In this document: piece after piece, positions 1-64,000 of the stretch
Numbering within the stretch: the first letter of the stretch is position 1
How the letters are laid out: each line of letters starts with the position of its first letter
Origin: Haliotis rufescens
Lineage: Eukaryota
NCBI RefSeq assembly: GCF_023055435.1
Contig: NW_025964361.1
Span: forward strand, 58,714,001 to 58,778,000
Direction: 5' to 3'
DNA: 64,000 nucleotides
Made by a program: the position numbers and the translations under genes
The notes under the pieces: model-generated
The model's input: the letters and a program-made list of their open reading frames with translations, nothing else
Database searches by the model: none
What the model was told of the DNA's origin: nothing

Positions 1-898
1 GTCCATGTCTGTGTTCAAGTTGTGTTTGGTCTGACAATCATGGTCTGGAATAAGTTGTATTGTTAATATATTGAATAAGGCGATGGTATGACAATTTATT
101 ATACATGTATATACCGATAACTTAACATCAATAATCAAACATCGAAAATATGCTTGTTTCTAAGTATCTGATTCTGTGACACGTCAAAGCTTCTATAATC
201 GTCTCAAGCGCCACTATTCTCTCGGTGTAGTTGCGTCCTTTAGGTACGACAGAAACTTTACACTAGGTTTGGAATTCGAAAACGCATTTGATAATTTTAA
301 CTTACTAAATCTCCGTTGCCTATGCATCAGACTGAAATGTGAAACTGGACCACCAAGTGTGATTTTGGAACTGTGGTCAGTTATCAAGACCAATCCCATG
401 TACAGTAGAATACATTTCTGCCATGAAAATTGAATAAACGAACAACATGGATTTGGATAGATATTTTACTTTGAAACATTTTATACACTCGCAACTGTTG
501 CCTGCAATTTGCTGCGTGAAAAGTATCAATAATATGAAACACATCATCAATAATAACAATGTCATATAACATATTTCATATGTTGTTGCAAATAAAAATG
601 GACAAATATACAGTAACGGAACAATCATTCATAATGTGTCAATTATCATTACGGGGTCTTGTAATAGAATACCATATATCATTGCAAGCTAAGATCGAAG
701 CACATTCAGAGGATTATGGTCACAGCGGCACCATGGAAAACGACAGTGCTTATTTGATGTTAAGTTCAGGATTGTTCAGAGGCCACCCAGAATGTTTTCA
801 ACTGTAGCATTTGTTAGCATTATGCTACAAATGAAGAATGGTGTCTATGTTGAACAATATCATATGGTTTGAATGTTGTTAACATTATGTTATATTCA

Positions 899-1035
899 GA
901 GTGAGTGAGTGAGTGAGTGAGTTTGGTTTTACGCCGCTTTTAGCAATATTCCAGCAATATCACGGCGGGGTACACCAGAAATGGGCTTCACACATTGTAC
1001 CCATGTCGGGAATCGAACCCGGGTCTTCGGCGTGA
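899..1035 (-). mobile_element. tRNA-derived SINE family 1 (about 160 bp, (CACT)n tail), 5'-truncated
   Basis: B box ggttcgattcc on the minus strand; body identical to other copies. Another copy lies at about 4524-4670. Confidence 0.85.
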
Positions 1036-2381
1036 ATTGGATTGAATGTTGTCAGACTGCCAAATAATGTTTATGATAAATAGATGTATGATGCATGGTA
1101 AAAAGTGGATGCGTTCCCTATATATGCCGAATAATATATGGTCACGTTTTCGCCAACAATACCTCGAGCCGTTTAACCAATTTGATGCCGTTGACAATGG
1201 TGGTGTATTTTCACGCATAGCCGTTTTTGCCTATCCCATTTAGGGGGTAAAAAGAACTGTCACAACGCTATTCTTAAAGTTTGTCATTCGTACATTGACA
1301 ACATCCTTTAGAAGGTATGACTACATCAATGTATGAACCAAACGCAGGACGTAACAAACAAAATGGTAAGTCGTAACAAATTCATAGACTACGTAATTAG
1401 ACGGATATGTTTAAATATTTTGTTCATTAAATGAATATACCTCGGTACAAAACTACATATGTGATATCTCACGTCTAATCTACTTTAAGTTGCATCGTCA
1501 TCATTATAGCTTGTAACGATGGTAGATAGTCTAGTGGAAATTGTGTAATATTTACTAATTTTGTATTTTATGAAAATGCAAAAGATGCAGTACATAGATG
1601 AAAATGATGTATAACATGGATGATAACAAACAATGGATAGTCTAGTGTTCATGTGCATGTACCTCCTTCGGAGATATCTGGAGATCATTGGATTTTACTT
1701 ACGAAATAATGATGTAATTGTATAAAATTATACATTCAGACGAACAATATGAAGCTTGTCAAACATTTCTACAAGAACTATCTATGGATTCATGTGATTC
1801 CTGCACATATGCCTTTGTTATTGATTTTGTTGAAAACTAACATATTTGGTTTTTACTTTTTTTATAAATAAATGATATTATCCTACATGAAAACACAATG
1901 CCATTTATCGTGTGCTGGCGATTATGTGCCTCACTCTTGCAGTGTGGGTTCGAATCTCGGATGGGACTCAACCTAAAAAGGTACTCGAATCTGTACTTGA
2001 CTAAGATAGTGTTATCCCAAATATAACATTTGTTACTATCATACATGATTTACAAGTCTGTTTGTTCTACTTTACATCATGTTACTGCATTTTACATATC
2101 CCGCGAAAACATGTTTTGTTAAAAACTTGATATACTTACTTGCATCATATATCTACTTGCTAACGGTTGTTATGTTCCAACACACTTTAATAAGAAAATA
2201 CTTATACCTGCTCTACATGCAAAGCATGTACTGAGAGTGTTAACGTTTTGTGTCATATCGACCATTTATCCGTCACGAAAAGCTAAAGTCTGTACATCGC
2301 CCATGCACACATGTATATAGTATAAGTTATTGACAATCACTTGTTTGGTGACACATATATATAACAACCAAACAAAGTTTA

Positions 2382-5300
2382 TCATATATCCGTAACTGTG
2401 GCAGATGCTGTTGTTGCAGTAGGCGAGGAAGGGACTGAATGTGTAGATGAACGAGACTGGCGAGGAAGAGAAGGAAGACGTTTCATCTCTACGGGTGGGA
2501 GGTAATACGGATCGGGTGGCGGCTCAGCTGGGTAGTCTTTGTCAGGATAGGGTGCATCGGCTGAAACTGAAGAGTGAGTGAGTGAGTGAGTTAAGTTTTA
2601 AGTCACATGGGCAATATTTCAGCCATAACGTGACTATGAAACTGAAGATATGTCAGTAGTTATTATATGTTTTCAAATGTAAATAATGTCCTAATAATTA
2701 TTTATAATGCCACAGCCAAGATAAAAAATATTGATATGAATTTCGCTGGAATCTTGGTTGGTTTGATGAAGGAACTAGGAGTCAAAGGGCGCTTTTGCAG
2801 CTGTTAATGATTCATTAAATATTAACACTAAAATAAGAGTCCTAATCTATGTCAATAAAGACAATGTGAAAGAAACACGGTTTCTACAGCTACTGGTATA
2901 TGGTGTTTGATTTATTGTACAGAAAATGGTACTTTTGAGATAAATACCTAAATCGTAGTCCATCCAAACAAATAATGTGAGGGAGGTGGGTTTTAAAGAC
3001 GCTTTTTTTAATAGTATTCCAGTTATATCACGGCGTGTCAGCTTAATGTCGGAGGAAAGCCCGAAGTGATGCAGGTCTCAGACGTTTACCACTTCGGTGA
3101 AACCCACGAGCACGGGTATGGTGCTGACAAACCTAGAAACATAATCGGGTCGAACCGGGATTCGAACCCACAATCATAGGTGTCGGGCCAAACAAATAAA
3201 GCTCGAGTTTGTTTTAAACATATTATATTGACATTAAAAGGGCAAATGGTTGCCCAACATACAACACCATTTCTATAAACACATTTACAGGTAGCGGACA
3301 ATAATGTAAATATTAAGCATATAGATAAAGTGCATTCATCATCCAAAACTGGCTCCCACAGGTGAGATCAAGCGATATCTACATTGAAGATACCGCTGCA
3401 ATGAAATTGCATCACAATGCTTTGCAGACCATTGTGACGTCACTGGTTACCATGACGTCACAATCAAATGACACCATTAATGGCTACTGCTACTGAAGCT
3501 GTTAGCAGTACTTTTTACACTTAAGACACTGCTTATTACTGTCTACAAACTGAAAAAGTTGGAAGAATGATGTAGGTTGAAAAATTTATTCCTCACCCTC
3601 TTGTCTTTTGATATCAAAAGACACTCGGGTGTGATTCTCTAAATAAATGCGATACTTCCATGGAAACAATCACATTAATAATATATAAAATCACATATTC
3701 TATTGCTGTGGTGAAGGCACCGTGTACTCCACTATGACGTAATGTATATAAAGGTACATTTGCAAATTTTATCGAATACTTTACTTATGTCTCAAAAAAC
3801 ATATCTTTTGTCTTATCTTTGAAATTATATAATTTGGCCACTTGACACGCAGTGAGATCACCAGCTTCAAATCCTTATTGCAAAGATGTAAGAAAAAACT
3901 GACACATTCTTTAACACACATTTCTCATACACTTTCGACAAACTGGTATGAGGGACAGCTCTATAATTAGAACTATCATAATTTTATACTTATGTACTCG
4001 AACCACGGAGGAACATGTCCATATATCAGGAAAATGTGAAGTTAATAATGAGGAATTTAAGAAATTACATAAAGGACAAAAAAATAGTTCTGCTAAATAC
4101 TTGAGGACACGATTACTAATAGTATCAGTCCACGATGTTGCTTTGGATAATAAAATGTCTCTAACTTCAGATTTTTTAGACTTATACTCAAATCAAACAT
4201 TGACATGTTTGACATAATGTATTAATGTTTGCACACGATTTTAAATATCAAGACGGCATGTGTTAATTAGCAAGACATATCGCCAAAAGGAATTGTATTG
4301 AAAAATGACCTCCAACGGATAAAATATTGATTCATTATGAAGTTCTTATGGCATTATAATTGGGACATTCGAGCAAAAAAGTGATAGACGTTTTCACATA
4401 AATTTCCACACAGGCATATCAGGTTTTCTGACAAATTGACTTTAAATAAATCTGCATTATGGGAACTAAAGGCATGTAACATTCGGGTATGAATGATATT
4501 TGCTACCCTGTCCCCAGATAAGAAGTGAGTATGGTTTTACGCCGCTTTTAGCAATATTCAAGCAATATCACGGCGGGGGACACCACAAATGGGCTTCACA
4601 AATTGTACCCATGTCGGGAATCGAACCCGGGTCTTCGGCGTGACGAGCGAACGCTTTAACCACTAGGCCCCGTCTAGTGGTCCTCTGACCATGATGAGAG
4701 TTTGTCATTATAGTGTATACTAGTAAGCTACTACGCCAATCCCTATCAAAAGCTTCAGAGACATCACAGAATATCATACAATTCCTGCTTGTTAACAGAT
4801 AAATCAATGTTAGTATTAATTCCAAGTATACGTGTAATAGTAGAGTGTCCTGGAACAAATCCGGATTGGATTGAATTGCAACAGCTGATTTCTATAAAAT
4901 GGTTGTGAAAATGTTTCAAAACAAGTCTGTCCAATAACTTCCCTGGCATAAGCTTATTAGTCTATAATTCAAGAAAGGAATTTGTGTTCTTATTCAATGT
5001 CATAACGTGAGGTTATTTGCTCTCAAATAAAAAATGTGTGATGATTTATTGAAGATGATGCAAAATGGTATTTCAACTGTATCTGCTTATGGCTCTAACA
5101 TGTTTAAAGTTATCCAGACCCCTGGATTTATTACAAGATACAGACTTGACAAGGTCACGACTTTCTAGCTCTTGTATGGTGATATCAGCGAGGAAGCATG
5201 AACAAGGTTGTTAACAGGGAGGTATAGGGTGAGTATTAGCTTCAACAGTACCAGGAGACTCACAATAACCATAGAGAACTTCAGTATTGTCAGTATCTTA

Positions 5301-7913
5301 AACACTGAAGGTTTATCTGAGCTAGCTTTAGTAAAACGCGTGGGGATACATGTCGTTCTTCAATCTTTCATAATGTATCTAACAGTCTCAAATAAGTAGT
5401 AGTATTTTGTTACTTGCGTATCTAGGAATCTCTTTATGTTTGAATTAAACTTTCTTTGGCAACCTTTTTCATATTATTTAACTTATTTCTTTTATAATTC
5501 GACGTTGACGTTGGCGGTTTATGTGGTATGTGGTCGAGTAAGAAGACCCGTCAAATACCACTAATAAACAATGAGTGATTTGTTTTAATTACTGTAACAA
5601 AGTTTTAATTAGTGCTGTCATAATGCCTGTAGTTTTGGATAAATACCTTCCCCATTGGTGATTCCGGGTCAGAATAGGTACAAAGTGTACCACGCTTGTC
5701 GAAAGAGTCGACAAAGGCCATCGGCTGGTCAGTCTCGTCGACTTTGTTAACTGACGTGTCACCATAAGATGGATGTCTGGTCAAAACTCCATTATGTAAA
5801 GGCCGCTGACATGTAGGTAGAATAGTGCAGCTAGGGGCTTTGAAAACGAACCTCGCTAAATATAATATATACCTGTTGAGTTAACATCTTCTTGGCTGTT
5901 TGTGGATACTGGTTGACCCTGTCTTCGTGATTTACGACGACGGTAGAGGCAATATAATATGACACCCACGACCACAGCAATCAGAACTAAAATCCCCACC
6001 ACGAGTCCAACAATAAGTCCAGTATTTGCTGTGCTGAAATGTAAACCAAGACGTTGTCAATGACATGTGGGCAGCTATTATGTCACAGGTACACGTCATT
6101 GTACTTCCTATTCCGTTTCAATGTCAGTCTTTAAGCTCCAACATATGAATTGTTATATAATTACCAGATAATTTCTGAAAGGATGCTCGAGTTATGATGT
6201 ACTGTCATCAAGGATACAAGGTTCGATGGGGTAAACAATCCAGTGAGTGAGTGAGTATGGTTTTACGGCGCTTACCAGGAATGGGTTTTCCCGCCTACCC
6301 ACTAGCTGGAGACCAGAGTTCGATTCCTATCTTGGATACAATATGTGAAGCAGTTGCTTGTGTCATCCCGCCGTAATATGGATGAACTATTGTAAAAGGC
6401 GGTGTAACCTCTACTGCCAAACACACTCATCAAGATGTTTCACATTTCGAGACTTCGAGACTTACATATTTACTTGTGGTTGACTTCATAAACACACAAT
6501 GTCTCAACCACATTTAACTGTTATTTGTGATATCTTGATTTATCTATTTCTGTCACAGAGTCCAATATTATCCATTGTACTGAATCTCCAATTTGTTATG
6601 ATAAATACTAGTACCATGTACACATTTGCTACCATAGCCTCGATATAAGCCCATTTCGAGTGTGACGACTCTAAAACAAAGCGTCCAGTTAAATCACTCG
6701 CACGAGCGAGGGGGATTCTGTGCTACTAATGAGATAGGAGAGATTGAGGTGGTCACGTCACTTCCGAAACATACTTATGGCGATAAATTTATCATAATAA
6801 AATGTCATAATAAAATGGAGATATAACAGAAACATAGGTCTCTGACTTTCTGGTATGAGTATACCTGTAAGCGTTGTCAGTGACGGTCTGTGTATTACGA
6901 TGACGATACGGTGAGAATTTCATAATGATGTTTAATTATTGCAATATGGATGTGTAACTCCGCACTCAAAGAAATGTCTTTCTGACACACTCCTCAATAA
7001 CGAATGTCCGATCCATTTGTCTTTTGGCAGTAGCCTACGTGTACATGTATAATATCCTACACAGTGTGATCAAACATAACAGGTCCTGTGACATAATGAT
7101 ATGACATGACATAATGAATGAGTAGTATTATGCCGCTTTGAGTGGTATTTCCGTGGTATCACGGCGCGCCAGCTTGATGTTAATGGAAGGTCCTAACGAT
7201 TGCCATTTCGGTGAATCCCATGAGCATAAGTATGGTGCCGATAATCCAGTATGGGTCATAACTAGGCGAGCCTTATTCAAACCAACGAACATGAACCACA
7301 TGATCATGACACGTCTAAGGGACGCAACTCTGCACAGACTAGGTCACCGGTTAGCGTCGCCTGACACACCGAGCTTCGCATGGTATGCATAATAACGGCG
7401 CTTCACCAGTAAAATACCACAAAAACACAAATGTGTACCCACCCTGGCTCGCTGCAGCAGTATGTAGATGACAAACCACAACAGTTGAATTCACAGTATT
7501 TCTTTCTGTAAGTCCCATCAGAATTTTTCACGTAACACACTTCTTGCGCGTTGGCTTTGGAGGAAACGAATCTGATGATTAATAGCATGCTTTAATTTTT
7601 AATATTGAAGAATCAACAGAAAATGTGACAGAGAACAGTAGCATACCCTCACTGCTTTTGGTGTGGTTAAGTAAATGATTAAAATAAAGTACATTGTAAT
7701 ATAGACTTACTATTTCAAGCAGCGAAAACAGGCTGCACAATCACTCCCGTAAACACCCCCGTAAGCAATGAACGTTTACGCATGAATGATTCGTGTTATC
7801 AAGATCAAAATCAACATTCGCGTCCTGATCTGACACATTAACATGAACATATAGATGTACTCACAGATAGCGAATATAGGTACAATAATACATCCACCCT
7901 TCAAGGAAGTCAT
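2382..7913 (-). CDS. Gene A: CYYR1/Shisa-like single-pass membrane protein, 4 exons (7865-7913, 7443-7554, 5873-6033, 2382-2566), about 168 aa
   Basis: Hand-spliced with GT-AG introns of phase 1/2/1 and no internal stop. Signal MTSLKGGCIIVPIFAISNA; ectodomain QEVCYVKNSDGTYRKKYCEFNCCGLSSTYCC; TM GLIVGLVVGILVLIAVVVGVILYCLY followed by RRRKSRR; Pro/Tyr tail ending ATVTDI*. An alternative in-frame acceptor would start exon 4 at 2560. Confidence 0.85.
2574..2636 (-). mobile_element. Short SINE 3' fragment with 12-bp TSD at the gene A exon 4 acceptor
   Basis: TSD tgaaactgaaga at 2562-2573 and 2637-2648. A similar fragment occurs at about 61960-62025 (+). Confidence 0.8.
4700..5450 (-). mobile_element. 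Degraded non-LTR retrotransposon (CR1/L2-like) reverse transcriptase fragment
   Basis: Minus-strand peptides GKLLDRLVLKHFHNHF..IQSGFVPGHSTI and IFCDVSEAFDRDW match LINE RT motifs (QxGF..ST; FxDxSKAFDRV). Frameshifted; boundaries approximate. Confidence 0.75.
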
Positions 7914-9545
7914 TGCGACACCATACAACATGGCCGTGAGTGACCTAGTTGTGAGTCGCTTGCGTGTTGATCTTCCAGGGCACCCGGCTTGCCAGTGTAC
8001 TGTATGGAAAGCGCCAGACCATGACGCCCTATTTGAGGCGTCTACACATGTAACGCAGGCCGCCTGCGGGCGACCAGTGTGTGGGGAGGGGGGGTGGGGT
8101 ATTAACGGTGACTCTGCATATTGTACATTCAACAAGGTGCGAAGCGCACGGTGTGTGTAAGCAAAGGAAACATGAGTTGTCGTTTTAAGCCTTTTAAAAA
8201 TTACTTGTATATGTCAGTCAAAGTCATCCGAGAGCCTCCATGGAGTCCGACGGTCAAGATATGACCGGACATCAGGCCCTGACAGTCGAATCCTTGGCTA
8301 TGTCAAAGGTTGACTGCAGTCAAATTGTTTACTTTCTGCTTTGTAAAGTGTGTGAAATTTGGGCTTTGTCCCCGGCGATTAGGGTACTTGGTTTTGGTTG
8401 TATGTTTGTTGTTTAACGCAATTTTCCAGCTATATGACGGCGGTCTGTAAATAATCGAGTCTGGACCAGACAATCCAGTGATTGACATCATGAGTATCGA
8501 TCCAGGCAATTGGGATACGATGACATGCATCAACCAAGACAGTCGCCCCTTACGACAAGCATAGTCGTTTTTTATGGCAAGCATACGGTTGCTGAACCCG
8601 GATATTCACGGGTCTCAGGGTACTTGTTACTGATCAAGTTTATAAAGTAGACAGACAAAGATGTGTTTGACTGACTTCAGTCCAATTTGCTAGTCCAGCC
8701 AAATTGCCGAGTATAGTCCTTTGAGCGGATTGTAGACTATCAGTTAGTCTCTGAAACGAACATACTTCACCGTTGTGTATATTATCAGGATAAGATATAA
8801 TAAAACGGAGCCCAGAGTCTATGTTCGTGTTCGGAAACTGTAAGAACCTAGACTTGCCAATTATTATATATTTTCATGGGCTGTATTGGAAACAGTGTGT
8901 TGTTTGAGGGTCTGAATGACAGACCAAGCGTATTGCAAAAGATGACGATTAAGAAGATCAGCAATTAAGCTAACGAAAATGTGAACGCTTAATTTGAGTA
9001 ATTACAAATCCTACCAAACTATACACACATGTACACTGATATGCTGACAGGTCGATCAGCATGATCGTTAAAAAACATCTACTCGTTTCATATGACAAGC
9101 ATGGTATTCTAATAATGCAGCGCCTGGAGCATACACAGCGCATGGATGGAGTCATGTGCTTCACGAGAGGACAATATAACAGTATCTGCTCTTTCCTGAA
9201 ATTACATGGGACCTAAACGTGCAAAATAGACTGAGAGAAAGCACTGTCCAGGTGACTTTGTTAACAAATAATAATGTTACACACATGTGTAGGTTTGTGG
9301 ATACCACATGTATATAGAAATATTCCGTAGACATACCACACGCAGTGTTGATAAGGATTCATGATGCAGCGAGGTCTATGGATCATCAGTATGTATCAGG
9401 ATTGAGACACAATCACCTGCATATGACTTTGAAAGCAAACACGAGAAACTATTTTATGTGTGTTATCTGTTTATTCATATCTAATTAGTCCCCTATGCAT
9501 AGGACAAATATATAACGTTTAAATAGCGTAGATCACATTTAGATG

Positions 9546-9821
9546 TGTGAGTGAGGTGAGGTGAGGTGAGGTGAGGTGAGGTGAGGTGAGTGAGTGAGTG
9601 AGTGAGTGAGTGAGGTGAGGTGAGGTGAGGTGAGGTGAGTGAGGTGAGTGAGGTGAGGTGAGTGTGTGAGTGAGTGAGTGAGTGAGTGAGTGAGTGAGTG
9701 AGTGAGTGAGCGAGGTGAGTTGAGTTGAGTTGAGTTGAGTTGAGTTGAGTTGAGTTGAGGTGAGGTGAGGTGAGGTAAGTGAGTGAGTGAGTGAGTGAGT
9801 GAGTGAGTGAGTGAGTGAGTG
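9546..9821. repeat. Compound microsatellite (GTGAG)n/(GAGT)n/(GAGTT)n, an expanded SINE tail
   Basis: Directly visible; contiguous with a family 2 SINE. Confidence 0.95.
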
Positions 9822-10258
9822 GAGTTGGATTAACACTGCTTTGATTAGTATTTCAACTGAGTCGAGCTGGGCTGGGAGGAAAGCCCTAAGTGACACAGGT
9901 CGTTGGTGTATATCTGGGATATACAGTGATGATAAAGACAAAGACCATCACTAGGGTGAACCTGGAATTCGAACCTACGATCAGCGGCACCTGACCATAA
10001 ACCGCTGGACCACCCGAGCCCCTACAATGATGTAACTATGATTGATTTTAGATCTTCCTTGTGACATGACATGTCATGGTATGACAATAATACAGTGTTT
10101 TGGATCAGGTAAGTATTTTCGTTTTGAACAAGACATCGTGTAAGATACTGTCAACGTTTGGGTGTTCTCAAGGCCTGGCATCAGGAAGAAGGCACGGGAG
10201 AGAGAGACGCTGTCTGTGCAGGGGGTGGACCTGGCGCTGGTTGAGGGGATGACTCCGT

Positions 10259-10530
10259 CGTCGGGAGGTAGGCTGTTTCAACCATCACTGCAGCGTATGA
10301 TGGGGGAGGCTGTGATATACCTGCCGTCGGGAGGTAGGCTGTTTCAACCATCACTGCAGCGTATGATGGGGGAGGCTGTGATATACCTGCCGTCGGGGGT
10401 AGGCTGTTTCAGCCATCACTGCAGCGTATGATGGGGGAGGCTGTGGCATACCTGTCGTCGGGGGTAGGCTGTTTCAGCCATCACTACAGCGTATGATGGG
10501 GAAGGCTGTGCCATACCTGTCGTCGGGGGG
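10259..10530 (-). repeat. Coding VNTR, 4 units of 66/65 bp (YLPTAGISQPPPSYAAVMVETA)
   Basis: cgtcgg anchors at 10259, 10325, 10391, 10456, 10521. Confidence 0.9.
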
Positions 10531-10859
10531 TAGTAAGCAGGGGGTGGGGCAGGGTAGGCGTGGCTTCTGTTGAGTGCAGGTGTAGTTGGTATCGTGCCTA
10601 GGTGAAGACAATACAGAAGAAGGAATTTCCTGGCAGCCATTACTTCTGTTCGTTGTTTTATACTGAACTAAGCAATATTCCAGCTATGGGGTATGTAAAT
10701 ATTCAAGTCTTGACTGAACGGTCTGGTGATTTACATCATAAGAAACAATCCACGCAGTCGGGATACATGACACACAATCACGCATTCACCGAACCAGATT
10801 ACTCAAACCTTGTCGCCTCTTATGACCAGCATTGGCTCGTGGGTATCAATTCATACCAG

Positions 10860-10966
10860 GGCCCACTTGCACAAAGCGATATTAGCGCTAAGATTATCTT
10901 AACTCCCATACTTTAACATAGGCTTACGATAGTCTTAGCGCTAAGATCGTTTCGTGCAAGTGGGCC
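10860..10966. mobile_element. 107-bp MITE, PIF/Harbinger-like
   Basis: TIRs ggcccacttgcacaaagcgat..ttagcgctaag and their reverse complement, flanked by CAG/CTG (CWG target). Confidence 0.75.
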
Positions 10967-11398
10967 CTGGACTTCCAGCGGGACAAACATTTCACGAACC
11001 CGACTAAATCGTTACCGTACACATACGAAACTTTGCTCTAATTACAGCATGTCATACACGGCCGTCAGAGTTGGCGACAATGATGTGTTCACTCGTGGCT
11101 GCTGAAACTATCAACTTTAAAGAAACATATGCTATATGTTATCTCTAAAATGGGGTGTTACCTGTGGATATGACAGCAAGTCCGTTGCACGCGGCGTTAT
11201 CGTTGTTACGTTGTTGCTTTGGTCTCGCCGACAGCAGCAGAAGAAGATTAGTACCACCAGGACGATCAGCCAAACAGTATCACTCCCGCGTCCAGTAAAC
11301 AGCTGTGTCGACGTGCTGCTGTTGCCACTGTGATAGTCGACAGTCGAGTGAGTGAATTGTGCATCTTACATACGATATGGTACAGGATCATACTTAAG

Positions 11399-12415
11399 CT
11401 ATGTATGTATGTATGTATGTATGTATGTATGTATGTATGTGCGTAAGTGCGTGCGTGCGTGCGTGCGTGCGAGCGTGCGTGCGTGGGTGGGTGGTTGGGT
11501 GGGTGCGTGCGTGCGTGCGGGTGGGTAGGTGGGTGTGGGTGTGTGTGTGTGGTGTGGGTGTGGGTGTGGGTGTGGATGGGTGGATGGGTGGATGGATGTA
11601 AAATGTGCTGCAGTATATGGACACATGTCATTTACGACACGGTGCAGTATATGGAAACCTGTCATGGACAACATGGTGCAGTATATGGACACCGGCCATG
11701 TACAACATGGTGCAGTGTATGGACACCTGTCTTGTACACCATGGCGCAGTATATGGACACCTGTCATGTACAACATGGTGCAGTATATGGACACCTGTCG
11801 TGGACAACATGGTGCAGTATATGGACACCTGTCGTGTACAACATGGTGCAGTATATGGACACCGGCCATGTACAACATGGTGCAGTATATGGACACCGGC
11901 CATGTACAACACGGTGCAGTATATGGACACCTGTCGTGTACAACATGGCGCAGTATATGGACACCTGTCTTGTACAACATGGTGCAGTATAAGGACACCT
12001 GTCGTGTACAATATGGTGCAGTATATGGACACCTGCCATGGACAACATGGTGCAGTATATGGACACCTGTCTTGTACAACATGGTGCAGTATATGGACAC
12101 CTGTCATTTACATCATGGTGCAGTATATGGACACCTGCCATGTACAACATGGTGCAGTATATGGACACCTGCCATGTACAACATGGTGCAGTATATGGAC
12201 ACCGGTCATGTACAACATGGCGCAGTATATGGACACCTGTCATGTACAACATGGTGCAGTATATGGACACCTGTCATGTACAACATGGTGCAGTATATGG
12301 ACACCTGTCGTGTACAACATGGTGCAGTATATGGATACCTGTCATGTACAACATGGTGCAGTATATGGACACCGGCCATGTACAACATGGTGCAGTATAT
12401 GGACACCTGTCGTGT
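11399..12415. repeat. Compound microsatellite (11399-11600) plus 34-bp minisatellite (about 24 copies, acaacatggtgcagtatatggacacctgtc(a/g)tgt)
   Basis: Contiguous head-to-tail units in intron 2 of gene B. Confidence 0.95.
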
Positions 12416-14913
12416 ATAAATTTGTCGCTTATAATTATTTTAAATTTGTGCCATACAACAACTTCTTGAACACGGCAACACTTGTTTATTGTAAGGCGTA
12501 CAACCCGTTACAGAAGTATGTAGAAAGAACTGCAAAGTCATTGAGAACATAGGCACGAAGACCTACCTTCCGCTTCCACAGCAGTATCTGGTGTTGGTTC
12601 TTCCACAGCATCTGTCGGGAACAGTACGCTGTCCTGTAGCCCCAATAATAACACAATCGGGAAGCAAACGCTACACAAAAAGAGACACCGTTAATTGTTC
12701 GTGGGGTGCTTTACCTAACACAATTTTGGTTTGAGGATGTCTGCTGGTATGTATTTGTGTTCACTGAGTAAATCGAACTATCGTTTATCGAGTCCTTTAG
12801 GAACACATTTCAAGTCAATCTGTCGCCAATATGAACGGTTGCAGGCAAGGATCGTAGACTCAACGTGAAGTCGTGTATGGCTTAAAACATCTTCTGCACA
12901 ATGTGTGAAAAACCAGAAACGTATAATTAGGGCATAAATATCTTCCTTAAAACCTTGGCTTGCCATCCACTTGGTCGATCAAGCATCTGACGTTAAGGCA
13001 AAGTTAACCTCACACGAACAGTCCTTTCCTAAAAAACATCCCCACAGCTGATGGTCGAATATTCAGTAAAATATAGTTTTTAATAGCGTTAGAAATATAC
13101 GCGTTTCTCACACATGCTCATACGGATCGTTTCAGAACAGTCTAATCAATATAAAACCACAACGTCTTAATGAAATGTTTAATGTCTACATGCATGACAT
13201 GTGATGGTAATGAGAGGTATTTTATTTTGTTCTCAAGACTGGATGCGCTCACCATTGGGGTTGAAAGGAAGTCACAGTTCACAAAGCGAACATTAAACAA
13301 TCGTTGGCAATGAAATACCCTCTAAATGTTAAATGTTGCACTTTTCAGGAATATCAGTTATGATTGGGGTTTCACATGCTTATTTAAACACCCTCATGGA
13401 AAAGAATGTCTGTTCTAAAACCTTCAGGTGCACATGGACAAAATCGGATCCATTAGAAATGCAGCATTTTGGGAATGCTCTTTTTCAAAGTTTCGATTCA
13501 GTAACTAACAGATACGGGGTAAAAGAAAACAGACGTAAACTGAAGTTAGGTTTGATCAGGTTTAACTCCAGCCCAGACAGGTTGGACACAGGATCAAGAC
13601 TTATTACACATTGAAACTGTTGCGAACCTGTTGCCTTTGGTAATTATCCTTGACATGACCTTACAGAAGTATCAAATGAAACATACACTGTACATATATA
13701 AGACGAACACTAAACCAATGAAAACATTTCTGTAAAATAATTATAATTGTTTTTCTTCGAAAGAACCTTTCATCTTCCGTTGTTTTCATGTGGAATAAAA
13801 CAAACTTGTCTTGGTTAGTTAAAGATTTGCCTCGGCTTTTAGTAGAAAACACATACCTAAAAATATAAATAATTTTATTCCACAATCATGGCGCAGGACA
13901 ATACATATATGTACTTCCTATGTAGAATGCGGCATTTAGCGATGGGTGTGTCATACTTAATGTCCTTGCCTACATGTATGTAGTTGACAATGCATGGAAT
14001 GTTCTGTTTGTTTCGTATATTTGTTTATTTTTGTTTTAATGCCATTGGAATGCAATCGAGTTCTTATTACTTCGCACAGATTTCTCTTACATTTAGCTGG
14101 CCCTTATGACCACTTTGATACGCATTATCTCACTGTCGTGACTTAGACACAATCAAGATAAATCGACCTCATCTGTTGGTTGTCAGTGGAATATAAGTCC
14201 ATATACACTATACACCAGATTAACCAAAATGTTCTTTTGTAATGTTACCAACCGTTCAGACGTATGCTAAAGAAAAAACACATACTAACTCTGCCTCGGT
14301 GACCTCAGAATTCCAGACCATGTAGATGTCAACTGCTCACTTGTCGTTTTTACGATGACACAAAATCACCCATTTATTCTTGATACCTGAGATTAACACA
14401 ATGTTCCCGTCACTGACCAATACGACATCGTTTTGTTAACACCCAGCCAGGTTGTTACCATTACAGCTGCTACTGCTGCTTCAAGACAGGGCCGTTCTCA
14501 TCTATATATGACCGCGACATATCCAATGTGACTTTTACTAATCAATCACTTCTGAAAACACCATATTTTCACTCCAAAAAACAGCTTCTGTTTCCTCCTT
14601 GTTATAAGCTTGTTCGTGAGTCCAGTGGTTAAAGAGTCGGCTCGCCACGCGAAATATTCGAGTTCTATCCCCGCATGGGTTCAATTTGTGAATCTTATTC
14701 TCCGGCTGTTATATGGCTGTTATATTACTTTTACTCCTAATGCCATTGAGTCACTTGGTTACATTTATGTTTTCCATATTTGTTTTCCATATTTCATATT
14801 TGTCTTTATGTCTTCCCTTATTGTAAAGAGAATTTCAGTTACAAAACATGTACAGTCCTCCGTCGATTTCAGTAACCAATGGCAATTTTGGCCACAATAT
14901 GTTGATTATTATT

Positions 14914-15318
14914 TATTAATAAATATATGTTTTAAAGTTTTGTTCTTGGCATTTGTGTACATGAACTGTCGACGGGTGTAATTGCATGCATGCATGTTTG
15001 ACAGGAGTCCATGGTGGATTTCATCAAGTAAAGAAGGCAACACATGAAGCGTGTTTTATTGTCTGTGGGTCCTGGTGATGTGAGGCGGGCAGTGATTAAA
15101 ATGTAATAATTAATTCATTATGGTTATTAATTGAGACTGGAGGCATTATATAGTTAATAAATATATGTTTTAAAGTGTTGTTCTAGGCATTTGTGTACAT
15201 TAACTGTCGACGGGTGTAAATGCATGCATGCATGTTTGACAGGAGTGCATGGTGGATTTCATCAAGTAAAGAAGGCAACACATGAAGCGTATTCTATTGG
15301 CTGTAGGTACTGGGTGAC
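14914..15318. repeat. Local direct duplication of about 165 bp
   Basis: About 14914-15080 versus 15154-15318, near-identical. Confidence 0.85.
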
Positions 15319-15867
15319 AACAATATCTAATCATTACTTCATTAGGGGTATACGCGCGACCGACTATATGATCCATGTGAAGCTGGAAGAGCTATCAGCC
15401 TTACGCTGAAGAATGTCCTGACACTTGTACTTGTAACATATTTATGTTGTCCGGAAGAAATGACTTCGTATATTTACCATTGATGCACAATGCACACCGG
15501 AAGGCAGACAATTTATACTCATGATTCAAGTCGCCATTTCCCATAAATATCCGACTACATCCCCCTGGACATCCGTTCGCTATTACATTTTATTTGTTAC
15601 AGCTAGTTCATGGTGACAAGGATGTATAAAGACTGTTAATCACACACTTGGTCTCTGGACATCTGGGACAAGAAGTCATATCGCTCACATAGTTAGTTAG
15701 TAATTCACATACTGAGTAACCAGCAGAGTTAATATACAGTGTTATTGAACGTACAGAACACGTAGATACCAACGAGGACTTCGTCCAGCCAGGAATCGTT
15801 TGGCTACAAGGAATAAAGGTTGACGTCACTGTCTGTTTGGTGAAGTGTAGTGAGGTGTGTGTTCACG

Positions 15868-17332
15868 ATGTACTTTCTGAAACGTGGATGGATACTTCTC
15901 ACTCTGACTGCTGTTTGTGAGTATATACATGCTCTATGAGTTTTTGGCCTTCGGGGAGAACTTACTGCGCTGGAAAACCACTAATATCACTATCACCAGC
16001 CAACCACCCCACCATCCCGATTGCATGGATCGATGCTCATGATATCAATCACTGGACTGTCTGGTCCAGACTCGATTATTTACAGACCGCCGTCATATAG
16101 CTGCGGCGTTAAACAACAAACCAACCAACCAACCAACCACCCCACCACCTCAAAACCGAACCACACCACACATGCCCTATATATTGATGCATTTTGAAAT
16201 ACATTACTGAAACATTAAATGTTGAAACAACGTGTCCTGGGATTTTTTCGGGTAATATTGTAGTTTTACAAGCTTTATGGTTGTAGTATGTGCACGTGTA
16301 CCCCAAACGCGGCTCTTACACGATAAGGTAGTGTGAGTGATCAGTTGGGTTTAACGCCGCTTGTAACGTTGTTCCGGTTATAGCACGACGTTTCAGCGTG
16401 ATGTGGGAGGAACGCCCGAAGTGATGCGGGTTTTAGACGTTTAACAATTAGGTAAAACCCACGAATACGACTATGTTGCGAACAAACCTGGAAACATGAT
16501 TGGGAATTCGAACTCACAATCTGTGTTTCCCCGAACACCTAAGGGACACAACTCTGCACAGTTAATTCCGGCGCCATATGCGACTGGGTCACCCGTGCCC
16601 CCATTTAGAGTCTCGTTGTGTGTTTATGAGCGTAATGACACCGATGGTCTTGTTTTAAAGCTGTTTTAGTGTCACGATTAATTATATTTCAAGCGATGAT
16701 GGAAATCCTTGGTTAATGTACACTACATGACATCTGCACATAGGGCATTTAGACACTGTTAAGTATGTCTGCTGGCATGTATTTGCGTTCACTGCGCAAC
16801 TCGAATGTCGTGTGTTAGGCTATCGACAAAATTACGTCGCAGGGGAGAATAATGGAATAAAAGTCAAATCGTCAAACAAATAAATTGAACTGATTTACTT
16901 ACGACAGGTCACGTATTCTGAACGGCAAACGTGAATGGGAGTAGCGCCGCTACGTGCTTACACTATGACGTCACTGCGACATATATAAATCTCGTTTCGT
17001 AACGTCATGGCACTGTATGACATCATCAATGCAACGTCGCTGCACGTTAGAAATTGTAGGAAATACGTAACTGAGCACGTTTGTATCCACTTGCTACAAA
17101 ATGAGCACACTAACATAAAGAAACATGTTTTTTATAGCTGAACATTTTATCCCTAACATATTTGATTTTTAAAATTTTTTTTAAATAATGAAGTTTTTTT
17201 AAACACATGCTATTAATTATACGTTAATGTTAAACTGAAAACCCGGTGAATGGTTTCCTTACGAGGTGAGGTGAGGTGAAATGGGGTTTAACGTCGCGTC
17301 CAAGATTATTGCACTTATATAGCGACGTGCAT

Positions 17333-17419
<87 letters not shown>

Positions 17420-20400
17420 GCTGCTTGTACTAATCCGGACTGATGCCGATTTATAGTGCTAGCTCACTGAGATACCATGCAGTTTAACATGAATACCCCA
17501 CTCAGACACAGTATACCGACTCCGAGCCGACCAGTCCTTGTTTTAGCCTCTTAAAGCCGAGCGCCAGACAGGTTAAACAACAAGTACCATCTTTTAACGT
17601 CTTTTGGTATGACGCGGCCAGGGATCGAACCCTGGACCTTCCGCTATCCGTGCGGACGCTCTACCACTAGACCACGGAGGTGGTCCGGTTTCCCTACGAG
17701 TCTCTATAGGAAAGTGTGAGTGTGGCAGCAGTACTTACACTTTGCACCGAGCACAACAAATGCAGAGTCGCCTTCATATTTCAATTGGATTTGAAAACGT
17801 CCTCCTCTCAGAAACAGTTAAACACTCTGAATTCAGACAAGCGGACATCCGTAATAATGATGACGTGAACCCATAACAGGAACATATTCACACATGCACG
17901 GATTATTTCGAAATAATTGTCATTTAAATTGAGATTTAAATTTAGTCACATTCCCTGACGTGGGATGTACACACGGAGATGAATTGCGCAATTGACTTTC
18001 GCTCACTTTAACAGCGGAAACTCCGATATGAAACGTCAATGAAATATCAAAATTCAAATTTAAACGAGTGCATTGTACATGTATTGTGAACATTATTTAT
18101 GGTACCAAATATAAGCGTTTGCTTTAACCGGATGCTGTTATAGCTTATGATCCAACGTATGACAACAGCATACTCTGTCAATGACCTGTGTCACTTGGGG
18201 CTATAATAATATATACCCTGATATAATTGAAATACTGTTTGAAGCGGCATGACACTATATAGAGTGTCTACCCTGTTTAACTAACACTCTTCAACATTCG
18301 ACCACCTCCTTGCCCTAGAGCATAGAGTTGTCTACCCGGTGAGCGGAAGGTCGGAGGTTCGATCCCCGGCCGCGTCATACCCAAAGACGTTAAAAGATGG
18401 TTCTTGTTGTTACCCTTCCTGGCGCTCTGCATAAACAGACTAAAACATGAACTGATTGGCTTGGAGTCAGTATACTGTGTCCGGGCGGTGTATTCGTGTT
18501 AAACTGTGGCATGGTATCTCAGTGAGCTAGCACTATGAAATCGGCATTAGTCCGGACTAGTACATGTAGCCACACACACACATACACTTGCTTGCACGTC
18601 GCTTATATACGTGCAATAATCTTGAAAGCGACGTTAAACCTCATGTCACCTCATCTGTTCAAGGGGGCACGGGTGGCCCAGTCGTCTAAGGCGCCGCGAT
18701 TCGCTGTGCAGAGTTGCGTCCCTTGGGCACGCCAGAAACCTATGATTGTGGGTTCGAATCCCGGTTCGCCCCGATTATGTTTCTAGGTTTGTCAGCACTA
18801 TACCCGTGCTCGTGGGTTTCACCGAAGTGGTAAACGTCTGCGACCTGCATCACTTCGGGCTTTCCTCCCACATTAAGCTGACACGCCGCGATACTGTTAA
18901 AAGCGGCGTTAAACCCAACTCACTCACTCACTCACTCATCTGTTCTACATTGCTTTAACAAAATGTGCGAAGTTTCTTAATTCAGAAAGATTATCAGTAC
19001 TTGATCATTTATCAAGTTCGATTACTTTTGATTTGGCTTTATAAAGTATTTTGATGTACATTATGTCTACGAAGATTATCAAAATATGGACACGGTAATA
19101 TAAAAACGGTATTTATCGGTAACGGTAAATCATTCTTATTAAAATGATTACAAGTTCTGTCTTCGGGTCAATTTTTTCCCATCACCCCTTCTCTATTGCT
19201 TTTGTGTGGTTAGTAGGGTTTCTCAATGATACGAATACTAAGAGATGGCAAATAACATTTTAATTTTCTTTTATGTCAAATAATCTATCAAATAAAAACC
19301 TGTCGAAAAGTATGTACTGAACTTGTCCATCTGACATACGTCGACAGAATATAAATTTTAACATTCAATTTTTCAGCCTATGCCTTTGACGTGTGTACCG
19401 AGGTTGGGGATTTTCATACCAGGACACTGACGTGTGACGATTTATGTTGTGGGTCACTTTCTTCCAGATATTGTTGGTAAGTATGATTGTAAAGATGCAT
19501 CACTTGTGACGTTAAAGATCATAACAAGCAGACGAAGTCATGATCATTCCTTTCCCAATTTACTCGCATTATTTTATCCGTAGATGTGAAAATACACTCA
19601 CATACCAAATCAGATGTATGTAGCCTTGATTTAAACATACAGTTCCAAGCACGTGGTCCTATGTACAGCATGTAGGTCACACATGAGGCAAAAGCATTGT
19701 TGGTTGCGGAGAGTCACGGGATGGGTGACCGCGTACGGCAGCTTCATTCTTGGGATTCGGCCCTGCCCAACACCGAAGCAGCAAGTGACTGTTCGAAATG
19801 TGCCTCTGTTCACCCTGCAGTGAATGGGTACCCGGTAGGATGAGATGTTATGTGACTCTTAACCTTCCAGCCCCTCCCAGGCGGATAGGATTGTATTCTC
19901 CCAAGGGAGTTGAGAAAGAAAACCGCTTGCACACTGATCCCTTGATCGGTGTAATAATGGTGAAAGGCTTTGACAAAGTCCGTGTGTGGGGAGGCAATAT
20001 ATCGCAATATAAATAGCTATCATTAAAGTTCCTTGGTTACCAGCGTGATATATATATCAAAATGTACCACAATGTACGAAACGTTGATACATCAGATACA
20101 TTTGAGATACATCAGATACATTTTGAATCCTGACTAGCGTAAAATGGTTGCCAATATTTTCACAATATCAGAGTGATAACATATTATTGCATTTATCCCT
20201 CATGGGGTTCTCCACACATTTCTGCTTTCATAAAAGGCGACATAATTGGATCGGATGGTCGGACTCAGTGATAATCATGACTCTGATAATCGAGACTGAA
20301 TATCCTCTGGCGTTATGTTCATCATACTATCAATCACTGGTTTGTCTCGCCCAGCTTCGGTATAGCTGTACTAATTCGTGTTTCTTCTAGCTCAAAGAGA

Positions 20401-22137
20401 CGTCTGTCAGCAAAGAGTATTGGGGTCGTCGTGACTTGTGTTGTGTTCGGGATCGCCTTAATTATCGGAGCACTCTACTGCTGTTGGTTATATCAAGGCC
20501 CCCGGGGTCGCGCCGTGACCACCAACCAACAACTAGCCGTCGTACAGACAGGTACTACACATACTCCATCAATATGTATAATCCATCAATATGTCGTACA
20601 TGTGTTGATGAAATGACACATAACAGCTACAGTCGTTATTTTTATTTGACGAAACAAATGGGTACTTCCTACCTGGTTTCATGCCTGATTTCCAGTGGTC
20701 CATTCATATACTATTCACAGCTATTTGGCCCTTTACGCCAAATGGAACTTGTTTCGGCTGATAATCAAGACTGGTTATTCCCTTACTTTGACAATGTATA
20801 TTTCTATGGTGTGAATGTGTTGATTCACAACGTATGTTGTGCTTTGATAACATTTTTGCATTTTTCGTTGTGGTTTTCTTTCTGAAAGGCTCTGAGGATG
20901 TCAACGTCTTCACATGTAATTTTGTTTTGTTTTCGTTATTTGGGGAAAGTAGTTCTCAGACTTTAAGGAATTAAATTTTTAATCATTATTAGGTACCAAA
21001 TGCAGGTATGTCATATCAAAAAGACGCAATCATTAATCGTATTATTCAGTTGTTTTTCTCAATAGAACGTTTCTCCATAAACAGTAAATTGAAGTGGAAG
21101 TGTGTGCTTCAATCTCATTGGTTCAAACTCTTCTGTCAGTGCGTATGAATCCATTTCTTGCAAAGTATAATGTCCCAAATCTGAAATCCATCCTTGAGTC
21201 TGGAGACATAAATTGATATGCACTACTTTGGAGTTGCAGTTGAATATACAATGTAGGCATATTCCCTTTTATATATATCATCTCTGGAAATGAAAGTAAC
21301 AGTGACACTATACACTGTGACCAGTGACCACACATTTGAGGAAGATGGTTCAGAAAAGATCAACAATAGTAGTTGTAGCTATCTACAGATATCTGGAAAA
21401 TATTTTCATACTACTGGGTCGTAAAACTGAACTCACTCACCCTCTCATATGAACGTTGTGGTTTCATATAACTTTCATGATATAATAATAGTTTTGACAT
21501 GCACGAATATCTGGACTCTGTTTTTTTTTTATTTAATGCTTATATACCTGAAGAAATCACTTTCCAGAAGATGCCAATTTCGTCATCATTTTAATCAAAA
21601 CTTGTATGACAATGTAACTACTTTACTGCTCGATAGTACTTGAAAGAAAATATATATCTTAATGTTGCTATGTGGTGCTATGCTTGCTTTTAATATTCCC
21701 ATATATACGAACAAGCAGGCTTGTACTTGTACAGGGGGTATTATTAAAATATGACATGCTTCTTATCATTACGAATTTGACTGCTCTGTTGTTTTACTAT
21801 ATGCCTATAAGGCTGATGCAGAATAACTGATTGCCGTTGACAATGTGAAGTAATACCCTTACTAGCCTCGCTATAAGTAGACTCAAATGTATCCTTGATC
21901 CTTTATCCAGGTACAAACCCCACCGGTGCTGCATATAATGCAGGATACATCTACCCATCTCAGCTTGCTCCAGGTACGTACTGCCCCCAACCTGCAGGGA
22001 CGGAACAACCCCCACCACTCTACTTCCACAGACCAGGGCCAGTCTATGATCCAACAACAGGAGAAGCATTTTCTCCGTTTACACTCTCTGAAAACAACTC
22101 TGACACCAAAGCCTTGACAACCAGTGGGCAGGTTTAA
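15868..22137 (+). CDS. Gene C: CYYR1/Shisa-like single-pass membrane protein, 4 exons (15868-15916, 19377-19476, 20391-20551, 21911-22137), 178 aa
   Basis: GT-AG introns of phase 1/2/1, 537-bp open CDS. Signal MYFLKRGWILLTLTAVSYA; ectodomain FDVCTEVGDFHTRTLTCDDLCCGSLSSRYCC; TM IGVVVTCVVFGIALIIGALYCCWLY; tail with PPLY ending TSGQV*. Confidence 0.88.
17263..17687 (-). mobile_element. SINE family 3 (tRNA head, Meta/MESC-like core, internal (CA)n)
   Basis: Core cgcgtcataccaaaagacgttaaaagatggtacttg resembles the Meta/MESC domain; TSD ggtttcc(t/c)tacgag. Other copies at about 18335-18655(+), 32505-32780(+), 39920-40192(-), 40968-41282(+). Confidence 0.8.
18662..18938 (+). mobile_element. SINE family 2 (tRNA-Leu-like head, about 270 bp)
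   Basis: A box tggcccagtcg..ctaaggcgcc, B box ggttcgaatcc, (CACT)n tail, TSD tcatctgttc. Other copies at about 2985-3190(-), 7115-7370(-), 9780-10020(-), 16330-16605(-), 23860-24110(+), 36215-36440(-), 48015-48240(-). Confidence 0.85.
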
Positions 22138-22773
22138 GACAGCCTGCGGTGGTAGAGAATCGCGTAGCTGATAGACAATAGAGTTTACTACAATATCTGT
22201 TGCATGAATAGGGGTAAGGAAGCCCGGAGGGCAATCTTCTATGCATGATCTACTTATAAGCAGCAGAATCCCTGCACCTGTTCACAGAAGATTAAAACCA
22301 AAATTTACATACCTTTTTCAGTTTCAACAAATTCAGTAAATGCGATATCGTGTGACTTGATTTCTGGTCTTTCGCTTGATTGTCATCTTCTGAGTTAATT
22401 GTGTATGTTACATAGGACCAGTCGTTGTATCATACCTACGAATGATTCACACCACGTTTTACGTGATGCGTCAAAACAACCGCACGTAAACATAACGTAC
22501 GTGTGTGCGTGCGTGCGTGCGTGTGTGAGAGAGAGATAAGTACTTTCGTCGTGCGTCACTTCTTATTGTAACGCAGTTGTGTATCATTATTTCTTTTGTA
22601 TAAGTATTTGATGTTTTAAGATCATGTTTTTGCATTTGTTTCGGTCTGTTTTGTCGGCTTTAACCACTAGGCTACCCCGCCGCCCTCAAACACAAAAGTA
22701 ATATGGGCAAGAGGACGATTTTCTTTAACTTCGAGAGAAATTCTAAGTGTGAGCAAGTTCGTGACGCAAGAGT

Positions 22774-23070
22774 CACAATCGGGAAGCATACGCTACACAA
22801 AAAGGGACACCGTTAATTGTTCGTGGCGTGCGTTTACCTTCCATCTCACAATGAACACAGTGTTAGTTGAGGATGTCTGCTGGTATGTATTTGTGTTCAC
22901 TGAGTAAGTAAATCGAACTATCGTTTATCGAGTCCTTTAGGAACACATTTCAAGTCAGTCTGTCGCCAATATGAACGGTTGCAGGCAAGGATCGTAGACT
23001 CAAAGTGAAGTCGTGTATTGCTTAAAGCTGCCCACATAACGCACTTGGAACCATACGCTACACAAAGAAA
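22774..23070 (-). pseudogene. Orphan relics of CYYR1-like intron 1/exon 2 junctions
   Basis: 22774-23026 closely copies 12652-12886 (gene B acceptor tgtgtag|CGTATGCTTCCCGATTGTG plus intron). It is followed by a second truncated acceptor tttgtgtag|CGTATGGTTCC at about 23027-23070. Confidence 0.65.
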
Positions 23071-23519
23071 CACAGTTGGTACGATCAGTCAAGCTCATCT
23101 CTGACGACGATGTCAATAATTGTCCTCTGTACGTAAGGTCTGTAAGCCCTAATTCCTAGAGCCCTAAGTCGCCCAGCCACTATATGTCGAATAACAATAT
23201 GCCCAAGGACATTCGTGACGTCACTGTCGAGAATCGATCAGGGAGATGCAAAGTACCGGCCCCTTTGGGCGTAGTTACCCTGGGTCTGCCTGTTCTTGGC
23301 CTGATGTCTGCCCGGTGTGTCTGTAACGTTGCATCAGGTTACTTACAGCAACACGGGAGCAACCAAGAGGTCTAGCAATGTGGGCACGGGTGGCTCCCAC
23401 CTGTATCATACATACCCAGGGTCAGCTCGCGTTGTTCGGGGGTCAGACGTAGCATTCTGTGGGGGTTATTTATCAGTGTCATCGTCTGATATGCAGTCCG
23501 TATCATTTATATACCCTCA

Positions 23520-23700
23520 GAGGTTAAAGCGTTCGCTCGCCACACCTAAGACCCGGGTTCGATTCCCCACATGGGTACAATGTGTGAAGCCCATTTGTGG
23601 TGTCCCCCAACCGTGATATTGCTGGAATATTGCTAAAAGCGGCCTAAAACCTCACTCACTCACTCACTCACTCACTCACTCACTCACTCACTCACTCACT
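23520..23700 (+). mobile_element. SINE family 1
   Basis: ggttaaagcgttcgctcg..ggttcgattccc..gctaaaagcggc followed by a long (CACT)n tail. Confidence 0.85.
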
Positions 23701-24599
23701 ACAATTGGAACGTTAGATTATATTATCTGGTTTTAAAACTTTAAATCTCAGAAAAAAATAAATACTCTGAATAGAGATCAACGGACATCCCCAAGAAGGT
23801 TTTCCAAGACAACATGCATTTAGGATAGCAGGTACTGATGTTGCTTCAAGGAATGAGGATGTGGTCCATTCGTCTAAGGCGCCGCGATTCGCTGTGCAGA
23901 GTTGCGTCCCTTGGGCACGCCAGAAATATATGATTGTGGGTTCGAATCCCGGTTCGCCCAAATTATGTTTCTAGTTTGTCAGCACCATACCCGTGTTTGT
24001 GGTGAACGTCGACGACCTGCATCCCTTCGTCCTTCCTTCCACATGTACATTAAGCTAACACGCCCTGATATAATTGTAATAATCATAAAAGCGGCGTTAA
24101 ACCCACTCACTGTTTTGTGGGAGCAGCTCTGTGTGTGCTGTGCTCACTGAAGAGCAGGAGAGCGTGACGACAATGTACACCAACCACTTCCTGGTCTATG
24201 TTATAAGGGCATGTTATTCAAGTTCTATTTTAGTCTGAATACAAATCATGAAAGAAATCCTTGTCGAATTGTGGCCATGCATACATGCCCTCGATATGAT
24301 GGCATTACGAAATAGTGTAAGCTAGAAACATCTACAAGCATTTTTTTCTGCAGATATATCAAATGATGGGATTTCGTGATCGGTGCACATAACGCTCCCG
24401 AATATAGCCCCGGCTGTACAAACACAGCATACACATATATACCGCGATAAAGGTATCAGGTCCCCAGCTATGTCACATCGTCATGGAAACAATCGAGTCT
24501 GGGTCAGACAAACCGGTGACTGAAAGCATCAGCAGCCATTCCTTTCAGCGGAGCACAGATGCAGACTATCAGTCCAGTCGCACATTGAGAATATCAGGT

Positions 24600-24951
24600 C
24601 AGGTGAGGTGAAATGGGGTTTACCGTCGCGTCCAAGATAATTGCACTTACATAGCGACGTGCATGTGCGTGTGTGTTTGTGTGGCTGCTTGTACTAGTCC
24701 GGACTGATGCGGATTTATAGTTCTAGCTCACTGAGATACCATGCCGCAGTTTAACATGAATACCCCACTCAGACACAGTATACTGACTCCGAGCCGACCA
24801 GTCCTTGTTTTAGCCCCTTAATGACGAGCGCCGGACACGGTAACAACAAGTACCATCTTTTAACGTCTTTTAGTATGACGCGGCCGGGGATCGAACCCCG
24901 GACCTTCCGCTCTCCGGGCGGACGCTCTACCACTAGACCACGGAGGCGGTC
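24600..24951 (-). mobile_element. SINE family 3, full length
   Basis: Same head, core and cacctcacc-type tail as 17263-17687. Confidence 0.85.
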
Positions 24952-27900
24952 TTCAGAATATCATCTACCAGCGCATACGATGTAAATCTGCGTCCTTATA
25001 TTGCAATGATATACTGCTCTACTGTATGGTGTGCGGAGTTGTGTCCTTAAGTTGTAGTGTGGTACCTTTATTAATGAACGGAGTTCTCTCACTCAGTGTC
25101 AAACACAAAGAGGACCTGAACCCGTCGTTCTGAACCCATATGAACCATGTTCGACGCTACGACTAACTTCTTCCTCAGTATGTCGCTAAGGCGCCATAAT
25201 CCGTCTTGCATAGTTGCGCCCTTGGCCGATTCAGGATCTGCTGATCGCGGGTTCGAATCCACGAGTCGAGTAGAATATGACCATCGCTTTGCTTCAGCCA
25301 TGCATGGCTCGTTGGTGTTACCAAATTGGTAAGCTTCATGACCTGCACCATTTCAGCTGACTGGCCGTGAAATTACAAATATATACTGTTCAAAGCCGTA
25401 TTTGACCCATCTGAATCCCACCCAATATCACGATAAAACACACATTCAACTTACGAATACTTTTTTATTGTACAAATAGCCTGGGAGGATTGTATCAAAT
25501 TTAAACTCACAGACAGATGTGAATCTTATACATGTATTGATAACCTTAACTTTAATTATTGTGATGATGATATGGACAATATGGCTTAAAAATAAGACGA
25601 ATCGTATAATTGTGTAATCAAAAGGCCATTTGTTTACCCGGCCCATTTTGTGTGTATCGGGGCAAAAAGGTCAGATGCATCTACACCTTTCTTTCCTTTT
25701 CAAACTGCTGCACAATACCATGTATAACAAAATAGAATCTCACCACAACTGTTGTAAAGAAAATAAATTAAAGGCAGAATAACAATTTGTTAAAATTACA
25801 TTTCATTAAAAAATATATATCTTAAGAGAGCATATTCCTACATCTGCCAAAATATAACAGAGTACATGTTAGCTTTAATGACAATGAGAGGAGATTTAAG
25901 TTAAAGAAACTATCACGATATTGTAAATTAAAACATCACAGATGGACATACTATTTATTATAATGTACATCCTATTCTCACATGCACCTCATGTGGTTGT
26001 CATCTTCATGAACATAGAAAGTATGGATATAAACAATATACATATTTACAAATATGAATGATATGTTCAATTGATACTGAATTACTAGCATTGTTTCCGC
26101 AGGGCATACATCCGCGAATCTCCAGACATGCTACACTATTCTTGTATGTTTCTCACATTACACGTTATCATTTAACATACCATTGCATAAACACGTGTAA
26201 ATAACAGGCCAGTGTCACTAGGTCAAACGAACTGAATGTTTAATGAAAAGCGATATAATTACTTCAACATAGGAGATTCGGGTTCTTAGGACAGTGTTCA
26301 TCAATGGTCAGTCACAAGGTAAAACCTCATGCAAATTTGATCAAGTTTAATTAAGGTCAGGGTGTGTTAAACGTAAACATAGAACTTTCAATCTAAGTGT
26401 TGCTTATCCCACCGTTGGGGTTATATTATGGTTATCGTGTTTACCGTCACTGTTTTGTTCTAAAAATGGCTGGTAGTCATAACGCATTGATTTGTATCGT
26501 GCACAGAAAGGGAGTTTCCAATTCAGTACTTAATTCACATATGGTCCTCCAGTCTCTGGGTATCGCTCGATGCCTACCTTTACGAAGAAAATATGGGAAC
26601 TACGAATGTGACATAAGGTATTCAACGATGGCAAAATGACCTGGGTAGCATTTACATGAAATACCAATTCATAATGCAACTAATTTAGGTGATATATTCA
26701 TTTTAACTATTTATATAAACTAAGTAAATGTAAAATATCTTAAATGTGTTCATTGAAATTCCGGTAAATAGAGGTTCATTAACGTCTTTAATTGCTTCTG
26801 ACAATCTTCCATGCCGCCTTAAACATTGCATCTTCAAGCCTCTTGTTTCAATATGGCATCACCTCCTACTAACAGACCATGTTTCAGACGCTCTAGAGAT
26901 GGTGAAAATGACACGGTTCACACAGTTGGCTCGGGTGTACCTTAGTTGTTTGCGTAGTGAGGTCTGGTCTTTGATTGGGATTATCAGAGAGAACAAGTGA
27001 TCTGGATGGGGATTTCATATCAGGACTAGCACCATTTATAAACCTCTCCTTGCGGAGACTACGTGTCTGTTGTGATCAAATACCATACATACTGTGTGCA
27101 ACATGTCGTTCCCTAATTTGTTTTGGAACTTTGTCATTTGAACCACGAGTGTCCACATACATGAAGAATTAAAAAAAAAAAACGCCAGAGGGTTATCAAT
27201 CTCGACAATATGCCGAAACATATTGCATGGCGCGTTAAAGGCAACATGGTAATGAATTTAATTTAACTGATCACTGAAGATCCGTGATGACACAAGGTGT
27301 TCGCGAAAAGGGTAAGCATTTCCTGCTCTACCGGAAGTAGACTAATCATTCTTCTTTTCTTGTCGATTATACGATATTATGTGTTTGAATACATGGATGT
27401 GCAAGAACTGAATATGTCTGTTTGAATTCCTTATGTGGAAATATTGTGCTTCCAGGTTATATGTTAAATATGTCATTCCGATTAAACACCAGTATTCGAG
27501 AACCACAAATTCATGTCCGTAAATATGGACAAGTATATGTACATATAAAATGTTGAAATACTAATCGCAATAGTTGACAACAAATGCAATATTTATTAAT
27601 TTCTTTAAAAAAACGTCAAAACATGTAACTTTCCAACAGGAAATTAAAACTAGTATTTGATCAATGCACATAGCCGGTGTGAAATACTATAAATGATCAA
27701 ATTGGTCAGATCTTACTTAATAAATCTCTCAATATTCCTTGCTGTTGATCACCCAGCCAACGAATATAAAATGAGACATCTGGAATGATTCTCAGTAGTC
27801 ATGCATATTGTCTCCTGAGCATAAAGCTAAAACTGCAGATTTAATACGTATACGTAATTAATACATATATCAAACTGTAAGAGAGTATACGTACCATGGC

Positions 27901-27959
27901 TCATAGTACTCACTTCATTTAGTTTTAAATCATTATTATCTTCGTTTCCACACCCCGAA

Positions 27960-30900
27960 TTATGCTAAAGGTGTGTATGCGTGCTCGTCTGGAGGGGGAG
28001 CCGAAGATTTGGAATCAGGTGGTCCATTTTGTAAGGGAGCGGCCGTTGCTGCCGTTGGGGAATATGGTGGCAGAGGCATCGGTGGATATTGTGGCCCCGC
28101 CATCGGGGAACTGGGTTGTCCCGCCATGACGGTGGAATACGATGGGGGTGGCTGTGCCATTGCTGTTGGTTGGGGGTAGTAGATTGGGGGTTGAGCTGGA
28201 TAGTTGTAGCCTTGGTTGACGGTTGTTGTGTTTACTGTGCCTGAGTGGGAGAAACATTGTGTAAATAGAAGCAGCAGAACCATTTCCATATTCATAAAAC
28301 ATCTCTGCCCTAGCCAGTGTCGATTATAAGCAAACATCTCCAAGACCCACTTGCACAAAGCGATCTTAGCGCTAAAATGATCGTAACTCCCATACATGAA
28401 CATAGGCTTACGATAGTCTTAGCGCTAAGATCGCTTTGTGCAAGTGGGCCCTGATCTTAAATCAGACAGTTGCAGAGATTATCATACAGATCCATGTACG
28501 ATGTTTCTCTCATGAGGATATGGTGACAAACATGTGTTCTAGATTATGAGTGAGCGAATTTGATTTTACCCCGCTTTTAGCAATATTCCAGCAATATCAC
28601 GGCGGGGGACACCAGAAATGTGCTTCACACATTGTACCCATGTCGGGAATCGAACCCGGGTCTTCGGCGTGACGAGCGTCTAGATTATGAAGACCTGTGG
28701 TATGGACATGTACATTCTGGGGCGGTCGGGTAGCCTAGTGGTTAAAGCGTTCGTTCGTCACGCCAAAGACCCGGGTTCGATTCCCGACATGGGTACAATG
28801 TGAGAAGCCCGATTTTGGTGTCCCCCGTCGTGATATTACTTGGATATTGCTAAAAGCGGCGTAAAACCATATTCACTCACTCACTCATATGTACATTCTG
28901 ACCCATGAACATCCGGGTATTCAGCAACCCATGCTTGCCGTATTATGCTTGTCGTAAGAGGTGACTAACGGGATCGGGTGGTCAGGCTCGCTGACTTGTT
29001 TGATGCATGTCATTGTATCCAAGTTGCGTCAATCGGTACTCACTGGATCGTCTGGTCCAGAATCGAATATTTACAGACCGCCGTCATATAGCTGGAATAT
29101 TGCTGGGTACATTCTATGTAGCGGGACATACTTAGGTCAGATGCCACACGTGTAACGGGACATTCTTAGGTCAGATGCCACAAGTGTAACGGGACATTCT
29201 TACGTCAGGTGCCACACGTGTAACGGGACATTCTCAGGTCAGGTGCCACACGTGTAACGAGACATTCTTACGTCAGATGCCACACGTGTAACGGGACATT
29301 CTTACGTCAGGTGCCACACATGTAAAGGGACATTCTTACGTCAGGTGCCACACGTGTAACGGGACATTCTTACGTCAGGTGCCACACGTGTAACGGAACA
29401 TTCTTACGTCAGGTGCCACAAGTGTAACGGGACATTCTTACGTCAGGTGCCACACGTGTAGCGGGACATTCTTACGTCAGGTGCCACACGTGTAACGGGA
29501 CATTCTTACGTCAGATGCCACATGTGTAACGGGACATGTCTATAAATAAGCAGTCTCACCTGTTGATATGACAGCAAGTTGGTTGGTGGTCATCAAGCGA
29601 CCCTGTGTCCGTGATCGCCTACAGCAGCAGATACATGTTACAATCACGGCGATGAGAGCCAGGCTCCCAAACCCGCTCCCCGTGTATACACCTGTACTCG
29701 AGTAGCTGCAACGGTGATTGAACTTTGTTTGTTATATTTCACGAGTATATAGTAATAATAATATACACACGCGCTAAAAATCAACCAGATACACACAACA
29801 CAGACAAACAGAGAGAGACACACACATGCACAACTCAAACACGAACACACATCAACACACACACTGACACACACACACAGATACACACACTGACACACAC
29901 ACATTTTCACATTCACAAACACACGCAAAATCACACACATCACAGACACACTTACACATACAACTACACATTCACAAATACACACACATCCACAAACAGA
30001 ATCAGAATCAGTTTATTCTCAAAAACCACAAAAGGTGGTACAGAGTATATTACAATAAATAATTATGTATATGTACAAAAAGCAGACAGGATGGCAGTAA
30101 ATAACAACATACACACACGGCNNNNNNNNNNNNNNNNNNNNNNNNNNNNNNNNNNNNNNNNNNNNNNNNNNNNNNNNNNNNNNNNNNNNNNNNNNNNNNN
30201 NNNNNNNNNNNNNNNNNNNNNNNNNNNNNNNNNNNNNNNNNNNNNNNNNNNNNNNNNNNNNNNNNNNNNNNNNNNNNNNNACANNNNNNNNNNNNNNNNN
30301 NNNNNNNNNNNNNNNNNNNNNNNNNNNNNNNNNNNNNNNNNNNNNNNNNNNNNNNNNNNNNNNNNNNNNNNNNNNNNNNNNNNNNNNNNNNNNNNNNNNN
30401 NNNNNNNNNNNNNNNNNNNNNNNNNNNNNNNNNNNNNNNNNNNNNNNNNNNNNNNNNNNNNNNNNNNNNNNNNNNNNNNNNNNNNNNNNNNNNNNNNNNN
30501 NNNNNNNNNNNNNNNNNNNNNNNNNNNNNNNNNNNNNNNNNNNNNNNNNNNNNNNNNNNNNNNNNNNNNNNNNNNNNNNNNNNNNNNNNNNNNNNNNNNN
30601 NNNNNNNNNNNNNNNNNNNNNNNNNNNNNNNNNNNNNNNNNNNNNNNNNNNNNNNNNNNNNNNNNNNNNNNNNNNNNNNNNNNNNNNNNNNNNNNNNNNN
30701 NNNNNNNNNNNNNNNNNNNNNNNNNNNNNNNNNNNNNNNNNNNNNNNNNNNNNNNNNNNNNNNNNNNNNNNNNNNNNNNNNNNNNNNNNNNNNNNNNNNN
30801 NNNNNNNNNNNNNNNNNNNNNNNNNNNNNNNNNNNNNNNNNNNNNNNNNNNNNNNNNNNNNNNNNNNNNNNNNNNNNNNNNNNNNNNNNNNNNNNNNNNN

Positions 30901-32666
30901 NNNNNNNNNNNNNNNNNNTACAGCAGTATCTGTTGTAGGTTGATCCACAACACGAATCTGAGCAGTAGATGCTCTTTATGCTCGAACTGTAGCTACTCCT
31001 CTCATAACACACTTCGAAAGCATACGCTGAAGGAAGAAACAATGGGTTGTTAATAATGGACTGATTTTCGAGTGATGCCCTTCAATAACAGGAATTATAG
31101 CATGTCTCAGAAGAGGCACGTGTCACAATATAAACACAAGCTATGTAAATGCTGCAACCCATGTTTGATATGTATACATAAGTCCGTTTTTAATTTCAGT
31201 ATTTTATAATGGTATGAATTAATGTTTATCATTTATTTAAATTATTCGTTTATGTATATGTGCACTAAAGTAAATAACATTGATAAGTGTCAGGCATTAG
31301 AAGCTCCATACACTACGACACAAAAGGGTTTTGTTCTGGAAACTGTTTTACACATAACAATATGACTGTAGTCTTTGTAACAGTGGTCCTGTTTCTATAT
31401 TATTTGTATCGTTTTCTGGACCTTTAAGTTTTCATGTCAACACCAATGGTATTATGAAACAGGAAGCGATATTTACATCAGCCAGTTGGGCCTATTTACC
31501 AATCCCTTTCAAGTTGAATGAAATATGTTAACACTCAGTGTCGGGCCTTGTGTGGATCAGCCTTTGTTTCTCCACGCTTCATCAACGCCATGGCCAAGAC
31601 AGAGAACACTGCTCTCCACTCCTGGCTGGTGATTACGCGTTGTTATGGTGTACACGGTTAACTGAACAACCCAGCTGATGTGTATACGGTGACGCGGGTA
31701 TCCTAGATCTGCGTGTGACTGGTGAATATACGACGATAACACTGACGATAACACTGATCTCTGCTTAAACAGTCCTCTGCTCTGCTTATACAGTCCTTCC
31801 AACCTTTCCCTCACAAATATGACTAATGATAATTTATGGCTACGATAGAAAACATAGTCATGATTTGTCACAGTCAGTATTACTAATAAAAGAGGTTGAA
31901 CAAATTTTATTCCACTCTACTTAAAAGGGATTCGTAAATATGCTTTACGGTATATAAATACCGCTCCCTGTTAATTCCAGTGTTGACATCAAAACTTTAA
32001 GGCCAAGAAACAATACAAATTATATAGTATTATGACCACTCCTCTTGTCAAAAATACGGACTGTGATATATTTAGACTCATTGTACAAGCCTACCACTAT
32101 TTTCTATAAAAAAACACATGGACAGACATAAGTATGTGGTGGCTGACAACTATAGTTAAATTCCCCTGACCATACTGTTTTCAGATCAAAATTGTGCAGC
32201 AGTACATATAGCTTCTTTTGTTAGGATAAGGAGGACAAGTAGTGATGTGAAGTGGAGACTCTAAAGAAAAAACGCACTGTCATGCTGTAATATTTGAAAT
32301 ATGTCATATGTTTTACAACGCTTTTTCTTTATATCTATATTCATATTTCCACGTCCTCAGTAACAACACATTGTTGATTCTTAATATTGATAATTTATAA
32401 ATAATTATTTTTGCCACATTAATAACATCATCTACGGTCCTACAAATACTATACCACTCCCCCGCCATCCACACAGAAACACCCACCCACTCCATCCCAC
32501 CCCATTGTGGTCTTGTGGATAGAGCGTGAATGGCAGGTAGTTCGATCCCCAAGTCGCGTCATACTACAAAACGTTGAAAGATGGTACTTGTCACATAGAT
32601 GATAGGGGAATCTCAGTGTGATAGCATTATAAAACCGGCATATGAATAGACAAGCAAAAGCACACG

Positions 32667-32703
<37 letters not shown>

Positions 32704-33578
32704 GCGCACACGCACACGCATACACACACGTCGCTATATGAATGGCATGAGCTTGAACTCGCAATTTAAGACACTACACCATTCCCCCTGCCAAGTATTT
32801 CGTGATAATTTGATGCAACTTGGTCTATTGTGTTACATTTCAGAAGTGATGTAGCTGATCGGATGGCCTCTGTGTCATCGTAATCCAAGTGGAAGTTGCT
32901 CATAACATTAATCACTGGGTTGTCTGCCCCAGATTCGCTTATTTACAGACCACCGTTATATAGATAGTATATTGCTGAATGCGGCGTTAAACAACAAACA
33001 AATCGGGGGGGGGGGGGGGGGGGGGGGTAATGTAAGTGCGAACTCTTGAACTTGGTAATGGTTCAGAACTCATTTGTAGTGACAATGGTATTATTTGAGT
33101 GCGGTGTTACTTACAGTATTATTTAGACATGTAGGTGTCTGCTTTGCTTTTTTTAAAACAGCGCCTGGCCAGAAGTATAAAAACTTATAATTATATATAT
33201 TATAAATTATATAATACTTATATATGACGCGGAACAAGCAAAAGTTACAAATATTTAAAGGTTAGGGGTAAATAAAACTCGTAGCTGGAAAATGGGTTAC
33301 AGGCGGAAATATTTCCCACATAGATACAAGACCTATGAATTGGTGTCAGCTAAGGGTTAGTTTTGTTAAGCTGATTTCATACAGTGAGTGGCTGCTTGTC
33401 GTGGATGTGTTATACAACATTTTCCATAAATGTATATGTGCAGTGACTCAAGAGACCACGACGTGATTCCTTGTATCTAGATTGCCTACATGATTCTAGT
33501 TATGATGACTATATACACTGAATACTCACAGGCGGTGATAAAAGGTAGAATAATCCACAAAAACTTCAGGGAAATCAT
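27960..33578 (-). CDS. Gene D: CYYR1/Shisa-like single-pass membrane protein, 4 exons (33530-33578, 31026 running into gap at 30918, 29560-29705, 27960-28240)
   Basis: Signal MISLKFLWIILPFITASYA; ectodomain FEVCYERSSYSSSIKSIYCSDSCCGSTYNRYCC; TM GVYTGSGFGSLALIAVIVTCICCC followed by RR; tail with PPIY, PPSY, LPPY ending DEHAYTPLA*. The exon 2 donor lies in the N gap. Confidence 0.85.
28344..28450. mobile_element. 107-bp MITE, same family as 10860-10966
   Basis: Near-identical TIRs and internal sequence. A diverged partial relative lies at about 42540-42625. Confidence 0.75.
28550..28678 (-). mobile_element. SINE family 1 with 12-bp TSD
   Basis: TSD tctagattatga at 28538-28549 and 28679-28690. 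Confidence 0.9.
28720..28888 (+). mobile_element. SINE family 1, full length, 12-bp TSD
   Basis: A box tagcctagtgg, B box ggttcgattcc, TSD atgtacattctg at 28708-28719 and 28889-28900. Confidence 0.9.
29123..29537. repeat. 34-bp minisatellite, about 12 copies (gggacattcttacgtcaggtgccacacgtgtaac)
   Basis: Head-to-tail units about 20 bp from the gene D exon 3 donor. Confidence 0.95.
30122..30918. other. Assembly gap (others at 34448-34613 and 41864-42003)
   Basis: N runs. Confidence 1.
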
Positions 33579-35438
33579 GGTTATCAGCGTCTAGATATCC
33601 GACATTCACCCACTTGGGTTGCCTAGATCCCGGATGTAGAGGTACAACCGACCTTCCCGCCTGTGACCTGTGACCCGTGAGGACACAGTGGAGCATAACG
33701 CAGCACAATACCTACACCAGGCTTTCAATACACAACCCGGTTCGTCACTGCTTATTTCGAAATCCCTTCTATCCTCAACGCATGACAGGATCTAAGTAAC
33801 CAGCAGGCCTCGTGTGCGTCACACCTACACTTACATGACATTGCACAATATATGACAGAAGGAATAATGCCTGAGGAGGATTCTTTAAGAAAGACATCCA
33901 CACCGTCTATGCGATCATATATCATGGCTGTGTAAATACATGTGCCAGGCTGGCATCTACCCAGGTTATATCCGCTCCGTGTTGTAAACACATGACTGGT
34001 CCCATTAAACCTGTGTGTCTCGCATACCGCCTGTATGGGGTTCGGGAGAAGTGAAGTGGACATTCAGAGTGCGGTTAGTGAAGTAGTGCGTCGCGTCTTG
34101 CAGTATTGCACCAATACTGCCGGAAGGACAAGCATCTCATCCGTGATGAGGAAGTTGATTCATTACTGCGATTGATGAATCATAAACCTGTTGCTGATAC
34201 GTATAAAGAGGAAATAATTTGACGTGTATTTCTCATTTACTTTGTTTCATTTTTGTTGCCGTGTTGTAAATGCGCTATCGTGTCACTGGATTTACTGGTC
34301 TTACAATCACTTGATTGTCTGGTTTGTTTACAAGCCGTCGTCGCATGGTAGCAGTACTTCTTTTCGGCATCGGGCACAATTGTTTCCAGTTGTTGTTGCT
34401 ATCGGTAGAACAGGACATATGCTTACTCTTTTCGCGAACACCTTGTGNNNNNNNNNNNNNNNNNNNNNNNNNNNNNNNNNNNNNNNNNNNNNNNNNNNNN
34501 NNNNNNNNNNNNNNNNNNNNNNNNNNNNNNNNNNNNNNNNNNNNNNNNNNNNNNNNNNNNNNNNNNNNNNNNNNNNNNNNNNNNNNNNNNNNNNNNNNNN
34601 NNNNNNNNNNNNNACCTTCACACACCCAATATGCCCGTTGCCTGTCAATACAGTAACAGGCCTATTCTACCCCGGAATGCTCACGGGGCTATTTCAAATC
34701 TTGATTCAGCAACCTTTTCTTGGATTATTTCGTCATGATATCTACACACTCCATTTTTTCTGATCATGTATGATGTTATAAAGTAGTTTATAATCGTGTT
34801 ATCGGAAAAGTGAGGTGCATACTATATAAACCGCACAGTGTCACACTATGGCAAACAATGCATCACGGATGTGATACAAACTATGACCCGTACAACTTCC
34901 TACATAAACACCAAGTGTTCCTCATAATATCCTGTATAGTTTGGTTGCAACCTATAGGCTTGAATAATACAGTCATATGGGGATGCTTTTGGTCATGATT
35001 TTCAAGAAACTTCTTGACGCCTGTATCAAATGGGAGGTTTGCATTTATTTCTGAATTGAGGAAACAATGAGTTAATCCAGAAATCTGTACGAAAAAGAAT
35101 TCAGAATGAAACCAACAAACAACAAATGGTATACAATTAACAGTTGTAATATCAAATGTACTAGGTTTACAAATGAATACAAAAAATACTGCAAAGTAAG
35201 TACAATGACAGTACACAAGAGAGTGTCAGTACCAAAGTCAATGGCAGTACTATTAAAATGGCAGTATCAAATATGAAAATAGAGGAAATAGCAAAACGTC
35301 AGTGATAATAATATTCACCTAGCAGCAACAGTGGTCAAGCTTCCAAAATAGGCCTAGGTTGGATATCCAGGGTGAAAAGTGATCTTCACTCAAAAGCTGG
35401 TCTTGGTGTAATGTGGGACGAAATGTGAGATGATATAG

Positions 35439-35599
35439 TGAGTGAGTATGGGTTAACGCCGCTTTTAGCAATATTCCAGCGATATCACGGCGGGGGACAC
35501 CTAAAATGGGCTTCACACATTGTACCCATGTCGGGAATCGAACCTGGGTCCCCGGCGTGACGAGCGAACGCTTTAACCACTAGGCTACCCGACCGCCCC
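35439..35599 (-). mobile_element. SINE family 1, full length, 12-bp TSD
   Basis: TSD gagatgatatag on both sides. Confidence 0.9.
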
Positions 35600-36572
35600 G
35601 AGATGATATAGCCACGCGTTGGCCCCCTTATTTAGTCTCACCAGCTTGCAGAACTTTCCATAACGGACTGGATTGGTCTATGCTGTTGTGCAACTTTCCA
35701 GACAACATCACCTTATAAATATAGTAACCTCTACGCCACAGCTTATATCAAACAAATACATTCTTGATAAATAATTATTTTTAAAACACTGAATCTACGC
35801 AAAAACAATCTAACACAATTCCAACATTGTTTTACAATACACAACCATAAAACATTATGAAGGAGTATGATTGTAGGACTTACACTAGAAAATCGCATTA
35901 ATGTTTGATTGACCTCCAGAATTCATTTCATATCTGACTTCTTGCAGCATTTTCATATACTACCCAATTTCAGTTTATAACTCGTATATTATCATTTTTT
36001 ATTCGCATTTAGCTGGTAGGTACTGTTTGCAATAGGTCGGATCGTTCGTTGTTCTGAATCTGTGAATCTGTGAATCTTTTGACAGTTATGTGGTGCATGA
36101 GGACATCCTTGATGGTCCAGCCAAGAAGTCCATGACGATCCTCCCTGTGTGCGGCCTAGCATTGTCGTGCTGTAAGAGTATTCCCTGTTACTGTTGGTGA
36201 AGGGTATATCAGTGTGTTGGCTTTTTACGCCGCGTGTAACAGTATTCCGGTTATATCAGGGCGTGTGGTATAGACGTTTACCACTTTAGTAAAACCCACG
36301 AGCATGAGTAAATGTATAGTGCTGACAAACCTAGAAACATCTCGGGGCGAACCGGAATTCGAACCCACAATCATAGGTTTCCGGCGTGCCCAAGGGACGC
36401 AACTCTGCATATCGATTAGACGACTTGGCCACCCGTGTCCCTGGCCGTTGAGGTTGCCACGGATAAAAAGTCCCGTCCGTCAGTTGCCACAAATTCCTCC
36501 CCAAACCATCACCCATGGGTAATACTACTAAACACAATATTTGAAGTTGCAAGTTCGATTCAGGTCACTGGA

Positions 36573-36852
36573 AGGGGACACAGGTGGCCTAGTCGTCTAA
36601 GGCGCCGCGATTCGCTGTGCAGAGTTGCGTCCCTTGGGCACGCCAGAAAAATATGATTGTGGGTTCGAATAATAATCGACCCGATTATGTTTCTAGGTTT
36701 GTCAGCACCATTTCCGTGCTCGTGGGTTTCACCGAAGTGGTAAAACGTCTGAGACCTGCATCACTTCGGGCTTTTCACCCACATTAAGCTGACACGTTGT
36801 GGTATAACTAGAATACTGTTAAAAGCGGCGTTAAACCAAACTCACTCACTCA
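36573..36852 (+). mobile_element. SINE family 2
   Basis: Near-full copy, head-to-head with the minus copy at about 36215-36440. Confidence 0.85.
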
Positions 36853-37004
36853 CATACAATTCAAATGAAAAAAACAACAACCAGGCGTTACAGTTCAAAT
36901 GTAAAACCTCTCCGCGGGTCTCAATTGAAAGTAATACCTCTCACAAGGATACTGTGTGACAGCAAGATACCTACAATACTAAGGCAAAACTAGCAGTAGG
37001 TTTA

Positions 37005-37129
37005 TAAGTAAAGGAGATACCACTCCTTAGGATTACTTGAGATTGTAAACCCTGATAGGAGGGGTGTTCCCGTATGTCAGGGTTTACAATCTCAAGCAAT
37101 CCCGAGGAGAAGTGTTTTGTCCTACTTAC
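37005..37129. repeat. Fold-back inverted repeat
   Basis: ctccttaggattacttgagattgtaaaccctga pairs with tcagggtttacaatctcaagcaatcccgaggag. Confidence 0.8.
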
Positions 37130-39200
37130 AAAGCGACTCATCACATAGATAATTTTTTATGTGGTTTTACAATTTCAACCAAAACCGATGAGTCGTGTTT
37201 TATCCAAACTATGCAACTCTAAATGCAAGAACTACCAGAAAAAAATAAGAAAGTAACGAGATAGCGATAGGAATTCGACCAAAGCGTGCGAGAGAAAAAA
37301 ACACCTTCAGCATGGACCAACTGGAGTCACGACAAGTAAAATTGAGCATCACCTACCGGCTCAGTGGGAACACGGCGGGTTACACAACTAAACACGATGT
37401 GTGCATGAAATGCTTATGTTGTCAAAAGTAATTCAGGGATTTCTCTGGTAAATATATCCAGCGATTTCGTGTAATCCCTGAATATTTTAGGGATTACATG
37501 GAAGCCTTGACCAAAACAGAGTTAGCATCAGGTTGCTGAAAGGTTGAGGGATTTCACGAAGTCCCTAGTTCCACAATCTTTCTACAACATATACACATTC
37601 TTGTTCTTCATGTCATGTCAAAGGCATTTAACATGTTTTGAATCTTAAATCTCATTGTTAATATCCTCACTGGAACCGTATACATGTATGTGGCAGTCAT
37701 GTCACAATTAGTGTACTTCCATACGTGTAAAGTAATGTAGGGTGGTAAGGAAACTCACCGAATGTCTTCCGAGAAGAAGTATACTAAGACGAGTTGATAA
37801 GTTACAACTATCAGAGGCTTGGGGAATTTGTCAACGAGCCATGATATATTTGAACTTAGAAGGCACAAGGGTGAGATTCTATTTTATCATCTTCCAACGT
37901 TTTGTGTTTGTAAACAGTAATATCCAGTGTCTTGACTGTACATGCGTGGCCGGGATTAATGACCTCATATGATTGTGACGTAATGGGGACGCCAAAATGG
38001 TCTGCAAAGGGTTGTGCACTCTCCTACCAAGAGTTCCATGGGACCAGCATACACAGTCCATTCAAGATATTCTATATGTTTTTGATCTGTTTCATTTTTG
38101 ACAAGTCTACATATCATATGTTATAGAATGTTATAGAATGTTTAACTTTCATTGAGAAATATCCAAAATCATGAAAAACTATTTCCATTTGCGTAGTTAT
38201 CCTATGTTTACATTGGTTGTACGGCTCCACGTGCTGTCATCGAAGCATTACGAAGAGCTAGCGATACGGTCAGTTTGATGTGTAAATATGTATCGTGATG
38301 TCGCAGCCACTGTGATGTCACTGTCGCAGTTTTAGTAGCATAGTTTTATAATTATGCAAAACAACATTTAAAGAGCCCCAAAGTACTTGCATTAGTCCGT
38401 TCTATTCTGATTTCTGAAAAAGCGCGTTTGTTTACCAACAAGAGAAAAGTCCGGTCACGTGATATGCAAATGAGCGTTTGGCAGTGGTGTTATGCCGGAG
38501 TGTGAGGGTTGGGATGCAATGTCGTTGTAGCAATATCTCCTAGGAGATATTGGTTGATCTCACCCAAGCGATATATCCCGTTTAAGCCGGTATTGGATGA
38601 TAAATCATGTTTACTTCGATTGTGGAGTAGGTTGGTAGCTTTGCAGATTCGCGTCGTAGCTTCGTGCCGGATTCACTCGCGGTTGCCCGATTAGTAATTC
38701 TGCTCTGTCAACACCATCCATTGGTCGTCCAGCCGCAATTCTCTGTGAAGGGTTGCGTCCCTTAGACGTATCAGATAATTCAATACCAATTCAAAGCGAA
38801 ATCCAAACCATTTATTCACAATTCTATTTCTAGACTCTCATCGACTGCCCAGCCAAGAATGAAAAAAATGTGTCAAAGACTTAAACTACATAGCGTAATT
38901 TATGACATATATAACTGCACACCGTGCAGCATAATGTTTGTTAACCATGGGCCTACCTTCAACAATACTGATAAGATTTTATCTGAATTTCAGCGACATC
39001 TTTCTATTATGACAAAACAATGACTTTGCACCCAATTTTGAGCCATATTGAGAGTTGGATACATTCATTTCTCGAACACCCAGTGTCATCGTCTTTACAA
39101 TACATAGCATTTTTATTGTATGAATATGCATTGCGTTTATTTTTCAGCATTGGCAGGATTTACCAGCAGCCGTATGAAATTATGAGCGGTGGAGGCGTGA

Positions 39201-39480
39201 TTGAGTGAGTTAGTGAGTTTGGTTTAACGCCGCTTTTAACAATATTCAAGTTATATCGCGACGTGTCAGCTTAATGTGGGAGGAAAGCCCGAAGTGATGC
39301 AGGTCACAGACGTTTACCACTTCGGTGAAACCCACGAGCACGAGTATGGTGCTGACAAACCTAGAAATATAATCGGGACGAACCGGGACTCGAACCCACA
39401 ATCATAGGTTTCTGTGCTCAAGGGACGCAACTCTGTACAGCGAATTGCGGCGCCTTAGACGACTGGGCCACCGTGCCCCC
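39201..39480 (-). mobile_element. SINE family 2, full length, 13-bp TSD
   Basis: TSD tgagcggtggagg at 39183-39195 and 39481-39493. Confidence 0.9.
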
Positions 39481-40477
39481 TGAGCGGTGGAGGAACGCAG
39501 TGTACATAAACCCGGAAGTTTTCACGATGGTTTTCCTGCTGAACGTCAATAATCGGCTCCAAGAAATGTTAAACATTACAAGAAATACTAACTCAACGGA
39601 AGGTTTGCTCTCGAGACTTTAATCAAACAGACAATATAATGAATCCATTATTCTGATTTTAAAATTTCCACTGAACCACAGTTTTAGAGGGATCAGATAC
39701 ATATTTGTTTTTCCGTATGTAAATATATGGATAATCATGTTTAGAAATATATCCCCCCTATAGCACTTCCTTGATACACCTTATCTGCTACTGTGATAAA
39801 TTAATGTATAAGTTGATCTTAATCAAGCGTGTATGGTCTAAAATACCCATGAGACCTCGTGCGAATAATATACAATACAAAACTCCAAATGTCACGGAGA
39901 AACAAGGAACAAATGTCCAGGTGAGGTGGGATGAAATGGCGTTTAACGTCACGTTAAAATTTATTGTACTTTAAAGCGACGTCAATATGTTTAATAGTGA
40001 TAACGCACTGAGATACATGTTCCATGCCTCAGTTTGACATAAATTTATGTACCTCTCTCCGATATCCGCTTAATGCCAAACAAGGTGACAACAAGCACCA
40101 CCCTTTAACGACGTGGTATGATGCGGCCGGGGATCGAACCACAGACCTCCCGCTCTACGGCCGGCGTTCTATCCACTAGACCAAGGAGGCCCATACGTCT
40201 AACAACGACCAAATGTGCTAACCCAACTGTGTTGCAAAAGGAACGTATTTCTTAAACATATTTTTTATTAATTGTAAGCAGCTGAATCTCTATACTTTTA
40301 CACAGCAGTAATTCAAAATTTACGTATCCTTTATATTTTTTTAACAAAATTAGTACATGCGTATTCGTGTGACTGGATTTCGGGTCCTTCATTTTATTGT
40401 CTAGTTTGTTTACATGCCGCCGTCGCATGGCAGGAGTACTGCTGGGCAGTGTGTGGCAACATTCCCATGCAGTTTTA

Positions 40478-40653
40478 CAGTAAAGTACGGTTATAACGAA
40501 CTCAAAGGGACTACTAATTTTAGTTCGTTATAACCGAAGTTCGTTATAAGCATATATACAGCATAACTACAGCAAATAGTCGGGACCAAAAAAGTAGGTT
40601 CGTTATATCCGTCAGTTCGTTATAAGCGTGTTCGTTATAACCGTAGTTTACTG
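40478..40653. mobile_element. Tc1/mariner (pogo/Tigger-type) MITE
   Basis: TA flanks, CAGT..ACTG ends, TIR cagtaaa..acggttataacgaa, and internal repeats of ttcgttata. Confidence 0.75.
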
Positions 40654-41156
40654 TATATAAGTTGTGTGAGTGGCGGATGCTACCGGAAGGGAAGGACATG
40701 CTCACCCTTTTCGCGAACACCCGGTGTGATTTTCGGTGACCCATCAATATAATTTCCACCGCTATTTTGCTCTTTACTTTCAATGGAATCTGTTTTTGCG
40801 GATAATCGAGACTGGTTGTTCTCTGGTGTTGACATTTTATATTGATATCACAACAAATTGCCATGAAACATCTGTTTCCTTTTAAATGGGAACTTGTTCT
40901 GACACGATTGATTCAGGCTATTTAAAACCCTCTTTGTTTATCGACAAATTCTTAGTTCACATCAAATATAACGTTAAAAGATGGTACTTGTTGTTAACCT
41001 CCCTGGCGCTCGGCATTAAGGAGTTAAAACTAGGACTGGTCGGATCGGAGACTGAGTGGGGTATTCATGTTAAACTGCGGCATGGTATCTCAGCGCGCTA
41101 GCACTATTAACCGACATCAGTCCGGACTAGTAAAAGCAGTCACACACACACACACA

Positions 41157-41204
<48 letters not shown>

Positions 41205-41433
41205 CACGCGCACACACACGTGCACGTTGCTTTATGAGTGCAATAATCTTGGACGCGACGTTAAATCCAATTTCACCTCACCACACGGTAAATATAACTA
41301 AAAAACGCAAATATAATATTAAACGGTAACTCTAATTACACAGAGAATATGACACATTTTGACACATGTCCAATAATACAACGCAAAAAGTTTGGATGGA
41401 AATATTTTCAGTTCCGATGCGCATCATTCCTGT

Positions 41434-44400
41434 TTAAGGAATGGTTTCGTAGACATGGCTGTCACTGACGGATGCTGGGTACTCTGATGCAGGGTGACGG
41501 GTCTCCTTCACCGACTGCGGGTCGACGTGAGCAGGTGAGGCTCTTCTGGATTTAGGGACATAAGCTGGCCCTGTGGGTGAGGTGGAGACCATTTGTGATG
41601 GTGGCGTGTACGGTGGCGCAGTCGGTGAAGATGATACAACTTTTGTTGGCGGCGAGTAGGGTGGGGGAGGATAAGCTGTTCCTGCTGGTTGGGGGACTCG
41701 TGGGTGCGGCTGAGATGCGAGATCGTAGCCTGGATTAAAGGCACGGTTTGCTGTACCTGGATCAAAAGGAATATATGTGTAGATCAAAACAGCGTCTATG
41801 TTAGCATATATTAGTATCTCTATACTGTGAAGCAGAATTCAGATAGAAATAAAATTCAGTTATNNNNNNNNNNNNNNNNNNNNNNNNNNNNNNNNNNNNN
41901 NNNNNNNNNNNNNNNNNNNNNNNNNNNNNNNNNNNNNNNNNNNNNNNNNNNNNNNNNNNNNNNNNNNNNNNNNNNNNNNNNNNNNNNNNNNNNNNNNNNN
42001 NNNACATCAGAGCATTTAATCAGGCACGTTTTGCACGTGCATTGGTTCTGTAATACCCTCAGGCGTGCCTTGACGCAGTCCAGTTCTGTTCAGGAACACT
42101 CTTACAGTGGAAAGAGTATAATATTACCCTGGGTCAAGTTCCAAACAACAAAAACTAATCGCCATGATCTTAGTTTAATATGGACTTCCAACAGTCGTAG
42201 CTCTTTGGTAAAAATGTAAACACACACAAGACGTATTTACATCTAACCATGGTTAGGAATGTGTTTAAATCCTAGACGAAATAACCATTTGGTGTGTTCT
42301 GTCTTAACACGTTTAGGGTCTAAACACATGAAAAGAACTATCGTTATAGCAGCCTAAACACCACCTAATCACAACATCCCCATAATCTAAACACGTTATA
42401 AATTACCTACGATGAATTTCAAGGGGGGTCTTCTAGTCTTTCCAATAATTACACACTAAACACGTTTAGCTGTTTAACACAGCCCTTATCATGTTTAGGA
42501 TCTAAACACTTTGTTTAAGTGTATAGATCGCCATGGCTCCAGGGCCTCGTTCCACAAAGCGATCTCAGCGCAACGACGATGGTTAGCCAATGTTAAAGTA
42601 TGCGATCACCTTAGCGCTGAGACCCCTCTAAATACCAGTTACAAAGCGTAGGTGTACGATATAATTTGTGAAAAGACCGTGCAGTCTAGACAGGAAAAGT
42701 TGTGTCAGGTTTCCATTCATATACGGATCCATATTACTCACTAATCAAGTTAAGTCTTTCAGAGCAATATTCGTCGGGTACAGAAACACTGGACAAGAAC
42801 ACCTTAATGGGAGACATCACCGAAATCAATGTTGTATGTATGTTGCAAAACGATCTTTCTGTTACAAATGAAAAAGAAATGGTTTTGAAAATGACGAAGG
42901 GAGAACTATTGTGATCGAGTGTTGCGTCACATGACTACGGCAGCAGGGTACGCCAAGGCTGCTGCTGGTCTAAGAGTCAAATGAAGCCATACGAAATGTC
43001 TCCCTCTCATTGTTGTACCGAAAGACCTAATATACATGCAGGAATTAAAGGCGTCTTAAATTACACATGATGCTTTCTAAGAAATAACCTCATGTGAACA
43101 ACACGTTTCACGGTAAACCAAAGGATAAAGCGCACTTTGAATGCATGGACAATACTTGTATTTCACATTTACCTACCCAAAAGCCTACATGAATTTTCAC
43201 GAAGTCACAAATAGACACATTTGTGCGGACACTTGATGTCGTCGCCTGACGTCAAGTGCGGTAGTTTCATTTATTCAAACGCCCATCCACAGTGCTCCCG
43301 ATATGTCATGACTAGTTCCCAAGAACTAAGCCATCATTAAGTACAGTGTTTACCTGCAGGTTTGATGTGCCGTTGGTGTTCTTGTCCCGCTTGACCTGGT
43401 TCTCTTCTAGAAGACTTCCCGCAGCACCCGCAGCACAGAGCGATGCCGACAATGATGGAGATGAAGGCGACAGCCCCTACTGCGATCCCTGCAACCGCGC
43501 CCGTGGACAAACCAGAGCTACACGTACAGGAAACAAGCTCTTGTCAGACACAGTGACGAGATGTACTCTGTAGGTAACGTTTAAGGACTTGACATACAAT
43601 GTCTAGCCTTAAACATCACCTTCATGTAACGAAATATTCAAACAAGAATGCAAAGGGGAGTATTATACTTCTTAAATACATTGGTACACTGTTTAAAGAC
43701 CTGTTGCTGCAAGGGGCGCAATATCCTACTCTTCACCCAGACGCTCTCTCGTGGAGAGTTTTGGAACAGCTGAGTGAGTGAGTTTGTTTTACGCCGCTTT
43801 TAGCAATGGTCTAGCAATATCACGGCACCAGAAATGGGTTTCACACATTGTACCCATGTCAGGTATCGAACCCGGGTCCTCGGCGTGAAGCGCGAACGCT
43901 TTAACAACTGTGCTATCCGACCGCCCTTGGATAAGCTGTGCAACGTATTCAATGTGCCCTTTATCTTCAAATCCCTCCGATTCGGATAGTCTATCAGTTA
44001 TATATCATCCCTTCACCTCAGCCTGACATGCCAATTGGCTCAATTACTCATAATACCCTCATATCATTTATGTCCACCTTGGGACACTGGTAAAACCCCA
44101 GTTGTCTAAGGCACCGCAAGTCGTGTCCAGACTTGCGTCACCATAAGCGTGTCAGAATCCTATGGTCGTGGGTTCCATTCCATCATTTCCTTGGACATAA
44201 GTATTGCTTTTTCAGTAGTGTGGGTTTCAGCAAGGAGGTTGCAGCAATCACAAGGAGGTTTTTCCCGCATTGACACAGTGAATACTGTTCAAAGTGGCGT
44301 TAGACCACTCACTCTCTGTTGGAAAAAGATAGTGACCTCATCCTGTCCTTTCTTACATTATTATAAAAATAATTGGCTAATGCCTTCATGATACGCCAGT

Positions 44401-47310
44401 CCCAAAGTAGAATATCATGGTCAATGCTTCTCTGAGGCACTGACACCACAGTGAAAACAGGTTCGTTGCTTTAATTCTAGGTCTTCTTATCCACCTGGAA
44501 ACTGGATAATTGTTCATGCGTCATGGTCGGCTATGACATTAACCCCGTAGACGTCAGCCAGTGCAGTCACGATTTATAGTTGCCTAATATTGTCATGTTT
44601 CTCAGTCAACACCCTCCCAAACATCAATGTGTCAAGTCATCTCATAATGACGTGTTTTAATACCAGTCATGTTTGTAATTGTCAGTTAGTTTCTACGGTG
44701 ATTCTCGACCGAGAGAGTCAGGGAAAGAGTGAATGTTGTTTTACGCCGATGTCGCATTACAATTATTTCATGGCAGATGTTAATGCAATGTCGCCCAGAC
44801 AAACGTCCGTTGATAAGGACCGTTGTATGAACTGCTTTTTCAAGGGTGTGATGACACACCGCCATCTTTGGAACCATCTGATTCGACAAGCATGGAGTTC
44901 TTGAGAATTTTTTGTTTGTTGTTTAACTCACCTCGTGGGGCAACAATGCTTCGAGTCTGGGCTTCCACAGCAACGGTCAGGACATGTCAGTTTCTTCTCT
45001 GACCCATAATTGTCTCTCCTCCCAGGGACAACATCAGTCGTTTTCTCGCGCTTGTAGCATTCTTCATACCCATATACTGAATAACATAAACCGCACATGT
45101 ACTCAATGATATAAATCATACATCTTGATACACAGCACATGTACTCAATGATATCAATCACACGTCTTGATACATATCACATGTACTCAATGATATCAAT
45201 CACACGTCTTGATACATAGCACATGTACTCAATGATATCAATCACACGTCTTGATACACAGCACATGTACTCAATGATATCAATCACACGTCTTGATACA
45301 TAGCACATGTACTCAATGATATCAATCACACGTCTTGATACACAGCACATGTACTCAATGATATCAATCACACGTCTTGATACACAGCACATGTACTCAA
45401 TGATATCAATCACACGTCTTGATACATATCACATGTACTCAATGATATCAATCACACGTCTTGATACATAGCACATGTACTCAATGATATCAATCACACG
45501 TCTTGATACACAGCACATGTACTCAATTATATCAATCACACGTCTTGATACATAGCACATGTACTCAATGATATCAATCACACGTCTTGATACACAGCAC
45601 ATGTACTCAATGATATCAATCACACGTCTTCATACACATATACTGAACCAGATACACCACACATATACTCAATGATGTTAATCATACGTATTCAGATTCA
45701 AAGTTGGAATGTCTTCTTTAATCATTTGTCATTTTTGTAAAAAACGACTTTTCATCATTTGAATGTAATACTTGATGGGAGACTACGGATGATACGGTGC
45801 CAGTGTCATCTTACTCATAAAGAAGGTGAGGTGAAATGGGGTTTAACGTCGTCTAAGACTATTGCACTTATATAGCGACGTGTGTGTGGTTGTGTGGCTG
45901 CTTGTACTAGTCCGGACTGATGCCGATTTATAGTGCTAGCTCACTGGGATACCATGCCGCAGTTTAACATGAATACCCCACTCAGACACAGTATACTGAC
46001 TCCGAGCCGACTAGTCCTTGTTTTAGCCCCTTAATGCCGAGCGCCAGACAGGGAAACAACAAGCACCATCTTTTAACGTTTCTGACGCGACCGGGGATCG
46101 AACCCCGGACCTTCCGCTCTCCGGGCGGACGCTCTACCACTAGACCACGGAGGCGGTCACTCTTAAAGAAGAGTTTCGAAAGAACGAATTTGGAAACCTC
46201 GGCTATAAATCTTGTTTCTTGCTCCTTTATTGGGCGGAATTTCAAGAACGAACAGCTTTACAGGGAAAGTCGGATAAGGGATGCAGCATGGCTGGCTGTA
46301 CCTACTTTTGCTGTATGAAAATAGTGATTGTCTACCTGTGTAATGTCTTGTGCAGTAAGTGATATAAAACGTTTTGTTTGTTTGCTTGTTTAACGCTAGG
46401 TTAACATACAATTCCCGAAATAATGTATTGCATAACGTTAACAAATATAATTCGGTAAAGGAGCAACCGAATACCACGGAATCCGCATAGAGCCAAAAAT
46501 GGGACGTTGGAGCTAGAACTGAAAAGTGGAGGAGTGAGTGAGTGAGAGAGTTTTCAGCCATATTCCAGCAATATCACGACGGGGGACACCAGAAATGGGC
46601 TTCACACATTGTACCCATGTCGGGAATCGAACCCGGGTCTTCGGCGTGTCGAGCGAACGCTTTAACCACTAGGCTACCCGACCGCCCCGAAAAGTGGAGG
46701 AACCCCCGCCATGCGCTAAATGAGAGATACATGGTAGTGAATGTTTTAACAAGAATAAGCCCTTGGGTATGTAAGAGAGACGAGTTTAAAGCCGCACTTA
46801 GCAATATAAGGGTGGCCTGTAAATCATCGAGTACAATAAACCAGTGATTTGTATTGTGGGCAACGATTCAAAACGTCGGAGTACGATACAATCATCCTTG
46901 TGTCAAGCTCTGACGACCAGATCCAACAGCATCTCTTACGACAAACACAGGTTGCGCAGAGGACGATTCTAAGCAGGAATCCCACAGGCATAAAGATATA
47001 ATATAGTCGGGAAATCAGTTACTAACTTATTACTGACCAATATTGTGTGAAGTATTTCACTGAACTGAACAGTGAACATCCTTTTTCTGTGATTAGTTTT
47101 TCCTTACTACATTGCGTTGCATATTCATTTACCGCAGATAACAACGTGACTGTGAGCGAGTGAGTGAGTGAGTGATTGTAAGAGGCAAGGAAACAATGCA
47201 TACATCAAACACATGACATTTGATAAATATTGATATGTGATATTTGAGGCATGCTACTCACAAACTGTGGTCAAGAGAGAGAGAATGAGAGCAGTCTTCA
47301 GGGAGACCAT
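41434..47310 (-). CDS. Gene E: CYYR1/Shisa-like single-pass membrane protein, 4 exons (47262-47310, 44932-45076, 43354-43517, 41434-41756), 226 aa
   Basis: 681-bp open CDS, phases 1/2/1. Signal MVSLKTALILSLLTTVLYG; ectodomain EECYKR...LTCPDRCCGSPDSKHCC; TM GLSTGAVAGIAVGAVAFISIIVGIALCCGCC, resembling the CYYR1 TM; PPPY tail ending SHVYETIP*. A small gap lies in intron 3. Confidence 0.88.
45092..45690. repeat. 42-bp minisatellite, about 14 copies (gcacatgtactcaatgatatcaatcacacgtcttgatacaca)
   Basis: Head-to-tail units abutting the gene E exon 2 acceptor. Confidence 0.95.
45824..46158 (-). mobile_element. SINE family 3, full length
   Basis: Same sequence family; lies in intron 1 of gene E. Confidence 0.85.
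46534..46688 (-). mobile_element. SINE family 1, full length, 13-bp TSD
   Basis: TSD gaaaagtggagga on both sides. Further copies at about 43771-43926 (-) and 63449-63612 (+). Confidence 0.9.
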
Positions 47311-48379
47311 CTTTGCCAAGTGTAAATATAAACTGTCCCTGACGCATGGTCTTGCTTTCAATAGGAGAGGTGACGTGGTTTGTCATGTGAACGCATTAAA
47401 GCACATCCACTAACCTGTAAGGACTATATTTAGTAGCCTCAGTGATGCATTAACTTTCAAATTCAATGTATGTTTTGTTATTCGGAAATATGTATGTTTA
47501 TTAAGTGTTTAACGTCGCAGTATTCCAGCTATAAGACGGCGGTTTGAAAATAATCGAGTCTGGACCAGACAATCAAGTGACTGACATCATGAGCATCGTC
47601 AAGTGACTGACATCATGAGCATCGATCCACGCAATTGGGATACAATGACATACATTAACCAAGTCAGCGACCCTGACCACCTGATCCCGTCAGTCGTTCT
47701 ACGGCAAGCGTATCGCCCCTTACGGCAACCGTGGGTTGCTGAAGGCCTATTCTAACCCGGATGTTTACGGGTGAGAGGTTCTTGAACACTTTGAAATTTT
47801 GAATGGTAATGTGCAACACACCATACAATCTGTACGTACTACACATTCTGTAGTACGTGAACATTAACATATTGAGCATGAATGCAGACATTTGTTAGAA
47901 GTGTCATGGCGGCGCCCACGACAGTTGTGCAGGTAAACAAGGACTCCGACCCGAGTTACAACAAATCGATTGTAATCAGATAACGCAACTCAGTACGCAA
48001 CTAGGATTTGATAAGAGTGAGTGAGTTAGGTTTAGCGCCGCTTTTAACAGTATTCCAGTTATATCACAGCGTGCCAGCTTAATGTGGGAGGAAAGCAGGT
48101 CTCAGACGTTTACCACTTCGGTGAAACACACGAGCACGAGTATGGTGTTAAACCTAGAAACATAATCGGGGCGATCCGGGATTCGAACCCACAATCATTG
48201 GTTTCTGGCGTGCCCAGGGGACGCAACTCTATAGCGAATGATTACCGTGTTTAAAGACTGGCGTATAGAATGGACAGTTTGGAAGGCTCCATTGAAAAGA
48301 GAATGGCTGACCTATACAAGAAAACAGAAATCCAAAATACATGTTGTAGACATAGAACTGTAGTAAGGGTGAGGTCGGA

Positions 48380-48645
48380 TTTCGGTTGGTTGGTTGGTTT
48401 GTCGTTTAACGCCGCACTCAGCAATTTTACATGACGGCGGTCTGTTAATAATCGAGTCTGGATCAGACAATCCAGTGATTTACATGAGCATCAATCCACG
48501 CAATTGGGACTGATGACGTGCATCACCCAAGTCAGTGAGCCTGACCACCCGATCCCGTTAGTCGCCTTTTACGACAAGCATAGTCGCCCTTTACAGCAAG
48601 CATGGGTAGCTGAAGACCTATTCTACCCCGGAATCTCCACGGATT
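48380..48645 (-). mobile_element. SINE family 4 (Nin/Deu-like core gcttgtcgtaagaggcgactaa, (AACC)n tail)
   Basis: Recurrent body ctggtccagactcgattatttacagaccgccgtcatatagctgg. Copies at about 5660-5860(+), 8385-8615(-), 16010-16140(+), 28900-29105(+), 47500-47772(-). Confidence 0.75.
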
Positions 48646-49519
48646 TCGGAACCTGGACGGATGGTCTGCTCTGAACACTGATCAGTGTTATTGAAAATTG
48701 TTAATTATAATATTTTAAGTGTTTGTGAAAGCTTTTAAAATATGATGAATTGCTGAGTGTTGATGGAATCGTTTCGGCTGAAATGAACTATTTGAAATCA
48801 TTTGTGATGTGATAGATGTCTCTACATTTGCAAGACTATGTAGTGAGGACGATGATATAATCCTGTCTGTACTACTTGGCGGTATGTCTGAGTGTGTTAG
48901 CTCTTTATCTCAAAGTCTATGGGGTGACCTTATGGTTATTGTGTCAAGATACTGTAGGAAATGGCTGTATCTGTTACAAAACAGTTATAAGAATGCTTGA
49001 TTGTCATGCATTTTGTAGTTATCATTTCTAATAATATTGTTCAATTGTACTACTGTACAGCTCTGTAATTATACATAATATCATATATGATATGTATCTT
49101 CAATATCTGGAGGAAATAAAGAATATCTATCTATCTATCTATCCATCAGGCAGCAGCTGCACAGTAGGGCTAAAAGTGCTCTGGTCGAGTGGAGGTTTTT
49201 TTCACTAAAAGGTTTCTGTGTTGACCTGCTGCAGACGCATGGGGGAGCAGAATAAAGCGAGTTGAGTACGGCACATCACAGCGAGATGTCCGACGAGTTG
49301 CAGCCCTTCCTCTGTTCCCTACCGAAGGGAGTTCAGGATACCTAGATCAAGATCACGAACACAAGTCCAGAATTCCAGCCGATGCCCCTCTTCAAAGTTT
49401 ATGTGACAACCACTTAAGGCTTGTGGGTTGAGGCTGCATTTGGATCATGGTGCCCGAGACCATGAATCTATCGATATCTCTACCAGCGCAACCTGCGACG
49501 CAAGGATAACCTCCATTGT

Positions 49520-49890
49520 GAAAGGAAAATCCAAATGTGTTGCAAAACAATCATATTTCTTAAACGGTATTTTTCTTCACTTATAAGACGCAGAATATCT
49601 GCACTTGTACACAGAGAACGAAATGTAGAATTAACACTAGTGTACAGTTCAATAAAACTAGTAAATGCGCTTTGGTGTGACCGTATTTCTGGCCCATCAC
49701 TTGATTGTCTGGTTTGTTTACACACCGCCGTTGCATGGACGGAGCACTGCTGTGCGGCGTCAGGCACAAACGCACACTTTATTATGCAAATTGAGCGAAT
49801 GGTGGGAGCTACCGGCAGGATAGGACATGCTTACCCTTGGCGCGAGCAGCTTGTGCCATCACTGATTTTCAGTGGTCTATTCAAGTAAGC
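49520..49890 (+). repeat. Dispersed repeat with a Penelope-like 3' terminus
   Basis: Related segments at about 34200-34447, 40220-40820 and 27290-27340 (reverse). The motif gctaccgg..ggacatgcttaccc resembles mollusc Penelope-like ends; the class is uncertain. Confidence 0.45.
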
Positions 49891-50495
49891 TCTCCACGGT
49901 TGCCTAAATGCAATATTTGTGATCAGATTCTGAAAACGTCGTCAACAACGTGATGAACGTCTAAGGGATATTGCTTCAAACTGGTCGAACTCAGCGAGAG
50001 ACAATATCCTCAATGTATCTCAGTTTCTGATTTGCATACTTTCCGACAGGTTTCTGCAGAAACAAAATGTAAATGATGGGCCCCGCACACGACACCCAGG
50101 TAAAGTAGGGAATATCGAACACAACAGATGATTATGGAAATACAACGAGGTATAGAGTGACAGTTATGGAAGGATAAGAAAGGGGAAGCCTTGTGTAATG
50201 TCCAAATGTTTCAACTCATTGTTCTGAACTTTGCCTCCCCATCTCACCCACCAAAGGCCACTTTGATATTAAACGTTGGACTTCAAAGAAGAAGCTGCTG
50301 GCTCTATTATAAGCTGAGTTTATATAACTGCATATGGGATTAAAACTGCAGGTTGGTTGATCAAGGGACTCATACAATTTTGTGAAAGTGTCATAGGTCA
50401 TTCCAGCTACTTCAATGCGTTTTGCTTATATACAGGAAATGCTCGGCTTGCTTATTTGGCTGTCTATTCCTTTGCTGAAAGACCCGTGAAGATTC

Positions 50496-53400
50496 GGTGT
50501 CTAGCCGGTTGAGCCACATTTCTAAAAATGACTTTTGCCGAATGCGCCACATTTTCAGCTGTGTGCATTTCACCTACTCTAGCCGGTAATTAGTTAATCA
50601 GATTACCGATACCTTTAAATGAGTGTCTCACATTTAAATTGAGTAGACTCACCTCAATTAGCTTGTAGAGATTACTAAGCGTGGTGTTCTTTAGAGATCA
50701 ATGGCGGTCTTAATTGACATTGAGTTAATCCTGTTATTCATAACGTATTTAATTGACGTCCTGTTCACTTCATGTCAAACTACAGGAATAGTATTTAAAC
50801 ACAAAAACATGAAACCCGCCTCCCTAAAACTCCAGATAAACAACAAACCAATCCAATTCCTAAAACAAACCAAATTCTTAGGACTAATTTTCGATGAACA
50901 TCTTTCCTGGGACGCTCACATAAATAATCTAATAACTAAATGTAGCAAAGATCTAAATGCGCTAAGATGCCTCACTGGCTCAAACTGGGGGGCCTCGAAA
51001 GACACCCTCCTCTCACTCTATATATCACTAATTAGATCTAAAATAGACTACGGATGTGCCATGTACGACACCCTAAACCAATCCCTAAGCAAAAAACTAG
51101 ACTCAATCCAATATCAGGCTCTAAAACTAATAACACGCACTCAACATGGCACCTCCTACACTTCACTCCAGGCCTTAACAGGAGAAATGCCACTAAGTCT
51201 ACGTAGTGAACAATTAACCCTAAATTTCTGGGCCGCGTCTCAATCCAACCCCCTAATTCAAAGCCTAATAAACAAAAATATAAGCCCCAAAAACCAAGCC
51301 CTAGCTCGAAAACACCCTCTACTTACTCCAATATCCCAAAGAATAACCAATTACTTACATGAACACCAAATAAACAATCTTAAAACAAAACTGTAAAAAA
51401 TCAAATATCTTCACCCCAAAACTTAAAACACCCAAAATAGACATAACACTAGCTAGCACAATAAATAAACAAACCGACCCAAACATAGCTCAAACCACCA
51501 CACTAGCATACATACTTGAAAATTGGCCAAATTGGTGTCACATTTACACAGACGGATCCTCAGATCCGATCTCCAAACACACAGGTTTCGGAGTCCACAT
51601 CACACAACCTACTAAAGCCACACAATCCTACCGACTCCCAAACAATCAATCAATATTCACTGCCGAACTAATGGGCATGGCCTCAGCCCTTTATAATCAA
51701 CAATCTAAAAAACAACAAAAAATCCTAATACTTACCGACTCGCTCAGTGGACTACAAGCCCTCTAAAATAAAAACACCAAAAACCGCCCTGAACTAATAA
51801 ATCAGATACTAAAGAGCTCAAACGATTTAACTAACGCAGGCAAACAAATAGTATTCATTTGGATCCCCGCCCACGTAGGAATATACGGCAATGAAAACGC
51901 CGATAAAGCAGCTAAACTATCCCTTAAAATCCCAGAAATAAGCTTAAACCTACCCATCTCCAAATCAGAAATTAAAAGTGTTACCAAACAAAAAATCACC
52001 AAAAAATGGCATAACCTATATCAAAACTCAAATAGCCAAATCAAAAAGGTTCTCAAAAAAAACCTAACCAAACCAAAAATTTTACATCCGTCCAAAAAAA
52101 TCGACAGAGTAATTACTAAACTCCAAACAGGACATACCAACCTAAATAACCACCACAAAATAATAAGAAAACACGCAACATGAACCTGCCCACATTGCAA
52201 ACAACAAGAAACCCCAGAACACGCACTCATACACTGCACCCACTACCTAACACACCGAACTACACTACAAACCACCCTAAATCTAAATAAGGCTCTTACT
52301 CTAGAAGCAATCCTAAACCCACAAAATAAAATAGAAAAATTCAAAGCCTTAGGCTTCAAAATTTCCAAAATTCTATATAAGCAACCACTAAAACACCCCT
52401 ACTGGATTGCCAAACAACTTATTCCCCTTTTCGGAAACACATTAAATGGCTTGGCCGGGCCCGTGTGCGAAATACGCTGCAGTCGGAAAGCGCACGTAAA
52501 ATCTCCAATATAAGTAAGTAAGTAAGTAAGCACTTTATGTCAGAACCATGGCAAATGCACAAGTTCAAATAAAGTTCATTGAAAGTGGCAGAGGAGGCGT
52601 CATTTTGTACTATGATGGCTTTAAGTTACGGTGTAAGAACAGTCGTGGTGAAAGAAGATACTGGTCCTGTATTGTCAAGGAGTGCACTGCAAGGATCACA
52701 ACTCAGGGTGAGTTGCTCCACGCCACCTCGTGACAAGGTGGATGATGTGTGGCTTGATGCCATTGCTGACTCTCCTGCTGGCCCTAAAGTGACTGCCTCC
52801 ATGGACAATGTGACAACCAGTTGGGTTCAAGGACAGGCCTTCATCCCAGAGATTTGGAATCACTTCGAAAACCAAGGCAACCGTACCAACAATCACCTAG
52901 AAGGGTGGCACAACAAGATAAAGAGACTTGTCAAGAAGTGCCACCGGAACATCTACGAGGTAGTGAAGCTCTTTCAGCGCGAGCAGTCACTCACAGAGGT
53001 TGCAGTCCTGAGACTCTCTCACCAGTGGTCAGAACCTTCACGAAGAAGGAAGTACAAAGCAACCGATGCTCGTATTGCATCCCTCAAGACCCAGCCACTG
53101 AACCAACACCTGAGTGAGATGAAATATGCTGACCACGTGGGCGACCTCCTTCATCTGCAGCAATGACATTATGGTAGTGTTCGGCATCATCAAGCCATGC
53201 AGTAGCGTAATACATCTGTGTCTTACATATAAGTGCAAACATTGTCATTGTTTTGGATGTGCTACACAACAATTCATTACACAATCATGACCCGTAATGT
53301 GACAATGTAATATGACCTGTCATGATATCCATCAATGTGATGTTTTGATGAATATATTATCCCTGTTATGATCTAAAAATGAGAAAACAAGACTTGTTTT

Positions 53401-53555
53401 GTTAAATACGGTAACCTGTTAGAATCACAAAGCATGTTTTGACAGCATAGCCACGAGAGCCACATTCCACAATCATGGAACCGTAACCATTGCCCCGCGA
53501 GCCACATCAATTTTGGCTATCTATTTTCGAAATGTGGCTAAGGCGGCCTGTAACC
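50496..53555 (+). mobile_element. Mutator-like (MULE) DNA transposon, internally deleted, interrupted by a LINE
   Basis: 8-bp TSD gaagattc (50488-50495 and 53556-53563). Imperfect TIRs with GG..CC ends sharing agccacatttc. FLYWCH-like start at 52548 (YDGFKL..YWSC..CTARI) and transposase C-terminus WNHF..RTNNHLEGWHNKIK. The DDE core is missing. Confidence 0.85.
50778..52530 (+). mobile_element. 5'-truncated RNase H-containing LINE (I/Nimb-group-like), defective
   Basis: RT thumb region KFLGLIFDEHLSW..IRSKIDYG; RNase H motifs YTDGS, TAEL, TDSLS, WIPAHVGIYGNENADKAAK; CCHC finger CPHC..ETPEHALIHC; (TAAG)n tail 52511-52530. TSD cacttcatgtca / cactttatgtca (50766-50777, 52531-52542). Internal stops. 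Confidence 0.9.
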
Positions 53556-53787
53556 GAAGATTCCGGGGTAGAATAGGTCTTCAGCAACCCATGCTTGCCG
53601 TAAAAGGTGTCAGACTCGCTGACTTTGTTGATTCATGTCATCAATCCCAATTGCGTGGATCGATGCTCATGACATTAATCACCGGATTGTCTGGTCCAGA
53701 CTCGATTATTTACAGACCGCCGTCATATAGCTGGAATATTGCTGAGTGCGGCGTTAAACAACAAACAAACCAACCAACTAACCAACC
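53556..53787 (+). mobile_element. SINE family 4, 3' part; its head is displaced to 50481-50495 by the MULE
   Basis: Removing the MULE rejoins gacccgtgaagattc with cggggtagaataggtcttcagcaacccatgcttgcc. Confidence 0.85.
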
Positions 53788-54309
53788 TTAGCTGAAAAAT
53801 GCAGATCCAAATTGTCATTAAGCCAGATTCATCAATATATTAAGTACTGCTGACGACGATATCGTGTGGTCCAAAGGTCCAAAGCTTTCTTACATATGTG
53901 CCCCCTGATTTTGCTATAAGATTAATGATCTTTTATCTAGTCTAACCTCCTTGTTATCTTTTGCTATGGCTTCACGTTTTTAAAGTTCAAACTTGGCGTG
54001 CTACTGGTGAGGTGCTAAATGGGTCTTCTGCTGATTCGTTGGTTAGTTTGTTATAATCAATAGGCCATAATCTCGTGAAGATCACGTGTAATATTTTCAT
54101 CAATGTTCACCACCTCTGTGGGAACGAAGGATTTTCTATCATTACCTATACCTATCCCATTCATTGTGGTTCTTTTTGATTCCCCTAATGGTGAAGTTGA
54201 GTGGGTGTGGATTAGGCTTGTCTCCCTGAACAAGATGAATTTCCCTGAAGAGTGTGTGTTCAGTCAATGATTATAGGTTTCTTGCAAACCTGAGGTTAGG
54301 TCTACTAAT

Positions 54310-54700
54310 GCTGTGATGTCTACAGATGGATTCGACGCTCTGCAGCACTTCCATTCCTCCTAGTCACCCTGGTGCACGATGTATGGAAGACGCTCTTGCC
54401 GTTAGACAGACACAAGAGCTCCATGACAACATGACCAATACCTGTTCAATTCCACCATGGTATCCAGAACCACGATGACAAACTTTGGTCATCGACAGAC
54501 AACCATATCGAGGGATGGCACTCTTATCTCAACAAGGTGGGTACAGGGCACATCCTTATGTATATGCTCTTGTCAAAGCGCTGCAGCGATTGAAGATGAT
54601 CGAGAGAAGCAAACTGTCTAAGATGGTCCTTGGTGTCCGTCCCCCACCCGCCAGAGGACTTACAGTGAGGCTGACCATAGACTGTCAAGACGAAGACCAT
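54310..54700 (+). mobile_element. Second, highly degraded MULE transposase relic
   Basis: Frameshifted peptides WIRRSAALPFL..VHDVW, TDNHIEGWHSYLNK and HPYVYALVKALQ, all typical of the MULE transposase C-terminal half. Confidence 0.65.
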
Positions 54701-56618
54701 TTCTGAGGAGGACTGGACACTCCTCTTGAGTTCCTAACTGCTGCATGACACAAGTCCTCCTATAGAACGAGACTCTTCTATGTCTGAAACATTCACATGA
54801 ACAAAACAATGAGTAATAATTGTGACGAGCAGGACTATATCCCTTTAGTTCAAGGTTAAAGGTAGTAATTGAGAATACCACTGGTACATAAATGTGTTTA
54901 TTTAGCACTGTATAGGCATGTCCCACTTTTGGCATTAGTTGACTCCACCCACTTAAAACACTCTGCACAGCAGATTGCGGCGCCTTAGGCCAATGGGCCA
55001 CCACACAGTTGGACCACTCTGGCAAATCAACTTCAAGGAGATAAGAAAGTAAGACACAATATATGTTTTTCATTGAATGCTATAGTTCTTTATTGCTTCA
55101 GAGCAAAGTGTTCAAGTTATGCAGACTACAAATTTGTCACTTCTAACCATTACTGGTGTTATCTTTAGACTTTGCGTTATGTCATGGGGTCTAAAGGGTA
55201 TTATCCTATTGTGAATGATAAGAAAACTTGAGAAATTCTCTTTTCTTATACTGAAATTTGCTTGGTTTTGTATTTGAAATTAAATATTGAACTATGGATA
55301 TACTTCTGTCAGTGACCCTGTTTTACATGTAGTTGTGCACAACATTGACTCAGTCCTCTTGTCATAGGCACGGTGGTATGTGTTAAACCAACTCTCGTTT
55401 ATCAAACAGGATTGTTCCTGCTAGCTGATAACAATACATATGTCCTATCCGGGTCTCAAGGGGAACTACTTGATTTACTGATATATAGGTCATGTCGGGT
55501 CAAAATGTTGTTATGTAATGATAGTCTTAAGCGGGTCACCCGTCTCACTAGCGTGTGGACATGACTTGAAATTACCTGCAGTTTGCAATGACCGGGAGCC
55601 ATTGTGAACATACCTTGTTTCGTTGGAGTATGTGTGCTGTTGTCTGGACGTCTAGTCTCAGGTAGGTGTAACATATATTCGTTGTAACATATGCATATCT
55701 GGTTTCAAATACATCTCGCGTTATTTTTATTCGAGCTCACACTTGATTAGAACGACCAATGAGATTGGGTGAAAGTTAGGGGAATACAGTGAATTATTCA
55801 TCACACAATGATGTCAGGTGAGTTTGTATTAAGTCAGTGTACAACTGTAGCGAATACTGCATTGTGAGTTATTAGGTGGCCATGGACATTTGAAGAATCC
55901 AGCATCACTTTATAAACTATTTCAGTAAGGAGAAGCATGACATCAGAATAGTTAATAATTGATATGATCAGAATATCAGATATTGGTTGGATAGATCAGG
56001 ACGGCCAAATTGTCAAAATTTGTCCCTTTTCCGTGCTTTGTTGACACCGATACGTGTGACATGTGCCATCCAGCTTTGACCTTATGTTTACCAAGTCTCG
56101 CTTTCAAATTTGAATGTTTGGGTGTCTATTCATCATCACAGATAGATGCAATCAACCAGACTCATTATTCGGACAATCATCCGATTCAAGGTCAATGCAT
56201 TTTCACGTTCATGTACAGATCATCTAATCCCCAGATTACAATCTGATTACATTATCAAGCTTGTCTGTGCATTAATGCTTACCCCTTTAACTGAAAGGCC
56301 TTTTTCACTTGTATACTTCAGAATGTGAGGTGAGATACCATTGACAGACAATAGCCTTTGCTTCTTGCCTAGGTAGACAACAATTCTCAAGTGAAAAGTC
56401 CGTGCACTCTCCCGAAACCTGAGACAGAAAGCAGGGATATACAGGTGATCAATGGTCACAGTCTAACAATAGAAAGGTGCACATCAAAAGAACACAAACG
56501 TCAAAGCCGGAACAGATCCCACGCAAAAGTCAAAATGCCAGCGATGGAACACTGAAAATCAGCGTTGACACCAGTTGCTCACGAAAAGGACTGACATTTG
56601 TTCCTACTAGAACTGCTG

Positions 56619-56650
<32 letters not shown>

Positions 56651-57020
56651 GACACCACTTAGGTGCACGAATCATTCACAAGAACACTGACTGCTGGTAG
56701 AAAGGATATTTCAGACTCCAAAACAAAAGGTAGGAAGAAAAAATATCCGCCTCAAAGAATTCATTCCATAGGACTGTCACATATTTTCACCTGCATTTCA
56801 TCGTCCATACCTCGTCAATGTAGTCATATGTCCAAAATCTTATTTATTATTCTTTTTCTACTGACCTAATATTGACATCAATACCCCTTGTCTGAGCAAT
56901 GTCCCCTTTTTGGCCGATAATGTTCATTGAATTCTGAATTTCAATTCCTTTAGATGTACCTAAACCAATGTATTTATTATTACAGATAAATTCTACAAAT
57001 ATTCTTGGGAAACACTGAAA

Positions 57021-60000
57021 ATGAGTTCATCAGATCAGGTACCGGATTGCAACAAGAAATTTCTCTTGCCATGGGTGAAAATATCAAAGCTGGTGACAAA
57101 GCATAAGCAGCATATGACGCCCGAAGAGATAATAAATGACATTCTAAAAAAAAGTTCTAAGTTGCATCAGAAGACCATTCTTCGTCAAATTGTTGACAGC
57201 ATGGAGGAGTTTCATGTGCAGCTGTATTACTCTAAAAGACAGTCTAAAGTAAAATGTAAATTTGATTCTTTTGTTGCTGAAGAAGAAAGAAGTAGGCAAA
57301 CTGTCAATATGAGAATTGACGCGTTGTTGTTTTTCTACAGAAATGTTGGACATGAGCCAGAGATTTATGCACTTACCACTGGCTGTGCTTTGAAATTACT
57401 GAAGGGTCATATCGACTGTGGTTTCCCTAAATATATTGGCCGGCGAATACTAGGTTTCCATCTAAAGGTATTGTCATCAAAACATTTATTTGGGGACAAA
57501 ATTTCATCTTATGCAAACTACTGGCAGACTGAGTCCGAAACATTCCTGTCATTTTGGGACTGTCTTGGTGACATCACAAACAAGTATCAGATGCCTGTCA
57601 AGAAACAGTCGTCAGTATACACACTTCTTACTGGAAATAAGGAACGTGTTGTAAACGTGGAGATCAGTGAAGACAGTATAACATTTCACAAACGTCTTAG
57701 TTGGTTAGATATTTCTGAGCTGTTGACGAAAATGTCTGCAATACTGGATGGATTTGTGACTGATGCAGCAATGGACAAAGATGACCCTCGTTTTGATGTG
57801 TTTGACCACGTAAAACGTGTTAACACGAAAGCTGAAATGAAGAAATATGATGACAAACTGAAAACACTTCTGGCTAAATCATTAAAACTGTTATGTAATC
57901 CATTGCGTCTGAGACTAATGTACAAAGATGTTGAAAGTTGGGTATCGGCAGACGAGTTTCTCCTAGTGATGCCAAGGGCAGCTGGAACATTCATACAAAA
58001 ATGGGAAGGAAGCCCTCCTACATTGGAATCAGTTCTCGGGGCTTGCAGGCGTTATGCCAAGGAAAAGAAAATCCATGATGCTGCCCTGGGAAGATTAGTG
58101 AATGACGTGTCTATTCAGTTTGCGTGTACAGATACAGGTACATACATCATCAGAGGAAAGGCAAAGCTGACAGATCTGATAGAAGGACACTTGCACACTG
58201 ACACGGGCATATCAGTATTCAGATACTGTGGCAAATGGTTTCGTATACACGTTGAATATTTGACACAAGTTGAAGAGCTATTTTCTAAAGTGATGGGAAT
58301 TTGTAATTTAGAACAGGACAAACTTCCATTACCATGGCTATATTCTAGCTCTGATAGCAAAGTGGCAAATGTAGACACCAATGATATCAAATACTGGATC
58401 ACACAACTGAACTTTAGTGAGTGTTGCAACCCCATCGAGGACAAGGCTGATTTTAACGATTTTCTTTTGAATGAAACAAATGTCGTTAAAGTCGAGAAGC
58501 AGCTGATGGCACGATTATTTTCTAAACAAAGAGAAAGGGAATACAACAGTGGATACATACTTTACAACAAGATACCCTCAAAAAGAACTAATGGTGAATC
58601 AGGATTTTTGCTTGGAGACAACATTTTGATGAAGAATATAGAGCTGTTTGATCTACTTTACTACACACCAGAATGTACATATCTGATCCATGTCAAAAAT
58701 GGTTTTGGAAATTCATTCAGGGATGTTTGCTCTCAAATAAGAATATCAGCTGACTTTTTGCACTGTTGTCTCAATGCAACTAACAGGTTCAATTTTCTTA
58801 AAGAATTCTGGAAAATTGCTGCCAACAGAGGGAAAACAACCTACAGAGAGGCTGTAAGACAAATGTATCGAGAGGTGGGATGGTACAGATTTGAACAAAT
58901 GTTCCACAGGAAGATTTGCTTTGTTTTGGCATACAGAGACATTAAAAAATCGTCACAAAGACGAACATTCTCCAGCGCATCATCCAAGAAGCTGACCAAA
59001 CACTGTGGAGAAGACACAGACAGACTATTGAGGAATTTGGCACTTAAGGACTTTCTGGAGGAAAGACAAGGTACATATTATCTCACAGATAAGATTTTCA
59101 AGTTGAAGGCTGATATAGTGAAGGACATCATTAATGTGACCACACGTGTTGCCAAAAAAGTGGCAAGTATTTTGAAAGAAAGAGTTTCCAAGTCATTCAT
59201 TTCTAAAATGGAGTTTGTTCAGTTATACAGCTATTTCAGAAAATATTCAATAGGAAATGGTTTTTCTTTAAGGATTTGCAGAATACAAAACCATACCATT
59301 TCACATTTTTCATTACCCAAATCTTCTGCATCTCCAGTGTCTGATTGGTCAAATACTGGCTTGAGCGAGCATGATGACAGACTGCACACTTATGAGTTTC
59401 ATCACCAGGGGTCTGATCACACAGGGCTTGGTCAACAACAATCTCATGATCTGCAGCCTCATAGACCAAGGTCTGATAGTCAGGGATTGACAAGCTCAGG
59501 GTCACTTACATCAGGTAGTAGTGACCACCATCATCATACAGAGACGTCTGATCAACAGAAATCTGATAGTGAGAGGCTGACTAACTCAGGGTCACTGGCC
59601 TCACATAGTGGTGACCACCGACATCATTGTGAGAAGTCTGACACACGAAAATCTGACACAAGGAAGTCTGATAAACGGAAATCTGTTCGCGAGAGGCTGT
59701 CAAGCTCAGGGTTACTTGCCTCGTGTAGTGGTGACCACCATCATCATAGTGAGAAGCCTGACACAAGGAAGTCTGATAAATGGAAATCTGATAGCGAGAG
59801 GCTGACAAGCTCAGGGTTACTTGCCTCATGTAGTGGTGACCACCATCATCATAGTGAAAAGTCTGACACAAGGAAGTCTGATAAACGGAAATCTGATAGC
59901 GAGAGGCTGACTAACTCAGGGTTACTTGCCTCGTGTAGTGGTGACCACCATCATCATAGTGAGAAGCCTGACACAAGGAAGTCTGATAAACGGAAATCTG

Positions 60001-61547
60001 ATAGCGAGAGGCTGACAAGCTCAGGGTTACTTGCCTCATGTAGTGGTGACCACCATCATCATAGTGAAAAGTCTGACACAAGGAAGTCTGATAAACGGAA
60101 ATCTGATAGCGAGAGGCTGACTAACTCAGGGTCACTTGCATCACGTAGTGATCAGCTTCATCATAATGAGAGGTTTGACACACAAAAGTCTCACACAAGG
60201 AAGTCTGATAAATGGAAATCTGATAGCGAGAGGCTGACTAACTCAGGGTTACTTGCCTCATGTAGTGGTGACCACCATCATCATAGTGAGAAGCCTGACA
60301 CAAGGAAGTCTGATAAACGGAAATCTGATAGCGAGAGGCTGACAAGCTCAGGGTCACTTGCCTCACATAGTGGTGATAAGCATCATCACAGTAAGAGGTC
60401 TGACACACGAACATCCGACACAAGGAAGTCTGATAAATGGAAATCTGATAGCGAGAGGTCGATCAGCTCAGAGGTACTTGCATCACGTAGTGATCAGCTC
60501 CATCATAATGAGAGGTTTGACACACAAAAGTCTGACACAAGGAAGTCTGATCAACAGAAATCTGATAGCGAGAGGCTGACTAACTCAGGGTTACTTGCCT
60601 CATGTAGTGGTGACCACCATCATCATAGTGAGAAGCCTGACACAAGGAAGTCTGATAAACGGAAATCTGATAGCGAGAGGCTGACAAGCTCAGGGTTACT
60701 TGCCTCATGTAGTGGTGACCACCATCATCATAGAAAAAAGTCTGACACAAGGAAGTCTGATAAACGGAAATCTGATAGCGAGAGGCTGACTAACTCAGGG
60801 TTACTTGCCTCATGTAGTGGTGACCACCATCATCATAGTGAGAAGCCTGACACAAGGAAGCCTGATAAACGGAAATCTGATAGCGAGAGGCTGACAAGCT
60901 CAGGGTTACTTGCCTCATGTAGTGGTGACCACCATCATCATAGAAAAAAGTCTGACACAAGGAAGTCTGATAAACGGAAATCTGATAGCGAGAGGCTGAC
61001 TAACTCAGGGTCACTTGCATCACGTAGTGATCAGCTTCATCATAATGAGAGGTTTTACACCAAAAAGTCTGACACAAGGAAGTCTGATAAACGGAAATCT
61101 GATAGCGAGAGGCTGACAAGCTCAGGATCACTTGCATCACGTAGTGATCAGCTCCATCATAATGAGAGGTCTGACACACAAAAGTCTGACACAAGGAAGT
61201 CTGATAAACGAAAATCTGATAGCGAGAGGCTGACAAGCTCAGGGTTACCTGCCTCACGTAGTGGTGATCAGAATCATCATAGAGAGGCGTCTGGCACACA
61301 GAAGTCAGAGATGAAAAGGTCGACTCAGCAGGCTCGTAAGCGGAAATCTGATAGACACTGGAAAAATGATTCGAGGCCATTTCAGCACCTCACGCATGGC
61401 TGGCAACCAGACGGACAGCTGTATGGTAGTTGGGAATCTGACGGACTTGATCAACCTTCTTGGGTTTGGACTAATGTGCACAATGGGCAACAAACTCCTG
61501 AATGGCAACAGGAAGGACAACCACATCTTAAACGCCGTAAAGTGTAG
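57021..61547 (+). CDS. 1508-aa protein: N-terminal TIGR04141/DUF6119-like domain with putative PD-(D/E)XK-type nuclease site, His/Ser/Lys-rich tandem repeats, C-terminal NLS
   Basis: Uninterrupted 4.5-kb ORF. Collinear motifs recalled for bacterial TIGR04141/DUF6119 proteins: LLFF..IYALTTG..IDCGF, ITFHKRLSW, FRYCGKWF, LPW, EREYN, LGDNIL..IELFDLL..YLIHVKNGFGNSFRDVCSQIRISA, FVLAY, SKSFISK. Ends LKRRKV*. The frame is open upstream to an AG at 56984-56985, so the true start may lie in an upstream exon. The family call is motif recognition, not a database hit. Confidence 0.85.
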   Translation: MSSSDQVPDCNKKFLLPWVKISKLVTKHKQHMTPEEIINDILKKSSKLHQKTILRQIVDSMEEFHVQLYYSKRQSKVKCKFDSFVAEEERSRQTVNMRIDALLFFYRNVGHEPEIYALTTGCALKLLKGHIDCGFPKYIGRRILGFHLKVLSSKHLFGDKISSYANYWQTESETFLSFWDCLGDITNKYQMPVKKQSSVYTLLTGNKERVVNVEISEDSITFHKRLSWLDISELLTKMSAILDGFVTDAAMDKDDPRFDVFDHVKRVNTKAEMKKYDDKLKTLLAKSLKLLCNPLRLRLMYKDVESWVSADEFLLVMPRAAGTFIQKWEGSPPTLESVLGACRRYAKEKKIHDAALGRLVNDVSIQFACTDTGTYIIRGKAKLTDLIEGHLHTDTGISVFRYCGKWFRIHVEYLTQVEELFSKVMGICNLEQDKLPLPWLYSSSDSKVANVDTNDIKYWITQLNFSECCNPIEDKADFNDFLLNETNVVKVEKQLMARLFSKQREREYNSGYILYNKIPSKRTNGESGFLLGDNILMKNIELFDLLYYTPECTYLIHVKNGFGNSFRDVCSQIRISADFLHCCLNATNRFNFLKEFWKIAANRGKTTYREAVRQMYREVGWYRFEQMFHRKICFVLAYRDIKKSSQRRTFSSASSKKLTKHCGEDTDRLLRNLALKDFLEERQGTYYLTDKIFKLKADIVKDIINVTTRVAKKVASILKERVSKSFISKMEFVQLYSYFRKYSIGNGFSLRICRIQNHTISHFSLPKSSASPVSDWSNTGLSEHDDRLHTYEFHHQGSDHTGLGQQQSHDLQPHRPRSDSQGLTSSGSLTSGSSDHHHHTETSDQQKSDSERLTNSGSLASHSGDHRHHCEKSDTRKSDTRKSDKRKSVRERLSSSGLLASCSGDHHHHSEKPDTRKSDKWKSDSERLTSSGLLASCSGDHHHHSEKSDTRKSDKRKSDSERLTNSGLLASCSGDHHHHSEKPDTRKSDKRKSDSERLTSSGLLASCSGDHHHHSEKSDTRKSDKRKSDSERLTNSGSLASRSDQLHHNERFDTQKSHTRKSDKWKSDSERLTNSGLLASCSGDHHHHSEKPDTRKSDKRKSDSERLTSSGSLASHSGDKHHHSKRSDTRTSDTRKSDKWKSDSERSISSEVLASRSDQLHHNERFDTQKSDTRKSDQQKSDSERLTNSGLLASCSGDHHHHSEKPDTRKSDKRKSDSERLTSSGLLASCSGDHHHHRKKSDTRKSDKRKSDSERLTNSGLLASCSGDHHHHSEKPDTRKPDKRKSDSERLTSSGLLASCSGDHHHHRKKSDTRKSDKRKSDSERLTNSGSLASRSDQLHHNERFYTKKSDTRKSDKRKSDSERLTSSGSLASRSDQLHHNERSDTQKSDTRKSDKRKSDSERLTSSGLPASRSGDQNHHREASGTQKSEMKRSTQQARKRKSDRHWKNDSRPFQHLTHGWQPDGQLYGSWESDGLDQPSWVWTNVHNGQQTPEWQQEGQPHLKRRKV
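59470..61300 (+). repeat. Coding tandem repeat, about 17 units of 105-120 bp (SEKxDTRKSDKRKSDSERLTxSGLLASCSGDHHHH)
   Basis: Directly visible. Each unit contains 15-bp sub-repeats (aagtctgacacaagg/aagtctgataaacgg). All length variants preserve the frame. Confidence 0.95.
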
Positions 61548-63649
61548 CACAACTATGGACGAAGTAGAGACAGACATCATGACCGAAGGTGGCGTGATAG
61601 GAGCGTGCATGAACTGTTCAGACATGCTTAAATGTATTATGTTGCCTTCTTCGAAGTAACAATATGAAATTTGGTTAACACAGCTTTGAACAGTTGCCAT
61701 GTATTTATGATCATGTTCTCCTGCTGGGTTCCATGCAGGTAGCAAAAGTACTGTAAGTCCCTATGGTCCCCAGTGAGGTGATCTATCTTCAGTTGCTGGC
61801 GATCTATAGCCTTTTTTTATATTGTATCGTTAGGTATAGTGACATCTTTTTATGGTTGTATACTAGTTTTAAATAATATTCTGTGATCATCTAGGTATTT
61901 TACTGTCCTTTGTTGACAGGCCGTTATTGTTTAAATGTATATATTATGTATAACTTTTGGTAGTCACGATATGGCTGAAATACTGCCGATGTGACTATAA
62001 ATTTTAACTCACTCACTCACTCACTATGATCATGTTCAATAAGTGTATGTATTAATTATTCAAGTGGTAGGTGTTGAAAGCAGAAGAAACGAAACTAACA
62101 GCACTCAAACGACTGTCAAATTGTTGTGAGATATATCTGATTTCTCACACAATGACAGTGTGGAGCTGGGTGTAAAGATGCTTTCTAAGTTATGTTTTTC
62201 AAATTTTGGTAACAATTGTTTTCTTCAATCAAAAAAGTCAAGTAGTAGATACAAGTTCTTCAGGCTTTGTTCTACATGAAAAGTAATTAAAGTAGGTTAT
62301 TTTCATTGTCATTCAACATGTGCGTGCCAAGGTTCCTTGTCAAGAGAAGAACGATGTAAAATATAAATTGCTCGACTATCATTGTGGATGTAATCAAGTT
62401 AATAGTGTTACTATTACATTATTGATAAGTGATATTGTTTTTTGCAATTTAAATAATAGTTTATTGAACAAGAACGATGGACAAGTAAAACAATGAATTT
62501 GTTGCTTGTGTTTCAGTATTCTTTCAAAATAATCTCTATGATTACACCTGAGGCTAAGAGGATACTCTGGTTATAAAGCATATATAACTTTCAGTGTTTC
62601 TCTATATAACCCTTTTTAGTTGAACTATAAGGTGACACAAACCTTTGCTTTCAAATCTAATCTGTGAAATACTAGATGGCAAGATTCCATTTGGACCATT
62701 ACTGGAAACAGTTGACATCCTTCCCAACTTTTAAATGCGTTTTAATCACATCTTATCAAAGCTAAAAATTGTTTTAAATATGCCATGAAAAATGTGTATG
62801 TGTATGAAAAACATACACAAAATTAATTATGTCTATATTCGCAGCCTTCAATTTTTTGGTGATTTTGTTTTCATCCAATATAATTTTAAGCATATTTTAA
62901 ATGACTTGTTATCAAATATATAGTTTAGTCAACTTGACATCATCAATGTGAGCTTTTGTCATGCGTCATCCATCCTTTAGAACTGAAACTTTATAGTCTC
63001 CTTCTCCAAATGTACTGAACATATCAATATCGGTTTCACGTAACATGTTTTTAATGTACCTAGCTACAACGAAGTATTCTTTTCATTTTGAAAGATTTTA
63101 AATGGCCACAGCAAAAGCTCATTTTAATCCAAAAAATAAAATGTGTGGTCATGGCGCTTCTCGAAATGGTGTCTCTTTTATCAGTTGAATAACTAATTTT
63201 GTTTGCTATATGCTTACTAACACTCCTAATAATAATAAAGTGACAAAACCCTTTCCATATCCCAAAGAAATCTCTGCATAAAGCTGAGTCGATAGTACAA
63301 GAAAAACCCTATGTATTGTAATTTTTCTCTGGAATAAGAAAGGAGGTCTTTGAAGATCAAAGTCATAATGGATAAAGCACTTATAGGACCATTGGCTTAA
63401 CGATACGCTTGAAATGAGTTTGTTGGGGTATGTTTCACCATTTCAGGCTGGGGCGGTGAGGTAGCCTTGTGGTAAAAGCATTCGCTAGTCATGTCGAAGG
63501 CCCATGTTCGATTCCCCACATGGGTACAATGTGTGAAGCCCTTTTCTGGTGTTCTCAACCATGATATTGCTGGAATATTTCTAAAAGCGGCATAAAACCA
63601 TACTAACTCACGCATTACAGGCTGGGCTTTCTAGGGCTTGTGATATTGA

Positions 63650-63920
63650 TAGGTATAATTTGAAAGAATCCCAGGACAAAATGAAAGTACATGATGACAA
63701 AAATTCTCAGGAGAGAAATTTCAGTCCTTGTGATAAAGTCTTGGTGTTTTAATCCAATACCTGGTCAACCATTATGTGCAAGGTACCATGATCCATGTGT
63801 TAGTGATGGGAAAGCCAGTGATACTGACTATGTTGTACAAACACTTGATAATCATAAAAAGACACAGCATTGTCATGTCAATGTGATTAGAAAATATCAT
63901 GAAAGAAATGACAATGGACC
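63650..63920 (+). mobile_element. Gypsy LTR-retrotransposon integrase C-terminal relic
   Basis: NLKESQDKMK..DK..RNFSPCDKVLV followed, after a frameshift, by PIPGQPLCARY..SDTDYVV..KKTQHCHVNVIRKY. This is the GPY/F region downstream of Gypsy integrase. Confidence 0.75.
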
Positions 63921-64000
63921 TACCTGTATGTTGCCACTGTTTATCCAGGAGATATTTTATCAGATTGAGATACTGATGAGAATTGTGACTTTGTAAAGTT

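What the first reader, a model, noticed from the sequence alone, without database searches (positions are those of the whole stretch)
57021..59288. Bacterial mobilome protein family (TIGR04141/DUF6119-like nuclease) encoded as an intact gene in an animal genome
Seen: a stop-free 755-aa globular region with E505-x-x-YN, E541-x-x-D544, H557-V-K559 and Q572, embedded among animal SINEs. Established: TIGR04141/DUF6119 is a sporadically distributed bacterial family of unknown function that co-occurs with integrases, restriction enzymes and phage genes. From memory, its motifs (YA.T.G..ID..FG, DGKWY, E..YN, IE.CD, HVK.GF...RDL..Q..SA, FV.A, S.IAK) run in the same order along this whole region. Inference: D..HxK..Q is a variant PD-(D/E)XK (Mrr-like) active site that has been kept intact. 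This would be a horizontally acquired or patchily retained prokaryotic defence-type nuclease repurposed in an invertebrate, possibly for antiviral or anti-transposon defence. I know of no description of animal members.
Basis: partly seen in the sequence, partly recalled or inferred. Interest (0 to 1): 0.92.

Follow-up and report, generated by a model that had tools for sequence, protein, structure and literature searches.

The report
Chlamydia-related nuclease gene family in molluscs
An intact abalone gene encodes a predicted nuclear DNA-cutting protein from an otherwise bacterial family (DUF6119), its closest non-mollusc relatives are in Chlamydiae (intracellular bacteria), which suggests an old bacterium-animal gene transfer that nobody has described.

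Summary
The ORF is twice as long as reported: 57021-61547, 1508 aa.

Its parts are:
- a globular part, aa 1-756;
- about 17 Ser/His/Lys-rich 35-40-aa repeats;
- a C-terminal KRRKV.

DUF6119 membership is confirmed by Pfam (37.5 bits, cut-off 27, tail removed) and by profile-profile comparison with the ~600-aa forms (probability 100%, E 1.5e-62, end to end). TIGR04141's own cut-off is not reached.

AlphaFold models (pLDDT 87 and 92) give an RdgC-like N-terminal half and a C-terminal domain whose best structural neighbours are PD-(D/E)XK nucleases (Z up to 7.5, modest). E505, D533, E541, D544, K559 and Q572 are near-invariant across 150 relatives.

What is new: this is a mollusc gene family, named in abalones, scallop and clams, with five stop-free loci in this genome. 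Its sister clade holds Chlamydiae (Simkania and a 'Chlamydiae bacterium'). Both clades share two inserts that the short forms lack. In the chlamydial-type clade, 35 of 80 members add a USP deubiquitinase.

Expression, nuclease activity, any defence role and the transfer direction remain untested. The scan has no other follow-up of this family.

The parts
57021..61547 (+). Complete single-exon coding sequence, 1508 aa plus stop. The same start context (MSSS...LLPW.KIS.L) is used by the H. rubra relative P0001.
   Evidence: An identical 1508-aa protein is already a called gene in the public collection (P0003).
57066..58310 (+). N-terminal half (aa ~16-430): RdgC-like predicted fold, with the conserved IYAxTxG...D..FP...R motif (aa 113-142).
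   Evidence: Model pLDDT 87. Phage RdgC: Foldseek E 2.5e-4, prob 1.00. E. coli RdgC 2owl: prob 0.98 and VIA Z 6.1 over 202 residues.
58338..58508 (+). Insert 1 (aa 440-496), present in the mollusc and chlamydial-type long forms and absent from the ~600-aa forms.
58509..59288 (+). C-terminal PD-(D/E)XK-like domain (aa 497-756).
   Evidence: Domain model pLDDT 91.6. VIA wide search: the top nine hits are all PD-(D/E)XK nucleases, Z 5.8-7.5.
58533..58736 (+). Candidate active-site stretch: E505 (start of helix 505-515), D533, E541, D544 (start of strand 545-548), H557-V-K559 (strand 552-560), R567 and Q572 (helix 564-585).
58953..59192 (+). Insert 2 (aa 645-724): a helical module resembling HhH/SAM domains. 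It is ~80 aa in both the mollusc and chlamydial-type forms and ~10 aa in the short forms.
   Evidence: (AlkA, EndoIII, DisA and SAM hits, Z ~5)
59472..61334 (+). Tandem-repeat tail (aa 818-1438): about 17 units of 35-40 aa (105-nt unit with 210/315-nt higher order); Ser 21%, His 10%, Lys 10%, Asp 10%.
   Evidence: Only this frame is open across the array.
61335..61544 (+). Non-repeat C-terminal end with basic clusters RKRK (aa 1439-1442) and KRRKV (aa 1504-1508), which look like nuclear localisation signals.
   Evidence: That these are NLSs is an inference from resemblance to monopartite signals.
56971..56985 (+). Candidate splice acceptor (T-rich tract ending in cag) 35 nt upstream of the ATG. 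It would imply a 5'-UTR intron.
   Evidence: Read directly from the sequence. Not tested with RNA data.
61719..62025 (.). High-copy SINE-like host repeat just downstream of the stop codon.
   Evidence: 10,482 first-look candidates; copies at 86-98% identity on many contigs
55786..56108 (.). Older interspersed host repeat upstream of the gene (copies at ~68-70% identity).

Best explanation
This is a real, intact abalone chromosomal gene. It encodes a long-form DUF6119 protein: an RdgC-like DNA-binding half followed by a PD-(D/E)XK-fold nuclease domain with a variant D...HxK active site and an HhH/SAM-like insert. A disordered Ser/His/Lys-rich repeat tail follows and ends in nuclear-localisation-like motifs. 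The most likely mechanism is that the protein enters the nucleus, binds DNA through the RdgC-like module and the helical insert, and cleaves it with metal bound by D544, E541 or D533, and K559. The gene belongs to a mollusc-wide paralogue family. That family's sister group is a long form carried by Chlamydiae, so the family most likely entered an early mollusc from a chlamydia-like intracellular bacterium. It was then kept, duplicated and given eukaryotic tails.

Shown here: gene integrity, family membership, predicted folds, residue conservation and the mollusc/Chlamydiae relationship.

Inferred only: nuclease activity, nuclear location, the direction of transfer, and any role in genome defence or conflict.
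For: Integrity and host location: one 1508-aa ORF, 58.7 Mb into a contig of a 1.33-Gb assembly. Host repeats flank it. Its base composition matches its surroundings.

Family: PF19614 at 37.5 bits against a cut-off of 27. hhalign probability 100%, E 1.5e-62, window aa 62-756 against positions 73-610 of 616. In the ESM Atlas, 29 of 30 nearest clusters are DUF6119.

Folds.

Conservation: all 11 named mollusc proteins keep all ten core residues at 26-67% overall identity.

Family in animals: five stop-free loci in this genome. Named relatives come from Haliotis rufescens, H. rubra, H. asinina, Mercenaria, Mizuhopecten, Tegillarca and Mya, on contigs of up to 102 Mb.

Chlamydial link: P0040 is from a 'Chlamydiae bacterium' and P0014 from Simkania sp.. 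On the rooted tree, a clade with all 11 named molluscs (98) is sister to a clade with both named Chlamydiae (95). The two groups share inserts 1 and 2.

Constraint: paralogue dN/dS is 0.27-0.36.

Tails: the H. rubra and H. asinina relatives also have repeat tails and basic C-terminal ends.
Against: No expression data could be obtained.

Structural Z-scores are modest (at most 7.5), and Foldseek against PDB gives nothing below E 0.1 for the nuclease domain.

The canonical acidic residue of (D/E)XK is His here, and H, Q or N in relatives.

Only two members of the sister clade are named. Seven rows near the base of the long-form clade are of unknown origin, so the direction of transfer is open. 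The careful tree with bootstraps did not finish.

The youngest paralogue pair has dN/dS 0.71. No link to any known defence system was found.
Confidence: 0.6

Rival explanations
1. The transfer ran the other way. The long form, with its two inserts, arose in a eukaryote, and Chlamydiae captured it. Chlamydiae often take up host genes, and they then fused it to a USP domain.
For: The tree shows sister clades rather than molluscs nested inside named bacteria. Chlamydiae are known to hold eukaryote-type ubiquitin enzymes (PMC4209131, PMC10643670). The USP fusion is confined to the chlamydial-type clade, 35 of 80 members.
Against: The core family is otherwise bacterial and spans several phyla. The chlamydial-type clade is much the more diverse (80 against 22 representatives). 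Among eukaryotes, only molluscs were found among the named hits.
Confidence: 0.2
2. The domain is no longer a nuclease. The protein is a non-catalytic DNA- or chromatin-binding factor that keeps a restriction-enzyme-like scaffold.
For: His replaces the usual acidic residue of (D/E)XK. The fold matches are only moderate. RdgC itself is a non-enzymatic DNA binder.
Against: E505, D533, E541, D544, K559 and Q572 are near-invariant from the short bacterial forms to molluscs. That pattern is typical of a maintained metal-binding catalytic site. H/Q variants at this position, and acids supplied from elsewhere, occur in real enzymes of this fold (Cfr10I/NgoMIV type and BsoBI, which are among the hits; this point rests on established knowledge).
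Confidence: 0.15
3. The gene is bacterial contamination or a mis-assembly from a chlamydial symbiont of the sequenced animal.
For: Its nearest non-mollusc relatives are chlamydial.
Against: The gene lies deep inside a ~60-Mb contig, with high-copy abalone repeats within 170 bp of the stop codon. It carries a eukaryote-style repeat tail with NLS-like ends, which other abalone species share. Relatives sit on chromosome-scale contigs in seven other mollusc species. It shows only 24-30% identity to chlamydial-type proteins.
Confidence: 0.02
4. The gene is the cargo, or a domesticated remnant, of a eukaryotic transposon or virus and is not a host gene under selection.
For: The coding sequence is intronless, and the genome holds several copies, including a tandem cluster. 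Nucleases and Ulp1/USP-type proteases are common in mobile elements (general knowledge).
Against: There are only five loci, at 24-43% identity to this one. No terminal inverted or direct repeats bracket the gene. The window holds no transposase, integrase or capsid ORFs. PHROGs and the phage and plasmid records gave no hit.
Confidence: 0.05

Closest known systems
Bacterial DUF6119 (PF19614) / TIGR04141 'sporadically distributed protein', ~600 aa, function unknown
   Same: Collinear over the whole length (hhalign 100%, E 1.5e-62). It has the same motif string and the same near-invariant E, D, E..D, (H/Q)xK, R and Q residues.
   Different: The window protein has two inserts (~57 and ~80 aa), a 750-aa repeat tail and NLS-like ends. 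It scores below the TIGR04141 cut-off. It is encoded in an animal chromosome.
Long-form DUF6119 proteins of Chlamydiae (for example the Simkania sp. MAG protein P0014 and the 'Chlamydiae bacterium' protein P0040), often fused to a USP deubiquitinase
   Same: They share inserts 1 and 2 and form the sister clade on the tree. The core residues are the same.
   Different: Of 80 members of that clade, 35 carry a C-terminal USP domain, against none of 22 in the mollusc clade. They have no Ser/His/Lys repeat tail. Identity is 24-30%.
RdgC, the recombination-associated DNA-binding protein of E. coli and phages
   Same: The predicted fold of aa ~16-430 resembles it.
   Different: There is no sequence-level match to the RdgC family. 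RdgC has no nuclease domain. A ring-dimer arrangement was not tested here.
PD-(D/E)XK nucleases: type IIS cleavage domains (FokI, BspD6I), NucS, and Cfr10I/Bse634I/NgoMIV
   Same: The helix-strand-strand-strand-helix-strand core order is the same, with an Asp at the start of strand 2 and x-K on strand 3.
   Different: His (Gln in some relatives) replaces the first acidic residue of (D/E)XK. A helical HhH/SAM-like module is inserted after strand 4. Z is only 5.8-7.5, and no sequence similarity is detectable.

Membership tests
Pfam DUF6119 (PF19614) | Score above the curated gathering threshold (27 bits) | tested here: met
   37.5 bits, E 1.5e-9, for aa 1-756. The whole 1508-aa protein gives no hit because of the repeat tail. 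Paralogue P0004 scores 67.6 bits.
Pfam DUF6119 (PF19614) | Collinear, full-length homology to bona fide members | tested here: met
   hhalign probability 100%, E 1.5e-62, 528 aligned columns. The Ca. Doudnabacteria member L008 scores 77 bits on the same model.
Pfam DUF6119 (PF19614) | Conserved motif string (IYAxTxG..D..F, WY/WF, ExxYN, IELxD, HVKxGFG..RD..SQ, SxIxK) | tested here: met
NCBIfam TIGR04141 (subfamily model) | Score above the curated cut-off (35 bits) | tested here: not met
   19.8 bits on aa 1-460, and no hit on aa 1-756. It should therefore be filed under DUF6119, not under TIGR04141 proper.
PD-(D/E)XK nuclease superfamily | Core alpha-beta-beta-beta-alpha-beta fold | tested here: met
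   Domain model pLDDT 91.6 with that element order. The top nine hits, and about 35 of 50 VIA hits, have this fold, Z 5.8-7.5. Caveat: Z is below 8, and Foldseek PDB E-values are 0.15 or worse.
PD-(D/E)XK nuclease superfamily | Catalytic D ... (D/E)-x-K on strands 2 and 3 | tested here: inconclusive
   D544 and K559 are invariant at the expected places. The (D/E) position is H557, and H, Q or N in relatives. E541, D533 and E505 are conserved candidates for the missing acid. No residue-level superposition was available.
PD-(D/E)XK nuclease superfamily | Metal-dependent nucleic-acid cleavage | not testable with these tools
   Needs biochemistry.
   No Mrr family appears among the Pfam hits even at E up to 10. 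No Mrr entry is among the top structural hits.
RdgC family | Sequence match to RdgC | tested here: not met
   No Pfam hit. Only fold-level resemblance.
Known anti-phage defence systems (PADLOC) and phage families (PHROGs) | Match to any component model | tested here: not met
   No hit for the window protein or for the bacterial-length and chlamydial members tested.

The most novel reading that the evidence does not exclude
An early mollusc acquired a chlamydial host-targeting effector, an RdgC-like DNA binder fused to a restriction-type nuclease. Chlamydiae still deploy it as a DUF6119-USP fusion. Molluscs turned it into a family of nuclear, fast-evolving nucleases with variable disordered tails, used against intracellular bacteria, viruses or transposons. 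This would be an animal immune or genome-defence gene family that derives from a pathogen's own weapon.
Probability: 0.2. Interest if true: 0.85.

Novelty: new variant of a known kind. Interest (0 to 1): 0.62.

Why it matters
DUF6119 is an uncharacterised bacterial family. This work gives it three things.

First, a testable mechanism: an RdgC-like DNA binder joined to a PD-(D/E)XK nuclease.

Second, an animal branch that standard annotation misses. Most mollusc members fall below Pfam thresholds and are labelled 'uncharacterized'.

Third, a specific evolutionary link between molluscs and Chlamydiae, supported both by a tree and by two shared inserts.

If the transfer and the activity are confirmed, this would be a clear, old case of bacterium-to-animal transfer of a nuclease, followed by gene-family expansion. 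It would also draw attention to a large, undescribed class of chlamydial nuclease-deubiquitinase fusion proteins. It bears on how animals acquire immune or genome-defence genes, and abalone and clams are farmed species with serious infectious diseases.

Tried and rejected
- Scanning the whole 1508-aa protein against Pfam gave nothing, and NCBIfam gave only a spurious low-complexity hit. The tail had to be removed.
- TIGR04141 scored below its cut-off.
- PADLOC, PHROGs, and tblastn against the phage and plasmid collections gave no hits, so the 'mobilome/defence' context could not be reproduced. The one bacterial locus examined had uninformative neighbours.
- The word-indexed homologue search with the family profile saturated and added nothing.
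- The search for related loci failed with the 20-sequence alignment and with P0027. It worked only with a tight three-sequence alignment.
- A sequence search of solved structures returned only noise.
- Foldseek against PDB found nothing significant for either the whole model or the domain.
- The careful (bootstrap) tree did not finish in about 700 s. The conclusions rest on two quick trees with different models and row sets.
No orthologue DNA was available, so no dN/dS could be computed for the window gene itself. Comparisons with its paralogues are saturated.
- The contamination and transposon-cargo readings were considered and rejected (see the rival explanations).
- N runs in the window (30122-30918, 34448-34613, 41864-42003) were left untouched.
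Full report
**1. The observation**

The stop-free stretch 57021-59288 is real. It is the first half of a single ORF, 57021..61547 on the + strand, 1508 aa. No other ORF in the window comes close in length. The others of 150-440 aa lie on minisatellite arrays or N runs and have no family match.

The window is G000:C583:58714001-58778000, in a 1.33-Gb, 615-contig assembly. A ~307-bp repeat with more than 10,000 candidate copies (up to 98% identity) lies at 61719-62025, about 170 bp past the stop codon. Older repeats lie upstream at 55578-55698 and 55786-56108. The GC content of the gene (0.39-0.44) matches its surroundings. The gene is therefore chromosomal and not a contaminant.

**2. Anatomy of the protein**

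- Residues 1-756 are globular.
- Residues ~818-1438 are about 17 tandem units of 35-40 aa. The consensus is SDSERLTxSGLLASCSGDHHHHSEKxDTRKSDKRK, from a 105-nt DNA unit with 210/315-nt higher order. The composition is Ser 21%, and Asp, His and Lys about 10% each.
- Only this reading frame is open across the array.
- The protein ends with RKRK (1439-1442) and ...HLKRRKV.
- Thirty-five nucleotides upstream of the ATG is a T-rich tract ending in cag (56971-56985). It looks like a splice acceptor, but this was not tested.
- No inverted or direct repeats bracket the gene.

**3. Family membership**

Scanned whole, the protein matches nothing in Pfam, because the tail interferes. Residues 1-756 alone match PF19614 (DUF6119) at 37.5 bits, above the cut-off of 27. 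The NCBIfam model TIGR04141 reaches only 19.8 bits against a cut-off of 35.

An exhaustive phmmer search found 372 relatives at E <= 1e-3. A profile of eight mollusc proteins aligned to a profile of twenty ~600-aa members with probability 100% and E 1.5e-62. The alignment covers window residues 62-756 against positions 73-610 of 616.

In the ESM Atlas, 29 of the 30 nearest clusters are bacterial DUF6119/TIGR04141. One ~600-aa relative lies in a Candidatus Doudnabacteria genome and scores 77 bits on PF19614. In 201 sampled genomes of that phylum, four exceed the cut-off, and none of 14 well-known control genomes does. The family is therefore sporadic in bacteria.

**4. Predicted structure**

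AlphaFold2, run with a 79-row family alignment, gives mean pLDDT 87 and pTM 0.83 for aa 1-756. Residues 485-756 alone give pLDDT 91.6.

The N-terminal half resembles RdgC:
- phage RdgC in BFVD, E 2.5e-4, probability 1.00, 365 columns;
- E. coli RdgC 2owl, Foldseek probability 0.98;
- VIA Z 6.1 over 202 residues.

For the C-terminal domain alone, the nine best of 48,161 chains are all PD-(D/E)XK nucleases: N.BspD6I Z 7.5, R.BspD6I small subunit 7.4, NucS 7.2, FokI 7.0, EcoT38I 6.8, AF1548, Bse634I, Upx and Cfr10I. About 35 of the 50 listed rows have this fold, including NgoMIV, SduA, HamA, McrC, Can2 and Card1.

These Z-scores are modest. The tool warns that Z below 8 can reflect a common arrangement. 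Foldseek against PDB gives no E-value better than 0.15, although its top rows are also BspD6I and McrC.

The order of secondary-structure elements fits the canonical core:
- helix 505-515, starting at E505;
- strand 528-531, followed by D533;
- strand 545-548, preceded by E541 and D544;
- strand 552-560, carrying H557-V-K559;
- helix 564-585, carrying R567 and Q572;
- strand 631-639.

Residues ~645-724 form a helical insert that matches HhH/SAM-type modules (AlkA, endonuclease III, DisA and SAM domains, Z about 5). Placing D544 as the 'PD' aspartate and H557-x-K559 as '(D/E)xK' is an inference from this layout. No residue-level superposition or coordinates were available.

**5. Conservation**

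Across 150 relatives, W439, E505, D533, E541, D544, K559, R567 and Q572 are at least 90% conserved. In a sample of 50, E541, D544, K559 and Q572 are invariant. Position 557 is H, Q or N. All 11 named mollusc proteins keep all ten core residues, although they share only 26-67% identity overall. This pattern is expected of a maintained catalytic site.

**6. A mollusc gene family**

This genome has five stop-free loci: this one, a tandem cluster of three on C390, and one on C68.

Named relatives are RefSeq or GenBank 'uncharacterized' proteins of Haliotis rufescens, H. rubra, H. asinina, Mercenaria mercenaria, Mizuhopecten yessoensis, Tegillarca granosa and Mya arenaria. They sit on contigs of up to 102 Mb. 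Scanned whole, most of them miss the Pfam threshold, which explains their annotation.

The two closest relatives, from H. rubra and H. asinina at 63-67% identity, group with the window gene at 100% support. They also have Ser/His/Lys-rich repeat tails with basic C-terminal ends, but with different unit sequences and copy numbers. The C390 paralogues have no tail. The C68 paralogue has its repeat array inside insert 1.

Paralogue dN/dS is 0.27-0.36 for the older pairs (dS above 1.2, near saturation) and 0.71 for the youngest pair (dS 0.29).

**7. The chlamydial connection**

This was the unexpected result. Many relatives are 900-1650 aa, and a Pfam scan of 50 found a USP/UCH domain in nine and Ulp1 in one. 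I first took these for eukaryotic proteins. However, one USP-fusion member (P0040) is named as a protein of a 'Chlamydiae bacterium' MAG. Its relatives lie on 2.4-2.6-Mb contigs. Another long form (P0014) is from a Simkania sp. MAG.

Two quick maximum-likelihood trees agree: LG+G4 on 129 rows and LG+C20 PMSF on 67 rows.
- The ~600-aa forms separate from all long forms (100 and 96 SH-aLRT).
- Within the long forms, a clade holding all 11 named molluscs (98) is sister to a clade holding both named Chlamydiae (95).

Independently of the tree, both groups share the two inserts. Insert 2 has a median length of 80 aa in the chlamydial-type proteins, 86.5 aa in molluscs and 10 aa in the short forms.

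A local HMM search finds USP in 35 of 80 members of the chlamydial-type clade. It finds none among 22 mollusc-clade members, 20 short forms or the 7 other long forms.

Simkania is known to encode active USP-type deubiquitinase effectors, but with a different layout (PMC10643670). Chlamydiae are known for expanded ubiquitin-related gene families (PMC4209131). I found no paper on DUF6119, TIGR04141, this fusion, or the mollusc genes.

**8. Interpretation**

The best reading is an old transfer between a chlamydia-like intracellular bacterium and an early mollusc. Abalone and bivalve sequences interleave in the clade, which implies paralogues older than the gastropod-bivalve split, or repeated transfers. 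Retention, duplication, and the gain of disordered tails and NLS-like ends followed.

I favour the bacterium-to-animal direction because the core family is otherwise bacterial and the chlamydial-type clade is the more diverse. The tree does not settle this, because seven rows near the base are of unknown origin.

The likely mechanism is a nuclear DNA endonuclease. The RdgC-like half and the HhH/SAM-like insert would hold DNA, and the variant PD-(D/E)XK site would cut it. A role in defence or genomic conflict is suggested only by the tandem duplication, the fast-changing tails and the high dN/dS in the youngest pair.

**9. Limits**

- The bootstrap tree did not finish.
- N runs in the window were left as they are.

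Noticed in passing
Proteins P0016-P0130 (relatives, not in the window): There is a large, apparently undescribed class of chlamydial-type proteins that fuse long-form DUF6119 (RdgC-like module plus nuclease fold) to a C-terminal USP deubiquitinase. 35 of 80 representatives of that clade carry the fusion. One relative carries a Ulp1 domain instead.
   Followed up: partly
G000:C390:1653767-1696563 (L002-L005): Three stop-free paralogues (816, 840 and 889 aa, no repeat tail) lie in a ~43-kb tandem cluster. The youngest pair has dN/dS 0.71 at dS 0.29.
   Followed up: partly
G000:C68:16612408-16615059 (L006/L007; protein P0006): This paralogue carries a long KKAEETSKG-type repeat array inside insert 1, not at the C-terminus. 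Low-complexity arrays were therefore gained independently at different sites in the family.
   Followed up: partly
window 11609-12416, 29117-29537, 45086-45638, 10259-10529: Minisatellites (34 nt x 24, 34 nt x 12, 42 nt x 13, 65 nt x 4). The first produces several overlapping spurious ORFs of 160-315 aa on both strands.
   Followed up: yes
window 50001-54000: This stretch has strongly skewed composition (GC skew -0.12 to -0.26, AT skew +0.15 to +0.19). Its two ORFs (50701-51396 and 52579-53166) have no Pfam match. The cause was not examined.
   Followed up: no
window 61719-62025: A young, very high-copy SINE-like element (copies at up to 98% identity on many contigs) ending in a (CTCA)n-like tail is inserted in the probable 3' UTR of the gene.
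   Followed up: partly
L008:5010-7172 (Ca. Doudnabacteria contig): A YcaO cyclodehydratase-nitroreductase fusion gene lies next to the bacterial DUF6119 gene, with a predicted Zn-protease and a trypsin-like peptidase nearby. Nothing here suggests a mobile-element or defence context.
   Followed up: no
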